Assembly (NCBI RefSeq): GCF_037042905.1
Contig: NC_087251.1
Coordinates: forward strand, 744,001 to 808,000
Direction of reading: 5' to 3'
Length of the DNA: 64,000 nucleotides
DNA from: Lytechinus pictus
Taxonomy: Eukaryota
This document shows positions 1 through 64,000 of the stretch, piece after piece. The notes beneath the pieces are model-generated. The model was not told where the DNA came from, did not search any database, and was given only the letters and a program-made list of their open reading frames with translations. Made by a program: the position numbers and the translations under genes. Each line of letters starts with the position of its first letter. Positions within the stretch are counted from its first letter, which is position 1.

Positions 1-966
1 TGATTTTTTAATTTGACCAAGAAGAAATCCAGGCAAAGCTATTCATAATTGTGAAAAGTAATTATTTCAATTTGTTGTCATTTCTTTTAGGGATAACAAG
101 TACTTTTTACACTGACACAAGTATTTCACATAATCTAGGAGATGTTAAAGCATTTGTAGAGAAACATTATTCAAGTAAGAATGTGGAGCATATAAACAGA
201 ACATGGGTTTGGTTTCATAAAGCAGTTTAATACTGGTATAGAAACATGGCAATCCAAAATTCCATATGTAAATCTAGATTTAATCATTCCATTTTTATTG
301 AATTAGCTAGAAAAATATCATTTATGCAGATTAACATTCTTATTGAGCTCACAAAAATGACTCTTCCTCATCAAAAGCAAGAATAATTTTTTTTATTACA
401 ATATAATTGGGATCATTTGAAACCATCACAAGTTTTTTAATATCTGTAAAAAAAAATGACACATCATTTGGTATTTCTTATTCAAGTCATTCATAAAGTC
501 ATATGTAGACCCTTTTTTTAAACAGAGTCATTGCACACATTGAGAACAATTGTTGCAAAGGAGGTGAAATATGGCATTTCTATCGGTAAATATACATGCA
601 TATAGCTCAAAGAATAAAATAAAATTGAAGGACCAATGGATATTGGATATCTCTTTTATTTATTCATTGTATAATAAAGAGCAACACAGATAAATGCCTT
701 GCTCAAGGAATTGGTTCCCAAACTTTTGTGTGTTAACCAGGTGCCTTAGAACATCTTAGCCTCAGCACCAATAGATGGTAATAAATTAATTACTGTGTTA
801 TGTGATTAGACATCACCTTTAGAGTGTAGACTGTTCTTTGAATTCACATTCACATGAGCAAAGATACATCTATACCTGCTACCATCTAACAAATTTCAGC
901 TAAAGAATCATGGTGGATTAACTGTTTAAAGGTCTATCAATACCCATCTAATTCTGATATACTCAC

Positions 967-1215
967 TGATTGGTCTGCATTCATATGTAGCACAGCATGA
1001 TCCCGGCCTCCCATTACCAGCACTCATCTCATGATACTGGTAACCCTCAGCACAAACAACATCATGACACGCCCCCATGTCACATAAGCACTGAGGGGGG
1101 CGAGGGCAGCATTCACCTTCTTCCCGTTGAGCCTCTATCTTTAGACTATCTGGCGGACAATGGATATCAAAAACAATGTCGCAGCGTGCCTGAGAACAGT
1201 CTGCTGGAGTTGGCT
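967..1215 (-). CDS. CRIM1: Internal coding exon of a CRIM1-like (cysteine-rich motor neuron 1) gene
   Basis: On the minus strand, a pyrimidine-rich acceptor ttttgtcttccAG precedes 1215 and a donor GTGAGT follows 967. The exon is 249 bp, phase 1/1, with no stop: PTPADCSQARCDIVFDIHCPPDSLKIEAQREEGECCPRPPQCLCDMGACHDVVCAEGYQYHEMSAGNGRPGSCCATYECRPI. Cys spacing matches the vertebrate CRIM1 segment after the IGFBP domain as I recall it (DCSKARCEVQFSPRCPEDS...GECCPLPSRCVC...GKPGECCDLYECKP). Confidence 0.9.
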
Positions 1216-1382
1216 CTGGAAGACAAAATTGGAAACATATATTTCAACATTAATATTAGGATTTATGCATATTTATAAAGCATATAAAGCAAATAATGTA
1301 TGTGTGTGTGTGTGATTTGTGAAATCAAGAAGTGAAAGCTGATAATACATGTAAACGTGGCTGATGTACTATAAAATAGGTT

Positions 1383-1557
1383 CTGGTGGGTGTTTCATAA
1401 AGCCGTTCATAAGTTAAGAGCGACTTTAAGAATGACTGGTGATCCTTTCTTTTGGTAAATGGTATACACCAAATGTTCATTGGCGATGGGTTAGCACATA
1501 AGAAAGGATCACCAGTCGCTCTTAATTTAAGAAAAGCTTTATGAAACAGCCCCCTGG
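1383..1557. mobile_element. Short foldback MITE
   Basis: Nested inverted pairs: gtttcataaagc/gctttatgaaac, ttaagagcgact/agtcgctcttaa and actggtgatcctttctt/aagaaaggatcaccagt. Confidence 0.7.
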
Positions 1558-2688
1558 ACCCTGTTACATGAATACCTGTAGACACATATGATTGGATAAA
1601 ACAACTTTTCCTATGATCTTTGACCTGTCCTCAGCACTTGGCAGGCCTGATATCATTTCAAGCACAGACATCTATTGAATACATCTAATACTTCCTTTGA
1701 AAAGCAAAGTTCACCAACTTCATCTACACAATAACACTAAATCCATGGAAACATGAGCGGTGTGGGCAAAAGAAAAAAAAAAATGAGGCAAAATACAAAA
1801 CAGAAAATGAGGCAAAATAAAAAAATCTCGGGTGATCCCAGGACAATGAAATTTGCTCATGATCAAGCCCTAATGAAAATTTGAACAAATTTGAACAAAG
1901 GACGTGATCATATTTGAGGGTAAACATATGGCAAGAGAAAATGGCTCAACATTGTGCCAAGGCATTTATTAGGGAAGAGAAAAAGAGAAACTCTCCAGCT
2001 ATTTCTAACCCAGAAAATTATCATCATCAGATTAGTCTCACAATTATTTGTAATGAAGATACAGGCTATGTCATGGGGTCTTTAGATTACAATTCAAATC
2101 AGAAGACTTCTACAAAATAGTACATTATTTGGTGAATGATCCAGCTAATTTTTGCAAGTGAATACAAATAATTTATTCATGTTACTATACCATGTTCTGT
2201 AAAACAACAAGATCTATGCCATATTCCACACTCGAGCAAAAATAGCCCTCTCGGTCTGATTTTGTCTCTTCAATCTTTCAATCTATGTTGGCTGATCAGA
2301 CTAGAATCTAAATGAACAAACTTGGTCTGATGGAGATCCACCCTAATCAGCCAATAAAAGCCACATTATAGTCATGTCTGGAAGCAAGTTCACTGAGTCA
2401 ATGTGAGGAGGTAATTGGTTTCCAATGATCATTGTTCTGCATGAATAGCATCTAATCAATCATAGATGGATGAACTCAAACCAACATCATCTTCACTTTA
2501 CATAGAATGATAAATAGTGTTTGCAATTTCAGATGATAGCTGACAAAGATGCTGGGAGCCAAGATGCAGAAAGGGAGATATGCCAATCAATAATAGATCT
2601 GCTCCTGACATTTAAAAAAAATTCCAGTCGGACTTTGTTTTAAAAAAAAATTTAACAGTGTGTCCATAAAACAGTCTATAGCCATTTA

Positions 2689-3368
2689 GGGTGCGTTTAT
2701 GCGCCACTTTTTTACCTTAGAATCATGATCTGAATCATGATTCAAATCATGATTCTGCAGAATCACGATTGCGTTTTATAGTCAAAAGTGAAAATAAACG
2801 TCTTTCAAATCACAAACAAGAAACACAGAAAAAGGGGCATTTGGAAAGATGTTTCTGTAGAATCACGAACAAAAAAGGTTGTATGAACGTAATCGTGATT
2901 TGAATCATGATTCTATGACGTCACTATGTCGGGCTACTTCCGGCTTGACTCTGCTACGCTCAGTCTGTGTACATAATTATGTGCCATGCATGTATTTCTT
3001 GTCACATGCATTTATTTGAGTTCTGTGTGGGTCATTGCATTGTCTTCTGCATTTCATTTTGTTTTTTTCATGGCTTCAACTTTAAGCTCTAGTAAATGAA
3101 CTGGAAAGTTAAAGACGATGAGCTCAGTTTTTATAACAGTGCCAATATTAAATTGGATATATGCTGAAATTTACTTCCGAACACCATTTTTGATAAACCG
3201 ACTAGATGAATAAAAGTAAACAATATTAGGTATAAAAGACTGAATTCTGAAAGCAAAATGTGTTTTTTCGAGAGCTGAAACCATGGAAATAAAAGGATTC
3301 TTACCTTTTATTTTAGTGACCGAAACACGCGCAAAAAGTTGACCTATACTTCCTGGGTCAAACTGCAA
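2689..3368 (+). mobile_element. Truncated Harbinger-type MITE (family G), left part of a chimera
   Basis: Colinear with the reverse complement of 56747-57486 from the GGGTGCGTTTATGCGCC terminus to gtcaaactgc. Carries repeated AATCATGATT palindromes. Confidence 0.8.
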
Positions 3369-3396
3369 AGTATGGTCTGATAAGCAGGTAAGGCAC

Positions 3397-4295
3397 TAGC
3401 CTCTTGTCGAGGCCCTGTCGGCTGCTTTCCAAACGAACATGGCTAAGCAAGGGAGAGAGCGAAGCAGAGCGCTGCGAGACAGGGCCTCTAGACATCTGGG
3501 CTGAATTTCTTTTGTTTATTATTGTTTTTTTACCAATATTCCGACCAAGAACTGGTCGGTGAAAATCATCCAATGAGAGCGCGGGCCGCTATGACGTCAT
3601 ATTGAATATTCATGAGCTCATCTTGAATGGCGACCCGTGGATTCTTGGCGAAGAGTGACGACAAAATATGAAAGAGCATTGAATATGCCTCTAAAAATGC
3701 TGAATATTGACCGATTTAAGGATTTGCAATTCTATGAAATTAAATCTGCACTGACAGGACGAGATGTTTTGTAAATATACCCACAGGATATGGAAAAAAT
3801 GTAATATTTTTCAGCGATTCCACTATGCGTCGATTATCGATCTCCTCTGTGCAGTGAGGGATTAATGCTGGAGTGGAGCTTCCCCTTGACTCGAGTCTGA
3901 CCAGCGGCTGACCAGTATCTCCCAGGAAGTTTTGGGGTGGTGATGGGTCTGCATGTTACGGCCAGTACTATAGTAGTAGCAGTAGTATAGTACCACTACT
4001 TGTAGCATTTTGCTGGTTATATCCCCTTTAGTGTCCCGCAATTAAATGAATCCCCTGCAGAATAGTGGACTACTATAGTATTCCGAAACCCGGACGAAAC
4101 AGCTTTGACATTTCATTAGTTTACTAGGTGACCGGTAATATCATGACTCATGTATATTCATTAGGAAGACGTTCCTCGTGAATATATAATTCAGCTCATA
4201 TGTCAAGAGGCCCTGGCTCGCGCCAGGCCTAATTCGAATTAGGAAATCCCTCGCTTCGCTCGGGAAGCAGCCGCCAAGGCCTAGACAAGAGGCTA
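3397..4295 (+). mobile_element. Non-autonomous AcademH-type DNA transposon (899 bp)
   Basis: Imperfect TIRs of ~34 bp beginning TAGCCTCTTGTC. Exact 9-bp TSD GTAAGGCAC at 3388-3396 and 4296-4304. Contains an internal RecQ-type helicase remnant. Confidence 0.8.
3627..3837 (+). pseudogene. Frameshifted N-terminal fragment of a RecQ-like SF2 helicase
   Basis: Manual translation across frameshifts: VDSWRRVTTKYERALNMPLKMLNIDRFKDLQFYEIKSALTGRDV / VNIPTGYGKNVIF / AIPLCVDY. This fits RecQ motif 0 (F..Q) and Walker A motif I (GRDVxVxxPTGxGK). Confidence 0.8.
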
Positions 4296-5121
4296 GTAAG
4301 GCACGAGACTCAAGCTCGCTAGCTTAGCAGCTACCCACAGCGCCCATGCCCAAATACACGATTGGAAAGTAAGTTCCTGTATTTTGCCTTCACACTGCCA
4401 AAATACCTGTAACATTGGACCAAAATCCCCGCAAATTTTGTTGTCATTTATACAAGTACCTAGTATTTAGCAGGTAATTTCTTTTGGGGATATTACGTTA
4501 ATTTGCTTTCACATTGCCAAAATTACCTGGTATTTTCTGATGAGGGTAGATCAGGGAAAATTTCCCGATCAGAGAATACCTGGAACTTACGAACTTCGAG
4601 GCAGTCTGAATATGCCTAGAGACTAGAGAATATAGGTAGGCAGGTGTATGATAGGGAGTATCTTATAACAAACAACTATGCGTCTTGTCACTTCTCATCA
4701 CATCAACATTGTATTTACAGCTTCCAATTTACACTTTTCTTGTCTATTCTCTGCTATCTTGTTACCCCTCTGCTCCAATCTTAAAACGTCTACATTGAAT
4801 ATTAATCCAAAATAATTGTATTCAGGCAAGGATCCAAAATTAAATTTTAATTTCAATCGAAAGGAACTGTTATTTTAATTACTGGAGAGGGTCTGTTTGG
4901 TGTGATGGCATGAGGAATATTTTTTTCAGTTTTTCAAACAACTTTGCTGTGATGTGTTTGTAATTAAACCAAGATCTAAGTAAACTTGCGACCTTACAAG
5001 TAAAAGCTTACTTAGCAAGTAAAATTTCATGATTGTGTTTTCTTTTTATATTTTGAATATATGTATGTCATTGTAATTTGATTCATCCCTAAATTTTGGA
5101 CTTTGAACTATAGCAGTTATA

Positions 5122-6431
5122 ACTAGAACTGCAATCGTTTCAGAATGATGTGCATGCATTGACGCCTGTGATTTAATAGAGGGCAAGAAACAGGAGATAG
5201 AGAGAAAACTCTAGATGATATACATTCTGAAAATATTAGAGGGCGCTATTTCTTAAAGGAAATGGTCACTGATGTGTAAAACACAGTTGGATTATGTGAA
5301 ATGATACAAATGGCAAACCCTGAAAATATGAGATCAAAATGAATTCAAACAAGGAAGTTATGGCAATTTTACAATTTTCTGACTTTGCAATAGAGGGTGC
5401 TATTTCTAAAGGTTATAGTCACTGATGCATACAAAAACATTTGGCAATTTAGGGATGATACCATAGGCAAACCCTCAAAATATGACACCAAAATGAATAT
5501 AAACAAGGAAGTTATGGTAATATTACTATTTTTGACTTTTCAATAGAGGGCGCTATTTCTAAAGGTAATGGTCACTGATGAGTAACAAACCAGTGAATTA
5601 TGAAAGATGTTACCTTAAGCAAACCCTGAAAATATGAGACCAAAATGGATGAAAACGAGGAAGTTAGGGTAAATTTAATATTTTCCACTTTTCAATAGAG
5701 GGCGCTATTTATTAACGTAGTGGTCAATGTTGAGTTTAAAAAAAACATTTGAATTATGAGGGATGATACCATAAGCAAACCCTGAAAATATGAGACTAAA
5801 ATAATTGAAAACAATAGAGGGCGCTATTTCTAAAGGTAATGGTCACTGATGCGTAAAAAACATTTGGCATTTTAGGGATGATACCATAAGCAAACCCTGA
5901 AAATATAACACCATAATGTATAAAAACGAGGAAGTTATGGCCATTTTACGATTTTCCTACTTATATTTCAATAAATATGAACATTTTGAATGTAGACTAT
6001 CTTGGACTTGAATTTAGTGCAAGAAGACGGCATTTTGAAGGGCAGATCGTATTTATATATGAAAGAGCAACTCTTAAACTATCTACTGCAATTTGTTAGA
6101 AGTCTGTAGCATGCAGGATACGGGAGTTAGGACGGGATTATAATTAGGAATGGTAAGCAAATGGACTTAAAATTTACAAAATGGCGCCTGGATGGTCATG
6201 CATGAGTGATTTTGGAAAATGAAAGATGAGGTGCACAACTAGGGGTGCTGGAAAACATGTCTACCAAATTTGAATGAATTTGGATGAGGGACGGAGCCAG
6301 CGCAGAGCTAACAAAAACTATGTGTTAAACGAATGGGATTTTGTGGAAGAAGCAGACAGAAGACAGAAGAAGAAGACGACGGAATAGGAATACGGAACAG
6401 AGCATTGTTGCCTGTAGGCGTCAATGCAATA
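5122..6431 (+). mobile_element. HINE/DINE-1-like (Helentron-associated) element with internal tandem repeats
   Basis: Subterminal IR gcattgacgcct (5156) / aggcgtcaatgc (6416). Terminal hairpin gcattgttgcct-gt-aggcgtcaatgc. GAA/GAC-rich tract near the end, AA flanks, no TSD. Confidence 0.7.
5237..5960. repeat. ~153-bp tandem repeat, about 5 diverged units
   Basis: tagagggcgctattt recurs near 5237, 5391, 5544, 5696 and 5815 (one unit shortened). Confidence 0.85.
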
Positions 6432-8519
6432 AACTGAACTGAGTTCATAGCAATCTACACCATTCTACACAAGTTTTATCTAATACTTTTACCTTACAAA
6501 TGGTAAATTAGTGTGGATCCTGTAACCATGTAATGAGGTAAAAGCCTTAGTGATATCACAATGAATCTCAAAATCAGATATCTGTATTAGATCAAACTAA
6601 ACTAATTTCAAACTAAAATCGTTATTTTCTCAAGCAAATTTAATATTTTTTAAATTAAAAGATATAACTATGTATTTTTCTACCCACTTGTTAATCTAAG
6701 ACACATTGATTTATTTCATAAAATATTGAAATGTGTTTTTGCTTCATTTAGCAAAGGTTCTGGGTAAGATAAAGAGAACGCTGGTTGTACGGCATAAGGT
6801 CTGTACAGTGTGCTTAGTTTGTCAATTACTGTTGCATGGGACACCATAAAACCATTATTCAATTTAGCAGTAAATTTGGGTAAAGGTTAAACAGCAACAT
6901 CGCTGGAGACACCAGCTTATCTAATCACCGAGAACAAATTTAATCAATTTTTGCTAAAATGAATGGTTTTATACAGTGCTCAGCCACTGCACTCTTAAGG
7001 TAAGGCAAACAAAGTTTGTATACATCAAGATCTAGTTATAACTAGAGCGACCAAATTATACAGATGGAACAGGAAGGCAAATACTTGATTCAAAACCCTA
7101 CATTCGCTTGTCATGAACAAAAGACTGTAGTTACATAGCTCATTGGAAATACACAATCAAATTTAAATCACACCTTGCATTAGCATAATACAGTGATTGC
7201 AAACCTATTGATATTTGGGTTATATTTGATGAGGAATTTTAATGCACTTCTTTTCAATTTCAACCAATCTTGACGCAAAAAATGTATTCAATTCAGAGAG
7301 TCATTCCGAAGGGAATATGAATGTTTCAAGTCCAAGGGGTGTGTGAACAAAAATACCTGAAAAGTTTGTCGCATTGTCACGCAAGGCAATAAAACACAAC
7401 CCAGAAATCTTTTTACTGCCCTGAAAACCATTCATAACTTCACAGCGATGACAAAAGGGTCCATGCTAACACTAATATTGACGCACCCTGAAGGATGCTG
7501 TAGCTGAAGCAAATATCATTTAGTGCAGATAATGAGCCTCATATTGTATTCTTCTAAGACAATGTTTACCTGAAATGTTTAGTCTGGTAGAAGAAAACAC
7601 TTGGTTGCTTTACTTATCCCACTCTGAGCAAGATGAATAGAAGACACACCCATCCTGAGTATATATTTACAACACAATTATCACTTCAATTTAACCCTCT
7701 GAAGGAGCGCTTCAATATCATCTTTGATTCACAATTCATATCATACAACACATCACTATGTTCACACTATCTGTTCAAAGAGGGTCAAACAAAAATTATA
7801 AAATAAATTTATAAATGTATTGGCCTAGCTTTGGTTTTGCAGCAATTTTGGATGGCTTTAGTATTTGACTGAATTTTGAATACCAGGATAATTAGATATA
7901 AAAGGAATTATGGAATTAGACTTTTCAACACTTTTGAATTTCATGAACAGACATCCAACTGTCTCTAAAATCTAACATGAAAAAAATAATAATTTGTAAT
8001 TGATCATGGTAGAATTCCTGATTAGAAAATACCAAGTATTTTCTGTGATTAACTGGATATGAAAGGACCTCAACATTCATTATGGAAATGCAGGGATATG
8101 ACACAATTGTTATGTTGTGTAGTAGAAAATAAGATGGCATTCCTAGTAAATTGGTATTGATAGTCTCTAGAAGGTCAGTGTCAGGTCAAATCTAAAATGA
8201 GAGCTAAGGCTAGATAGATGATACTAGGAATGGTCATTTAGACTAGAAGTGAAGTTCAATCTGATGTCAGGTTGGTTTTAAAAAAGAATAAAAGAAAACA
8301 AGTATCAATGAAGGTTGGGTGAAAAAACCATCAGCGGATAACAGAAATGTGAATTTATTTAGACTTAATTTTTTGTGGTGTTGCTTTCAAGCGAGTTTTA
8401 AGCTAACAAGAATGTTCATATAAAAATGCGTGTTCAAACAAAATGTTGACAAAGATAATTTTCAATGAAGAAATACTATGCAACTTGGGAATCATAACCC
8501 AATAATATCCATCCTCATC

Positions 8520-9071
8520 CAGGGAGGGGTGGGGGGCCATTTACATTGACGAGTGGATACCATGCGCGACCAAAAAAACACTTAAAAAGGATGTCTTTTT
8601 CAAGATAGGGCATACGTAACGTAATAAGGGTGTCAAAAACACTTTGATACATGGTATCAACTCGTAAAAACACGTAAAAAGGATGTCTTTTTCAAGATAG
8701 GGCATACGTAACGTAATAAGGGTGTCAAAAACACTTTGATACATGGTATCCACTCGTAAAAACACGTAAAAAGGATGTCTTTTTCAAGATAGGGCATACG
8801 TAACGTAATAAGGGTGTCAAAAACACTTTGATACATGGTATCCACTCGTAAAAAACACGTAAAAAGGATATCTTTTTCAAGATAGGGCATATGTAACGTA
8901 ATAAGGGTGTCAAAAACACTTTGCGATGGTATAAAAACTTAAGACTAAATTGTTTTATAAATGTTGATGAGTGCATTTTCAGAATATGGAAAATACGTGT
9001 TTAGGGTGCTTTTCGAGACCCTATGGTTGCGCATGGTATCCACTCGTCAATGGAAGTGCCCCCCCCCCCCG
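8520..9071. mobile_element. MITE with poly-G/poly-C termini and 9-bp TSD (MULE-like by TSD length)
   Basis: TIR core cattgacgagtggataccatgcgc(g/a)acca at both ends. Exact TSD ATCCTCATC at 8511-8519 and 9072-9080. Confidence 0.85.
8573..8923. repeat. 92-bp tandem repeat (~3.8 units) inside the MITE
   Basis: ggat(g/a)tctttttcaagatagggcata starts at 8589, 8681, 8773 and 8866. Units are nearly identical. Confidence 0.95.
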
Positions 9072-9280
9072 ATCCTCATCTGTCTCACAATGTATTCTAA
9101 ACAAATTAAACTCAAGATGGGAAACATTAATCTGTCAAGATTGAAATCACATCAAGTTGAAATTCAATAGTGACTAAACCCTGTAATGTGTAATTAAGCA
9201 AATGTGAGAGGTTATCCTGAATGCAATCGAAAGGGTGATGAGCAGTTTATGAAGTAGGTGTAAAGAATCATTTACCTGTA

Positions 9281-9946
9281 TACCCCTTTCATATTGCGCT
9301 TTTCACCGGCGAAGTTCACCAGCGAAGGGGAAAGTGTCCAGTATGAAAGGTACACAGGAGAACTTCACCGGTGAAGTTCACCGGCGAACTTCTCCACCTC
9401 TAGAGGTGGAGAACTTCGCCGGCGAAACTGTTTCACCGGCGAAGTTCGCCGGTGAAAAGGCCAGTATGAAAGCAAACCGGAGAACTTCTCCTCTTTAATG
9501 ACGTCAGAGGTCAATTTTTTTCTCTCCCGAAGTCCCCTGTACCGAGATTCCGCGCGCAATAGTTGCAAGCTCAGCTGAATGCTATGGCCAAGTAGATACC
9601 CTCAATCATAATATTTTTTTACTAATAGTATTTATTAAAAAGCACTTTTTACATGTATAAAATGCGCTAAAATATAAACACAAGGTGATATTGTTTGTTT
9701 TTATTGTAATACTTCCAAAATATGTTGTAATTAATTTTTTTGATACCTTTTTGTAATAGGTAAAAAGTAATGTTTACAATATTCTTTTGTTTGTTGTGCA
9801 ATTGCCCGTTGACTTTCGCCGGGGAAGAAATGTCAGTGCGAAAGGGTACATTTTTTTCTTCGCCGGGGAAGTGAGGAATGCGAGGCGATGAAATTCGCCG
9901 GCGAAGTTCGCCGGTGAAAAATGAAGTGGGCAGTATGAAAGGGGTA
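9281..9946 (+). mobile_element. PIF/Harbinger-type MITE family I, copy 1
   Basis: TIR TACCCCTTTCATA, flanks gta/tta, many TTCRCCGGYGAA subterminal motifs. Closely similar copies at 13619 and 26198. Confidence 0.9.
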
Positions 9947-10483
9947 TTAGCACTATGAGGCGATTATTCTTTGATGTTAATAGGATGACAGACAATGGTG
10001 TTAAAAAATAAGTGTACCGCTGACTTCTGATCAGGGTACAATTTATTGTATTGACCACATCTAATGCACATCAATCATATATTTCAGAGCTGCTAAGTAC
10101 TCAAGAAAAAAACAGCTGGATCTAGGAAATTATCTTTCTCTACATTGCAATTGGACTAATCATTATTCATGGAGAAGGAAATCTCATGATCGGTCGGTTG
10201 TGATCGATGAGACAAAATTTTTTAGGAGATAGTGACCCTGAATATGAATTGATGGACATAACGTTTTAAATGAATATACCCATGTATATCTATGCTCTAA
10301 GCCTGTGTCTGAGCTGAGGTGTGAATAGTCTATCCTAACAATGATAGCAGACTGTACTATCCTAATGATGATAGCAGACTGTCCCCTCAGAAAACAGTCT
10401 AAACAAGGAGTCAATTGCACACAATCAAAGGAGGTAAACATTAAACAGGGAGAGGAAATAAGCCCAATATCTTGTTCTTGTTA

Positions 10484-10890
10484 AGGCCGTCTGCACCATC
10501 CCGAGTTTTCAAATTAGCGCGCTTTTTCTGATCCGGCAAATTATCCCGATCTAAACAATCTCGAGATTATTTGCAATGGAGACGCAATTATCGCACTAGT
10601 TCGTAGGATTAATCTCGAGATTGCAATCCCAAGTAAACTTGAGATTATTTGCAAAATATCGCGCTATTTCACGAATTATCGCGCTAATTCGTAGGTGCAG
10701 ATGCACTCGGGATTATCAATTCACGGCGTCAGACCATAATGCATCGAGGCCTTGCTTGAGCAGGAATTGCTATTCTTGCGAGTTTCGATGGTGGAGACGG
10801 GGTTTCTTGAATCTCGAGATTAATCGCGAAGAGGGCCGATCGGGCTAAAATCTCGAGATTGGGCAAACTCGGGATGGTGCAGCACCGCCT
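10484..10890 (+). mobile_element. MITE family J, copy 1 (probably Harbinger-type)
   Basis: TIR core ctgcaccatcccgagttt at both ends. Four AATCTCGAGATT palindromes. Inverted homolog at 36867-37261. Confidence 0.85.
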
Positions 10891-12394
10891 GTTGAGGGAG
10901 TGTCCTAGAAATCACTGAGATTTGGCAGCTACTGCATGTCATCTCAGATCGAAAAGGATATCAATAACATTTCAAATGCAAGTCAGTGGATAAGGCTTAA
11001 AATAACCAGACCTACTAATCTTATGGGTGGTGGTCTGTAATTGATTTCCATCTCAATGGGATCACTACATCATGATGTTGCACAATTTCTCATTAGATAT
11101 AGGAAGTGGCATTGGGCGCAACTTCACACATGCCTCTCGGGACATTAAACCTTGTTGCCATCTAGCCCCCTTCATCTCGAATTGAAGCACATTTATTAAT
11201 GTTTGAACTTGGATGAGAGTGCATGGACTACCTGCTGTTCTATTCTGTTGTTTAGTCAGAAAGAGAAAAATGTGAATTATGTAGCATAGTTCCCATCACA
11301 TCTGACCCCATGGACGGCTCCAAACTCAATCTGATTTCACACGGGAGCACAAACCAACTTTTCCAATGTAAAGGGCAATGTGAATGAATGCCTTGAAACA
11401 CAGAGCCCAGAAAAATGTTCAACCACTAGGCTACATATATAGCCTATATTATATCAAAGGTGAAAGGATGCCGTTGGCTGAACATTCATGTATTAAAAAG
11501 ATGGCACTTAATAGCCACCCTTCACTCACTTATTGCATTTAGGACCGTTCTGCACAATGCATGGCGCACGATGTAACACATAATAATTAGCCACATTCTA
11601 GGACCAATGCAACAAAATCTTCTTTGATTGCAAACGTCAAATGGCATTCACAATATCAAGTATCAAACATGAGTGCAAGAGTAGAGTATCCTGATTTAGT
11701 ATAAAAAATGGAAAATAGTGCAAAATTTGAAACCGCAGCATCGGCATTCTACACACAGTAGCACGCCCACCATGCACACACTCTTGTAGAATGCTTCTTA
11801 AAGAACGACTGTTTCCTAAAAAAGCAGTCTTGAAAATCACGGTGGTTTTCCAATCGTATTTGGAAGACCAAGACCCTTCAAGTGTAACCACTTCGAGTGT
11901 CACAATTACATGTTAACCTGGTTTCCACTATTTTAAGGACACAGATGAGAATTAAGTTTATGTCCAAAGCACCTCCTGATGTATATATACTGTATGTTTG
12001 CATGTTTTTGCATCTTAATATGAAAAATATGTCTCCTTTCTCTTAAATTGGGAAATGATATTGCCAAACAGTCTACCTTAGTATCACTTTTTGCATATTA
12101 CTTAATACCGTAGACCTGTCAAAAGTGGTCGGTCCATCACAAATGGGATAATACATTTCCTGTGAAAACCTTCTTGATATGTTGACGGGAGCTAGTGTTC
12201 ATATTCTTGAGTATCCTAAATCAAAACCAGCAGAATAAGAATACATACTTAATGGTTTTCAGCTTGTACAAACAAAGATTTAAAAAATCTAAAAAGTTAC
12301 CATTTAATAGGTCCATTTTGAAAATTAATTTAAATTATTAAGAATATCAACCCATGCAACACTATGAATTAATGCAGTAAATTCTGTTATTCAG

Positions 12395-12575
12395 GACTTT
12401 TGCTCCGGCGACAATTGCTCCGCTGCAAAGTCCACACATTAATGGAAAGTCGAACTTCAACCCTGGATTTAACACTATATCCCCTATCCTAAAACTAACC
12501 CTAAACCTAACATAATACCCTTTTGCAACCCTAACCCAATATCTTAAACGAAATAAAGCCTGGAGCAATTGTTGC
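12395..12575. mobile_element. Short inverted-repeat element with degenerate TAACCC-like core
   Basis: gcgacaattgctcc / ggagcaattgttgc inverted pair enclosing ctaaccctaaacctaac...aaccctaaccc. Confidence 0.55.
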
Positions 12576-13618
12576 TTATCAAAGGACTATAATATGTGCA
12601 TGGATTCTGTTAGCTGAACACTGAATCTTAGGTTGATCTTTTTAACCAATGTTTCTATCACTTTCTTCCAATGCTTGGTAACAAGGGAGAGCAAGGGATT
12701 TTCTTTCATGGTGAAGCCTAGAACTTGAAGCCTCTGATGAAAGGTACAATACCATAAAGGTTTACCCTTACTCTAGACTGTCATGAATGGGTGAAAATGA
12801 TTTATTTATGCTACAAAGAACAAGAGAGGAATGGTGAGAGTAATGTTCAAATGACAGGTGTAATTCCAAACTGTTATATTCCCATATTTTGATCCCATTA
12901 ATGTCAATGTCAGTATCAACAGTTACATCCAAGGTGATGACAATCCTCAAGATTACACCATGTTGACAATCTACATGCGCTGACCTACATCTTTTCTTTT
13001 TTTGCAACCAATACATCTTTCAGCATGATTAACCAAACATTTGAGATTAGTGGCAAACACCTTTCTATCTGGCACATACACAGAACATTCTAGCAAAATT
13101 GCAATCCCAACATAATATTGTTTTATTTGACATATTTCAATGCATAGTGGGGGAACGTGTAGGTAATTGTCTGGCCAAGGTCCAAGTCACCCTGTTGATA
13201 TGATTCTATTATTGCCCATAAAATCTCAAACATTCTTCAACCCCATCCTCCTTTTAAAAAAAAAATCAGTACCACATCATATATCATCCAATCTACTTGA
13301 ACTATTCCATGGCATGGATTCACAATATAATACCACAAACCTTTATACTAAAAATCAAGTGTACTACACCCACAAAAATACAAGTTCAATTATTGAAAGG
13401 AAATATAAGTGTCATTTTTATAATAGTAAGCCTACAATGAATATATTTTAATGTTGAAAAGATTGTTTCTTTTGTGATCAAGTATTAATCAGACAAAAGT
13501 GCCTCCAAAACTTACCCTTGCATGAAGTTAAAAAGCAAAGGAGTGCCAATAGCCTCCAGCGGTTATCAAAAAAACTGATTTATTTGTACAGGGTAATATC
13601 ATAAAAGAGTCACTTTTA

Positions 13619-14428
13619 TACCCCTTTCATATTGGGCTTTTCACCGGCGAACTTCACCGGCGAAGTTCGTCAGCGAAGGGGAAAGTGTCCAGTATGAAAG
13701 GTACACAGCAGAACTTCACCGGTGAAGTTCACCGGCGAACTTCTCCACCTCTAGAGGTGGAGAACTTCGCCGGCGAAACTGTTTCACCAGCGACGTTCGC
13801 CGGTGAAAAGGCCAGTATGAAAGCAAACCGGAGAACTTCTCCTCTTTAAACACGTCAGAGGTCAATTTTTTTCTCTCCCGAAGTCCCCTGTACCAAGATT
13901 CCGCGTGCGATAGTTGCAAGCTCAGCTGAATGCTATGGCCGAGTAGATATCCTCGAACATAATTTTATTTTTTACTAACAATATTTATTAAAAAGCACTT
14001 TTTACATGTATAAAATGCGCTAAAATAAAAAACAAAGTGATATTGTTTGTTTTTCTCGTAAAACTTCCAAAATATGTTGTAATTAATTTTTTGTATACCT
14101 TTTTGTAATAGGTAAGAAGTAATGTTTACAATTTTCTTTCGTTTGTTCTGCACGTGCCGAGCACTGACTAAATCAAGGGAATACTGACACTGTTTACTAG
14201 ATCTAGCCGTCATCTTGACAACTTTACTATAAGTTAGATCTCCACAATTAAAGGAAATAAATAATTGTGGTGCCGCGGAAATGCCGAATGGGGCCAATCG
14301 CCTGTGACTTTCGTCGGAGAAGAAATGTCAGTGCGAAAGGTACTTTTTTTTTCTTCGCCGGGGAAGTGAGGAATGCGAGGCAGAGAAGCTCGCCGCCGAA
14401 AAATGAAGAGGGCAGTATGAAAGGGGTA
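13619..14428 (+). mobile_element. PIF/Harbinger-type MITE family I, copy 2 (144 bp extra segment)
   Basis: TIR TACCCCTTTCATA and TSD TTA/TTA. Extra segment at 14153-14296 relative to the other two copies. Confidence 0.9.
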
Positions 14429-14714
14429 TTAGTACATGCCATGTCCGACCAGGAACTGTGGATATGGTCAGACCAAGTCATACCTCCTTGGTCTTACCAG
14501 CATTAGTGTGGCTAGCTGGTCTCTCTTGATGAATCCACCCTGGTCCCTTGAAAGAGATCACTTCCTCTTTCTATGCCATCATCACTAGCTAATTTTGGAA
14601 GGCGGCTGCTACCTGTATGGTATTACATCTGTCTGACCATAAGAGCATTTGGTGAGATATTCAATGACGGTGATACTTGGTACTCATCAAATCCTCCTGA
14701 ACTCCTTACACGCT

Positions 14715-14985
14715 CCAGGGCCCCAACTTACAAAGAGTTATGATTGATCCGACCAACCACAACTATGGAAAGTCAGCAACGCCAACATCTAAAACGTATG
14801 TTTGTTCACAATGATTTCTAGATATAATGTATAACTCTTCAAGTTTTCTTGATAATTTTGTGTGTTTTCTTTGTTTACAAAGGACATTGTGCAAATTTCC
14901 TGTACGAATAATTATGACAACGATGGATTTCCATATAGTTGAGGTTGATCAGATCAATCACAACGTTTTGTAAGATGGGGCCTAG
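14715..14985. mobile_element. Foldback MITE (~270 bp)
   Basis: Imperfect ~55-bp TIRs: ggccccaacttacaaagagttatgattgatc...caactatggaa / tccatatagttg...gatcaatcacaacgttttgtaagatggggcc. Confidence 0.75.
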
Positions 14986-15816
14986 AATTCACAAACTCAA
15001 TTCAACCTACAAAATCCTTCATCTCCATCTTTAAGAAGGAAAATAGACACTGCCTAACTGTGAGTAATTCACACAAGAACAGAAACCTAAATGGAAATAT
15101 TGAATTGCAATTTGAATATTTAAGCTTGTAAATGGGAGACAATATAAATGCATGATAGTGTTAGCAGGTTCTATTATCTCTGGCCCGAAGTAACATGTTA
15201 AATGATTCACATGATTTCACTCAGTGAATCAACAATTGCATCTCTGAATAGCTTCTCTGGACCAATACCCTTTAGAAATAAGTTGATAAAAGTTTTCACA
15301 TTTTGCATACACAAGCTGCAATGCATCTCAACAAACTATCACATTTTCACTTGTGTACAACTCATCAACACAAAGAAAGAAAATAATGGTGTTTGCGAAA
15401 AGCGAATGAAGGAAAGGTGCAAACATACTGCAGACATTTCTGGGGCACGATTACAGAAATCTAGTAGGTTTTTCTGAATGAGGATTGGAGCAGGTTGTCA
15501 CTATATATGTTCCATATGCTTGACCTAATAAACAGGAGCATATTTGCCTTTTTGTTGGACCAAGACAGAGTTGTGTTACATGTGGTTGATATGTGTGGAC
15601 TTGATGACAAGTCTTCAGGAATGGCTATTTTGAGGGTTAACATAATTTGAGACAACTTTTGGAATGTTAATAGCATGTCCACAACCAAAATATATTTTGT
15701 TCTCCAAATAATTGCCATAACACTTCTGCTGATGTGTTGTTGATACCAAATGTAGGTAAATATGGTAAGAAAAGAAACAGTAAAAAAATGAAGAACAGAT
15801 GGGACAAGTGTAAAAT

Positions 15817-16035
15817 AAAAGCATCTCAGTATTATCAGGATACAATCTTAAGAAAAGTATCTCAGTATTATCAGGATACAACCTTAAGAAAAGCATCTCC
15901 GTATTATCAGGATACAATCTTAAGAAAAGCATCTCAGTATTATCAGGATACAATCTTAAGAAAAGCATCTCAGTATTATCAGGATCATACAACCTTAAGA
16001 AAAAGCATCTCCGTATTACCAAGATTCAACCTTAA
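15817..16035. repeat. 36-bp satellite, left block (~6 units)
   Basis: Same unit as the main array, separated from it by the 16036-16618 insertion. Confidence 0.95.
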
Positions 16036-16618
16036 AGGAGAATGAAACCCTTGAAACCAGCTGAATCCATATCAAAGAGAAAAATCAAAGAAACATATTG
16101 TTGAAAGTTTGAGGAAGATTGAATGAATAATAAGAAAGTTATGAGCATTTGAATATTGAGATCACTAGTGCCATGTAGATCCTCCCATCGGCAATGCGAC
16201 CAAGATCTGTGATGCCACACACGTACAACTCCCTCATTACTTTAGTACTTATTTCACTTATATTCTCACTTTTATAGAGTCTATCACAAGGTGAGGTGTT
16301 CTCTTTATGAGATGACAAGTACACAGGTTTCACAACATTATATCATTGATGAATCGTTTGTCATATGATTAGAATGAGCAAAAAGAGATGTTTTGGGGTA
16401 TATTTTCAGTGTCCAAATGGGAGAGTTGTACGTGTGTGACATCACAGATCTTGGTCGCCTTGCCAATGGGAGGATCTCCATAGCATTAGTGATCTCGACA
16501 TTCAAATGCTCATAACTCTTTTATTCCTAGTCCTATTTTACTCAAACTTTTGTTGATCTTATTCTTTGATTTTTCTGCTTTCACAAAAGCTAACTTGCTC
16601 CAAGAGTTTCATTCTCCT
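16036..16618. mobile_element. Kolobok-type MITE (583 bp) inserted in the satellite
   Basis: TTAA TSD at 16032-16035 and 16619-16622. Termini AGGAGAATGAAAC...GTTTCATTCTCCT with ~200-bp imperfect TIRs. TTAA plus purine-purine termini fits Kolobok rather than piggyBac (CC termini). Confidence 0.85.
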
Positions 16619-19600
16619 TTAAGAAAAGCATCTCGGTATTATCAGGATACAACCTTAAGAAAAGCATCTCAGTATTATCAGGATACAACCTTAAGAAAAG
16701 CATCTCAGTATTATCAGGATACAACCTTAAGAAAAGCATCTCAGTATTATCAGGATACAACCTTAAGAAAAGCATCTCAGTATTATCAGGATACAACCTT
16801 AAGAAAAGCATCTCAGTATTATCAGGATACAACCTTAAGAAAAGCATCTCAGTATTATCAGGATACAATCTTAAGAAAAGCATCTCAGTATTATCAGGAT
16901 ACAACCTGAAGAAAAGCATCTCCGTATTATCAGGATACAATCTTAAGAAAAGCATCTCAGTATTATCAGGATACAATCTTAAGAAAAGCATCTCCGTATT
17001 ACCAAGATTCAACCTTAAGAAAAGCATCTCAGTATTATCAGGATACAACCTTAAGAAAAGCATCTCAGTATTATCAGGATTCAACCTTAAGAAAAGCATC
17101 TCAGTATTATCAGGATACAACCTTAAGAAAAGCATCTCCGTATTATCAGGATACAACCTTAAGAAAAGCATCTCAGTATTATCAGGATACAATCTTAAGA
17201 AAAGCATCTCAGTATTATCAGGATACAACCTTAAGAAAAGCATCTCAGTATTATCAGGATTCAACCTTAAGAAAAGCATCTCAGTATTATCAGGATACAA
17301 TCTTAAGAAAAGCATCTCAGTATTATCAGGATACAACCTGAAGAAAAGCATCTCAGTATTATCAGGAAACAACCTTAAGAAAAGCATCTCCGTATTATCA
17401 GGATACAACCTTAAGACAAGCATCTCCGTATTATCAGGATACAACCTTAAGAAAAGCATCTCAGTATTATCAGGATACAACCTTAAGAAAAGTATCTCAG
17501 TATAATCAGGATACAACCTTAAGAAAAGCATCTCAGTATTATCAGGATACAACCTGAAGAAAAGCATCTCAGTATTATCAGGATACAACCTGAAGAAAAG
17601 CATCTCAGTATTATCAGGATACAACCTTAAGAAAAGCATCTCCGTATTATCAGGATTCAACCTTAAGAAAAGCATCTCCGTATTATCAGGATTCAACCTT
17701 AAGAAAAGCATCTCCGTATTATCAGGATACAACCTTAAGAAAAGCATCTCAGTATTATCAGGATACAACCTTAAGAAAAGCATCTCCGTATTATCAGGAT
17801 ACAACCTTAAGAAAAGCATCTCCGTATTATCAGGATTCAACCTTAAGAAAAGCATCTCCGTATTATCAGGATTCAACCTTAAGAAAAGCATCTCAGTATT
17901 ATCAGGATACAATCTTAAGAAAAGCATCTCAGTATTATCAGGATACAACCTTAAGAAAAGCATCTCAGTATTATCAGGATACAACCTTAAGAAAAGCATC
18001 TCCGTATTATCAGGATACAACCTTAAGAAAAGCATCTCAGTATTATCAGGATTCAACCTTAAGAAAAGCATCTCCGTATTATCAGGATTCAACCTTAAGA
18101 AAAGCATCTCCGTATTATCAGGATTCAACCTTAAGAAAAGCATCTCCGTATTATCAGAATACAACCTTAAGAAAAGCATCTCCGTATTATCAGGATACAA
18201 CCTTAAGAAAAGCATCTCAGTAATATCAGGATACAGCCTTAAGAAAAGCATCTCAGTATTATCAGGATTCAACCTTAAGAAAAGCATCTCCGTATTATCA
18301 GGATACAACCTTAAGAAAAGCATCTCCGTATTATCAGGATTCAACCTTAAGAAAAGCATCTCAGTATTATCAGGATACAACCTTAAGAAAAGCATCTCCG
18401 TATTATCAGGATACAACCTTAAGAAAAGCATCTCCGTATTATCAGGATACAACCTTAAGAAAAGCATCTCAGTATTATCAGGATACAACCTTAAGAAAAG
18501 CATCTCAGTATTATCAGGATACAACCTTAAGAAAAGCATCTCAGTATTATCAGGATACAGCCTTAAGAAAAGCATCTCAGTATTATCAGGATACAGCCTT
18601 AAGAAAAGCATCTCAGTATTATCAGGATACAACCTTAAGAAAAGCATCTCCGTATTATCAGGATACAACCTTAAGAAAAGCATCTTCGTATTATCAGGAT
18701 ACAACCTTAAGAAAAGCATCTCAGTATTATCAGGATACAACCTTAAGAAAAGCATCTCAGTATTATCAGGATACAGCCTTAAGAAAAGCATCTCAGTATT
18801 ATCAGGATACAGTCTTAAGAAAAGCATCTCAGTATTATCAGGATACAGCCTTAAGAAAAGCATCTCAGTATTATCAGGATACAACCTTAAGAAAAGCATC
18901 TCCGTATTATCAGGTACAACCTTAAGAAAAGCATCTCAGTATTATCAGGATACAACCTTAAGAAAAGCATCTCAGTATTATCAGGATACAACCTTAAGAA
19001 AAGCATCTCAGTATTATCAGGATACAACCTTAAGAAAAGCATCTCAGTATTATCAGGATACAACCTTAAGAAAAGCATCTCAGTATTATCAGGATACAAC
19101 CTTAAGAAAAGCATCTCAGTATTATCAGGATTCAACCTTAAGAAAAGCATCTCCGTATTATCAGGATTCAACCTTAAGAAAAGCATCTCAGTATTATCAG
19201 GATTCAATCTTAAGAAAAGCATCTCAGTATTATCAGGATACAACCTTAAGAAAAGCATCTCCGTATTATCAGGATTCAACCTTAAGAAAAGCATCTCCGT
19301 ATTATCAGGATTCAACCTTAAGAAAAGCATCTCCGTATTATCAGGATACAACCTTAAGAAAAGCATCTCAGTATTATCAGGATACAACCTTAAGAAAAGC
19401 ATCTCAGTATTATCAGGATACAACCTTAAGAAAAGCATCTCAGTATTATCAGGATTCAACCTTAAGAAAAGCATCTCCATATTATCAGGATACAACCTTA
19501 AGAAAAGCATCTCAGTATTATCAGGATACAACCTTAAGAAAAGCATCTCAGTATTATCAGGATACAACCTTAAGAAAAGCATCTCAGTATTATCAGGATA

Positions 19601-21810
19601 CAACCTTAAGAAAAGCATCTCAGTATTATCAGGATACAACCTTAAGAAAAGCATCTCAGTATTATCAGGATTCAACCTTAAGAAAAGCATCTCAGTATTA
19701 TCAGGATTCAACCTTGAGAAAAGCATCTCCATATTATCAGGATACAACCTTGAGAAAAGCATCTCCGTATTATCAGGATTCAACCTTAAGAAAAGCATCT
19801 CAGTATTATCAGGATTCAACCTTAAGAAAAGCATCTCAGTATTATCAGGATTCAACCTTAAGAAAAGCATCTCAGTATTATCAGGATACAACCTTAAGAA
19901 AAGCATCTCAGTATTATCAGGATACAATCTTAAGAAAAGCATCTCCGTATTATCAGGATACAACCTTAAGAAAAGCATCTCCGTATTATCAGGATACAAC
20001 CTTAAGAAAAGCATCTCAGTATTATCAGGATACAGCCTTAAGAAAAGCATCTCAGTATTATCAGGATTCAACCTTAAGAAAAGCATCTCAGTATTATCAG
20101 GATACAACCTTAAGAAAAGCATCTCCGTATTATCAGGATACAACCTTAAGAAAAGCATCTCAGTATTATCAGGATACAATCTTAAGAAAAGCATCTCAGT
20201 ATTATCAGGATACAATCTTAAGAAAAGCATCTCAGTATTATCAGGATACAGCCTTAAGAAAAGCATCTCAGTATTATCAGGATTCAACCTTAAGAAAAGC
20301 ATCTCCGTATTATCAGGATACAACCTTAAGAAAAGCATCTCAGTATTATCAGGATACAACCTTAAGAAAAGCATCTCAGTATTATCAGGTTACAACCTTA
20401 AGAAAAGCATCTCCGTATTATCAGGATTCAACCTTAAGAAAAGCATCTCAGTATTATCAGGATACAACCTTAAGAAAAGCATCTCAGTATATTATCAGGA
20501 TACAACCTTAAGAAAAGCATCTCAGTATTATCAGGATACAACCTTAAGAAAAGCATCTCAGTATTATCAGGATACAACCTTAAGAAAAGCATCTCAGTAT
20601 TATCAGGATTCAACCTTAAGAAAAGCATCTCAGTATTATCAGGATTCAACCTTAAGAAAAGCATCTCCGTATTATCAGGATACAACCTTGAGAAAAGCAT
20701 CTCCGTATTATCAGGATTCAACCTTAAGAAAAGCATCTCAGTATCATCAGGATTCAACCTTAAGAAAAGCATCTCCGTATTATCAGGATACAACCTTAAG
20801 AAAAGCATCTCCGTATCATCAGGATACAACCTTAAGAAAAGCATCTCCGTATTATCAGGATACAACCTTAAGAAAAGCATCTCAGTATTATCAGGATTCA
20901 ACCTTAAGAAAAGCATCTCAGTATTATCAGGATTCAACCTTAAGAAAAGCATCTCAGTATTATCAGGATTCAACCTTAAGAAAAGCATCTCAGTATTATC
21001 AGGATACAACCTTAAGAAAAGCATCTCAGTATTATCAGGATTCAACCTTAAGAAAAGCATCTCAGTATTATCAGGATTCAACCTTAAGAAAAGCATCTCC
21101 GTATTATCAGGATACAATCTTAAGAAAAGCATCTCAGTATTATCAGGATTCAACCTTAAGAAAAGCATCTCAGTATTATCAGGATTCAACCTTAAGAAAA
21201 GCATCTCAGTATTATCAGGATACAATCTTAAGAAAAGCATCTCCGTATTATCAGGATACAACCTTAAGAAAAGCATCTCAGTATTATCAGGATACAATCT
21301 TAAGAAAAGCATCTCCGTATTACCAAGATTCAACCTTAAGAAAAGCATCTCAGTATTATCAGGATACAACCTTAAGAAAAGCATCTCAGTATTATCAGGA
21401 TACAACCTTAAGAAAAGCATCTCAGTATTATCAGGATTCAACCTTAAGAAAAGCATCTCCGTATTATCAGGATACAATCTTAAGAAAAGCATCTCCGTAT
21501 TATCAGGATACAACCTTAAGAAAAGCATCTCCGTATTACCAAGATTCAACCTTAAGAAAAGCATCTCAGTATTATCAGGATCATACAACCTTAAGAAAAG
21601 CATCTCTGTATTATCAGGATACAACCTTAAGAAAAGCATCTCCGTATTACCAAGATTCAACCTTAAGAAAAGCATCTCAGTATTATTAGGATACAACCTT
21701 AAGAAAAGCATCTCCGTATTATCAGGATACAACCTTAAGAAAAGCATCTCCGTATTATCAGGATACAACCTTAAGAAAAGCATCTCGGTATTATCAGGAT
21801 TCAACCTTAA
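16619..21810. repeat. 36-bp tandem satellite/minisatellite, ~144 units, consensus AAGAAAAGCATCTCAGTATTATCAGGATACAACCTT
   Basis: Direct reading shows register repeating every 180 bp (5 units). A few recurrent substitutions, and indels near 18914 (-1), 20489 (+2) and 21581 (+3). A 12-bp remnant ttaagaaaagca resumes at 23442. Confidence 0.98.
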
Positions 21811-23441
21811 AGTTGAATTAAGAAGAAGGTGAGTTTCCATAAATATGGGTTCCACACACAATATATAGTATATATCAGTTGTTCAAACAGATAGCATGTC
21901 ACAAAAATCCTCTGCCTTCTCGATATTTTGCTTTGAAAGTCTATGAAATTAGCCACCTGTCAGAGCCCGAGAGACAAGTGTACAGAAAAATCACTTTGAG
22001 TGTGACGTCATCGGGGGGGGGGGGGGGGAATATAGTATAAGAGGTGTCCGGGTGTAATACAGAAATGCTATGCAGAAAGACAAAGATGATTTTACAATTT
22101 TTTTTCAAAGCAACTCAAATCAAACAAATAGGAATCATATGTACAAATCTTTACTTTCCCTGTATAAAAAACATTATGAATAACTATCATGAACTCTTAA
22201 ATCATGATGTAAGATTGCAAACAGTGAGTTATTGAATGAAATTTTCACTATTTCTCATTTATTTTATCACGATGTTCCATCAAGTGAGTAGCTGGAAAGT
22301 AATTCTGGCGGCTAGCTCAGCTCTGCGCGCGCTGCACGCCTATACAATACACACAACACCCAGGCATTGAGTGTACTGTAGTGGTCTGGTACTTCGACCC
22401 GCAGTTCATGACCATGCAGCGATCCCCTGGCGTCTTTTTCTTCTTTCCTTTTGTCTTTGACTCCATTTTTATATCCTCTGGATCATTTCCACTCATAGCT
22501 CATTCCACAGAACAATCTAGAATCAAACGTACAATTCTTCTCGGCCTTCCGAGTTGTTTTCTATATTTAATTACGCTAGAGGTCATCGTCACACATACAA
22601 ACGCAATTCGCAAGTGATTTGAAGACAGCAAGAAAGGTATGCGGTATGGTAGCTCGACAGCTAGCTGAGCCGCAGCGGGCGGCCGGTCGGCACAAAGCAA
22701 TTCCGCAACCTACTGTGTTTTTTGCAAGAGCCGCGTCACACGCAGATAAATATGTCATAATAACACGTCTGCTACGTTATCGACCGGTGAGAAGATCTCG
22801 ATCAAATTTCATATTATTCGCCTTGAAATTATTCCTTTAGGGTCTATGGTATCATTCTGAGGGAATTTACATATTTGGAATAATAGTACGGCCATAAATA
22901 TACTTTTAATCATTTCCTCTTTGCAAGTTCTCCGGCTCACAGATACAACTTCAACTGCAGTTTATTCCATTATGACTTGTTCTGCCACGGACACAGTCCC
23001 GAACGAAAACAAGGCATTAAAATCGTCTAAAATCGCTACAAAGAAGAACAGTTTTAACAATGTAGGGATATATTATTGACTATATGTCTTTGAATAATTA
23101 TTACTTCCTTTCAGTATCGTTCACATAAAATCAATAGCGATAAAATTAAGTTTTGACACAAAAGTAAATATGAAGGCGTACGTGCATAGTACACAAAACG
23201 GCACTGCCTTGTTTACTACACCGGGACCGAATTCCCACCGTGACGTCACAGTCAAAGAACACCCGTCTCGGTAGGCATTGCAGGAGCCAACTCAGGGAAA
23301 ATGGGTAGGGATAAATCGTTCAAATCCACTATTTTGAAAAAAGAAAATGGGGGGTCGAATCACCTCTTAGTGTTTGGGGGGTTGTAAGGTTGCTATTAAT
23401 GTAAATATCTCAATATTTGGAATCGTCTTCTTAATTCAACT
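21811..23441 (-). mobile_element. Internally deleted Kolobok-type transposon (1631 bp)
   Basis: 16-bp perfect TIR AGTTGAATTAAGAAGA. TTAA TSD at 21807-21810 and 23442-23445. Contains a THAP-like ORF start. Confidence 0.85.
22317..22496 (-). pseudogene. Truncated THAP-domain N-terminus (transposase remnant)
   Basis: 59-aa ORF MSGNDPEDIKMESKTKGKKKKTPGDRCMVMNCGSKYQTTTVHSMPGCCVYCIGVQRAQS. CxVxxC...HxxP resembles the THAP start. The later conserved Trp and CxxH are missing. Confidence 0.6.
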
Positions 23442-23787
23442 TTAAGAAAAGCAAAACAGAAATCAGAATTCCAGTGGAAGATTATTTGGCAAAAGTGATG
23501 CACAGAGTACGTAAGGAGAATAATTGCTCTGCATTGAATACGAATTCATATACCAAAGTCAATACATGATCTATATTCTTCACTTCATTTCATACTACCT
23601 AAAGAAGTACTGCGCAAGCCAAGTTCACATTCAAACTATAACGTTGACAAGAGAAGTTGCTTTCTCAAACCCATTTATACATGCTTTCAACTCCATTTTT
23701 TCTCGAAATATAGAATAATTTTCACTTTAAGTACTTCCACGAGAAATATTTTTAAAGTTCCTTTATTCAACCATCTATCAGTCAATA

Positions 23788-23912
23788 CTAATATGATATC
23801 GGATGGCTAAGAATGGAATACCAGAAATATTCAAAGAGTTTGGGAATATTGGCCCTAACGAGTGGAATATTTCTGGTATTTCATGAAATAAAGCCATCCA
23901 ATATAATTATCA
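23788..23912. mobile_element. Small palindromic non-autonomous element (possibly Crypton-type)
   Basis: Inverted pairs ggatggct/agccatcc and aataccagaaatattc/gaatatttctggtatt. No TSD visible. Confidence 0.55.
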
Positions 23913-26197
23913 TCATCTACCCCCCCCCCAAAAAAAAAAAAAGAGGGAGAACTTTGATCGAACTTGTCATTATTACCATTACTTACCACATACGGCATCA
24001 TCCCTTCATAAGATCAAATATGGCAGTTGACATGCGACTCACATGTATTTCATAATGTCACTTAGCATCATTGTACTACTCTATGCTGCGCATCGCATTG
24101 CGTTCATTGTTGTACGCATTGTATATTTCACGCATTTGTGCATGCGCACTAGACTATTGAATATGGTGTCATATTCAACAGCAATCTGCGACGTTACTAC
24201 TACTACTACTGATGCTGCTGCTGCTTCTTATGATCGTGAGAAGGGTGAGGGTGACTCCCACCAACCCATCGACCTCCAAAATACTGCACAGGAATTGATG
24301 CACACCAAGATACGCGTTTTTAATGCTTCGCTAAAACGCTCTATATAGATGATAATATTTTATCTCTATTAATGTCTGTTAAAAGAAATTATTCACATTT
24401 CTAAAAAAAATCCATTAGGCCTCATCATCCATCTATAACACTAAAAGGATGAATTGATAAATTGAAATGAGAGATAAGCATTAAGAAATAAAATGCATGA
24501 AACCATGACACAAAACTGTAATGACTGATCATATTTTATTGGCTTACAATATGATCTGGAACTGATTGGTTAAATTTTAAACTCAATAAATGAATTTAAC
24601 AGGAATGCTCAATTTATAACATATCTTGCTTAACATTTTATCATTGTTGTTAGAAGTTGAAAACTCCCTTTAATCTCTTAAAGAACAATGGCAAGTTCAT
24701 ATACATGTATATGTATTAGAACAGGGCTTACAAAATTCATACTTTTTTAATTTTGTTTTTACTATGTACAGTCAATAGTGGGCATCAATATTCTTATATG
24801 TCGCTGGGCACAGATCTCAATAGTACAAAGTGAAAGTTGAATTTGTGCTTCAAATACAAATTGACCCTAAGATTATACACTAATTAGTCCTTCCTTGGTT
24901 TTATTAAAAAATAAACATATGACTGGACAGCAAGGAAGATCATTAGAGGCTACCAATCTATCTCCACAATGTACAAAAGTGCATTTCTATTCCTGGGACC
25001 TTCATCACAAAGCTTGGCAATTGATGTTAGAGATGATTAGTACAAAAGATTGAACACAGATGATCTATGGAATCAATCACAGAAATCAGCCTTGTGATCA
25101 AACTATAAACTTTGTTTCAGGAGACCTTGATCATTAAGATGCTCTACCTCATGCAAGCCTCATCTTTAATCCTCTCCAATTAACTTCCCATACAAGCAGG
25201 ATTGGGAATTATGTTTTGATATTAGACAAGGTATCACCTGTATGAAAACCATGTGATCATCTGGTGGAGCTATCTGACGGTGAGTAATCGCAATAGATAA
25301 GCTCTTTACAAGGGAAGAGATATTAGTCGTTGGATTAATTACACTTAAAAGGTCATCTTGGAGTAGCAAAACACACTTTGTTTTACTTTTTGTACATTTG
25401 ATTAGATCTTCAGATGAAGGCACATTAAGAATCTTAATTGTCTGCTACAGAAATCAATCAATCAAATGAACAATTTGTCTTATGGTATATCTTGAACAAT
25501 ATTGATAATTAAAACAACATTTGTAATTAAGTATAAATCATTAATGAGTTAATTACTGAACTGACTTGATCTAATTTCTAATGTGTCAATACACATGTAT
25601 CATACATTGATTTTTATTTGAAAATATCCAAAGTGAGCAAAGACACAAATATCAACTTTTTTCAAGGAAACATAAGGTTTTTAATCTTAATCCAATGAAT
25701 AATGAACTATGAAGTTATCTGTCCCTGTAACTGTCAATCATTATTGTAGTTATCTGTGATTTGTCATGCTGAGACAGACATCATAAACATACAATAATAG
25801 ATAAACCAGATATGGACTACTTGCTCTCTGTCTGACACTATTCCTTGAATGCATTCTGTATCGGTGGTACTTGGTACTAGTTACATGTATGCAATAAGCT
25901 TTAGTAGATAGTTCAGTACAAAAATTGTTTGGGTCTTACAATGAAGCCTATCTATTTCGAAAGAAAAAAAAATCACATTTTTTGTAAATGCTTAAAAAAA
26001 CCTAATGTATTTTGGCTGTGTTTTTACACTAATACACATTTAGAATATTATCAATGATGATAATGACAATCACAATCAAATCCTCTTTCCGCAATCATGT
26101 TTTCAAACTTGAATGACTGCCCCCCCCCCCCCTTTTATAACATCTCCTATCCCCTTCTCATCCACCATAATCCTCAATAGTCTCCTCTACTCTCTTA

Positions 26198-26785
26198 TAC
26201 CCCTTTCATACTACCCTCTTCATTTTTCACCGGCGAACTTCTCCGCCTCGCATTCCTCACTTCCCCGGCGAAGAAAAACATGTACCCTTTCGCACTGACA
26301 TTTCTTCCCCGGCGAAAGTCAACGGGCGATTGCAGAACAAACGAAAGAAAATTGTAAACATTACTTCTTACCTATTACAAAAAGGTATCAAAAAAATTAA
26401 TTACAACATATTTTGGAAGTATTACGATAAAACAAACAATATCACCTTGTTTTTATATTTTAGCGCATTTTATACATATAAAAAGTGCTTTTTAATAAAT
26501 ATTGTTAGTAAAAAAAAAAAAATGTTCGAGGGTATCTACTTGGCCATATAGCGTTCAGCTGAGCTTGCAACTATCGCGCGCGGAATCTCGGTACAGGGAA
26601 CTTCGGGAGAGAAAAAAATTGACCTCTGACGTCATTAAAGAGGAGAAGTTCTCCGGTTTGCTTTCATACTGGCCTTTTCACCGGCGAACTTCACCGGTGA
26701 AGTTCTCCTGTGTACCTTTCATACTGGACACTTTCCCCCTTCGCTGGCGAACTTCGCCGGTGAAAAGCGCAATATGAAAGGGGTC
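26198..26785 (-). mobile_element. PIF/Harbinger-type MITE family I, copy 3 (inverted, internal deletions)
   Basis: Reverse complement of 9281-9946 with TSD TTA/TTA. Lacks the TCTAGA-centred hairpin. Confidence 0.9.
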
Positions 26786-28921
26786 TTACAACCCCTAATA
26801 TTTCTCCTCATGTTATCTCCCTTCCCCTCTCTACCAGCCACCCCCCCCCCCCCTTCTCCATCCACTTAAAGCCCAATAAACCATTCTCCTTCATACACAT
26901 TTCCTTTTCATGCATTCACTACTGTATCTTTCATACATTTCTCCCATGTCTCCAATTAGAAATCTTTCATCTTCCTCCTGCCAGAAGTTCATCAAATCTC
27001 TCACTATGTATATCCACATTCACTGCCAAGCTGTCCACCCTAGTACTCATTATCTCATAACAGTTTCTAATAGGTTTGCATTGTCAATCATCATTATCAC
27101 AGCAAACCAACATTCTGCACATCATCTGTAGTGTCTGCCTGGTATGTATCTCTGGGTTCAGACTGTTGCCCAAGGGGAGGGGACAAGCTCTAATCTGTGT
27201 ACGATCCACCATTTACATCTGTCTCCAAGGCTTGGACACAGACTCTTAAGTCTAAACTGTGCAGATAATATGCAGATTATGTTTATGAGGGTCGCATGGT
27301 GCTAAAACATGACTAAATGGTAGGACCATGGACCTGGGAAGAAATCACACATGCAAATTTCAATTAAAAAAACATCTTTGCCCAACTGATTAACCCTATG
27401 ATAGGCAACTCTTTCATCCAAATTTCATTGCTGAGACCTTCAATCAGGGGCTTTCAGACTAGATGATTGGTAGACGAAGAGGCATGGGATATTCTCCTCC
27501 TATTGGATAATAGTGTGAACCCTAAGAATGACAGGGATGTTCTCATAGCAGCATGGCATTCATAGCAGATAAGATCTACATACTCATCTCACAATAAGAG
27601 CAATCAATCACTGATGAGTATTTCCCAATACTGTGTATGGACAGTGACCTGTCACACTGTTCATTTAGGCATTTAAAATCTTGAAGGTCAAAAGCCTGAA
27701 GGATGGACTACAAGAACTGTAAAAATAATTTGTGAACCAGACTGCAATCAACATCATTATTTATTGAATTTAAGAAAGAAATTGATGATTGATTGTAATT
27801 TTATCAACATGATATAATATATTCCTTCAACTACATTTAACTGTTTTTGTACAAAATTTATGGTTGGTGATATTTCTCTTTTCTATTTTGACAACACACA
27901 ACAGTCATGATACATCATTCTGTCTACTCCACTTTGTTCATTCTAGTCATGGTTAATATGATATTTACAAAATTTATGCTTGCTGCTAAATACAAGATTC
28001 TATCCAATACACTTGTTTGTCTGAATCACAGACATATGCAGCATTTGGGGTGTTTCTTTCACCTTCCTTAAAAACTTACATGTACATGAGTTTTGATTTA
28101 TGCATAAAATGTTGGCTCAGCAAAATGCAGTGCATTCCTTTATTTTACATTATTTTATAACCTACAATTTAAGAAACTGTGCGAGGGTTAAAGATCACAG
28201 CACAGCAGTTACCGGGATATTTCATAGGTCAAAGGACAAGCCTATCCTGCACATGACATTGTTCGCGTTCATATCACAACGTTATCAAATGCCAATATTG
28301 ACTATTGACTCGACAGACTGTTTGACTACTTGGCAAACCAAAATATTGTTATCAAACTACTTATGTAAAATAAAACTTTTTTTTTCGCATTTCCCTCAAA
28401 TCAACTCTTCCCTAGATGCTAGAGCAGATCCAATTTCTATAAAACTCCATCACTTCATGGTGAACAAATCCAACAAATATGGGGAAATTGACAGAATAGG
28501 ATTTATGAGAAGAGGTAATAAAGAGGTACAAGCAAGGCCAACCAAAATCACAAATGTAATAATTCTTTTTTTTTAATGGTTCCACTGGAATTCATTTAAA
28601 AGATCTTCATATTTGTTTACCATTTTCAACTCTTTCCAGTTTCTACTAAAAAAATACTGAGGATATGAAGGTGTTCTATACAGTGTCAAAATATGATATA
28701 AAATAAAATGATTGGCACATCAATACAATGCACTTCTATATAGGAAAATTTTACAAACGCTTCTGCTTATAAACATACACAAATTTTGTTTTTTATCAGG
28801 TAATCTAAAGATTTACCAATTTTATTTCAATTTTGATAAAACTTTCCCTTTAGACAGCGATCGGTACTCAATACTTCTAAACCTTTATTGCCGTCATATA
28901 CCATGATTTGTGACTGAGATT

Positions 28922-29129
28922 CACTGGCGGATCCAGGGGGGAGCAAAGCCAGCCCATGCCCCCCCCCCCCCCTTGAGAGCCACAATGAAGATTTGTAATG
29001 TAAAAATGCCATTAAAACGGAAGTGTGCCCCCCCCCCCTTTTGAAAGTGAAGACTTTATTTGCTTGTCAAATTTTTCCTTGGGGAAAATGTGCCCCCCCC
29101 CCTTATGTAAAATCCTGGATCCGCCCCTG
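28922..29129. mobile_element. hAT-type MITE (208 bp)
   Basis: TIR ca(ct/gg)ggcggatccagg. Exact 8-bp TSD CTGAGATT at 28914-28921 and 29130-29137. Confidence 0.9.
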
Positions 29130-30590
29130 CTGAGATTTGTCAGTGATTTTCACTGACAACTGTTATAAGCTACTAAAAATTCTTGCATCTGATTGGCTCA
29201 GAGCAAAAAAATATCAATGACAAGACTCTTCAAGAAACACTCCAGAGGGACTTGAAACTGGATTTTTTTAAATCTATGATACTAACAAAAAAATATGGAA
29301 ATATCAAAGCTATGATAGAGGTAGAGAAAGAAAATGATTTCATAAATTCATATATAAACATATTTATTTTATTGTTGAATTAAATATTCAAAAAATAAAA
29401 TTGATAAAGGTGAGGATGTAATTCAGTCTATGCTGAATACATTCTATCCAGTACTGTTCAATGATAGATAATATAAACAAATATTTTGAATTTCAATTCA
29501 TAAAAAGAGATATTCATAATAAATTGAAAATAATCCTTTGAAGAAAAACAAGGATAAGGGAGGAAATATTACCAAGTTCTATTAACTATTACACGCTAAC
29601 ACAGGTCCCTCTGAGAAGAATTTAAACTGTTGGTCCTCTGATTGGCTCCTGCTTATTAGCAATCAGCTAAAAACTCATCATCCGCACCACCACACAAACT
29701 GTATCAATCTCTTTTTTTCTATCCCATGGATTTAAAGTGGAGCTATAATTAATTTAGATATAGGTAAGTCGAGAAATAAGTGAATTAAAGAACAAATTTC
29801 AAATTGATTTTAAGAAATAGTGGTTAAGCAATTATTAAATGAAAGATGATAGTGATAAATTACCATTTTTATCTAGAAAAAAAAAGAAAACAAGAAATCA
29901 CAAAGATAAAATGCTAATGATAGGGTAATAGTGCATGTTAGATCTACATTACCCATGATGCTTTGAGTTCAGGTGGGCCTGGGTTGGGGTGATGGTAGGG
30001 TATGAAAATAAAAGTCAATATGTATGCACACTTGTCTTATTAGAAAATAAATACCTTGTATTTTGAGAGTGTGAAATTAAAGCAGATATCCATGAAAGAA
30101 AATACCCTCAATTTACTTTTCAATTTTCAGATAACATCATTCAGAGAGATTTAATGGTCAGTGTTGGGGGCTGATCTGTGATGTTTAAGCAATTTACAAG
30201 AACTTTTGTCCCATCAAGGACGAGAGGCCAGGTGATTCTTTAAAGAAATGAAAATGTAATTCACAGGTGGGGGGTGATTGCCAAGTATAAAATCCCCTAA
30301 TTTTGACTGAAATTAAGGAAATATAGAAAGTTGGTAAGGAGATTTAAGAGGTCTTGTTTTGCTTAATGCAATGATTATAGCCTTGTTTGATAGTCTGTTC
30401 ACATCATCATTATGGTCTGATCACGTTGCACCATTACCAAATTTCAATCGAATAAGTATTTTCCATTCTATATAAATGAGTAAAATGACCTATCTCAAAT
30501 TGATTTTTCATGGAGCTCAAAGGAAGGTTTTTTCAACAGCCTGAGTTTGCTCAATCTCAAGACTCCAGCTTAATCACCTAACTCTCTATA

Positions 30591-30735
30591 GGGGGTTTCA
30601 AATCGCCTCGATCATAAGAATCCCCGTTAAATTACAAGAACTTTTTTAGGCTAAAAAATACCCATTAATTATTCCAGCATTCACTGGAAAAAACATACAC
30701 TTCAGGATAAGTTCCTGAAGTTACAAGCATGTGCA
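30591..30735 (-). mobile_element. Terminal fragment of MITE family H
   Basis: Matches the reverse complement of about 44828-44974 (cgcctcgatca..aagaatccccgttaaattac...cctgaagtta..agcatg). Confidence 0.8.
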
Positions 30736-31466
30736 TGTAAAGATTTCAGACCAACAATCAAGCATTTGCTAAACGTTTAGTTCAAAACAGGTTTCATCCT
30801 TTGATTCCTTTCTCAATTTCATTCAAATGCCATTCTTTTTACTTGATAATCAATTAGATGAAGGAAAGAATGTGCATTACCTTGAAACATGGACCTCGTA
30901 CTCAGAGTAGTAGGTCCATGCTCGTAAGAGCATTACATGTACATAGCAGTCCAATATGTTCACATGCAAATCTAACAGTCTCTTACGTAAATAAGTGAAA
31001 TAAAATCAGATAAAGAGTCAAAAATATAAAATATCGCTTTTGATCAGCTTCCCCAAATTGAAGAATGATTGTAATTGATATTGTATGGTTGCTAACCTAA
31101 TTCATTACTTTTGTATGGATGCAATTTGAATTGTCTGTTAAACCATACAGCTTACAATATATGACCTTCAATATTCCAATAACTAATCAGTATTCAGCTC
31201 TTACAAGTACACTACATTTACATCTACATTAGATGAGCTTTTTTTCAGCTTTGTAATAAAGTCATTATCTTGTCAAAGGGGGGGGGGGAGATTAAGGTGC
31301 ATGAAACCAATTAAGAAGGAAGATGGTCACATTCCTAAAATCGAAACAAACAAAAGACATCAATCCCTAAAACCATCTAGGGTTTGTAGGGTTTGGGGGT
31401 GATGTCTTTTTTGTTTGTTTGCATGTATATGAAAATCATTTCATGCTTGACTACACTGAACAAAAA

Positions 31467-32175
31467 CAAGTGGAATGCCTCCGGCAGTCTCGCCTACATT
31501 ACGCGATTCAATATATATAGCGGCAGTGCTGACTTTGAAAACAGGCATTGAATAATTATTCACAAAAGAGAACATTCATATGATAATAAAATACTATGTC
31601 CATTGACCCAATATGACCTTTGACCATGATAATGTGATCTAAGATGTGTGCAAAACAATAATTTATACTTGATTACCCTTATGTCTATGTTTCATGAACT
31701 AGATCCATAAACTTTCAAAGTTACGATGGTAATTCAACAAATATCTCCAACATGGCCGAAGTTCATCGAACCTAAATGACCTTTGACTTTGGTCATGTGA
31801 CCTAAAAATCGCACAGGATGTTCAGTGATACTCGATTATTCTTATATCCAAGTTTTATGAACTAGCGTCATAAAAATTCAAAGTTACAAAGGAAATTCAA
31901 CAAATAACCCTAACATGCCCAAAGTTCATTGACCCTAAATGACCTTTGACCTTGGTCATGTGACCTGAAACCAAGGCAGGATGTTTAGTAATACTTGATT
32001 ACCCTTATGTCCAGGTTTCATGAACTAGGTCAATATACTTTCTAAGTTAGGATGTCATTTCAAAGACTTAACCTTAGGATAAGATTTGATGTTGACGCCG
32101 CCGCTGCCGTCGGAAAAGCGGCGCCTATAGTCTCGCTCTGCTATGCAGGCGCTTTGCTATGCAGGCGAGACAAAA
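31467..32175 (+). mobile_element. HINE/DINE-1-like element with three ~163-bp internal repeats
   Basis: Subterminal IR gtctcgcct (31487) / aggcgagac (32163). Terminal hairpin, (GCC)n tract and A-rich flanks. atgacctttgac recurs with ~163-bp period from 31600 to 32050. Confidence 0.75.
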
Positions 32176-33384
32176 CAAACACATGAGTACATGTATTTAC
32201 ATGCACGTATGCCTCATAAGCCAAGGGCTAAGATGTTGTTTTTATCTTTTTTTATAAATATCACTAGTCAATCAAGATTTTAATCCAGAAGGGTCTGGGA
32301 CCAAATCTGTTTGACATTTTGATAAAATATTCGATTTGAAGTTGATTTCAAATGCAATGTGTCAACTAAAATTTTGTGATCAATCCATACCAATGTTTAT
32401 TTCTATTAAATGCAGTCATGCCCATGATAGACCATAATTACATTTTATTTAACAAATAGACATATAATTAATCTTGTTTTAAATGACTTCCCAAAGTATT
32501 CAAATCAGGATGATGCTCTATAAAGCTGTTTTAGCCTTTAAGTAAGCTATACCCCATATATTTTCCTCAGTGTCAGACTTAAGTTTGGACTAGATTTCCA
32601 AAACAAAAACCCTAATCATAATTATTTTGACAAATTCTAAACTTTACATTGAAGTGCCTGTAAACAACAAGAATTCTATTCATATTTCAAATTTAAGTAT
32701 GAATCTGAAAAAAGCACTCAAAAACTTGATTCAGCACCCAACACCATGATCCATTTATTCATTAAGTCTTTATGAAACAGCCCTATGCAACTATCCTATT
32801 CTAAGTTGAGATGTCAGTAAATGTTTGAAAACTGTGCACTGATCATCAAATAATATATAGGCCTACTGACAATAGAATACAAGATCATGTTGTAAAGTGA
32901 ACAGGTACTTCTAATTGTCATGTGGAATATTTGTTTTGATCAGGTGTTTATGGGTGATTGATTGTTCCATTCCAGTGAGCACTTAGATGATATAGTCCAA
33001 CGAGCATCTATTATTTGATTTTATGCCATAGTATCATGTTTTAATGAAAAGTGTCAATTCTGATAATATTGTACAAGCAAAACATTTGTTTTCATTAAAA
33101 ATCATCATTCTTATATCCTTAAAGAAATTGTAGCTTTTATAAGAATAATGAAAATAATCTTATTTGTCCATGATGTCCTGTGGATAAATTCCTATACAAA
33201 TTTCATTTTGAGTTTTGCTATCTGATTTGTGTTTGTGTTGCCATTATTCTTGTTCAATGTCTTCATTGAACATTGAACGGTGTCTTGGCTCAGTTGGGAG
33301 AACGTCCATCTCACAAGCCCCAGCTGCATCAGACCAAACGGCGTTATGGGAGTTGCTGCTACCTTGTTTGGCGTTCAACATAAC

Positions 33385-33560
33385 AAGTCGAGGGAATGAT
33401 TTCTTAAGTCAAGAAAACAAGTTATAAGTCAAGTAAACAAGTTACAAGTCAAGAAAGAACAACAAGTTATAAGTCAAGGGAACGAGTTATAAGTAGAGGG
33501 AATGATTTACATATTTGAGGGAACAAGTTGCAAGTTTGAGATATATAGCAATTCAAGATT
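33385..33560. repeat. Degenerate ~19-20-bp minisatellite (aagtcaagggaacaagttat-like)
   Basis: Repeated aagtcaag...aacaagttat motifs. Confidence 0.7.
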
Positions 33561-34170
33561 ATGAGTTAATAATAAGTCATGGAAATGAGTCATGTAAGTT
33601 TATGAGCTCTGTACAAAGGCTTTAAAAATGATCTGGAATATAGATGATATCAAGTACTGAATAGGCTAGAGTACAGCCAAATTTGTCTTTTAAGGCCATC
33701 AAAGGGAATTAGAAAAAGTGTCCACTGGAAAGAGGTGGCATTTCTTAAAAAGTCAGGTTTACTCTACAGTATATTTAGATTTAAAGCTATGATAGTGTTA
33801 TTTATTAAAGTGTTATGGCTGCTGCAATAATAAAAGTGCTGCAATAACAAACATAAAAATGTCAATATTCCTAACAAAAGAACTTTAGGGAAATATACAG
33901 GCCCTGAACCATTCAACAAACAGGCAAACATAGGACCAAAAACCAATTCCATCCTTGCTATTTTGAGGAGAAACCATTTATTGGAGTTCATTACTGAGAT
34001 GTAATAGAACAGGTGTAGATATTGGTGAGAGTTGTAAATGAGATCCAACAGAGCAGTAATGTCTACCAAAACTTGTCTCCTCATTCTCAGACTCCCAGAC
34101 ATTGTGTTGTACAGTAGACCAAAGACATCTGGTAGAGAGTTAGTCATATACCAAACACATAATACTTATC

Positions 34171-34575
34171 CAGCTCACGACAATGGCACTGGTCTGACAG
34201 TCCCAGACCAGTAAAAATTGGGCCAGTAACTTTTCAGAAATAGTCCTGACGGACCAGTAAATCTCAAACTGATATAAATAATATTTCATCCTCTTTTGTA
34301 AATTACAAAAATGGTTCTGGCATCTTAAAAATGGCTCTTGTGAATTATTTGTGTGTGTGCTATTTGTCTGTATGTTTTTTTTGGGGGGTGGGGGCAATAA
34401 AAGCAATAAGAGACAGCAAAATAAACTCAAATCTTTTTGTGTTTTCCTTTATTTTGGGGACTAGTAAACTTTAGGTTCGGACCAGTAAAAAAATAGAAAA
34501 ACTGGGTAGGCCTATCCACTGGTCCGACATGAACAGGTTGGAACAGTAGAAACAAAGGGTTAGTGTGGAGCCCTG
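34171..34575. mobile_element. Degenerate hAT-like MITE
   Basis: Right end ttagtgtggagccctg and repeated gaccagtaaa subterminal motifs on both sides. Left end and TSD are decayed. Confidence 0.45.
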
Positions 34576-35241
34576 ACTCATCACGATCCCTAGTAAGGGA
34601 AAACTAATATTTTTGTTTTGGTACATTATTCCTTATCTTGAACCTCACAAAATATCACTTAAAAATGTAGCTGAATCAGGTTACTGTGATGATAACAACA
34701 ACAAAAATACAAAGAAAGAGGATTTTCTGTTTTATAACATGCAACTGAAATCATCTTCTCTTGACACTCTGCTACGTTTTCATTTTGAGTTGTATTTCTC
34801 GCTCAAGAAATTTGACCTATAGAATGCTTAGTTTATGTCAAATATGTTTACTTCTCATTTTATGTTTAATCAACTTTAATAAACCATTCTTGACTTTTTG
34901 AAATTCAATAATTTCTGACCAAAATTTCCTCATGAAGATAAATTATATCCAAAATAAACAATCAACCAAGACAGTAATAAAAAAAAGTCTTCAAAGTTTT
35001 AATTATTGAAGAACATATCAATAGATTTTCATTATCTCAGAGACACTACACAAATTACCTCCTTCAGGGTAAATATTGAGATTGTAAGCAATAAAATCTA
35101 TTGAGGTTCCTGATGAAAAAGATAACTGTCTGATTTTGAAGTGGTAGAAAATGGCCAACCTGGAGCCAATGAACTGATTAGAATAAAAGAGATAAAAATT
35201 TCAAATTAAAAAGAGCTTTAGCAGCACTATCAGCCTCTTAA

Positions 35242-35340
35242 CCCTAAATAGACTGGGCTATTTCGACGCCTAAGACTGGGGGGCTGATTCAGCCTCCCCT
35301 TATGATCTCTCGGCCGTTGATCGCGCAATCGCGATGAAAA
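35242..35340 (+). mobile_element. piggyBac-like terminal fragment
   Basis: TTAA followed by CCCTAAATAGACTGGG and a short CpG-rich stretch. No partner end found. Confidence 0.45.
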
Positions 35341-36006
35341 TAACTTGATAAATAGATTTTTAAATAGTAAATAAAAATAAACAATCATGTCATCAATCAT
35401 AATCACAACTCTGTTTTAGTAAGGAAAACAAATTGTGTATGTTATTGGCAATACCTGGGCAATTGCATCATCATTGCTCTAATTAAACATAAAGAGAACA
35501 TTATTCAATCAAATTAGACTTGGTTAAATATAGAGTGTCTTCTAAAGCATAATATTAATAAAGGTTTGAAGCAAGTTACTATCGCCTATCATTTTTAAAT
35601 AATAAAAAATCCTCAAAATTATCAGTAAGTTCATCACTTCATGAATACATTAAAAAATCAGCGAAAGAAACCTGTAGGTATATTTCCATCTCTACCAATG
35701 ATGTCATAATAGCAGATGAGAGACAATAACTGTCATATTCCACACTTCTAAGTAAATATTTACAAGTAATGGAATTCTCCTTTGCAAACTAAAATTGGTA
35801 TTTTTCACATCCATGCATGGACAATGGCATTGAAGAGAGCAAATATCATTGTAAGATCTATCAATGTAAAATTATAAAGCTAAATGCCATGTCATGCCTG
35901 ATAAGAAGTTTGAATATATTCCTTTAAAGGAATTGTCTGCATGTAGGCATCATAGACTGTTAAACCATGGAGCCACTAACACATGGTTTAACTGACAATG
36001 AGTCAA

Positions 36007-36575
36007 ATGCATAAAAAGTAGCAATTGTAGTCATTGCTTCAAGCACAAGCAATCGCTAGCCATGCGAAAGGTCACACCTTTAATAGCAATTGCTCTATTT
36101 TGTATGCATAACCCTTTGCCTTTTCTTGCCTTCTGATAGCAATTGCTAGCAGTTTGAGTGACATCATGCTGGTGCAAACACAAATCACAGATCAAAAGCG
36201 CTGGACTTGTATGCAAAGGGTCACCTGAACTGGCAGTACAAATTATACTGCTTCTCTCATGTAACATCTTTTCTTTTAGATGTGGTGTCAAACTACTCCT
36301 TTGACTCGTTTCTAATAAATAAATTTGTAAGTGACGTTTGGTTAGCACTTTTGAGGAAGAAAACATACAGGATACAACTTGGGGTTCTCTCTCAGGTCAG
36401 TGCATAAACATGATTACAAAAAGTGGATGCCCTGATCAAGCAAACACTTAAGCTGGGATGATGGAGGTTGGTAAAAAAAAAACAAGCAAATGCATAAACG
36501 CACAAGCAAAAGGTTTGCTTTTTGCATATTCTTTTAGCAAAGGCCTAGCAAAAGCAATTGATATTTTTTATTCAT
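36007..36575 (-). mobile_element. Old MITE family M, copy 1
   Basis: Imperfect TIR atgcataaaaagtagcaattg / caattgatattttttattcat. 36290-36560 is the inverted homolog of the element at 41470-42937. Confidence 0.65.
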
Positions 36576-36866
36576 CTGACCCAATGTCACCCCGTACAAA
36601 ATTCAGATAGACACAGGTGCAATGTTGTTCACACATCTGTTCATGATAAAGTTGATAATAGTCAATCTAGCATGACATTTACCCCTACGTTTAAGCTATA
36701 TCCTTTGTACTGCAATCATTTATATAACAGAATGATATTTTTTGTTTAATCCATACTGTGCTTATAAGCACTTACAGATTATCACCACCACAGCAGTCCT
36801 CTGATCTAAGGCTTACCTGTTTACAAATGCATTATACATACTTCCCGAGGAGTCATTTGTCGCAAT

Positions 36867-37261
36867 AGGCAGTGCTGCACCAGCACGGGTTTTCACAATC
36901 TCGAGATTTTAGCCTGATCAGCCCTCTTCGCGATTAATCTTGAGATTCAAGAAACCCCATCTCCACCAGCGCAAGAAGAGCAATTCGTGCTCGAGCCAGG
37001 CATCGATGCATTATGGTCTGACGCAGTGAAGAAATAATCCTGAGTGTGTTTGCAACTGCAAATTACCGGGATAATTCGTAAATAGCGCACTATTTTGCAA
37101 TTAACCGAAGATGACTTGGGATTGCAATCTTGAGATTAATCCAGATAACTATCCTGATGATTGCGTCTCCATTACAAATAATCTTGAGATTGTTCAAATC
37201 GGGATAATTTGGTGGATTAGAAATAATGCGAATATTTGAAAACTCAGGCTGGTGCAGACCT
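36867..37261 (-). mobile_element. MITE family J, copy 2 (inverted, more decayed)
   Basis: Colinear reverse complement of 10484-10890 with many CpG-type changes. Confidence 0.85.
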
Positions 37262-37289
37262 AAAGTGACACACATATATACTAGACAAG

Positions 37290-37450
37290 TACATCCACAT
37301 CCTACCAGGTACCCATTTGAGAACTGGGTGGGGAGTAGCAAAATGTAGCTCGATGTCAAGGAGGCTGCAAGTAGCGGGTGCACTGGTGGGATTTGAACAC
37401 ACATGCTCTAATTTGATAGTCGGGGGGTCACAACCACTACACTATGACAT
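37290..37450 (-). mobile_element. Decayed tRNA-derived SINE
   Basis: B-box-like gttcaaatcc on the minus strand near 37390 and a ccaggtacccattt...ctgggtg core. Confidence 0.45.
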
Positions 37451-40382
37451 CTAAAGAAGACATAGCATGAGATAACTTAGTAAAACTACTTTAAATCTAA
37501 AGTTATCCATTGGAGGTACCAATCCTTTAAAGTCAAACAGGTGTAACCAATAGAAAATATTCATGCCATGACACTCAGTGCATGGAACATGGACTACAAA
37601 TATTTTCATACCTTCTTTTAATGCCAGTTCAAATATGTCGTAGCAACTGTTCCGGACAGAACATGAAAGTGACGCGGATTAATTGGCAAAGTCAATATTT
37701 TGCAACTTCATTCCTGTAATATGATTTCATTTTTAATTCCATGTGACAACTTTGTCACAAAAGCATTGTTGCATGACTATAGCTGTAGACTATTCTAAGG
37801 TGTGTTAAACAGATAGATTGATTATTGGCAGCATTGACACTTATCTTCTACTCATGTTCATTTAGTCTATCTCTGACATAAATTATTAAGTCATGGGGAA
37901 GCTGTCCTTCGCTTGAAGAACTTTGGCATCCCAAATTAATACTTCGGTCACATTTGCTCATTTTTTGTAATCATCCACATATTTAGGTGGTTTGAATAAA
38001 AATGAATAAAAAGGCAGTTTTCGACTCACCGTACGGCTGCCGTATATAGCAAATTTGACCGAGGTATAAATGACAATCCTGAGTTTGGTCAAATTTGTGC
38101 TTTCTGATCATTATGTGAGCATTATGCAAATTACATGCAATTCAATTTCCCCATGATTTAGCAATTGCATGTTCCTTTAATATATTTAATTGGCTTGTGT
38201 ATCTGCCACCTACATGTACCTGTCTCTGCCAAATAAAAGTTTTGATGATTTTTTTTTTATCAAACCATCACTCATATTTCTTTCTCTCATGGAAATATTG
38301 CTGGAAGCAGATAAGAATTTTACTTGACCTTTCTTTAAAAGAGAAAACACAATATTTTGTCACTCAGATTTATAGAGCTGTACAAGCACCTAACAAGGAC
38401 TATGTCTGCAAAGAGAATTTGACATTGGAAGGCATAACAAAGTTCTACCAGCGTCTACCAGCATGTCAAAAATATGAAAACTGCATTCCCTTAAATGCCT
38501 ACCAGGGGGGATTTATCTGATTTGAACATTGTATTCCCAGTCAACAGTGTCCAGATTTGAAGGACTACACAAGCAAATAGTCACGCAGAAGAAGTTAGAG
38601 TTGAAAATAGCTAAGGGCCAGGGATTAAACCATGATCTTGAAATTGGAATTCGATATCAAGTTGGCCAACATCAAAACAGTTAATTCTACTGAATCGTGA
38701 AGAGAGAATAAATTTGGCATTGCTGAAAAACAACTACATGAGGATAGATGAGGAAGTCTTCACTATTTACAATTCTTTTGACCTAATCTCTGGATAAGAT
38801 CTGTACTTTCTACAAAAACAATAAAGGGTCACTAGAATAAGACAAAGACTTGTTCAGTTCTGCTGTAACAACCATGGAGGCAGAGGTGATATATGCTTTA
38901 TATTATCAGTGAGAGCAATTACTGATTCCGTATTAGCAAAGCTCATATATACTATTTTTCTAAAATTCTCAAAATCAATGAACAATAACTGAAATATTTT
39001 ACGGCTAAAGTTTGTTAACACCCAGCATGCTACTGGTTAAGCTCCAGTCAAGTGAGATATCTTTTTGGTGAAGTCATCTAACGAAAGTCTGAGATTGTTC
39101 CTCTCTTACTACACAGCATGGTGTTTTAATAACATGCCTCGCTCTTACTGAAAAATGCTTACTATTTCTATGCTCAAGAAGTAATTAGCTACATGCCTGT
39201 GTAAGATTTCCATTTTGATAAGTTCAGGGTTTGTGAATAAAGATGAAAGAATGTCAATGGTGTAGAATAGCATAAAGTATTCTGTGCAGTTTCCACATCT
39301 TCCTTCAGAGCTGGTCTTGCATGTTTTAAGAATTTTTTTTCTATTTTGGTGTAAAATCAGAACAAAAAGTAAATGTATTAGTTTGGAATTTGGAAATGAC
39401 TATCCAACATTATTGTACAATTACAGTCTTCTGCCAATAGAATTGTTACACATAAGAGGTGGTACTTGAAAAGGTTTGCATCAATAGATAAAAGCAAGGC
39501 ATACAGAGTTGAGCTGTATTGCACTTAAAAGGTGGATAAACGGGTAAAAAAGTTTGCAAACCTGATAAACTAATGAATATTGTGCATTTTAAAGCCTCTT
39601 GCACTTTTACCTATAAAAAGCCCTCTCTCATACCCACACTCTCTATTGCATGTTACCTGTTGTAAAAAAAATTCGGAAGCACAAGAATGGAACATTCACA
39701 CACAAAGGGGACATGTCTCCTTAAAAATAATGTTACAAAGTCTGATCTTGCTTGGGGTACAGAAATGTCAGGGAATCAAAACAAGGCAGAGTGAGGAGTG
39801 TAATCCAACAACAACATTACTTCTATACCTCATGGCTGTATTCTTTCTGATTTCTCAGTCTAAATGGACCCTAATCAGAAAGCAATCAGAGCTATATAGG
39901 GTACATACAGCAGAGTGATTCTTTTTTCCTCTGTATTATCTGATCAACACTGATTCTACCAATACAAAACAACCCCACTGGCAATGTTGGGGTAACACCT
40001 TGCTCTTATAAATAAATTGGTCCACGTTCTAATCTCACATTGCCCGCTTACAGTTTCCAACTATATGCTTTTCAGACTAAAGTTTCATAACCCCATATTA
40101 TTATTTTTTTTTTTGGGGGGAGGGGGTCAGACTGTCTTTCTTAACCCCATACTATTTGCTTAGCAGGGATCAACACATAACCCTAGACTATTGCACAGCT
40201 CATTGATATTGACCATTTTGCCACACAGTACAAAATTTTGACTTCTGTTATTGGTTAATTTTTTGTTTGTCTGATTTCATTTCAAACTACAGCTCCTAGC
40301 ATTGTCTGGATATAGCACAGCAATAAACTGGCTAACCCTGCTTTTCAGCAGGGCCAGATAGTACCATCAGTCTGAAACCAAA

Positions 40383-41163
40383 TACCCTTTTTACACAGGA
40401 TTTTCTTAGCCCCGGACTATCGCTAACCTCGTACTATCCTTAACCCGGTACCGGTATGGGTACCGGTAGGAAGTAATTCCTTAAAAAGCTGTGTGCGCTA
40501 TGAACGCCTAGCTTAGCCGGGTAATATAGGAGCGCCTTGCGCACCTAACAAGGTGGATATGTGCGCAATATAAATACCCTATATTATTATTATTATTATT
40601 AACCCCGTACTATTTTTTTTCCTTTTCAAACATGCCAAATTGTTATTGCTAACCCCGGATAAGGAATGCTTACTTTTCACACACGAAACTCGCTAACCCC
40701 GGACTAGTGGTAGCTCATGAATATTCACGAGCGCACTGAGGGGCCATTCGGGTCATATCCAAAATCGCGCGCGCTTTAAATACATTTGTTGATCATTCGT
40801 AGTACAAGTACTTCACTCGGAATTGTTTACCGGCTATACGATAGACCTATGCTTACCCCTGATTGAACAACAGGGCCGGCTCTGTTGCGGGGCATGAATG
40901 GGAGCGCTTAGCCCACTTTCATTTTACACTAGCGATCTTAACCCCGTACTATCGCTCTTAGCACCGCAATTGCTGGGATAACCCTGCTTTTTTGCAGGGC
41001 CAAATAATCCTGTACTAAAGGTGGGGTTAGCCCACTTTGCAAAAATGCTGTGTAAAAAGAAAATGGGCTAAGCTTAACCCAGTACTATAGGTGGGGCTAA
41101 ATGGCAATTTAGCCCCACCTATAGTACGGGGTTAAGGAAATTTTAGCGTGTGTAAAAAGGGTA
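40383..41163 (+). mobile_element. Harbinger-type MITE family K nested in a related older MITE
   Basis: 15-bp perfect TIR TACCCTTTTTACACA, 3-bp flanks AAA/AAA, repeated taaccccgtacta motifs. Confidence 0.85.
40452..40598 (+). mobile_element. 5'-truncated SINE/LINE 3' end with (ATT)n tail
   Basis: Ends aatataaataccctat(att)n. Flanked by ttaacccggtac / ttaaccccgtac, a 12-bp TSD with 1 mismatch. Confidence 0.75.
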
Positions 41164-41469
41164 AAAGTGGGCCAAGCTTAACCCCAGGATAATGGTGGGG
41201 CTAGGACCACATCTCCCCCCCCCCCTTGCTCCACCTATTTCCCAGGGTTAAGGAAAAATTTTGTAGTCTGAAAAAAGTGAAAAGCACATTAGATTATAGA
41301 TGCTGACAAAGAAAATAAAACAGAAATGAGGAATCAGATTTCATAAAAATAAAATACTGAATATAAAAAGAATGTCCAGAAAGAAATATGTGAGTGAAGA
41401 AAGACAAGTAATAACACAAATTCTAAGAGCCAAAGGTAGAAGGTAAGTTTAAAAATCAAGACAAGTTTT

Positions 41470-42937
41470 GAAAGTAGCAATTGCTTTTGCTTGGTTTTTG
41501 CTTGATTCCATATGCATAAAAATAAGCGAGCAAATGCTAGCTAGTAACAGTCAGACCGCAGGTCCCTATGCTAATGAGCAAAAAGGCCAGATTCATCCAA
41601 ATCATCTCGTGGCTGAATCCTCCTCCTTGCAAAATCTCGTGATTCGTGAGATTTTCTTTCCCTAAGAATTTACCTGTTTTAACCTCAAGTTAAATGAAAT
41701 ATTATTGCACCATCAGATAGAGTAAAAGTTACTCTTTCATATTGGTCATTTATTTTGTATACAATATTTTGTTAAATAAGTAAATTTCTGACCTGAAATT
41801 GTGCCTCAAAACTGAATTTTCCTCCTCTGTTTTCTTTTGCAAATTGTGCAAAACTTTTTATTTTGAGCCTCAATGATATCTATATCACCATAAAGCTGAA
41901 CTTCTGTACTTTCTCACAATGCCACTCTTGATATGCGGCACCTTTTAATCGGGTCAAGATCACACTTTTCCCACCAAGGTACAAGACGAGATTTCTGAAA
42001 TTTTGTATTTGCATGAAATCCAGAGTTCTGATTGGCTGGATAAGGTTCACAGAACAACAGGCGCGGGGTATTTGAGGAGATTACCACATGGGAAGTGTGA
42101 CCTTCCCACGAACCCAGGCACTGGAACCGTAGGAATTTGCCATTGTGTGGTCTTTTTGACCAATCAGAGTGCAGTATACTTGTTTTCAAGCTGCTTTATG
42201 TACTTGGCAAATGAAAAGTGTGATCTTGACCCGATTAAACCAATTCTTATTTTGAAACCTATATCATTTCAAAGCATACATATTCAGCTTTATCATGATA
42301 TAAAAATTTGGGCTCAAACAAAAATAAAGTGTGAAAATAGCAGCTTTTGTCAGGTGAAAATATTTATTTTGTAGCATATTTTAGATCAAAATTTTAACCT
42401 ATATTACAAAATCTTTGAATAAATCCAAACACATGACCTGAAAGAATGATTCTTCTTCTTTACAATGGTACCAAATTCATGAAATTCGATGCATAATTAG
42501 AGCAGCAATGACCGAATGAAAAGAGGTGTTTTGGTCCGCATCAAGCTCATTAAATATGCAAAACATCTCAAGTCATGAATATCACTTGGATGAAAGAAGC
42601 CACTTTCTTGGGACCTGCAGTCTGACTGGTAAGTTCAAGCAATCGGTAATTGACTCTTAGCACTTCCCTGACAATTAGGCTATTGCTAAAAAGTGTATGC
42701 ATAATACGAACATTTTGCTTGTGCGTTTAAGCACTTGCTTGGTTTTTTTTTTTTCAAGCTTCGTCAGAGCAGCTTGAGCGTTTGCTTGATCAGGGCGTTC
42801 ACGTTTTTTAATCATGTTTATGCTCCAGAGAGTGAACCCCAAGGTGTACAGTAATCTACATGTACATGTTTTCTTCCTAGTAAGTGCAAACCAAATGCCA
42901 AATATATAAATTTATTAAAAAGAAGTTAGTTTGACAC
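41470..42937 (+). mobile_element. Old MITE family M, copy 2, interrupted by 41548-42628
   Basis: Begins aaagtagcaattgcttttgct. The portion after the insertion matches the reverse complement of 36290-36540. Confidence 0.65.
41548..42628. mobile_element. Non-autonomous DNA transposon with 4-bp TSD (1081 bp; Academ- or Sola-like, unassigned)
   Basis: 19-bp TIR CAGTCAGACYGCAGGTCCC. TSD GTAA at 41544-41547 and 42629-42632. Confidence 0.85.
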
Positions 42938-44500
42938 TAAGTCCATGCACGTGGATATGGATTCATGCAAGAATTTTCCACAGGCGATGCACGCAATTTA
43001 CGGTACAAACATTCGCTGCTTCCCGGCCAAGGCCGAGGCAACCATCATGTACGTAGCAATGTAAACAAAGCGACACAATCATGCAAGCAATGGCAGTATT
43101 TGTCGCCTTTGGAAGAGTTTGCCACTGCGCAATGTATTATCTGTGTATCAAAATTTTGTACATAGCTATTGGCGCTGAAAAAGCATAGTAATAAAGGTCA
43201 AAAGCATAGTGGCGTAATTAGGTGTAAAAATCGTAAAAACTACTCTTTTTCCTAATAGTTGGCAACTCTGGAACCGGTTTCCAGTAAACTAGTTTTTTAG
43301 ATTTGTAATGAGAACGGTGTCAGTGTCACACATTCCAAACGATTTGAGCATGTCAATTCATGGTCAGTTTAGGACCATTCAATGTCACCTGTCATCTCTT
43401 ATATGATAATATTTGGCTCACAGCACTGATCCACATGTGTTGGTTAGACCATGTGTTTATACTTCCATTTTTTAACACAGGACAACGTTTTGATATGCAC
43501 ATGGTAAACACAAATAAAAAATAACGTTCACAGTTGCAGAATAGAGTTCATGCTTGCAAGAATGTGTCTCTACTTTGCAAGGACAGAAGATTGTATGAGT
43601 GAAAGATCACACTTTGTACATTAAAAGGATGCTGTTTTCATTCTTCCTCCAAAATGTATTTTCTGAGAATTTTCGACCTCAAAACACACCTTTCAGCATA
43701 TCTCCATTTCCAACCAGCATTCTGATTTTGGGTTTATATGAAAATGAGAAAGGAAACAACATATCTTAAACATTTTCAAACAAATAAACTGTCTCAAAAA
43801 CATTTAGCATGAACACAACCACAGAAACCTGTTTTTTTTTCTTCTTCTTCTTCCTCCCCACCCCCTCCATAATTGTCTTTGAGATAGATCTTGAAATCTG
43901 ATGCAAGGTCAGATTCAAGTATGGAAGAAATTTAATAAAATTACCAACAAACATCCATTTTCTTCCAGACAAAACACAATGTCATCTCTGTCAGTCAAAA
44001 ATCCAGTTTTGTGTATATACATACGTCTTTTTGAACATCCAGATCTTCAAATTGGTGTGCTTGTTTGAAATCACATGAAAAAAAATGATCTTTTTGTTCA
44101 AGACCTACATATATTGCCTTTCTTGAAAACAGCATATCAATGCATCTCCTGGAAGCAAATCCAATTGCAGCTAAATATGCTAAATATGGTTCTCTATAAT
44201 TTGTCATGATTAAAGTAAGGCAACAAATTTGATCAGCATTAATAGAATTAACATGCATTTGTATGGGGGTATTCATGAACTATGACAGCAATGAGTTTCA
44301 GGAAACAGTTATTCACTATGACCACATAGGTAAACAAATGTGTTTGTTTGAAAAACCTTTCTATGTCAAGGCTTCATCCTACTTGAGATCATCATCTTCT
44401 ACATACTCTGATAATTCAGTGTTGGTTGCCATGGCAATACTGAGCTGACTGAAGCTCTCTCCTGACCAGTACTAGAGCAAGAAGAAAGATGACCACAAAA

Positions 44501-44974
44501 GGTGGTTTCAGACCGCCTCGAAGTTCGTCAGTCCCAGGTATTCTCTGATCGGGAAAGTTAACCCGATCAGAAAATACCAGGTATTTTGGTAATGTGAAAG
44601 CAAACTACGCGTAATTTCCCCGGAAGAAAATACCCGCTAAATAGTAGGTACTTGGCAAAATTACGAGAACTTTCACGGGGATTTTTCCAAGGTCGCAGGT
44701 ATTTTGGCAATGTGAAAGCAATTTACGGGAACTTTTAGCCCAGCGTGTCGTTGGGCGCGGGCGCCGTGGGTGGCTGCTGGGCTAGTGGTTTTGAATCTCG
44801 CGCCTTGCCTGCTTATTAGACCATACTGCGCATGCTCCTAACTTCAGGAATTTATCCCGAAGAGTATGTTTCGGGGCGGTGTGAATGCAGGAATAATTAA
44901 TGGGTATTTTTTAGCCTAAAAATGTTCTCGTAATTTAACGGGGATTCTTGTGATCGAGGCGGTTTAAAACCGCC
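44501..44974 (+). mobile_element. Harbinger-type MITE family H, full copy (474 bp)
   Basis: 21-bp imperfect TIR ggtggtttcagaccgcctcga / tcgaggcggtttaaaaccgcc, flanks aaa/taa. Fragments of the family occur at 3369-4616 and 30591-30735. Confidence 0.85.
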
Positions 44975-45754
44975 TAAACAGTGTTAGGAATGTGTACAAA
45001 TATTCTTTCTGCCTGATTGAGTGTGATCACCCTGGAGGTATCCTCACTTGGTGACCTCGATGACCTCATAGCCGAGGTCACGCCCTTCTGAGGTCACTCT
45101 GGATACTTTCATTCTTAATCTTATCTTTGTTATTCTAGCTGAAAGCCAGACATGAAAATTGCACCAATCTTTCTCCATGCACTGCCCTTTTCATTTCACT
45201 TTCAAATCTTGCTTGAGTTTGTGCAATCATCTACTTGTTACTACATGCATGGACGATAGTGTTTAACTATTTCATACAATGTAGTTCATGTCAAGAAAAC
45301 TTTTCCTTTTCTATTGAATATATCATTGTTGGTACTGAGAACTGAAAATAATGCAGTAAGCCTTCATCGAGTCTGTTTTACCTTTCATAGCTTCATCCAT
45401 CTGATCAATCAATTCCTGATACTAGTATAAGCTAATGCAAAAGTATAATGCCATATGAGAGACATTAATGTCACTTTGTAACAAGTCAATTTGCTGATGG
45501 TGCCAATGACATGGACATGGTATTATCTTTAGAAGCAATTAGATTAGTGTACCATTATAGAGCATGTCAAAACAACATGCCAATGTTTGAATGCTCTCCA
45601 GGGCTAGACATACCTGCCCAAGGTGACAGTCCAACTGGATGAGTTTGTTGAGACCTGTTCACATTCACCTACCTCAACCTCTCCTCAATAAGCCCATTCA
45701 ATGGGAACAGGTTCAACATGACTGTGAGCATTCCAAGATGCAGGAAAGGTCTAA

Positions 45755-45960
45755 GGCACCGTTCTCAATATGTTCCTAAAACTAGTTTACTGGAAACTAG
45801 TTTAACGCGTAGTGAGAACGGTCGAAGCGGTCTTGGAAGCGATCTTCCAAACCAGTTCGGAAAACCACCTTGCGATGTAGTTTTCAAGAGCTGTCGAGAG
45901 TTTCAAGAGTGTCGAGCTTCAAATCAAAATCGGCAGCACGTCACGAATGATCCACAGCCG
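45755..45960 (+). mobile_element. MITE terminal fragment; an inverted terminal fragment of the same family lies at ~43270-43321
   Basis: ggcaccgttctca...aaaactagtttactggaaac here versus gtttccagtaaactagtttt...tgagaacggtgtc at 43277-43321. Confidence 0.55.
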
Positions 45961-48900
45961 TGCAATCATTTTCTTTGTCCCAATCCCACATTGGAAATAT
46001 AAAAAACATGATGATCCTATGACACACCTTAAGACGAGCTTGGAGGAGAGTGACGGTCCCATTGACACATCAAATGACGCAACGAGGTAAAGTGACTTAA
46101 TATGACGCAAATATGGGTCAGTCTTGTGATGGACATTTTGCGTCCATGACGGAACTGTGTGTCACAATTCTGGGGAACATGACGCAACCCTGATGCATCA
46201 TTCTCGGGAGGTCAAGATGTCTGATGTGCGTCAAGCAAATGACAAAAGCATAAAGTGAACATTTCTACCTCTTGATATTATATTGTGTTAATCTGATGGG
46301 GACTCACTTTTCTTGTCTACATGGTTCATATCATCACCTTAGAGGCCTAAAAACACTTGATATATTTTGTTAATGTCACCATTATACAGCTTTGACAGCA
46401 TACTTTCAGTTTGGAGGATCAGCAATTGTAGGTATAATTGGAAAAATGTACTGTTTATCATTTTATAGTGACCTACCATTGTTGACCATCAATATCCGAT
46501 TCTTTTCACCACAATTAGGTGCTATAAAAAAAATTGAACAAACTCTCCTTCATAACCATTAACTTTTCAGGTGTGCGCACCAAGGGTCTTTGAAGTAGGC
46601 CTACTCCAGAAACCAAACAAGGGCTTCACATAATAGGTACTCTTATTCTAAAAAGTAAATCCAAGTAAATCAGCAGTCATTGGCATTCTTGGCATACCTT
46701 AAGATGGTTTAAGGTGTTTTGATGTCTTACAGGAGATTGCTATTACCTCCTACATACATGCCCAGTTGTCAAGCCAAGACAATTACCACCTCTTAAAATC
46801 CACACCTTTACACCTGTGGATAGTTAACCCTGGCCAGCTCGCTGGATTCATTGGTCACTTGCTCACTAATTTTAGCACTCAATGCCTAGTTCATCCCTTC
46901 TTAGCAAACACTGTGTGCATAGTAGAACTAGAATAGCAGATCACTAATACAATTCCAATTTCAATTGACTCAGATTGTTAATAGTATGTTGAGTAGTACT
47001 TTTTTTCATGCAAAGCAAATTAGAATTTTTTTAAAAAAAGTGTAATTCAAACAATGGTCAGAAGCAATTGTGAGGTTCATTAAATCACAGATCAATTAAC
47101 TGAGCTTCTTCAACATACAAGTGATTAGGTGCAATCTTTCCATTGCAACATGGTTCCAAGTGAGTTAATTTTCTGTTGAGTGTTTTTCTATGGGGGGATT
47201 TAGAACTGGGAAATATTGCAATTTAGAAGACTTAACCTTTAAATTTTGATAAATATATGTTCAATCACAGGTTCAATAGTGCAATCATAATCATAATTAT
47301 CATTATTTATAACAATACCAGTGTCTAATCACATGTAAAATGTTTGAAGACTTATCATACTAATAATTAGAACAGTTTTAATCCCTGTGAGGCAAAAATC
47401 CCTGCAATTGTACTGTAACTCATGATGATAATTGAAAATGCTTCGACACTGAACTATGCTATTGTTGGTGAATTTCTCAGAACTTCCTTACCAGTACGCA
47501 TTGTGATTGGTTGCATGAGAGGGGGAGGTTGGATACTGGGAGGTAATCACTGGTAGTCATTTGTGATGTGGTTTAGTGATAAGGTCATGAGGTCAGTGAA
47601 CTATACCCCCACAACCACAGTATGAACTTGACTTTCACTTCAAATACAACAATGGGAGCAGAACCCTGACCAGATTTAAGTGAAATCTATTAGAATTAAT
47701 TTTAAAATACCTGAAAAAATCATCTGGGATTGAATACTTCCCATTTAATGGAATTACTGAGGTTTGTGGTCAAGTGGAGAATTCTCTGGATAGTGTCCAT
47801 GTTACTCTTGGTCCTTGCCAATAATCTGCCTCCCTTGACCCAGGTGTATAAAGTGGGACTCTGTTACAAGCTCTTTGCTATTGAATGCATCGCATCAGAT
47901 AAGAACAAAAATGAACTTTATAACCCCTTTTCTTTTTTTAAGGAAAGGCATGTACATGTAGGCACACCATGTAAATGGAGTTTCATCTGTTGCAAATCAC
48001 TCTCTGGGTAGGGATTTCTATTCAGATTTGAAAATAATTTTGTTTATAAGCTGATAACTTGACAACCACTTTCTAGAGGGCTGTGACTGTACAAGTGCCA
48101 ATGTGTTTATAGTGTCTACACTATAAATGAAGACTACAGATCTGCAAAATTGCTTATTCACCTAAGCATCTCCTGATAAAGCAGTGCTATACCACATACA
48201 ACATGGATTTTAATAACTACATGTCACACCTTCCATTGTTGAACAGCAAGAGCAATGATGGTGTGTGGTGTGAATGACTCTAAAGTGGAATACCATCGTC
48301 TCATCAATCAGTACCCTTCCACTTTACACCACTGACAAGGAAGACACACCAATACCCATCAAGCAATCTATCATTATTTACAAAACATTCAACAAGGAGT
48401 TTTCAAACCTCCCTTTATACACTGTATAGTCTCTATGCATGAACCACAAGCAAGGTCCACCATATACACCTAGCATAAAGGTTGTTGTACTCCAGCATAC
48501 TTTCACTCAGCAACCATGTTAAGTCTAATCAAGTCAACGTTGGTGTGTTTTTAGACCTACCATAATTATAGAGTATCGTTAGAGAATCCATTAAAAAAAA
48601 TTCCTCCATTCAAGAGATATAACAAGTTACCATTTACACTAAAATACCCTTTAAACTTGGTGTTAGCAGTAGAGAAGAGCTCATTCTCAGCATGTAGTAG
48701 GTCTATGTTCTCAGAAACTTGACTAGATAAGAACAAAAACCCTTCCTCCTGCAAAGAGTTTATCATACTATGTAATTTCAGAACTTGAATGATTCTTGAC
48801 TACACAAATTCTAAAATTCATGCCTTTGTCATAGCAATTACCAATGGGAAGGTGGTGCATAAAACTTGTCAATATTCCTAACAGTAATATTGGCACAAAA

Positions 48901-50078
48901 TATAACACACTGAAACAAAGTTTAAAAAGCAATACATCTGAGTGTAACCACACTAAAACAAATCTATGGAGTAAATGATAACATATTTCCAGCAATTGAT
49001 TAGGTCTACAGACAGACTCTTGATACACCAAATTAATATTTCTTGCCCAAGTTCTCATTATCTGATGGGCTCCATAACACAAAATGAATGGCTAATGAAG
49101 ATCACAGTTGCATATTAAAGGGTCTAAAGACTGATCAGTGACCCATATTAAAACACAGTTGTTCCAAATTTACAATTCATTACAAATCATGTTACAGGGT
49201 CCTGTATATGTCCTAAGGATCGAGTCAACTACAACTGGTTCACAAAGTATCATAGTAATCACAATCCATTCATTTGTTCCTGTCAGCTGGCGCATCACTC
49301 TTTCCAAATCAACCATGTCAAGTTCAATTTCCTTTGGAGAACAAAAAAGTGTTCATGAAAGGTCCCAGAATAGACAAGTCTGACATATAGACTAGCTTTT
49401 AACCCTTCCTCCTCCCCCTCTATCAGACAACACATTAGCTCAATCTGTGACCATTAGATAACCAATCCATCAACTTTCATATCTGCAATAGATCTCTACG
49501 ATGATGTGCATGAACTTAACTCTAACTTGACATTCATTTCCCGATGACAATTAAAGATGTTTCATTTGATATCAGCCCTATTTTTCCTTCCTCTAGGCTT
49601 GAAGGGCATGATGAATGTAGCAAAACAAGTTTTGTGCTTTTGCCCTTTTCACTTGTTGAGGATTCATTTCCAATTGATTATTGAAGACTTCTTTTGTTCA
49701 GAATCAAAGTAGGTATATCTGTTATCAATACATGCACATCATTTCAGTCTATCAAATGAAAACAATATTCACATAACAGGGTCAGTCAATTAAATTCAAT
49801 TCTTAAAGTGAAATGTGATTGAGTTTAAAAATTAGAATTTTAAGAATAACACAACAGATTATGATTCTTAAATACACACTACATACATTATGGCAAATTT
49901 ATTGATGACCTAGACCACTCAACACTTGCAGTTTTTTAAACATGAATTAACTCACACTATAATATTGCTTTAAAAAATAGAACAAAAATTAAAGGAGTGT
50001 GTACATTCAGATAATATGAACAATCTTACAAATATTTACTCAAACTGTCACTATGGAGACCAACTTCTTGAAACTGCA

Positions 50079-50107
50079 AGAGAGCGAGAGAGAGAGAGAG
50101 AGAGAGA
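50079..50107. repeat. (GA)n microsatellite
   Basis: Direct reading. Confidence 0.9.
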
Positions 50108-50479
50108 AAGGGGGGAAATAAGCACAATGAAGGAAGGCAGAGAGAGAAGACAATTATTGGAGAAAGAAGGAGAGTAAGTATCTGACAGGCTATACCCTTG
50201 AACCCTACATACATCATATCAAGTATTTGTGCTACAAAGGTTGGACTAAGAATATATCTGTGCCGATGGCAGGCCAGATATGACTGGGGTTAGCAAAATG
50301 TTTTTTGATCTGCTGTAACAGGGTTTGCTGGAGGACAAAGGCTATAGGAAGAGGATGTCTCAGGCAGCCTGGGTTGCTTGACATCTGGTGACCTATGTCT
50401 GGTAATGAGACTCATTGCATCTGGTATGCAAAACACAGAGGAGGGAGGGGTTCAAATATAATACAGATGAGATGGTTTC

Positions 50480-50720
50480 TGCTGCTTGTGATGAAGATAG
50501 AGGTGATGGTAATGTTGTGGCCGCTGCTGTTGCTGTTGCTGCCGCTGGCGGTGGTGGTGGTGGGCTGGCAGGGGATAGTTGTGATAACGATAGTGATTTT
50601 GATGGTGACATTGATGGGTATAATAGTTATGATGCTGGACTGATGATGGTCATGGTTTAGTCATGATGGTTGTGGTAGCAGGAGTGGTGGTGATATTAGT
50701 ATTGTAAATGATGTTGTAAT
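50480..50720. repeat. Low-complexity GAT/GGT/GCT triplet tract
   Basis: Mixed trinucleotide runs that explain three overlapping low-complexity ORFs. Confidence 0.75.
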
Positions 50721-50899
50721 CATGACTTCTGTATGTGACCATCAAATATGATAATTGCCAGTTTTCTAATGATTGAATTCAGATTGTAAAGAAATATAGC
50801 AGTAATTGCATGGGATAATTTCAATTAACTTAAACCATTCTACAATGCCTATTATTAATATTAATAGGCCTATATGGTTGATTTTATTCAAATCATATC

Positions 50900-51146
50900 A
50901 ATAATAATAATAAATAATAATGTTTTATTTACCCAGGGTAGCCACTTCAGTTAGGAAACTGCTCTACCAGCGGGCCCTGCATAACATAATAATGTTATTA
51001 TTACCCTTCTCCAATCTAAATGCTTGAGCGCCTAGCAAGAAGGCAGAAGATCCCATTTTTGTAAGTCTTTGGTATGACTCGGCCGAGGAGCGAACCCACG
51101 ACCTCCCATTCGCGAGGCGGGTGCTCTACCACTGAGCCACCATGAC
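50900..51146 (-). mobile_element. Full-length tRNA-derived SINE (~247 bp)
   Basis: On the minus strand: A-box TGGCTCAGTGG, B-box GGTTCGCTCC, a non-tRNA body, AATAAA and an (ATT)n tail. Confidence 0.9.
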
Positions 51147-51213
51147 AATTGTCTCCACCAATCAAACTTCGTAATTGTAACAACATTGAGACCTTCAAAT
51201 CTGAACTCTTTAA

Positions 51214-53095
51214 AGGAGAACTATATTGAAAATCGTAAAAATTGAGAATCATATATCAAATCAAAGGAGAAAATAAGGAGAACACGATGGTGTACATCAT
51301 TTATCATGGAGACCGATGGAACTCAGTTAATTGATAGTTTAAAGTTTTCTCTCTGAATGCTTCAAACACGCAGAATTACGTCCGCGAAATTGGGGATTTT
51401 TTATGACGTCACTTTCTGTACGAGAGGTGTGATTGGCTCTCCCACGTGAAGCTCCACTTGCATGCAAAACCTGTTGCGAGGGTACGTTTTCTCCACATTG
51501 TCACTGAATACTTCGATCACGAAATGAAAGATAACCCAGAATTTTATCTAGATTTGGATTTTCAAATTGATGATTTTGAAGATGAAGAGAATGATGATGA
51601 AGTGAACAACAAAGTGACGTAGTTGGGGGTAAATTGGGGGAATCGATGATGATGAGTCGGACAATTCAACTTGCAACACGATCACATGCCGATTCGCTAC
51701 CAACTCATGCAGCTGCTAAGTTCTAGCTACACCGCGCGTGCCAAATTGAATTCACGAAAATGACTTACCACACTGTCCAGACAGAGTCTCTTACTTCTGT
51801 GACTATGAAGAAGGAAAATAATGATAAAACTGTACTTACAAATAAGTGAATGTAATCCGAACCTGAAGGCAAATCAACTCAACGAATAGCAGCAGACGAT
51901 ATGCACCGATGATAAACTTCATGTGGCTGGGATAGATTGTCACTCGTTCTGTTAGATGTAATTTTTATCTCATTAATTTGACAAAATTACGAAACTCGGG
52001 GAATTATTTATCTATATAAAAATATAGTAACATCTCGTATAATTTTTAAATTACGATAAAACGTTTTTTGAAGGAAAACGTTGAGGGAAATTAAATTTAG
52101 ATGTAAAAGATCCCCAACATGCGTAGCTTGATTGAGAGCTGTGCAACACGTGCATAGATCTACTCTCTCAGCCAAGGCGAGAAAGCGATATGGCATGTTT
52201 GTGATTTTGATTACGATCACATATACGAGCTTTTAAAAGGTTTTATCGTAATTTAAAAAATAATACGAGATGGTACTATATTTTTATATAGATAAATAAT
52301 TCCCCGAGTTTCGTAATTTTGTCAAATTAATGAGATAAAAATTACATCTGACAGAACGAGTGACAATCTATCCCAGCCACATGAAGTTTATCATCGGTGC
52401 ATATCGTCTGCTGCTATTCGTTGAGTTGATTTGCCTTCAGGTTCGGATTACATTCACTTGTTTGTAAGTACAGTTTTATCATTATTTTCCTTCTTCATAG
52501 TCACAGAGGTAAGAGACTCTGTCTGGACAGTGTGGTAATTCATTTTCATGAATTCGATTTGGCAAGTGCGGTGTAGCTAGCACTTAGCAGCTGCATGAGT
52601 AAGGTAGCGAATCGGCATGTGATCGTGTTGCAAGTTGAATTGTCCGACTCATCATCATCGGCGTAATTCCCCCAATTTACCTCCAACTACGTCACTTTGT
52701 TGTTCATTTCATCATCATTCTCTTCATCTTCAAAATCATCAATTTGAAAATCCAAATCTAGATAAAATTCTGGGTTTTCTTTCATTTCGTGATCGAAGTA
52801 TTCAGTGACAGTGTGGAGAAAACGTACACTCGCAACAGGTTTTGCATGCAAGTGGAGCTTCACATGGGAGAGCCAATCACGCATCTCGTACAGAAAGTGA
52901 CGTCATCAAATTCAAGTCAATTCAGAGACCGATGCGAGGCATATTTCGGAGAGGCATTTTGAGCGTTTTTTAATCGGCGATTTTCACCTTATGTATTATT
53001 TTCGTTATTTTTGAATGACCCACTGATAATCCCCACATCATTACCTTTCCATTGACATATAATAAGACCTCATTCATAATCAATATAGTTCTCCT
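51214..53095. mobile_element. Kolobok-type non-autonomous element (1882 bp) with large internal foldback
   Basis: 16-bp perfect TIR AGGAGAACTATATTGA. TTAA TSD at 51210-51213 and 53096-53099. Confidence 0.88.
51403..52906. repeat. Long inverted repeat: ~665-bp arms (51403-52067, 52235-52906), ~170-bp spacer
   Basis: The arms read as reverse complements with only scattered substitutions and small indels. Confidence 0.95.
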
Positions 53096-56000
53096 TTAAA
53101 GACCCATTTTTTCCAGCAACTGTGAATAATGTGTGACATATTGGGGAGCCAACACCTTTGAATATTGTTTTAAAGATAAATGGCATTATATCCCTTACTT
53201 AAAATTGTCGCATTGAGAGTGTACACAAGAAGAAAAAGCATAGTTTTACTATGAAAAACGTTTGCCATGAAATAGTTCATTTTCCTTGCTGACGTCACAC
53301 ATAGTCCATTTTTTCCCTAGGGAAAAATGAACTATATACGTTTTTTAGACCCCCCCTCGATTCGCGAGCTGTGCGACGCGATTCGCGAGCTGTGCAACGC
53401 GACGCGCTCTGGCTGAGCTAGTACTCATGACCAGGCGCTGCATGCATGCCACGGGACAGTTTCGGCGAGCTAGCTGCGCTGGGGACGGTACGCACTAATC
53501 AACGGTCCGCTTGCATTTGCAGAAACTGCCATCTTTTGATCGAGAGTTTTGGATCGCTTTATTTTTCTGCAACTTCATACAGGATAATTAAATTGCGAGA
53601 AGCATAACAAGGTGAGTCAATTAAGATCCGATGTAACTAACGTTAGCCGGCCACCCGGGGCCGGCCAGCGCATTGCAATTTGACTTGAGTGAAAAAGCAG
53701 CAAGAGCGCAGCTCAGCGGACCTCCCATTAACCGGAGTCGGGTAGAAGCGGCGCGCAGCCTACCGGTACCCAGGAGCTTTAGCTCAGGCACTAGGTTGGA
53801 CTGGCAATATCGGGAAAAATAGTAATTGCCAGACCAACCTCGCATGAATATTTCCCACTATACTTTCTCAAAGCCTGATATATTTGTATACTATACAAAT
53901 GCTATTCATCATCAACATCACTAATGAGATTGAGAATGCCAGATGACTATAATCCAACAAAATGTAATCAACTTCGAACAATAAATCAGCCAAATTTGAC
54001 AAGAGATGCCCATTTCAACTCTGGATTTCCTTGACAACCTTTTTTGTTTCTTCCGCAACAGCCTCCAGTGCTTTAATGAGCAAATTGACGGTTTACTCAC
54101 TTATATCATAGAAGGCAGGTATGAGATTTCAAACGGCCCTATCTCATGAATGAAGGGAATTGCATAGGTGGGTTTTCCGCCATTTGACAGAGAGGAATCT
54201 TCTCTACTTTGCATTTTAAAATTGGTGTGATTGGTTTAATATTGGCGTCAGACTTTATGAAGAACCAATGATAGTTCATATGACATTTTTGTCAAACTTG
54301 ATATTTTCATTCCCAGCCTATTAACTATCATAGCTATTGTGATGTGAGACTGACTTTTCAATGCGACCGGACCACATCATACTTTAACAGGGATATACTG
54401 ATGTCTGGATGTAGCACATGTTACAAATACAGCATGTACAAATGGTTACGGTATACAGTGAAGTAGGTTTTTTATTACTAAAAGAAAAGGAACAACATAC
54501 ACTGATAAGCAAATTACATGCTGCGATATTTGTGCAAACACGACGAACTTCAAATTTCATCTATTTCAATACTGGACTTAACAAAATTGTTTCCAGCACG
54601 ATATCGTGCTACAGAGTTCGTGAATAATTTGTTGACCGTGTGCTTTTTACGGCCGGTGCGCATAGCCTACAGAGCGTCAGCAATTCACTCAAATGGGAAA
54701 AGTAACTCGAAACTTTCCCATATGTGTATAAAGCAACTTAGCATAATGAGTCCCAGCTAAAAAATCACAGGCCCAAGTACAAGTGTATAATATACATCTG
54801 GAATCCTATAAATCAACTAGGCCAATAACAATCACATCTGCCCCAAACAACAATCCACTCTAACCAACCTTGGTCAACACCAATTTTCTTCAATTAGATT
54901 GAACTTGAAAGGTTTATTAGATCATATTACAACCATGATTAGTTATAACCGGCCTCATTCCTTGACAAGCCACTGCAACCAACTATAGTGTAGCGTTTGG
55001 GTTCTGATTGACGAGTTGGTGGAATGATTGGGAAGGGTTAATAGCGGTTGAACAGGTGATGACAGAGGTATGGTTGACTGACAGCCCCTTCTCATGTTGA
55101 TCCATTTATCATATCACTTTAGCAGATAAACTACATGTAGTTGAAAATAAATCATATAAACATTCAATATATTCCTTAATTGCTTTCTATCTCATCTGTC
55201 TATCATATACTACCTTTTATTTTCTCTGTAATAGAACAGATTTCGAAATGCATCATAAATGCGGTACTTTTCAGAACATTAAGAAAAAAAATCTATGGAA
55301 CTTACTAATGGTTTGTTTTTAAAAAAGGCTTCAATAAAAAGAAAATCTGAATGGGGGCTCCTTTGCACACAATTGTACTGAACTTTGTACCAAAAGAGTT
55401 TCTCTTACTACTTATTAAGAGTATTTGGGACAACTTTTGGGGGAGATGTAATTACATCAGTGAGACAGAGCCCATGTCATGTCAAAATTAATAGAAAAGA
55501 AAGATTTATTTCAACAAACATGATATTCCTAGGCTCAATAGAATGCAAGTAAAGCAAAACGAAATGAAAAGGTAGTTCTGCTAAAGACCTTGGAGCAGTT
55601 TGTTGTCACCTGCTTGTAGGGAGTGAAATAGAAATATTGTAACAAAGTGGTTTATAGCACAATAAGATGAGCATGTTTTGCAGTCTATGCCTCATTACTC
55701 CTTCTCTGTTGTGTGGGAGTATACAAGGGTGCATCATCCCATTATGGAGGTGTTCACATATGTCTAAAGTGTTCATACCATAAGAGATTACTTTGAAGTG
55801 TCTGGGGTTTTTCAGTCTAGCATAGAAAAAAAATTAAAAAGAATTTGGTATTACTATCGGTTTAGATATTTCAGATAATTGACAAACGATTTCATATTGC
55901 ACGATTTGAGAATTGCATCGCTGTAGTTAACATTTCTTTGCATAATAAAATCATCATTGGTATTTGCTTTATGAACTTCTTCATTCACTCAATAGTAATG

Positions 56001-56746
56001 ATGTCAGAAGGACATGTGTGAAATGCTTCTGTGACATCTCCCCTATTCCTCTAGACAAAACACAGACAGGATAGCTTCAAAGTCAAAGAGATTCAAGAGA
56101 TCAAAATAGCCTTTTGAAAGAATTACTTTGCAACTATTATCACTAAATGTATTTTCACTCTAGATTCCCTTGGGGTAGGCCTACAACATATTGACTTAAA
56201 TAGTACTAACCCAAAATTCTAAAGCAATTTGTTTATTCTTTACTTTCTTTCAATATTTCATTCTATGGCAAAGTACAAATTTGCAAGGTCACAGTGAAAC
56301 AAGTGTGGGATTTCTTTTTATTAGAAACATGTATCTGCTTCTACCACACCTCTCTTGATCTGACCTAATAACTACAGGAGATGGGGCATTAAGTATCAAT
56401 CCAATCTATGCTAATTATCACACTCCCACAGATCATAGAATATTATCCTTCTGGCATTTTAATGGTTTTTCTCAGTCAATAGCTCCAAGACCTACCCATC
56501 TACATCTTTGTGTACACATGAACATGGTAACACATGTATTCATTTTGAATGAATAAATCTCTTTGGATTTATATGTTCACATATATTTACTCTATTTTTA
56601 CTATCTATTTACTATCTCCTTTTCATTTTATCATAATTTCAATTGATTTTCAATTCATGAGACATTCACCCATATCACTAGAATATGAAGTTGCTAAACT
56701 CTTCTGAGGGTCGTATTTTGATATTCCTAAATGGTCTTAGGTCTTA

Positions 56747-57486
56747 GGTCGTTTACGCGACCTCAAGCCAGAATCATGATTTGAATCATGATTCAAAACA
56801 CAAACATGAATCACAATATCACAGAATCAGCGTTTAGACGACCTTAATTCTAATAATAGTGCGCAGTTTGACAGAGGAAGTTTTTCGCACGTGTTTCGGC
56901 TCTTGAAAAAATCTCTTTGCTTCCAGAATTTCGTCTATATCTCATTTTGTTTACTTTTATCATAGGGTCCATTTTTCTATTCATCTTGTCGGTTTATCGA
57001 AAATGGTGTTCGGAAGTGAATTTCAGCGTAGATCCAATTTAATATTGACACTGTTAAACTGAGATCATTGTCTGTCCAGTTAATTAATTTACTAGAACTT
57101 GAAGTTGAAGACATTACCAAAAATGAAATGTAGTGGACGATGCGATGACCAACGCAGAACTTGAACATGACAAGAAATGCATGCATCGCACATAATTATG
57201 TACAAACACTGAGCATATAGAGCGCCTTGAGCTTGGCAAGAGTCAAACGGACACAGTGACTTCATAGAATCATGATTCAAATCACGATTGCATTTATACA
57301 ACCTTTTTCGTTCGTGATTCTACAAAAACGTCTTTCCAAACGCCCCTTTTTCCGTGTTTCATCACTTTCATGTTTGTGATTTGAAAGACGTTTATTTTTA
57401 CTTTTGACTAAACGCAATCGTGATTCTGCAGAATCACGATTTGAATCATGATTCTAGGGTAAAAAAAGTGGCGCATAAACGCACCC
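56747..57486 (-). mobile_element. Harbinger-type MITE family G, full copy (740 bp)
   Basis: Imperfect TIR ggtcgtttacgcgacc / ggcgcataaacgcaccc, TA-containing flanks, AATCATGATT motifs at both ends. Inverted homolog of 2689-3368. Confidence 0.82.
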
Positions 57487-58516
57487 TAAATGGACGAAGA
57501 AGTTTACTGACATGTTAGATGACAAATCCTATCTCCCTCTCAGTTAAGCTAGATCATTATGACAACAATCTAAATGCTATATTTATTTTGACAACTTCAA
57601 AGTTAACAAAGCCATGAAAAAAATCAATTACCTCCATAGTATATGAATAGTTGTATACTTACAGCCCCAAGAAAAATAAAGCATTCATATTACTTTGAAA
57701 AGAAAAAGAAATGTTTGGATGAAAAGAAATTGATTAGGTAGAAAATGATGAAAGCAGTGATTTTTTTTCCTTGAGCAATGCATGATAATGGCAGAGAACT
57801 ATTGGAGTTTTCCCTTTCATATTTTGTCAAGGCAGAAGTGATTTATGGCTTCTGGTCTACTCCAAAGAGTGACAATAGCTGAGCAGTTTAGCAGTCATTT
57901 CGCATTCAGTTTGAAGGTAACATAATAATGACTTTACATTGTATTCATCTGGTTAATGCAGTGGCTTTATACAACAAAGGGGTTGCCTTTGGTTTCTAAT
58001 ACAGTCAGTCTTGGAAAGAGTTAAGTTTATCTACGAAGCAAACTGCCAATTCTCTGTGTATTATTGTACTGTATCTTTGAACTTTTTGCAATATTCACTT
58101 CTGTCAATATTGCAAAGTTTGAGTAGATTTGTATATAAACTTAAATATAAACTTACCAAAATATTTGGAGATAAAAGCACTAAAACCTTAAATGTTAAAC
58201 TAACATGATCAAAAATTGTTGTGAAACTAACATGGTGCATTGAGTGTACAAACTACAAGGGTACCCAAATAGCAGGGAATTATTTTACTTCTCAAATATG
58301 ATTTGCAGTTTGGGCTGTTGGGGAAGTATTTCAACAAAGTTCTATAGATTATACAATGAAAAAGGCTGAAAAAAGACATTTTGTGTAGGTTAAATTAGTA
58401 TAATAAATGCAATCTGATACCAGGAAAATTTATACCTTTCTGCATGTTTTCATAACAGATTTGTATGTGGTAGTATCAATAGAAAATCTTTACTCACACA
58501 TTTGCGACTAATTTAA

Positions 58517-59089
58517 AGGTCAAGTCCACCCCATAAAAAATTGATTTGAATCAATAGAAAATCAAACAATAATGTTGAAAATTTTATCAAAATCGGATGT
58601 AAAATAAGAAAGTTATGACATTTTAAAGTTTCGCTTATTTTTCACAAAACAGTTATAAACACAACTCAGTGATATGCAAATAAGAGAGTTGATGATGTCA
58701 CTCACTATTTAGTATGTTTTTTTAAATTGTATTATACAATATTTCAATTTTCACACATTTTGGCAATAAGATCCCTCTTGGTTGAACCACAAAATGTTCA
58801 AACAAAGGTAATTCCACATGTTCAGGGAGAAATAAAGCCTTGTTTCTCATAAAGAGAAAATTGAAATATTTCATATAACATACAAAATAAATAGTGAGTG
58901 ACATCATCAGTCACCTCATTTGCATACCGACCAGGATGTGCATATAACTGTTTTGTGAAATTAAGCAAAACTTTAAAATGTCATAACTTTCTTATAATAC
59001 ATCCGATTTTGATGAAATTTTCAGTGTTATGCTTGCTTGATTTATCTCTTTTTATTTAAAATTTTTTTTGTTGGGGTGGACTTTAACCT
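58517..59089. mobile_element. Kolobok-type MITE (573 bp)
   Basis: TTAA flanks at 58513-58516 and 59090-59093. Termini aggtcaagtccacccc / ggggtggactttaacct with ~200-bp imperfect TIRs. Confidence 0.85.
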
Positions 59090-62052
59090 TTAACATGTAA
59101 AATACTCATAAAGGTTACAATCTCGAGTTTCACGACCAAGTTTGTTCCAAGCTTTTACTTCCTTTTGTAATCGTCCAGGTATAGCTTAATCATCTGATAA
59201 ATTCATCATAATTAATTGTAATGGTAACAAGGATTCAAGACAGAGGAAGAACGCTACGACTGATGTCAGTCTTAGACTCATCAGAGATTATAACAATGCT
59301 AACTATGACAACTTTGTAGCCAAGTTCAACAGCAGACCAGTATTGATTACACACATATCTATGGGGAGCTGATCTCTATCAGACCTATGTCACATGACAT
59401 ACAAGCATCTAGTCTGAGAAGGGTCACATGACAGAGATGTTCAACCAAAAAGCTTAGAAGCTGAAATGGTTGATCTCACTCAGAGACAACTTACTATTTG
59501 GTACATTTGTCTTTTCTACCATCTGAGCTATATGACAATGGAGGTTACCATTATTGCAAGTTCTTTATTAAACAGACCCTAAAGTGCTGTGTCCGTAAGT
59601 GATCGTGAGGCAGACTATGGCAGTTCTTGAAAGCAATGCCAAAGAAAACTTGCTTTAAGTCTTGTGAAATCTTTATTTTACTTTATTTCATAAAGCTCCT
59701 ACAAACAATTTCTCCATGGAAAAATCTGCATGTTAACAAAATATAAACCCAACATAACCAAAAACAAATACGGTATAAGTTTTCTTTGTACCAAAAAACC
59801 ATTCACTTCCAGAAACCTGAGCACAATATGTTCAGATTCAGATACAGTAAGAACTGACCAATGCCAGATTATCAGAACTTTCACTAGACATGTTTTTACA
59901 ATGGATCCATATCACCATGATGCTTTTCCTTATATTAATATTAAATGTGTAAATCATTTTTTACTTCACTGGGAGTTTACATGTATTCGTATTAGGAACA
60001 AGTTCTGGTCCATTACACATTATAGAATACATAGTCTTCAGAAGAAAATTGATTTACACAGCCTGTATTGCATAAAAAGAGAAACATATTCTCCTTACAC
60101 AAGGCTTCCTGATGGGGTCATGAAATTGTACCACTATTGGTTTTCTCTGAATGGCTAAGATATTTCCTTTTGCAGAAAGCCAAAAAGTACATAACAAGGA
60201 TTTTCCAATTAACTCAATGTACCAGTGATCTTAAAATTTCTATTCCCAAATTAAATATGCTTTTGTCATTAAATCAATCAGAATTTGGAGTCTGTTTTGG
60301 GGGGTAGGCCATCAAGCCTGTAGGTTTTCGAGGCTTGCCTTTAGCCTTATGGCTTTGTGTATTTGCCCTAGCTGATGAAATTGCTCTTGGCCGTCTAGGG
60401 GAATATGACGTTGAAAATTAACTGCAAACATCAGAATGAAAATGGAAGGTAAAGTCAAAGAGTCTGCGACCAAGCACGATGGGACAAAAAAAAGGAAAAA
60501 ACAGATATGTATGTGTATGAATTCTTTTACGTATAGGTCTTCTATAAACCCATTGTGGATCTATAGCAAATGGCCTTTTCTCTGAATTCCACTGCTTCTT
60601 GGCTGTAATTATGTGATATCAGAATATTGGCAAACATATTGACAATTTAAACCCTGGTCAAACAACTCCAACTCAGGTCCCTTATTGACTCTTGAAAATT
60701 GTCTTACGTAAGATAAACCCCAAAAAACAGGTCCGGGTATATTACTGAAAGCAACATCTCAATGTCTATGCTGTTAAAGATTCACAGGGTCATTAAACTT
60801 GCAAAATGGATCCTTTCAAATGCTTAAAAACAATTGAGTATCTTGTATTGAGGAGACAGAGCACATCAATGGTACAATGTTCAGGTCGATATATATATAT
60901 TTAACTCGCCTTTCAGAGAAACAATATGAAGAGAATCCTTCAAAGAGGAACTTTTATTTGTTTTGGCAATTCCAAGGTGTGATTGTAATCATTAACCACC
61001 ACCAGGATACATGTAGTACACTTTAAAAAAAAAACACACAGGGAATTCCCAACTCCCTAAAAAATACTAACAAAATCAACAATCTGCACTACTAAAATTT
61101 GTTGGAGTGCTTCAATAAAGATGTATTCACAGTTCTTCTCCATGGGACTGCAGGAATTATTTTCTTTCATACACATACATGTATTTCAAGCCCATGTAAC
61201 AGATTCTTACGAAAACTTGCATTCAACTCTTTAGCTATAAACAGTCATAAATAATCAGCTGAACTTTTGACACTGTAAAAATCATGCAAGCTTGCTTGAT
61301 GTATCTATGGGATTATCCAAAGTGAATGGCCCAACTTGAGTGAAGGAAATTACCCTATTTCTTGCCATATTTTCAGCTATTTCTTCACCACAATAGCACC
61401 ACCCGGTCAAAAGTAAATCACTTCTAAAGGGTATAAATGAAACTTTATAATGCCATGGAAACTATTGAAAGAGGGTCTAATTCAGGAGGTCTAATCATCA
61501 GTGACTAACTAGTGAATGCAAGCAAGGGTTCATTTTCAGTTCAGTCCCTTACATCCAACCACAAGATACCAAACAACAGTTTAGAAGAACACCAAAAACA
61601 TTATAAAACACACAAGATATGGCTATTTAACACATTATAACTTCCTGCATCCAGGGTTGATTCACAGTAAGTGCCAACTATACACCAACTCTTTCTTCTC
61701 TTTGTTATCTAAAGTAAAATAGGACTCATATTTCCCATCACCAGGGTCAACAGTGACACCTTGCCATTCAGGACTTTGTGTGACTTGAAACACCATTACA
61801 ATATGTAATCAATGCCACAAACTAGTCAATTCGCTGTATTCAAAACTGCACATTTCACACCCCATTCCAAAATCTGTGTGTTTACATCGAGTTTCATTCT
61901 CAATTCATTTTTTCAGATAAACCGTTTTCATCAAACAAATATATAACAAAAAGGGGTAATTTATTTTTAGTGAAAAACATGCAAGCTTTAGTTTGCTTTC
62001 TGTCTCTTCATATTGCAGATAAATTATTTTTGGTTGGTGCTGCTTCTCCCCC

Positions 62053-62441
62053 TAAATACCAGTTGTGGTAATGATCCCAAAATGAGTTTGAACAGAATCC
62101 AATGAAACTACCACCAAAGTGTTTGAATGTATAAATTAAAAAAAGTTATGTGCCAAATAGCTCTGGAAGAAAATGAGTAATTGCTGAGAAATAAGCAACA
62201 TAAGCACGGAATTCCATCAAATGTCAGGTATTTTTCGAAGCAATATTAATAAACTGTCCCACATATGCTTTTCTGTGTTAGTGATCATGAGAATTATCAA
62301 TTTTAAACTAAGATTTCATGAGTTTACAAAGATAAGTTTACATTGATGTATCAGATCTAGATGTATAATATTTCGACAATTAACCTAAATTTAAATACTT
62401 TCTCATGAAATCATTGTTTGTTGCAACTGTTGTCTTTATCT
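62053..62441. mobile_element. Probable Kolobok-type MITE with damaged left end
   Basis: Right end caactgttgtctttatct followed by TTAA. Left taaataccagttg is a partial inverted match. Confidence 0.45.
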
Positions 62442-63261
62442 TTAAATAATACTTTGCATTCCTCTAGAATCTAAGGGTTTGTATTATCATCTCTACCTCT
62501 AAAATGCTGATGTGGGTCTGTATATTGGATCCTGACCCCCTTGATCTTGAAGCTAACAGGTGACATTGAGTAATAGTCAACCATTCAAAACAATAAGTCA
62601 CTCAGCTATACAACACAATCATAAATCATAAAACACTTTCCCACTGCTGATACTAGCATCTCTTCCAGCATCCTTATCCATGTGTTCCACATTTAAAAGA
62701 CAAGACTTAGTCTACTATATTTCAGCAATGAGAAGTTAATTGACACATAGATAAGATCCCTTTTTCCGAGTCTGGTACAAGTAAAATATGGAATCTCAGG
62801 TATTTATGAGAATTTCCTGGTGTGCTTTTCTCAAATAAGAAGAGAGCAGAACTAAGAGAGTAACTGAAGGTTAGTATTTCAATTTCTTGACAACTTACAC
62901 TGTATAGGCTCAAAAGCAAACATTATACCAACAGGGAGATTTTGATAAGTTCTGAATTATGAGGGCATATTTGATAGTCTAAATAAAATGAAAGTCAAAA
63001 CAAAGGTAATATGGGCTATGATTTGAGATAATGACATTTATGAATTCGTTATGTTTAATTTCAAACAATTTCCTTTGTTTCGTATATCCAACTTTCTCTT
63101 TCTCATCCCTATTCCTAATCCTATATTTAGAACTTTTTAAGACTCTGTGAATGTGATGCCCATTTAAGCATCTTCTTTCCCCATTATTTCGCATTATTTA
63201 TTTTCAGAATTTACAAGATCTACATCTCTGATGATATGGTAATGACTAACCCTTATTTTAA

Positions 63262-63428
63262 AGGGGAAGTTCACCCTGACAAAAATTTTATTGTAAATAT
63301 AGCAACAACAAAAATTAATTTTGGTGAAGGTTTCAGGAAAATCCGTCAAATATTTAAAAAAGTTTTTTTTTTGTGACGTCATGAAGAAGAGCAGCCCCAA
63401 TTATGTTGTGTAATATAAAATGCATAAC
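63262..63428 (+). mobile_element. Left-terminal fragment of a Kolobok-type MITE
   Basis: TTAA then AGGGGAAGTTCACCC, similar in style to the 58517 terminus. Includes TGACGTCA at 63374. No right end. Confidence 0.5.
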
Positions 63429-64000
63429 ACTTAAAGACAGGCTTTACATATAGGCTTTAAAGTTTTAGCACAAACTTTGTGTATGAACAGGGTGTGTAGA
63501 TCTAGGCTAAGTGCAATGTTGAGAGTTTGCTCAGGCAATCCAAGCAAACAATATCGGTTTCAAACTCTTCTACTCAGAATTTAAATTTACTTCAAATCTC
63601 GTTCCTTGTTCCACTTCCATTTGAACTCTCTGGATATCAGTTTATCAGGTGTCCTATTCATACTTACATCTACAACATATTTTAAATCAATAAACTTTTA
63701 TTATCTCATAATTCATTTTCAGATTTAACTGATAGACTACACATCAACAGAAATATTCAAATAGATGTAAAAGAATGGTTTATTCAGTAGCTTTACAATA
63801 CAATACGCAAATCAGGGTTCTACTTTTAAAATTTATTGAATCGAAAAACAGTTTCATCCCAAATACTAAATCTGAATAGCATACTGCTTGATGTCTAGCT
63901 GCTGATATTTATCTGAACAAGTTTTGTTTCAGTAATGAGTGCTATTTATCAACATCACACCATTTTCAAGAAACTCATCTTGTCACCAATGTTTCTACAT

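Follow-up and report, generated by a model that had tools for sequence, protein, structure and literature searches.

The terminal letters TAG...CTA are a trait of Academ DNA transposons, and the AcademH lineage of the Academ superfamily is reportedly the one set out by Kojima in 2020 (Mob DNA 11:15). Kolobok elements leave a 4-bp TTAA duplication, and Mutator elements have long terminal inverted repeats (TIRs) and target-site duplications (TSDs) of ~9 bp. Ds-type and MITE-like derivatives of DNA transposons arise by internal deletions, keep their ends and are amplified in trans. The passages of PMC10045372 at hand give AcademH TSDs of 9-10 bp and AcademX TSDs of 3-4 bp, tie the difference to a helicase in the former and a nuclease in the latter, and state that TSD length seems related to the helicase. 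The available part of PMC10799480 names AcademH among the sources of DEAD and Helicase_C domains, while an excerpt of PMC9587614 describes KolobokH as fungal. According to a portion of PMC5751038 (2017), the RNase H-like domain of Academ matched no Pfam family.

Here we describe an 899-bp element in a stretch of Lytechinus pictus DNA of 64,000 nucleotides, the whole of which was analysed and is called the window. Judged from its sequence, the element very probably belongs to a non-autonomous family of cut-and-paste transposons of the AcademH type; it is a clean case of a known, little-studied transposon group and not a new kind of system. AcademH had been named in an earlier, sequence-only reading of this DNA, and the name is supported by the 9-bp TSD, the TAG...CTA ends, a place in the transposon-type helicase branch and the layout of a related locus, L022. 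The likeness to AcademH lies in that TSD and layout, in a RecQ-like helicase of the DEAD / Helicase_C type and in the animal host. The element differs in being non-autonomous, in its length (899 bp against 5,738 bp for L022), in having no transposase, and in carrying only about one quarter of the helicase, decayed and with an insert of ~45 codons between motifs I and Ia. AcademX, of the same superfamily, was considered and set aside, as the element has a 9-bp TSD and a helicase piece whereas AcademX has 3-4-bp TSDs and a nuclease instead of a helicase (PMC10045372, in part). KolobokH, likewise a DNA transposon with a RecQ helicase (from an excerpt of PMC9587614), was also rejected, as the helicase of our element starts beside the left end and the context is animal. 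As with Ds-type and MITE-like deletion derivatives, the ends are kept, the coding capacity is lost, amplification would have been in trans and the copy is nested in another repeat; unlike them, the element can still be recognised as gene sequence over half of its length.

Ends, target site and copies of the element

The element occupies positions 3397-4295, with TAG at 3397 and CTA at 4295 (Table 1). Its first 12 bases form a perfect inverted repeat with the other end, and each end carries a bipartite TIR of ~110 bp with arms of 43 nt (86%) and 34 nt (88%), which bears out the TIRs that had been proposed. Exact copies of the 9-mer GTAAGGCAC flank it at 3388-3396 and 4296-4304. This duplication starts with GT and ends with AC, such that the letters alone equally fit ends at 3395/4297 and a 5-bp duplication; since the loose ends of other copies pile up at 3397 and 4295, the TSD is 9 bp, within the 9 or 10 bp of AcademH. 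The exact 9-bp TSD of the earlier reading was thus confirmed by the repeat itself, by an empty paralogue and by the contig ends at 3397/4295. Within a span of 6 kb, no other perfect 12-bp inverted repeat of the 64-kb window lies between exact 9-bp direct repeats. With up to 3 mismatches allowed, the 18-base end pattern has 2 matches in the window, where 0.06 are expected, and none of 100 shuffles reached 2. The left TIR (3397..3507) folds as DNA with a z of -2.7, a 20-nt inverted motif is common to 4147-4166 in the right subterminal stretch and to 3597-3616, and the element contains no ORF of at least 100 aa.

Table 1. Features of the element and of its target repeat, in window coordinates
Feature	Position	Strand	Basis or remark
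MITE-like host repeat, target of the element	3369..4610	+	Pieces 3369-3396 and 4305-4610; 78% to uninterrupted copy
Left TSD copy	3388..3396	.	Exact match to 4296-4304; once in empty paralogue at 44800-44808, 2 differences
Left TIR, bipartite, TAG start	3397..3507	+	Inverted motif pair at 3405 (+) and 3494 (-); contig breaks with unlike flanks
CCAAT box (3570) and CRE-type octamer (3592)	3570..3599	+	Upstream of likely start codon; putative helicase promoter relic
Decayed 5' part of RecQ-like SF2 helicase gene	3627..4069	+	Profile and relative matches; at least 5 frame pieces
Right subterminal stretch past deletion point	4070..4187	.	By analogy with L022, may be upstream region of lost transposase gene
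Right TIR, CTA end	4188..4295	-	Inverted motif pair at 4201 (+) and 4287 (-); contig breaks at 4295
Right TSD copy	4296..4304	.	Exact; spanned by 298-base X1 contig

The element interrupts a MITE-like repeat, of which an uninterrupted copy lies on the minus strand at 44507-44827 (78% over 307 bp). This empty paralogue holds the 9-mer once, at 44800-44808, with two differences, which together with the TSD shows that the element entered an older MITE-like repeat through a staggered cut of 9 bp. Over its full length (44507-44985, minus strand) the repeat measures ~475 bp; its ends are inverted over ~22 bp, direct repeats lie inside it, and it may be PIF/Harbinger-like. The copy around the element is truncated, without ~150 bp on the left and the final bases on the right. 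By its very high summed depth in the comparison of sequencing runs, the repeat is a high-copy one.

Copies of the element were surveyed in four of 24 public runs, standing for three organism codes, at 80% likeness, and the whole interior was covered in all four. Among the matches listed, 30 contigs of run X2 break at 3397 and 32 at 4295, as does one contig of X12 at 4295. The X2 flanks beyond the two ends are unlike one another (agreement 0.38 at 3397 and 0.39 at 4295). Since the contigs leave fixed ends into many unlike flanks, this is a multi-copy family; summed depth is no measure of its copy number, but the loose ends of X2 imply at least tens of sites. Shared ends, unlike flanks and the lack of an intact ORF characterise it as a non-autonomous DNA transposon family. 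A 298-base contig of X1, which may be the source sample, spans the right junction (4247-4541) with no differences, and a single 577-base X12 contig covers 3527-4064. The end of the helicase match is crossed by contigs 4014-4281 and 4035-4211 in X2, 4025-4156 in X1 and 4035-4156 in X12, and the bridge over 4069-4100 was seen in contigs of the same three runs. The sequence-only reading had described an internal-deletion derivative, which agrees with the 5' helicase piece and the retention of both ends; it is not a single broken copy, as the deleted form itself has been replicated as a family.

Judged by the matches listed, several frame breaks are confined to the window copy or recent: the base at 3693 is missing from most other copies, the stop at 3670 is replaced in most of them, and the length at 3810-3813 differs in most. 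A break near 3766-3770 is common to most of the copies listed; the extra base near 3766 accounts for 163 of 3,122 in summed depth in X2, 0 in X12, 229 of 363 in X1 and 6 of 30 reads in X24. Several X2 contigs also join 3430-3483 to 4235-4246, skipping 756-815 bases between the ends. These are either ~150-bp miniature derivatives or single quasi-palindromic ends placed on both sides.

The decayed helicase and its relatives

Half of the element, from an ATG at 3627 to ~4069 (~148 codons), consists of a helicase fossil that runs through motif I to motif Ia, about the first quarter of the helicase. Its frame pieces comprise the start, the motif-0 region, motif I, a low-complexity insert and motif Ia; because motifs II-VI are missing, it cannot give a working helicase. 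The frameshift noted earlier was upheld, with FKDLQ and GRDV sharing one frame and VNIPTGYGK in another. A RecQ-like start had been placed around motif I, correctly as to its kind and too narrowly as to its extent. Longer relatives placed back on the element gave ordered matches over ~3650-4072 in three frames, and a motif-Ia profile matches 3998-4069 (E 0.0002). The ~45-codon insert between motifs I and Ia is common to the fossil and to its relative P0003. A check of the peptide against helicase profiles had been suggested: a Pfam scan of the window frames in 3 readings gave no helicase match, while relatives P0003 and P0004 match DEAD (E 5.6e-5 and 9.9e-6; 23.4 and 25.8 bits against a Pfam cut-off of 26). 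No transposase similarity was found in the window at E<=0.05. P0001, searched against a 5.8-billion set and the PDB, had no relative, with chance haemagglutinin matches only (E 0.24 or worse).

A one-frame HMMER scan of 1.84 billion representatives gave 4 matches at E<=0.001. The best by E-value, P0002, was discarded as a spurious match to an unrelated repetitive protein; each of P0003-P0005 is a short helicase start, encoded on an ENA contig of 0.7-1.0 kb. The best solved relative of P0003 is human RECQ1 (26.6 bits), with BLM and RECQ5 scoring less, and an ESM Atlas search with P0003 returned DEAD clusters at 0.95. Searched alone against longer proteins, P0003 matched none of 763 candidates at E<=0.001. 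A profile of P0003 and P0004 matched 60 longer proteins among 2,689 candidates at E<=10, led by Ptychodera and Oculina, and 59 of the 60 contain PF00270.

From these 60 we built two profile sets under labels of our own, 22 stand-alone invertebrate-type helicases and 15 canonical RecQs, with 23 left out. The fragment, with X at each break, scored 67 bits with the stand-alone invertebrate profile versus 46 with the canonical RecQ profile, and the best 23 of its 41 pairwise matches are all of the stand-alone invertebrate type. In a tree of 47 rows made with the quick IQ-TREE method, the fragment joins P0003 and P0004 (SH-aLRT 91) inside a 28-row branch (SH-aLRT 100) together with the helicases of loci L021, L022 and L032; this branch holds none of the 19 canonical RecQs (fungal, protist, bacterial and viral). 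The fragment thus groups with transposon-borne RecQ-like SF2 helicases, in a tree where its row fills 18% of the columns and which includes no animal host RecQ. A helicase profile found 19 loci at 23-32% identity in viral contigs, four of which were placed in the tree and grouped with canonical RecQ.

Seven proteins of marine invertebrates (P0009, P0033, P0034, P0036, P0045, P0052 and P0062) also sit in the transposon-type branch, under names that include RecQ-like, Q1-like, Q5-like, WRN-like, hus2/rqh1 and Mediator-34-like. By their position in the tree, they are probably misnamed AcademH helicases. Proteins that bear labels such as 'RecQ-like', 'Q1-like' and 'WRN-like' in marine invertebrate gene sets can therefore be transposon helicases.

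A scan of genome_contigs gave 13 loci, of which eight at 31-41% identity were examined and five of Bdellovibrionota type (24-27%) were compared by DNA only. The eight are filed as contigs of prokaryote metagenome-assembled genomes (MAGs); their split ORFs and MITE-like repeats suggest animal host DNA. L022 (9788-15525) measures 5,738 bp and has TAG...CTA ends, near-perfect TIRs and an exact 9-bp TSD. A DUF6589 gene (E 3e-34) runs inward from the right end, convergent with the helicase gene, whose start is at most ~200 bp from the left end; both ORFs are long and open. DUF6589 probably marks the Academ transposase, a reading backed here by the gene pairs of L021 and L022; a literature search on DUF6589 or the transposase returned no publication with DUF6589 among the matches listed. 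L022 is a complete AcademH-like element and apparently young, close in length to the mean of 5,565 bp that the accessible part of PMC10294476 gives for curated bivalve Academ elements. Its 2.8-Mb contig, registered as a Nitrospirales MAG, comes from the same assembly as L026 and L033 and is probably animal host DNA in a MAG assembly.

The same pair of helicase and DUF6589 genes, tail to tail, is present in L021, for which no element ends were found. L032 (1,468 bp, TAG...CTA, exact 9-bp TSD) carries only a 5' helicase piece ~200 bp inside its left end, and L026 (901 bp, TAG...CTA, no TSD) also has a 5' helicase piece. Such ends were not identified in the other four of the eight loci. A TAG end with a helicase start ~150-250 bp inside is seen in L022, L026 and L032, whose terminal letters are those of our element. 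Because the element DNA shows no similarity to L001-L033 beyond one 18-mer, L022, L021, L032 and L026 are analogues and not the parent. The end pattern had no match in viral contigs; its one metagenome match, 18 bases in an archaeal-looking contig, was dismissed as chance, with no further similarity, so neither collection yielded a parent with these TIRs. Separately, the whole 3.8-kb contig of L023 (1-3794) frames a helicase piece with long inverted ends that match perfectly, and is either an element or an assembly artefact.

Each end of our element carries two inverted copies of one motif, which make up four of its five matches in the window. The pairs span 90 and 87 bp in the element (94 with a 7-bp insert of other copies), and the spans at the two ends differ by 0-1 bp in L022 and L032. 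L022 and L026 each carry a related inverted pair in their ends, and the ends of L032 hold the inner half of such a pair. The inverted motif pair is most likely the site where the transposase binds.

Origin, promoter relic and alternative readings

The family needs a past transposase source. The parent would have been laid out like L022, with a RecQ-like helicase gene running inward from the left TIR and a transposase gene running inward from the right. One internal deletion may have taken out the entire transposase gene together with the last three quarters of the helicase gene, leaving a remnant of ~900 bp with both ends that parent proteins could move in trans through its terminal motifs. 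The unlike flanks show that the remnant then spread to tens of sites or more. The helicase piece would be a passenger adjoining the left end, since inward-facing genes leave their 5' ends beside the TIRs, and its decay appears to fall partly before and partly after the spread of the family.

The earlier reading had also pointed to CCAAT and TGACGTCA motifs at 3570-3599, and these are located as claimed, at 3570 and 3592. Both are frequent words: the window holds CCAAT 78 times on the plus strand and TGACGTCA 10 times. Related loci were compared over a 180-bp stretch ahead of motif I, with L033 dropped as of the same family as L026. CCAAT occurs there in 6 of 8 loci, or in 5 of 7 when the window is left aside (P ~0.035); the exact TGACGTCA occurs in 2 of 8, or in 1 of 7 when the window is left aside (P 0.11). 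Half-sites that resemble a CRE more loosely, picked after looking, occur in 4 of 7. RNA run X24 gave 1,105 reads, of which four are at least 99% alike and 84% run on into unlike sequence; there is no start or end pile-up, and antisense reads outnumber sense reads, provided that the library follows the usual design. Because these reads come almost wholly from other copies, they say nothing on the promoter of the window copy. That the helicase promoter was kept is thus a fair reading on weak comparative grounds, chiefly CCAAT, and finds no functional backing in X24; the motifs faintly suggest a putative promoter relic upstream of the fossil.

Capture of the 5' end of a host RecQ gene by a Mutator-type (Pack-MULE-like) element would also account for a 9-bp TSD and TIRs of ~110 bp, the element contains no transposase to decide, and the tree lacks animal host RecQ. 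Nevertheless, the fragment prefers the transposon-type profile by 21 bits, the 26.6 bits of its nearest open relative, P0003, on human RECQ1 are low for a piece of an orthologue, and both the TAG...CTA ends and the layout, a helicase start ~150-250 bp inside a TAG end, recur in L022, L026 and L032. We consider such a capture very improbable; with a window row filling 18% of the columns and animal host RecQ absent, the tree only makes it unlikely. Descent from another helicase-bearing transposon, such as KolobokH, is extremely improbable: KolobokH too encodes a RecQ helicase (PMC9587614, seen in part), but the 4-bp TTAA duplication of Kolobok does not fit 9 bp.

A different question is whether the retained gene start has a use. 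The promoter and helicase start might be needed in cis for mobility, or a short helicase peptide from sister copies might dampen the parent. Retention of the 5' part alone recurs in the element family, L032, L026 and probably the 0.7-1.0-kb contigs of P0003-P0008; P0003 is nearly open up to the end point of the fossil, and the breaks near 3670, 3693, 3766 and 3810 are missing in some copies. However, internal deletion that spares the ends always keeps the 5' starts of inward-facing genes, our searches selected for 5' helicase pieces, the break near 3766-3770 is common to most copies among the matches listed, and the X24 RNA shows neither pile-up at a start or end nor, if the library is usual, more sense than antisense reads. 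We regard a function of this kind as quite unlikely and prefer the passenger reading. A broader and still unlikely proposal is that AcademH ends are extended cis modules that join an inverted motif pair within each TIR to a CCAAT/CRE promoter and the first ~150 helicase codons, kept repeatedly in the non-autonomous families of unrelated marine animals for mobilisation or for a motif-I-only peptide from open sister copies, which would regulate the parent helicase. If this were true, such families could serve directly as minimal substrates for asking why cuts of the helicase lineage have a 9-bp stagger.

The value of the AcademH-type assignment lies mostly in annotation, as it supplies a well-bounded non-autonomous AcademH family. 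Additionally, the 899-bp element and L022, although of different families, point to a minimal donor and a pair of enzymes for a test of the role of the helicase in Academ transposition.

Other features of the window

On the minus strand at 926-1243 lies a cysteine-rich ORF with no Pfam match, presumably resembling an exon of a CRIM1/kielin-like gene; no further cysteine-rich exon of this sort was found on the minus strand of the window. Degenerate inverted repeats at 36332-36535 and 42689-42900 stand ~6.5 kb apart, with no helicase or DUF6589 similarity between them. At 16590-21880, ~5 kb of a 30-bp tandem repeat has long open frames on both strands, with a 161-nt inverted repeat at its flank (16078-16576). 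A 1.5-kb foldback element with arms of ~650 bp (96-100%) was found at 51399-52910, and a dispersed palindromic repeat of short GC-rich inverted units recurs at 9286-9920, 13624-13823 and 26661-26780.

Follow-up and report, generated by a model that had tools for sequence, protein, structure and literature searches.

We analyzed a window of 64,000 nucleotides from the sea urchin Lytechinus pictus (NCBI RefSeq assembly GCF_037042905.1, contig NC_087251.1, positions 744,001 to 808,000 of the forward strand), in which a tandem array of 36-bp units is interrupted by two inserted elements, referred to as E1 and E2 (Table 1). The array comprises 150 units, split 6 + 144 by the insertions, and the 7-bp direct repeat AAAAGCA is found at both of its borders (starting at 15817 and 23447). 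In a preliminary description of the locus, ccTTAAg was said to occur in nearly every unit; this holds for TTAA itself (143 of 150 units), while the full motif is present in 125. As all 149 matches to the repeat pattern in the window sit in this one array, it is better called a single-locus minisatellite than a satellite.

Judging from sequence features, the array probably lies in a long intron upstream of an internal exon of a CRIM1-like gene. A search of the window for the upstream CRIM1 exons (residues 1-162 of P0001) found none (best E = 4), the internal exon had no matches among PDB sequences and no usable match in the protein atlas, and a Pfam search of seven window ORFs returned no families. 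A protein-coding tandem repeat was considered and rejected: the unit consensus is open in three frames, yet stops and -1/+2 indels break these frames. No function of the array is indicated. A single weak tRNA match to Rfam is located in the window, outside the array.

Table 1. Features of the locus, in window coordinates.
Feature	Position	Strand	Remarks
CRIM1-like gene, internal exon	967..1215	-	AG..GT borders read from sequence
Left copy of 7-bp direct repeat AAAAGCA	15817..15823	+	outer bound of array
Left block, units 1-6	15817..16035	+	unit 6 ends in TTAA duplicated by E1
TTAA target-site duplication left of E1	16032..16035	.	
E1, T2-type MITE, Kolobok superfamily	16036..16618 (583 bp)	.	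AGGAG termini, inverted arms, hairpin, high-copy
TTAA target-site duplication right of E1	16619..16622	.	
Main block, units 7-150	16623..21810	+	144 units counted from 16624
Old-variant shoulders in main block	units 7-17 = 16624-17019; units 131-150 = 21089-21810		homogenised core between
TTAA target-site duplication left of E2	21807..21810	.	
E2, internally deleted Kolobok	21811..23441 (1631 bp)	-	AG termini, perfect 16-bp terminal inverted repeats
THAP-DDE transposase gene, first 36 codons	22359..22466	-	inside E2; remainder of gene missing
TTAA target-site duplication right of E2	23442..23445	.	
Terminal stub GAAAAGCA (8 bp)	23446..23453	+	last letter of unit 150 + right AAAAGCA copy

Two TTAA elements within the array

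E1 follows unit 6 and E2 follows unit 150. Each is flanked by two TTAA, and behind both the repeat register is picked up again with GAAAAGCA. No interrupting element was found in units 7-149. Coordinates and unit count thus bear out the earlier view of two TTAA-duplicating elements near the edges of a 36-bp array that resumes in register and is free of insertions in its centre. Only 8 bp of a unit remain to the right of E2, and therefore no expansion was possible on that side.

piggyBac elements also duplicate TTAA, but their ends start with C and are not of the RR..YY type; a piggyBac identity was rejected, as both E1 and E2 begin with AG. A KolobokP-like composite, in which long terminal direct repeats enclose an internal region, was likewise rejected: the two elements are dissimilar, and so are not paired ends of one element. 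E1 and E2 are mutually unrelated and were probably inserted independently. Kolobok elements are defined in part by terminal inverted repeats that start with 5'-RR and finish with YY-3' (PMC9587614), and both elements combine such ends with a TTAA duplication; E2 additionally displays homology to a THAP-DDE transposase.

The ends of E2 (AGTTG..CAACT) match at 16 of 16 terminal letters. Its 36-codon fragment is identical at 32 of 36 residues to the N-terminus of transposase P0003, a protein with a THAP domain above cut-off, a weak MULE match below cut-off, and DxxH and H2CH-like motifs read by eye. With Kolobok elements encoding a THAP-DDE transposase, as described in PMC9587614 and PMC6004289, E2 shares TTAA, 5'-AG..CT-3' termini, terminal inverted repeats of 16 bp and the beginning of a THAP gene, but it lacks the rest of that gene. 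E2 is a non-autonomous Kolobok deletion derivative. It has no other match within the window, and none of its five ORFs hit a Pfam family. A metagenome scan for the E2 end recovered two loci, but their similarity is limited to the last 21-22 letters of that end, and neither a second end nor any resemblance to the interior of E2 was found.

The ends of E1 (AGGAG..CTCCT) match at 13 of 14 terminal letters. The element is non-coding, has inverted arms of 203 bp that are 79% alike, and is predicted to form a strong hairpin (folding z = -15.9). Within the window, E1 resembles only itself and one distant MITE. The terminal AGGRR motif, TTAA target, absence of coding sequence and multiple copies are those of T2-MITEs, and E1 is best classified, on these features, as a non-autonomous Kolobok of the high-copy T2 type. 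Xenopus Xmix/T2-A1 (a T2-MITE of the Kolobok superfamily), as presented in PMC6004289, has in common with E1 the TTAA, AGGRR, long inverted arms, non-coding nature and high copy number; E1, on the other hand, represents a sea-urchin family that is likened to T2-A1 by these features.

Contigs from 4 of 21 public runs (X1, X2, X8 and X21) were compared with the left flank, the left block and E1 only. In run X2, 110 E1-family contigs diverge into unrelated letters exactly after 16622, and the flanks of these 110 contigs show no consensus (agreement 0.36), giving no sign that the family would prefer this repeat unit. Such a preference could otherwise have been suspected, as the same 9-bp upstream context, GATTCAACC-TTAA, precedes both E1 and E2. 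The shared context noted in the preliminary description is real, but 41 of the 150 units have it, all along the array, and two insertions in it are expected with a chance of ~0.08, which is not significant. Moreover, according to PMC9587614, KolobokP, a different lineage, has no strong target preference. A Kolobok preference for this context or for array edges is highly improbable.

A single unit in the sister species

The sister species is represented by two samples (runs X1 and X2), whose flanks are ~96% identical to the window. In both runs the contigs align only up to 15857, corresponding to one unit plus AAAAG, and 389 and 229 letters, respectively, stay unaligned past this position; depth over 15865-16014 is zero. 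At the orthologous site these contigs thus have a single unit whose TTAA is empty, and the array is missing; the unit is presumably joined straight to the right flank. Since the sister species has one unit and an empty TTAA, the array and both insertions are lineage-specific. The array is thus young.

Haber and Louis in 1998 and Taylor and Breden in 2000 reportedly described the birth of minisatellites between short direct repeats. The borders of the present array carry a direct repeat, AAAAGCA, within the 5-10-bp range of such models. As summarised in PMC3389668, these models share with our array a bounding direct repeat (here 7 bp), an incomplete terminal unit and one unit in the outgroup. 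A difference is that the left repeat deviates at 1 of 7 letters in the sister species: both X1 and X2 have A>C at 15818, the second letter of AAAAGCA. The microhomology at the origin of the array may therefore have measured 5-6 bp. Overall, we infer that the array was born by microhomology.

Unit variants and the edges of the array

The units contain 25 kinds of variant, which occur in local clusters. The longest repeated string of unit types is five, no longer than in shuffles. Sharing between neighbouring units is at chance level for the common variants C12, T26 and T30 (P = 0.06, 0.08 and 0.45, respectively), but not for G29 (P = 0.005). A possible concern is that the length or clean centre of the array is an assembly artefact. 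No read or contig among the public-run contigs was seen to span the array, and the X21 unit contig reaches, as a rough value, only ~12-15x flank depth; a falsely duplicated block, however, would not be expected to yield 25 kinds of locally clustered variant with repeated strings no longer than in shuffles, and the X21 flank contig breaks off after exactly 30 letters of the repeat, the behaviour expected of a genuine one. We regard an artefact as extremely improbable.

Singletons number 13 in 5400 letters (0.24%, CI 0.13-0.41) and are spread over the whole array, because they are young variants. E1 differs at 4 of 377 letters (1.1%, CI 0.3-2.7) from three high-depth contigs of run X8, in which the unique flank is without coverage and which is therefore silent on this locus. 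With 1.1% against 0.24%, E1 probably predates the majority of the units now in the array, the two confidence intervals almost touching.

Rare, old-looking variants show a different distribution. They are found at units 7, 15 and 17, reaching 11 units inward from E1, and at units 131-150, reaching 20 units inward from E2, while none of them occurs in units 18-130. Each of the 10 marker units in the main block is no more than 20 units away from an end (permutation P = 5e-6, with markers that were chosen after inspection and are not independent). The left block, moreover, shares rare variants with the far right end, across E1. Because old variants reach 11 and 20 units inward, the homogenised core stops clearly short of either element. 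The proposal that E1 and E2 mark the borders of the amplifying domain is consequently not supported; they are probably passive markers, of a kind that reaches the edges in simulation as well.

We therefore consider it likely that the locus reflects passive accretion: a lineage-specific array of 36-bp units with two Kolobok insertions left at its edges by survivor bias. After the split from the sister species, one 36-bp stretch flanked by two short direct repeats would have duplicated, and unequal exchange or slippage would have enlarged the array to 150 units, probably inside the long CRIM1 intron. The units happen to carry TTAA, the Kolobok transposase target, and two non-autonomous elements would have inserted independently. 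Exchange would duplicate and delete central units faster than terminal ones, so that older single-copy marks would end or survive at the edges. Two alternatives were offered earlier: that a short array grew after being hit, or that unequal exchange removed central insertions. Both make sense, and they represent the two ends of one process, accretion (PMC5411766).

If insertion were uniform over the 143 TTAA sites, the probability of finding both elements 6 units or less from an edge would be P = 0.0065, and their edge distances would sum to 7 or less with P = 0.0038, the distance criterion having been picked after data inspection. In simulations without any barrier, 17-74% of passive markers lie within 6 units of an edge (11 settings), compared with 8% under uniformity, and among markers older than one fifth of the array age this rises to 44-100%. 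In the small-step settings, which best match the singleton number, only 7-13% of edge markers arose when the array had no more than 30 units, and, when marker age is disregarded, both markers are at the edge with a probability of ~0.03. The rest of the window has 2-4 elements per 427 TTAA; at that occupancy, two hits have P = 0.002-0.009 for 15 sites and 0.15-0.39 for 143 sites. A short array would thus seldom be hit twice, a long one much more readily, which makes insertion at a short stage uncertain. Variants restricted to the two ends and shared by them arose in 0.3-1.4% of simulation runs for one marker and in at most 0.22% for three, and their rarity indicates that the simple model misses part of the history.

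Under proportional unit-by-unit growth, the left block would have stayed at 6 units with P ≤ 0.006. This, together with the strong folding of E1 (z = -15.9), raises the question whether E1 acts as a partial barrier, its 583-bp hairpin breaking the pairing register so that the left 6 units stall while the right tract runs away; E2 would be irrelevant, since no unit lies beyond it. Interruptions stabilise tandem arrays. Yet old variants extend 11 units to the right of E1, an equally old-looking shoulder of 20 units is present at the right end without an element on its inner side, and edge freezing arises in simulations without any barrier, rendering this explanation unlikely.

A more active role would be that the elements caused the expansion, transposase cutting at the ends of E1 or E2 and slipping repair synthesis adding units in between. 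Both elements have intact ends, the passive model poorly reproduces variants common to both ends, and the E1 family appears mobile in this lineage: depth over the middle of E1 is ~3,500-4,300x that of the single-copy flank in X21 and ~20-40x in the sister species, contig depth being a rough hint and not a copy number. Growth is, however, centred away from the elements, old-looking units adjoin both of them, no excision footprint was seen in the units, and the array predates the E2 insertion, since a unit junction spans the E2 site. Such element-driven expansion is very unlikely. Also very unlikely is a combination in which E1 insulates the left block and transposase cuts at the intact ends of E1 or E2, through slipping repair, brought the array from ~ten units up to 150 over the few percent by which this species has diverged from its sister; if true, the locus would document, in nature and with a date, how a cut-and-paste transposon builds an intronic minisatellite.

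McAllister and Werren reportedly put forward the accretion model of tandem arrays in 1999. Khost et al. 2017 (PMC5411766) as well as McGurk and Barbash 2018 (PMC5932611) describe it, the same edge pattern has been published for Drosophila satellites, and our array likewise combines insertions and rare variants at its ends with a homogenised centre. Whereas these accounts concern a 100-kb pericentromeric satellite, the present array is a 5.4-kb single-locus minisatellite with two insertions, whose one-unit pre-array state is seen in the sister species. The edge pattern is thus known accretion, or normal repeat turnover, in miniature; the literature listings searched hold nothing on this locus or on the E1 and E2 families. 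Although of modest importance, the locus makes a neat example for teaching and for tests, with a visible pre-array state, two datable insertions and variants that would record an early duplication, and could show how fast minisatellites grow after their birth and whether an inserted MITE blocks exchange.

Within passive accretion, the otherwise unexplained rare variants at both ends but not in the centre fit one early duplication of nearly the whole array. The order of events would then be a short array, this near-whole duplication, the two insertions into an array far below its present length, and growth of the core.

Array anatomy and the two insertions

The 36-bp repeat comprises 150 units, of which 143 contain TTAA, and its register picks up again behind both inserted elements, E1 and E2. 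The preliminary observation of an array with two TTAA insertions is real, and its description is correct. E1 and E2 are unrelated in sequence. The context GATTCAACC-TTAA, common to both insertion sites, is found in 41 of the 150 units, giving a chance of about 0.08 that the two elements share it. Assuming constant present length and uniform insertion, the probability of finding both elements no more than 6 units from an edge is P = 0.0065, and an explanation from the history of the array is therefore needed.

Copies of a 7-bp direct repeat, AAAAGCA, delimit the array at 15817 and 23447, an arrangement that matches the models of minisatellite birth summarised in a passage of PMC3389668. Since the unit junction uses the letter behind TTAA, and at the right end that letter sits beyond E2, at least two units were already in place before E2 was inserted.

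Kolobok elements are characterized, in the relevant passage of PMC9587614, by TTAA duplication and 5'-RR..YY-3' ends, in contrast to piggyBac; a passage of PMC6004289 gives terminal AGGRR for T2-MITEs. E1 starts with AGGAG at both ends, possesses inverted arms (203 bp, 79% alike) and folds into a long hairpin (z = -15.9). The family is abundant: in public run X2, 110 contigs continue into unrelated letters exactly past the right TTAA, with flanks lacking a consensus (agreement 0.36 over the 110 contigs). In run X8, E1 is matched by three high-depth contigs with differences at 1/133, 1/81 and 2/163 letters (1.1% overall); five further X8 pieces among the matches listed either diverge more or belong to another repeat. 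Because the three contigs are taken to be close to the family consensus, the mismatch between the E1 arms would be inherited and E1 itself young. The middle of E1 (16240-16389) has a relative contig depth, roughly estimated, about 100x higher in run X21 than in organism A, the sister species, the arms being abundant in both; this hints at a lineage-specific burst of the E1 subfamily.

E2 has perfect terminal repeats of 16 bp, starting AG. On the minus strand, 22359-22466 holds 36 codons, of which 32 agree with the N-terminus of a THAP-domain protein from Lytechinus variegatus (786 residues). The rest of that protein has no convincing match in E2, the next best (E = 8e-4, E2 alone) lying upstream and out of order; E2 thus derives by deletion from an autonomous Kolobok.

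Features of the array and its surroundings
Feature	Window positions or units	Strand	Remarks
Internal exon of CRIM1-like gene	967-1215	-	Protein matches: CRIM1-like, from two sea urchins
Small element	8526-9070		47-bp inverted ends (89%) enclosing its own 92-bp tandem repeat, 3.8 copies
Dispersed repeat	9279-9950, 13617-14435, 26194-26788		Three copies, ~91-93% alike; inner inverted segments
High-copy repeat	14665-15039		Left flank of array; very high copy; also at this site in sister species (contig cover)
Array, units 1-6	15817-16035
E1	16036-16618		In unit TTAA after unit 6, target duplicated
Array, units 7-150	16624-21810
E2	21811-23441		In unit TTAA after unit 150, target duplicated
Stub closing array	23446-23453		8 bp
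tRNA match	51075-51146	-	Weak, 30.7 bits (cut-off 29); ~70 bp left of next element; perhaps a tRNA-derived repeat
TTAA-flanked element	51214-53095		AGGAG termini with perfect 16-bp repeats; further in, inverted arms of 676 bp (95.7% alike)
T2-type MITE	58517-59089		Palindromic; older, distant relative of E1
Lone end	63262		Resembles the T2-type MITE at 58517-59089
Four-change variant	Units 6, 17, 137, 143, 146
3-bp insertion	Units 5, 144
G12	Units 7, 150
C12+T30	Units 3, 15, 131, 141

Age of the array

Contigs from 4 of 21 runs were compared with 14440-16660. The two organism A samples, X1 and X2, have a flank 96-97% identical to that of the window (28/854 and 48/1137 differences, plus gaps), and the orthologous contigs both stop matching at 15857, which is the end of one unit plus AAAAG. 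Depth is zero across 15865-16014 in both runs. Beyond the match, 389 and 229 letters of the two contigs remain unaligned; they lie on the array side, since X1 records 2 and 3 overlap by 30 letters at 15004-15033. A second unit would lengthen the match and a TTAA insertion would stop it at 15851, so organism A, as read from these contigs, has a single unit with an empty TTAA; its unaligned letters would be identical to the right flank of the array. At 15818, within the left copy of the 7-bp border repeat, the window's A corresponds to C in the sister species, a difference that may reflect a lengthening of the microhomology ahead of the first duplication.

Run X21 differs from the window flank at 6 of 912 letters and is probably of the same species. 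Its flank contig ends 30 letters into the repeat, and its unit contig has a depth of 55.7, vs 3.7-4.8 for the flank; X21 thus has an array here as well. The array is new and specific to the lineage of the window's species.

Unit variants, growth and edge position

The four rare variants in the table are absent from units 18-130, and all 10 units of the main block (units 7-150) carrying them lie within 20 units of an end (permutation P = 5e-6, for markers selected after inspection and not independent). The core variants differ, forming local clusters of G29, G33 (units 14 to 33), G34, A13 and C17. Because the rare variants are end-bound and the core has local clusters of its own, the freshly amplified core begins 11 units inside E1 and stops 20 units inside E2. 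This argues against the earlier proposal that the elements are the borders of the amplifying domain.

The array ends (15817-17019 and 21089-21810) have rare variants in common, in similar order, which the centre lacks: their order in units 3-7 reappears in 141-150 with added units, E1 being absent from the second copy. As the simplest reading we assume that the still short array was duplicated early and almost in full, either ahead of E1 or through exchange with an E1-free allele, with growth in between thereafter. Among 5400 letters there are 13 singleton changes (0.24%), of which two represent the shared 3-bp insertion. Since they are this few and spread along the array, most present units appear younger than E1, although the intervals of the two estimates come close to touching.

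In simulations under 11 settings (4000-5000 runs each), an array of 2 units grew to 150 through block duplication and deletion while carrying neutral markers that do not affect exchange. Of the markers surviving as a single copy, 17-19% ended up no more than 6 units from an edge when steps were small, and 26-74% when some or many steps were large, vs 8% for uniform spread; among markers older than one fifth of the array's age, the proportion was 44-100%. Because neutral markers reach the edges, survivor bias by itself suffices, in this model, for the position of the elements. A partial effect of E1 as a barrier to exchange is less likely, although the frozen left block would fit it (P ≤ 0.006 under proportional growth, in a test that ignores edge geometry); in the simulations, edge gathering requires no barrier.

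Three results count against our own reading. In the small-step settings, which best match the singleton count, just 7-13% of edge markers dated from a time when the array had at most 30 units. At the occupancy found elsewhere in the window, two insertions have P = 0.002-0.009 in a 15-unit array and 0.15-0.39 with 143 sites. On these figures the array may have been short or already long when hit. Variants confined to the two ends and common to both appeared in 0.3-1.4% of runs; the sharing therefore needs an event that is rare in the simple model.

The locus behaves, at smaller scale, like the Drosophila satellite arrays described in passages of Khost et al. 2017 (PMC5411766), in which insertions cluster at array ends, the centre is homogenised, rare variants are terminal and a single repeat cluster is duplicated on either side; McAllister and Werren 1999 are cited there for the accretion model. 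Edge accretion of this kind is called typical in a passage of McGurk and Barbash 2018 (PMC5932611). Accretion at array ends is thus already known, and the present locus is a further instance on the minisatellite scale. The literature listings searched contained no paper on the locus or the two element families, both of which Repbase or Dfam may hold. The locus is best read as a minisatellite specific to this lineage, at whose ends two Kolobok insertions were left as passive markers, and known processes explain the pattern; that E1 or E2 shaped or drove the expansion is very improbable.

Genomic setting

The CRIM1-like exon matches the two sea-urchin proteins at 71% over 97% of the query and at 97% over 43%. 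No match to the upstream part of the protein turned up in the other 62 kb of the window, which suggests a very long upstream intron; as the exon starts at a splice acceptor, the array probably lies within that intron. On the same strand as CRIM1 (minus), a 456-codon frame at 20470-21840 runs through the repeat, its ATG within the end of E2, and is taken as a by-product of the open unit frame.
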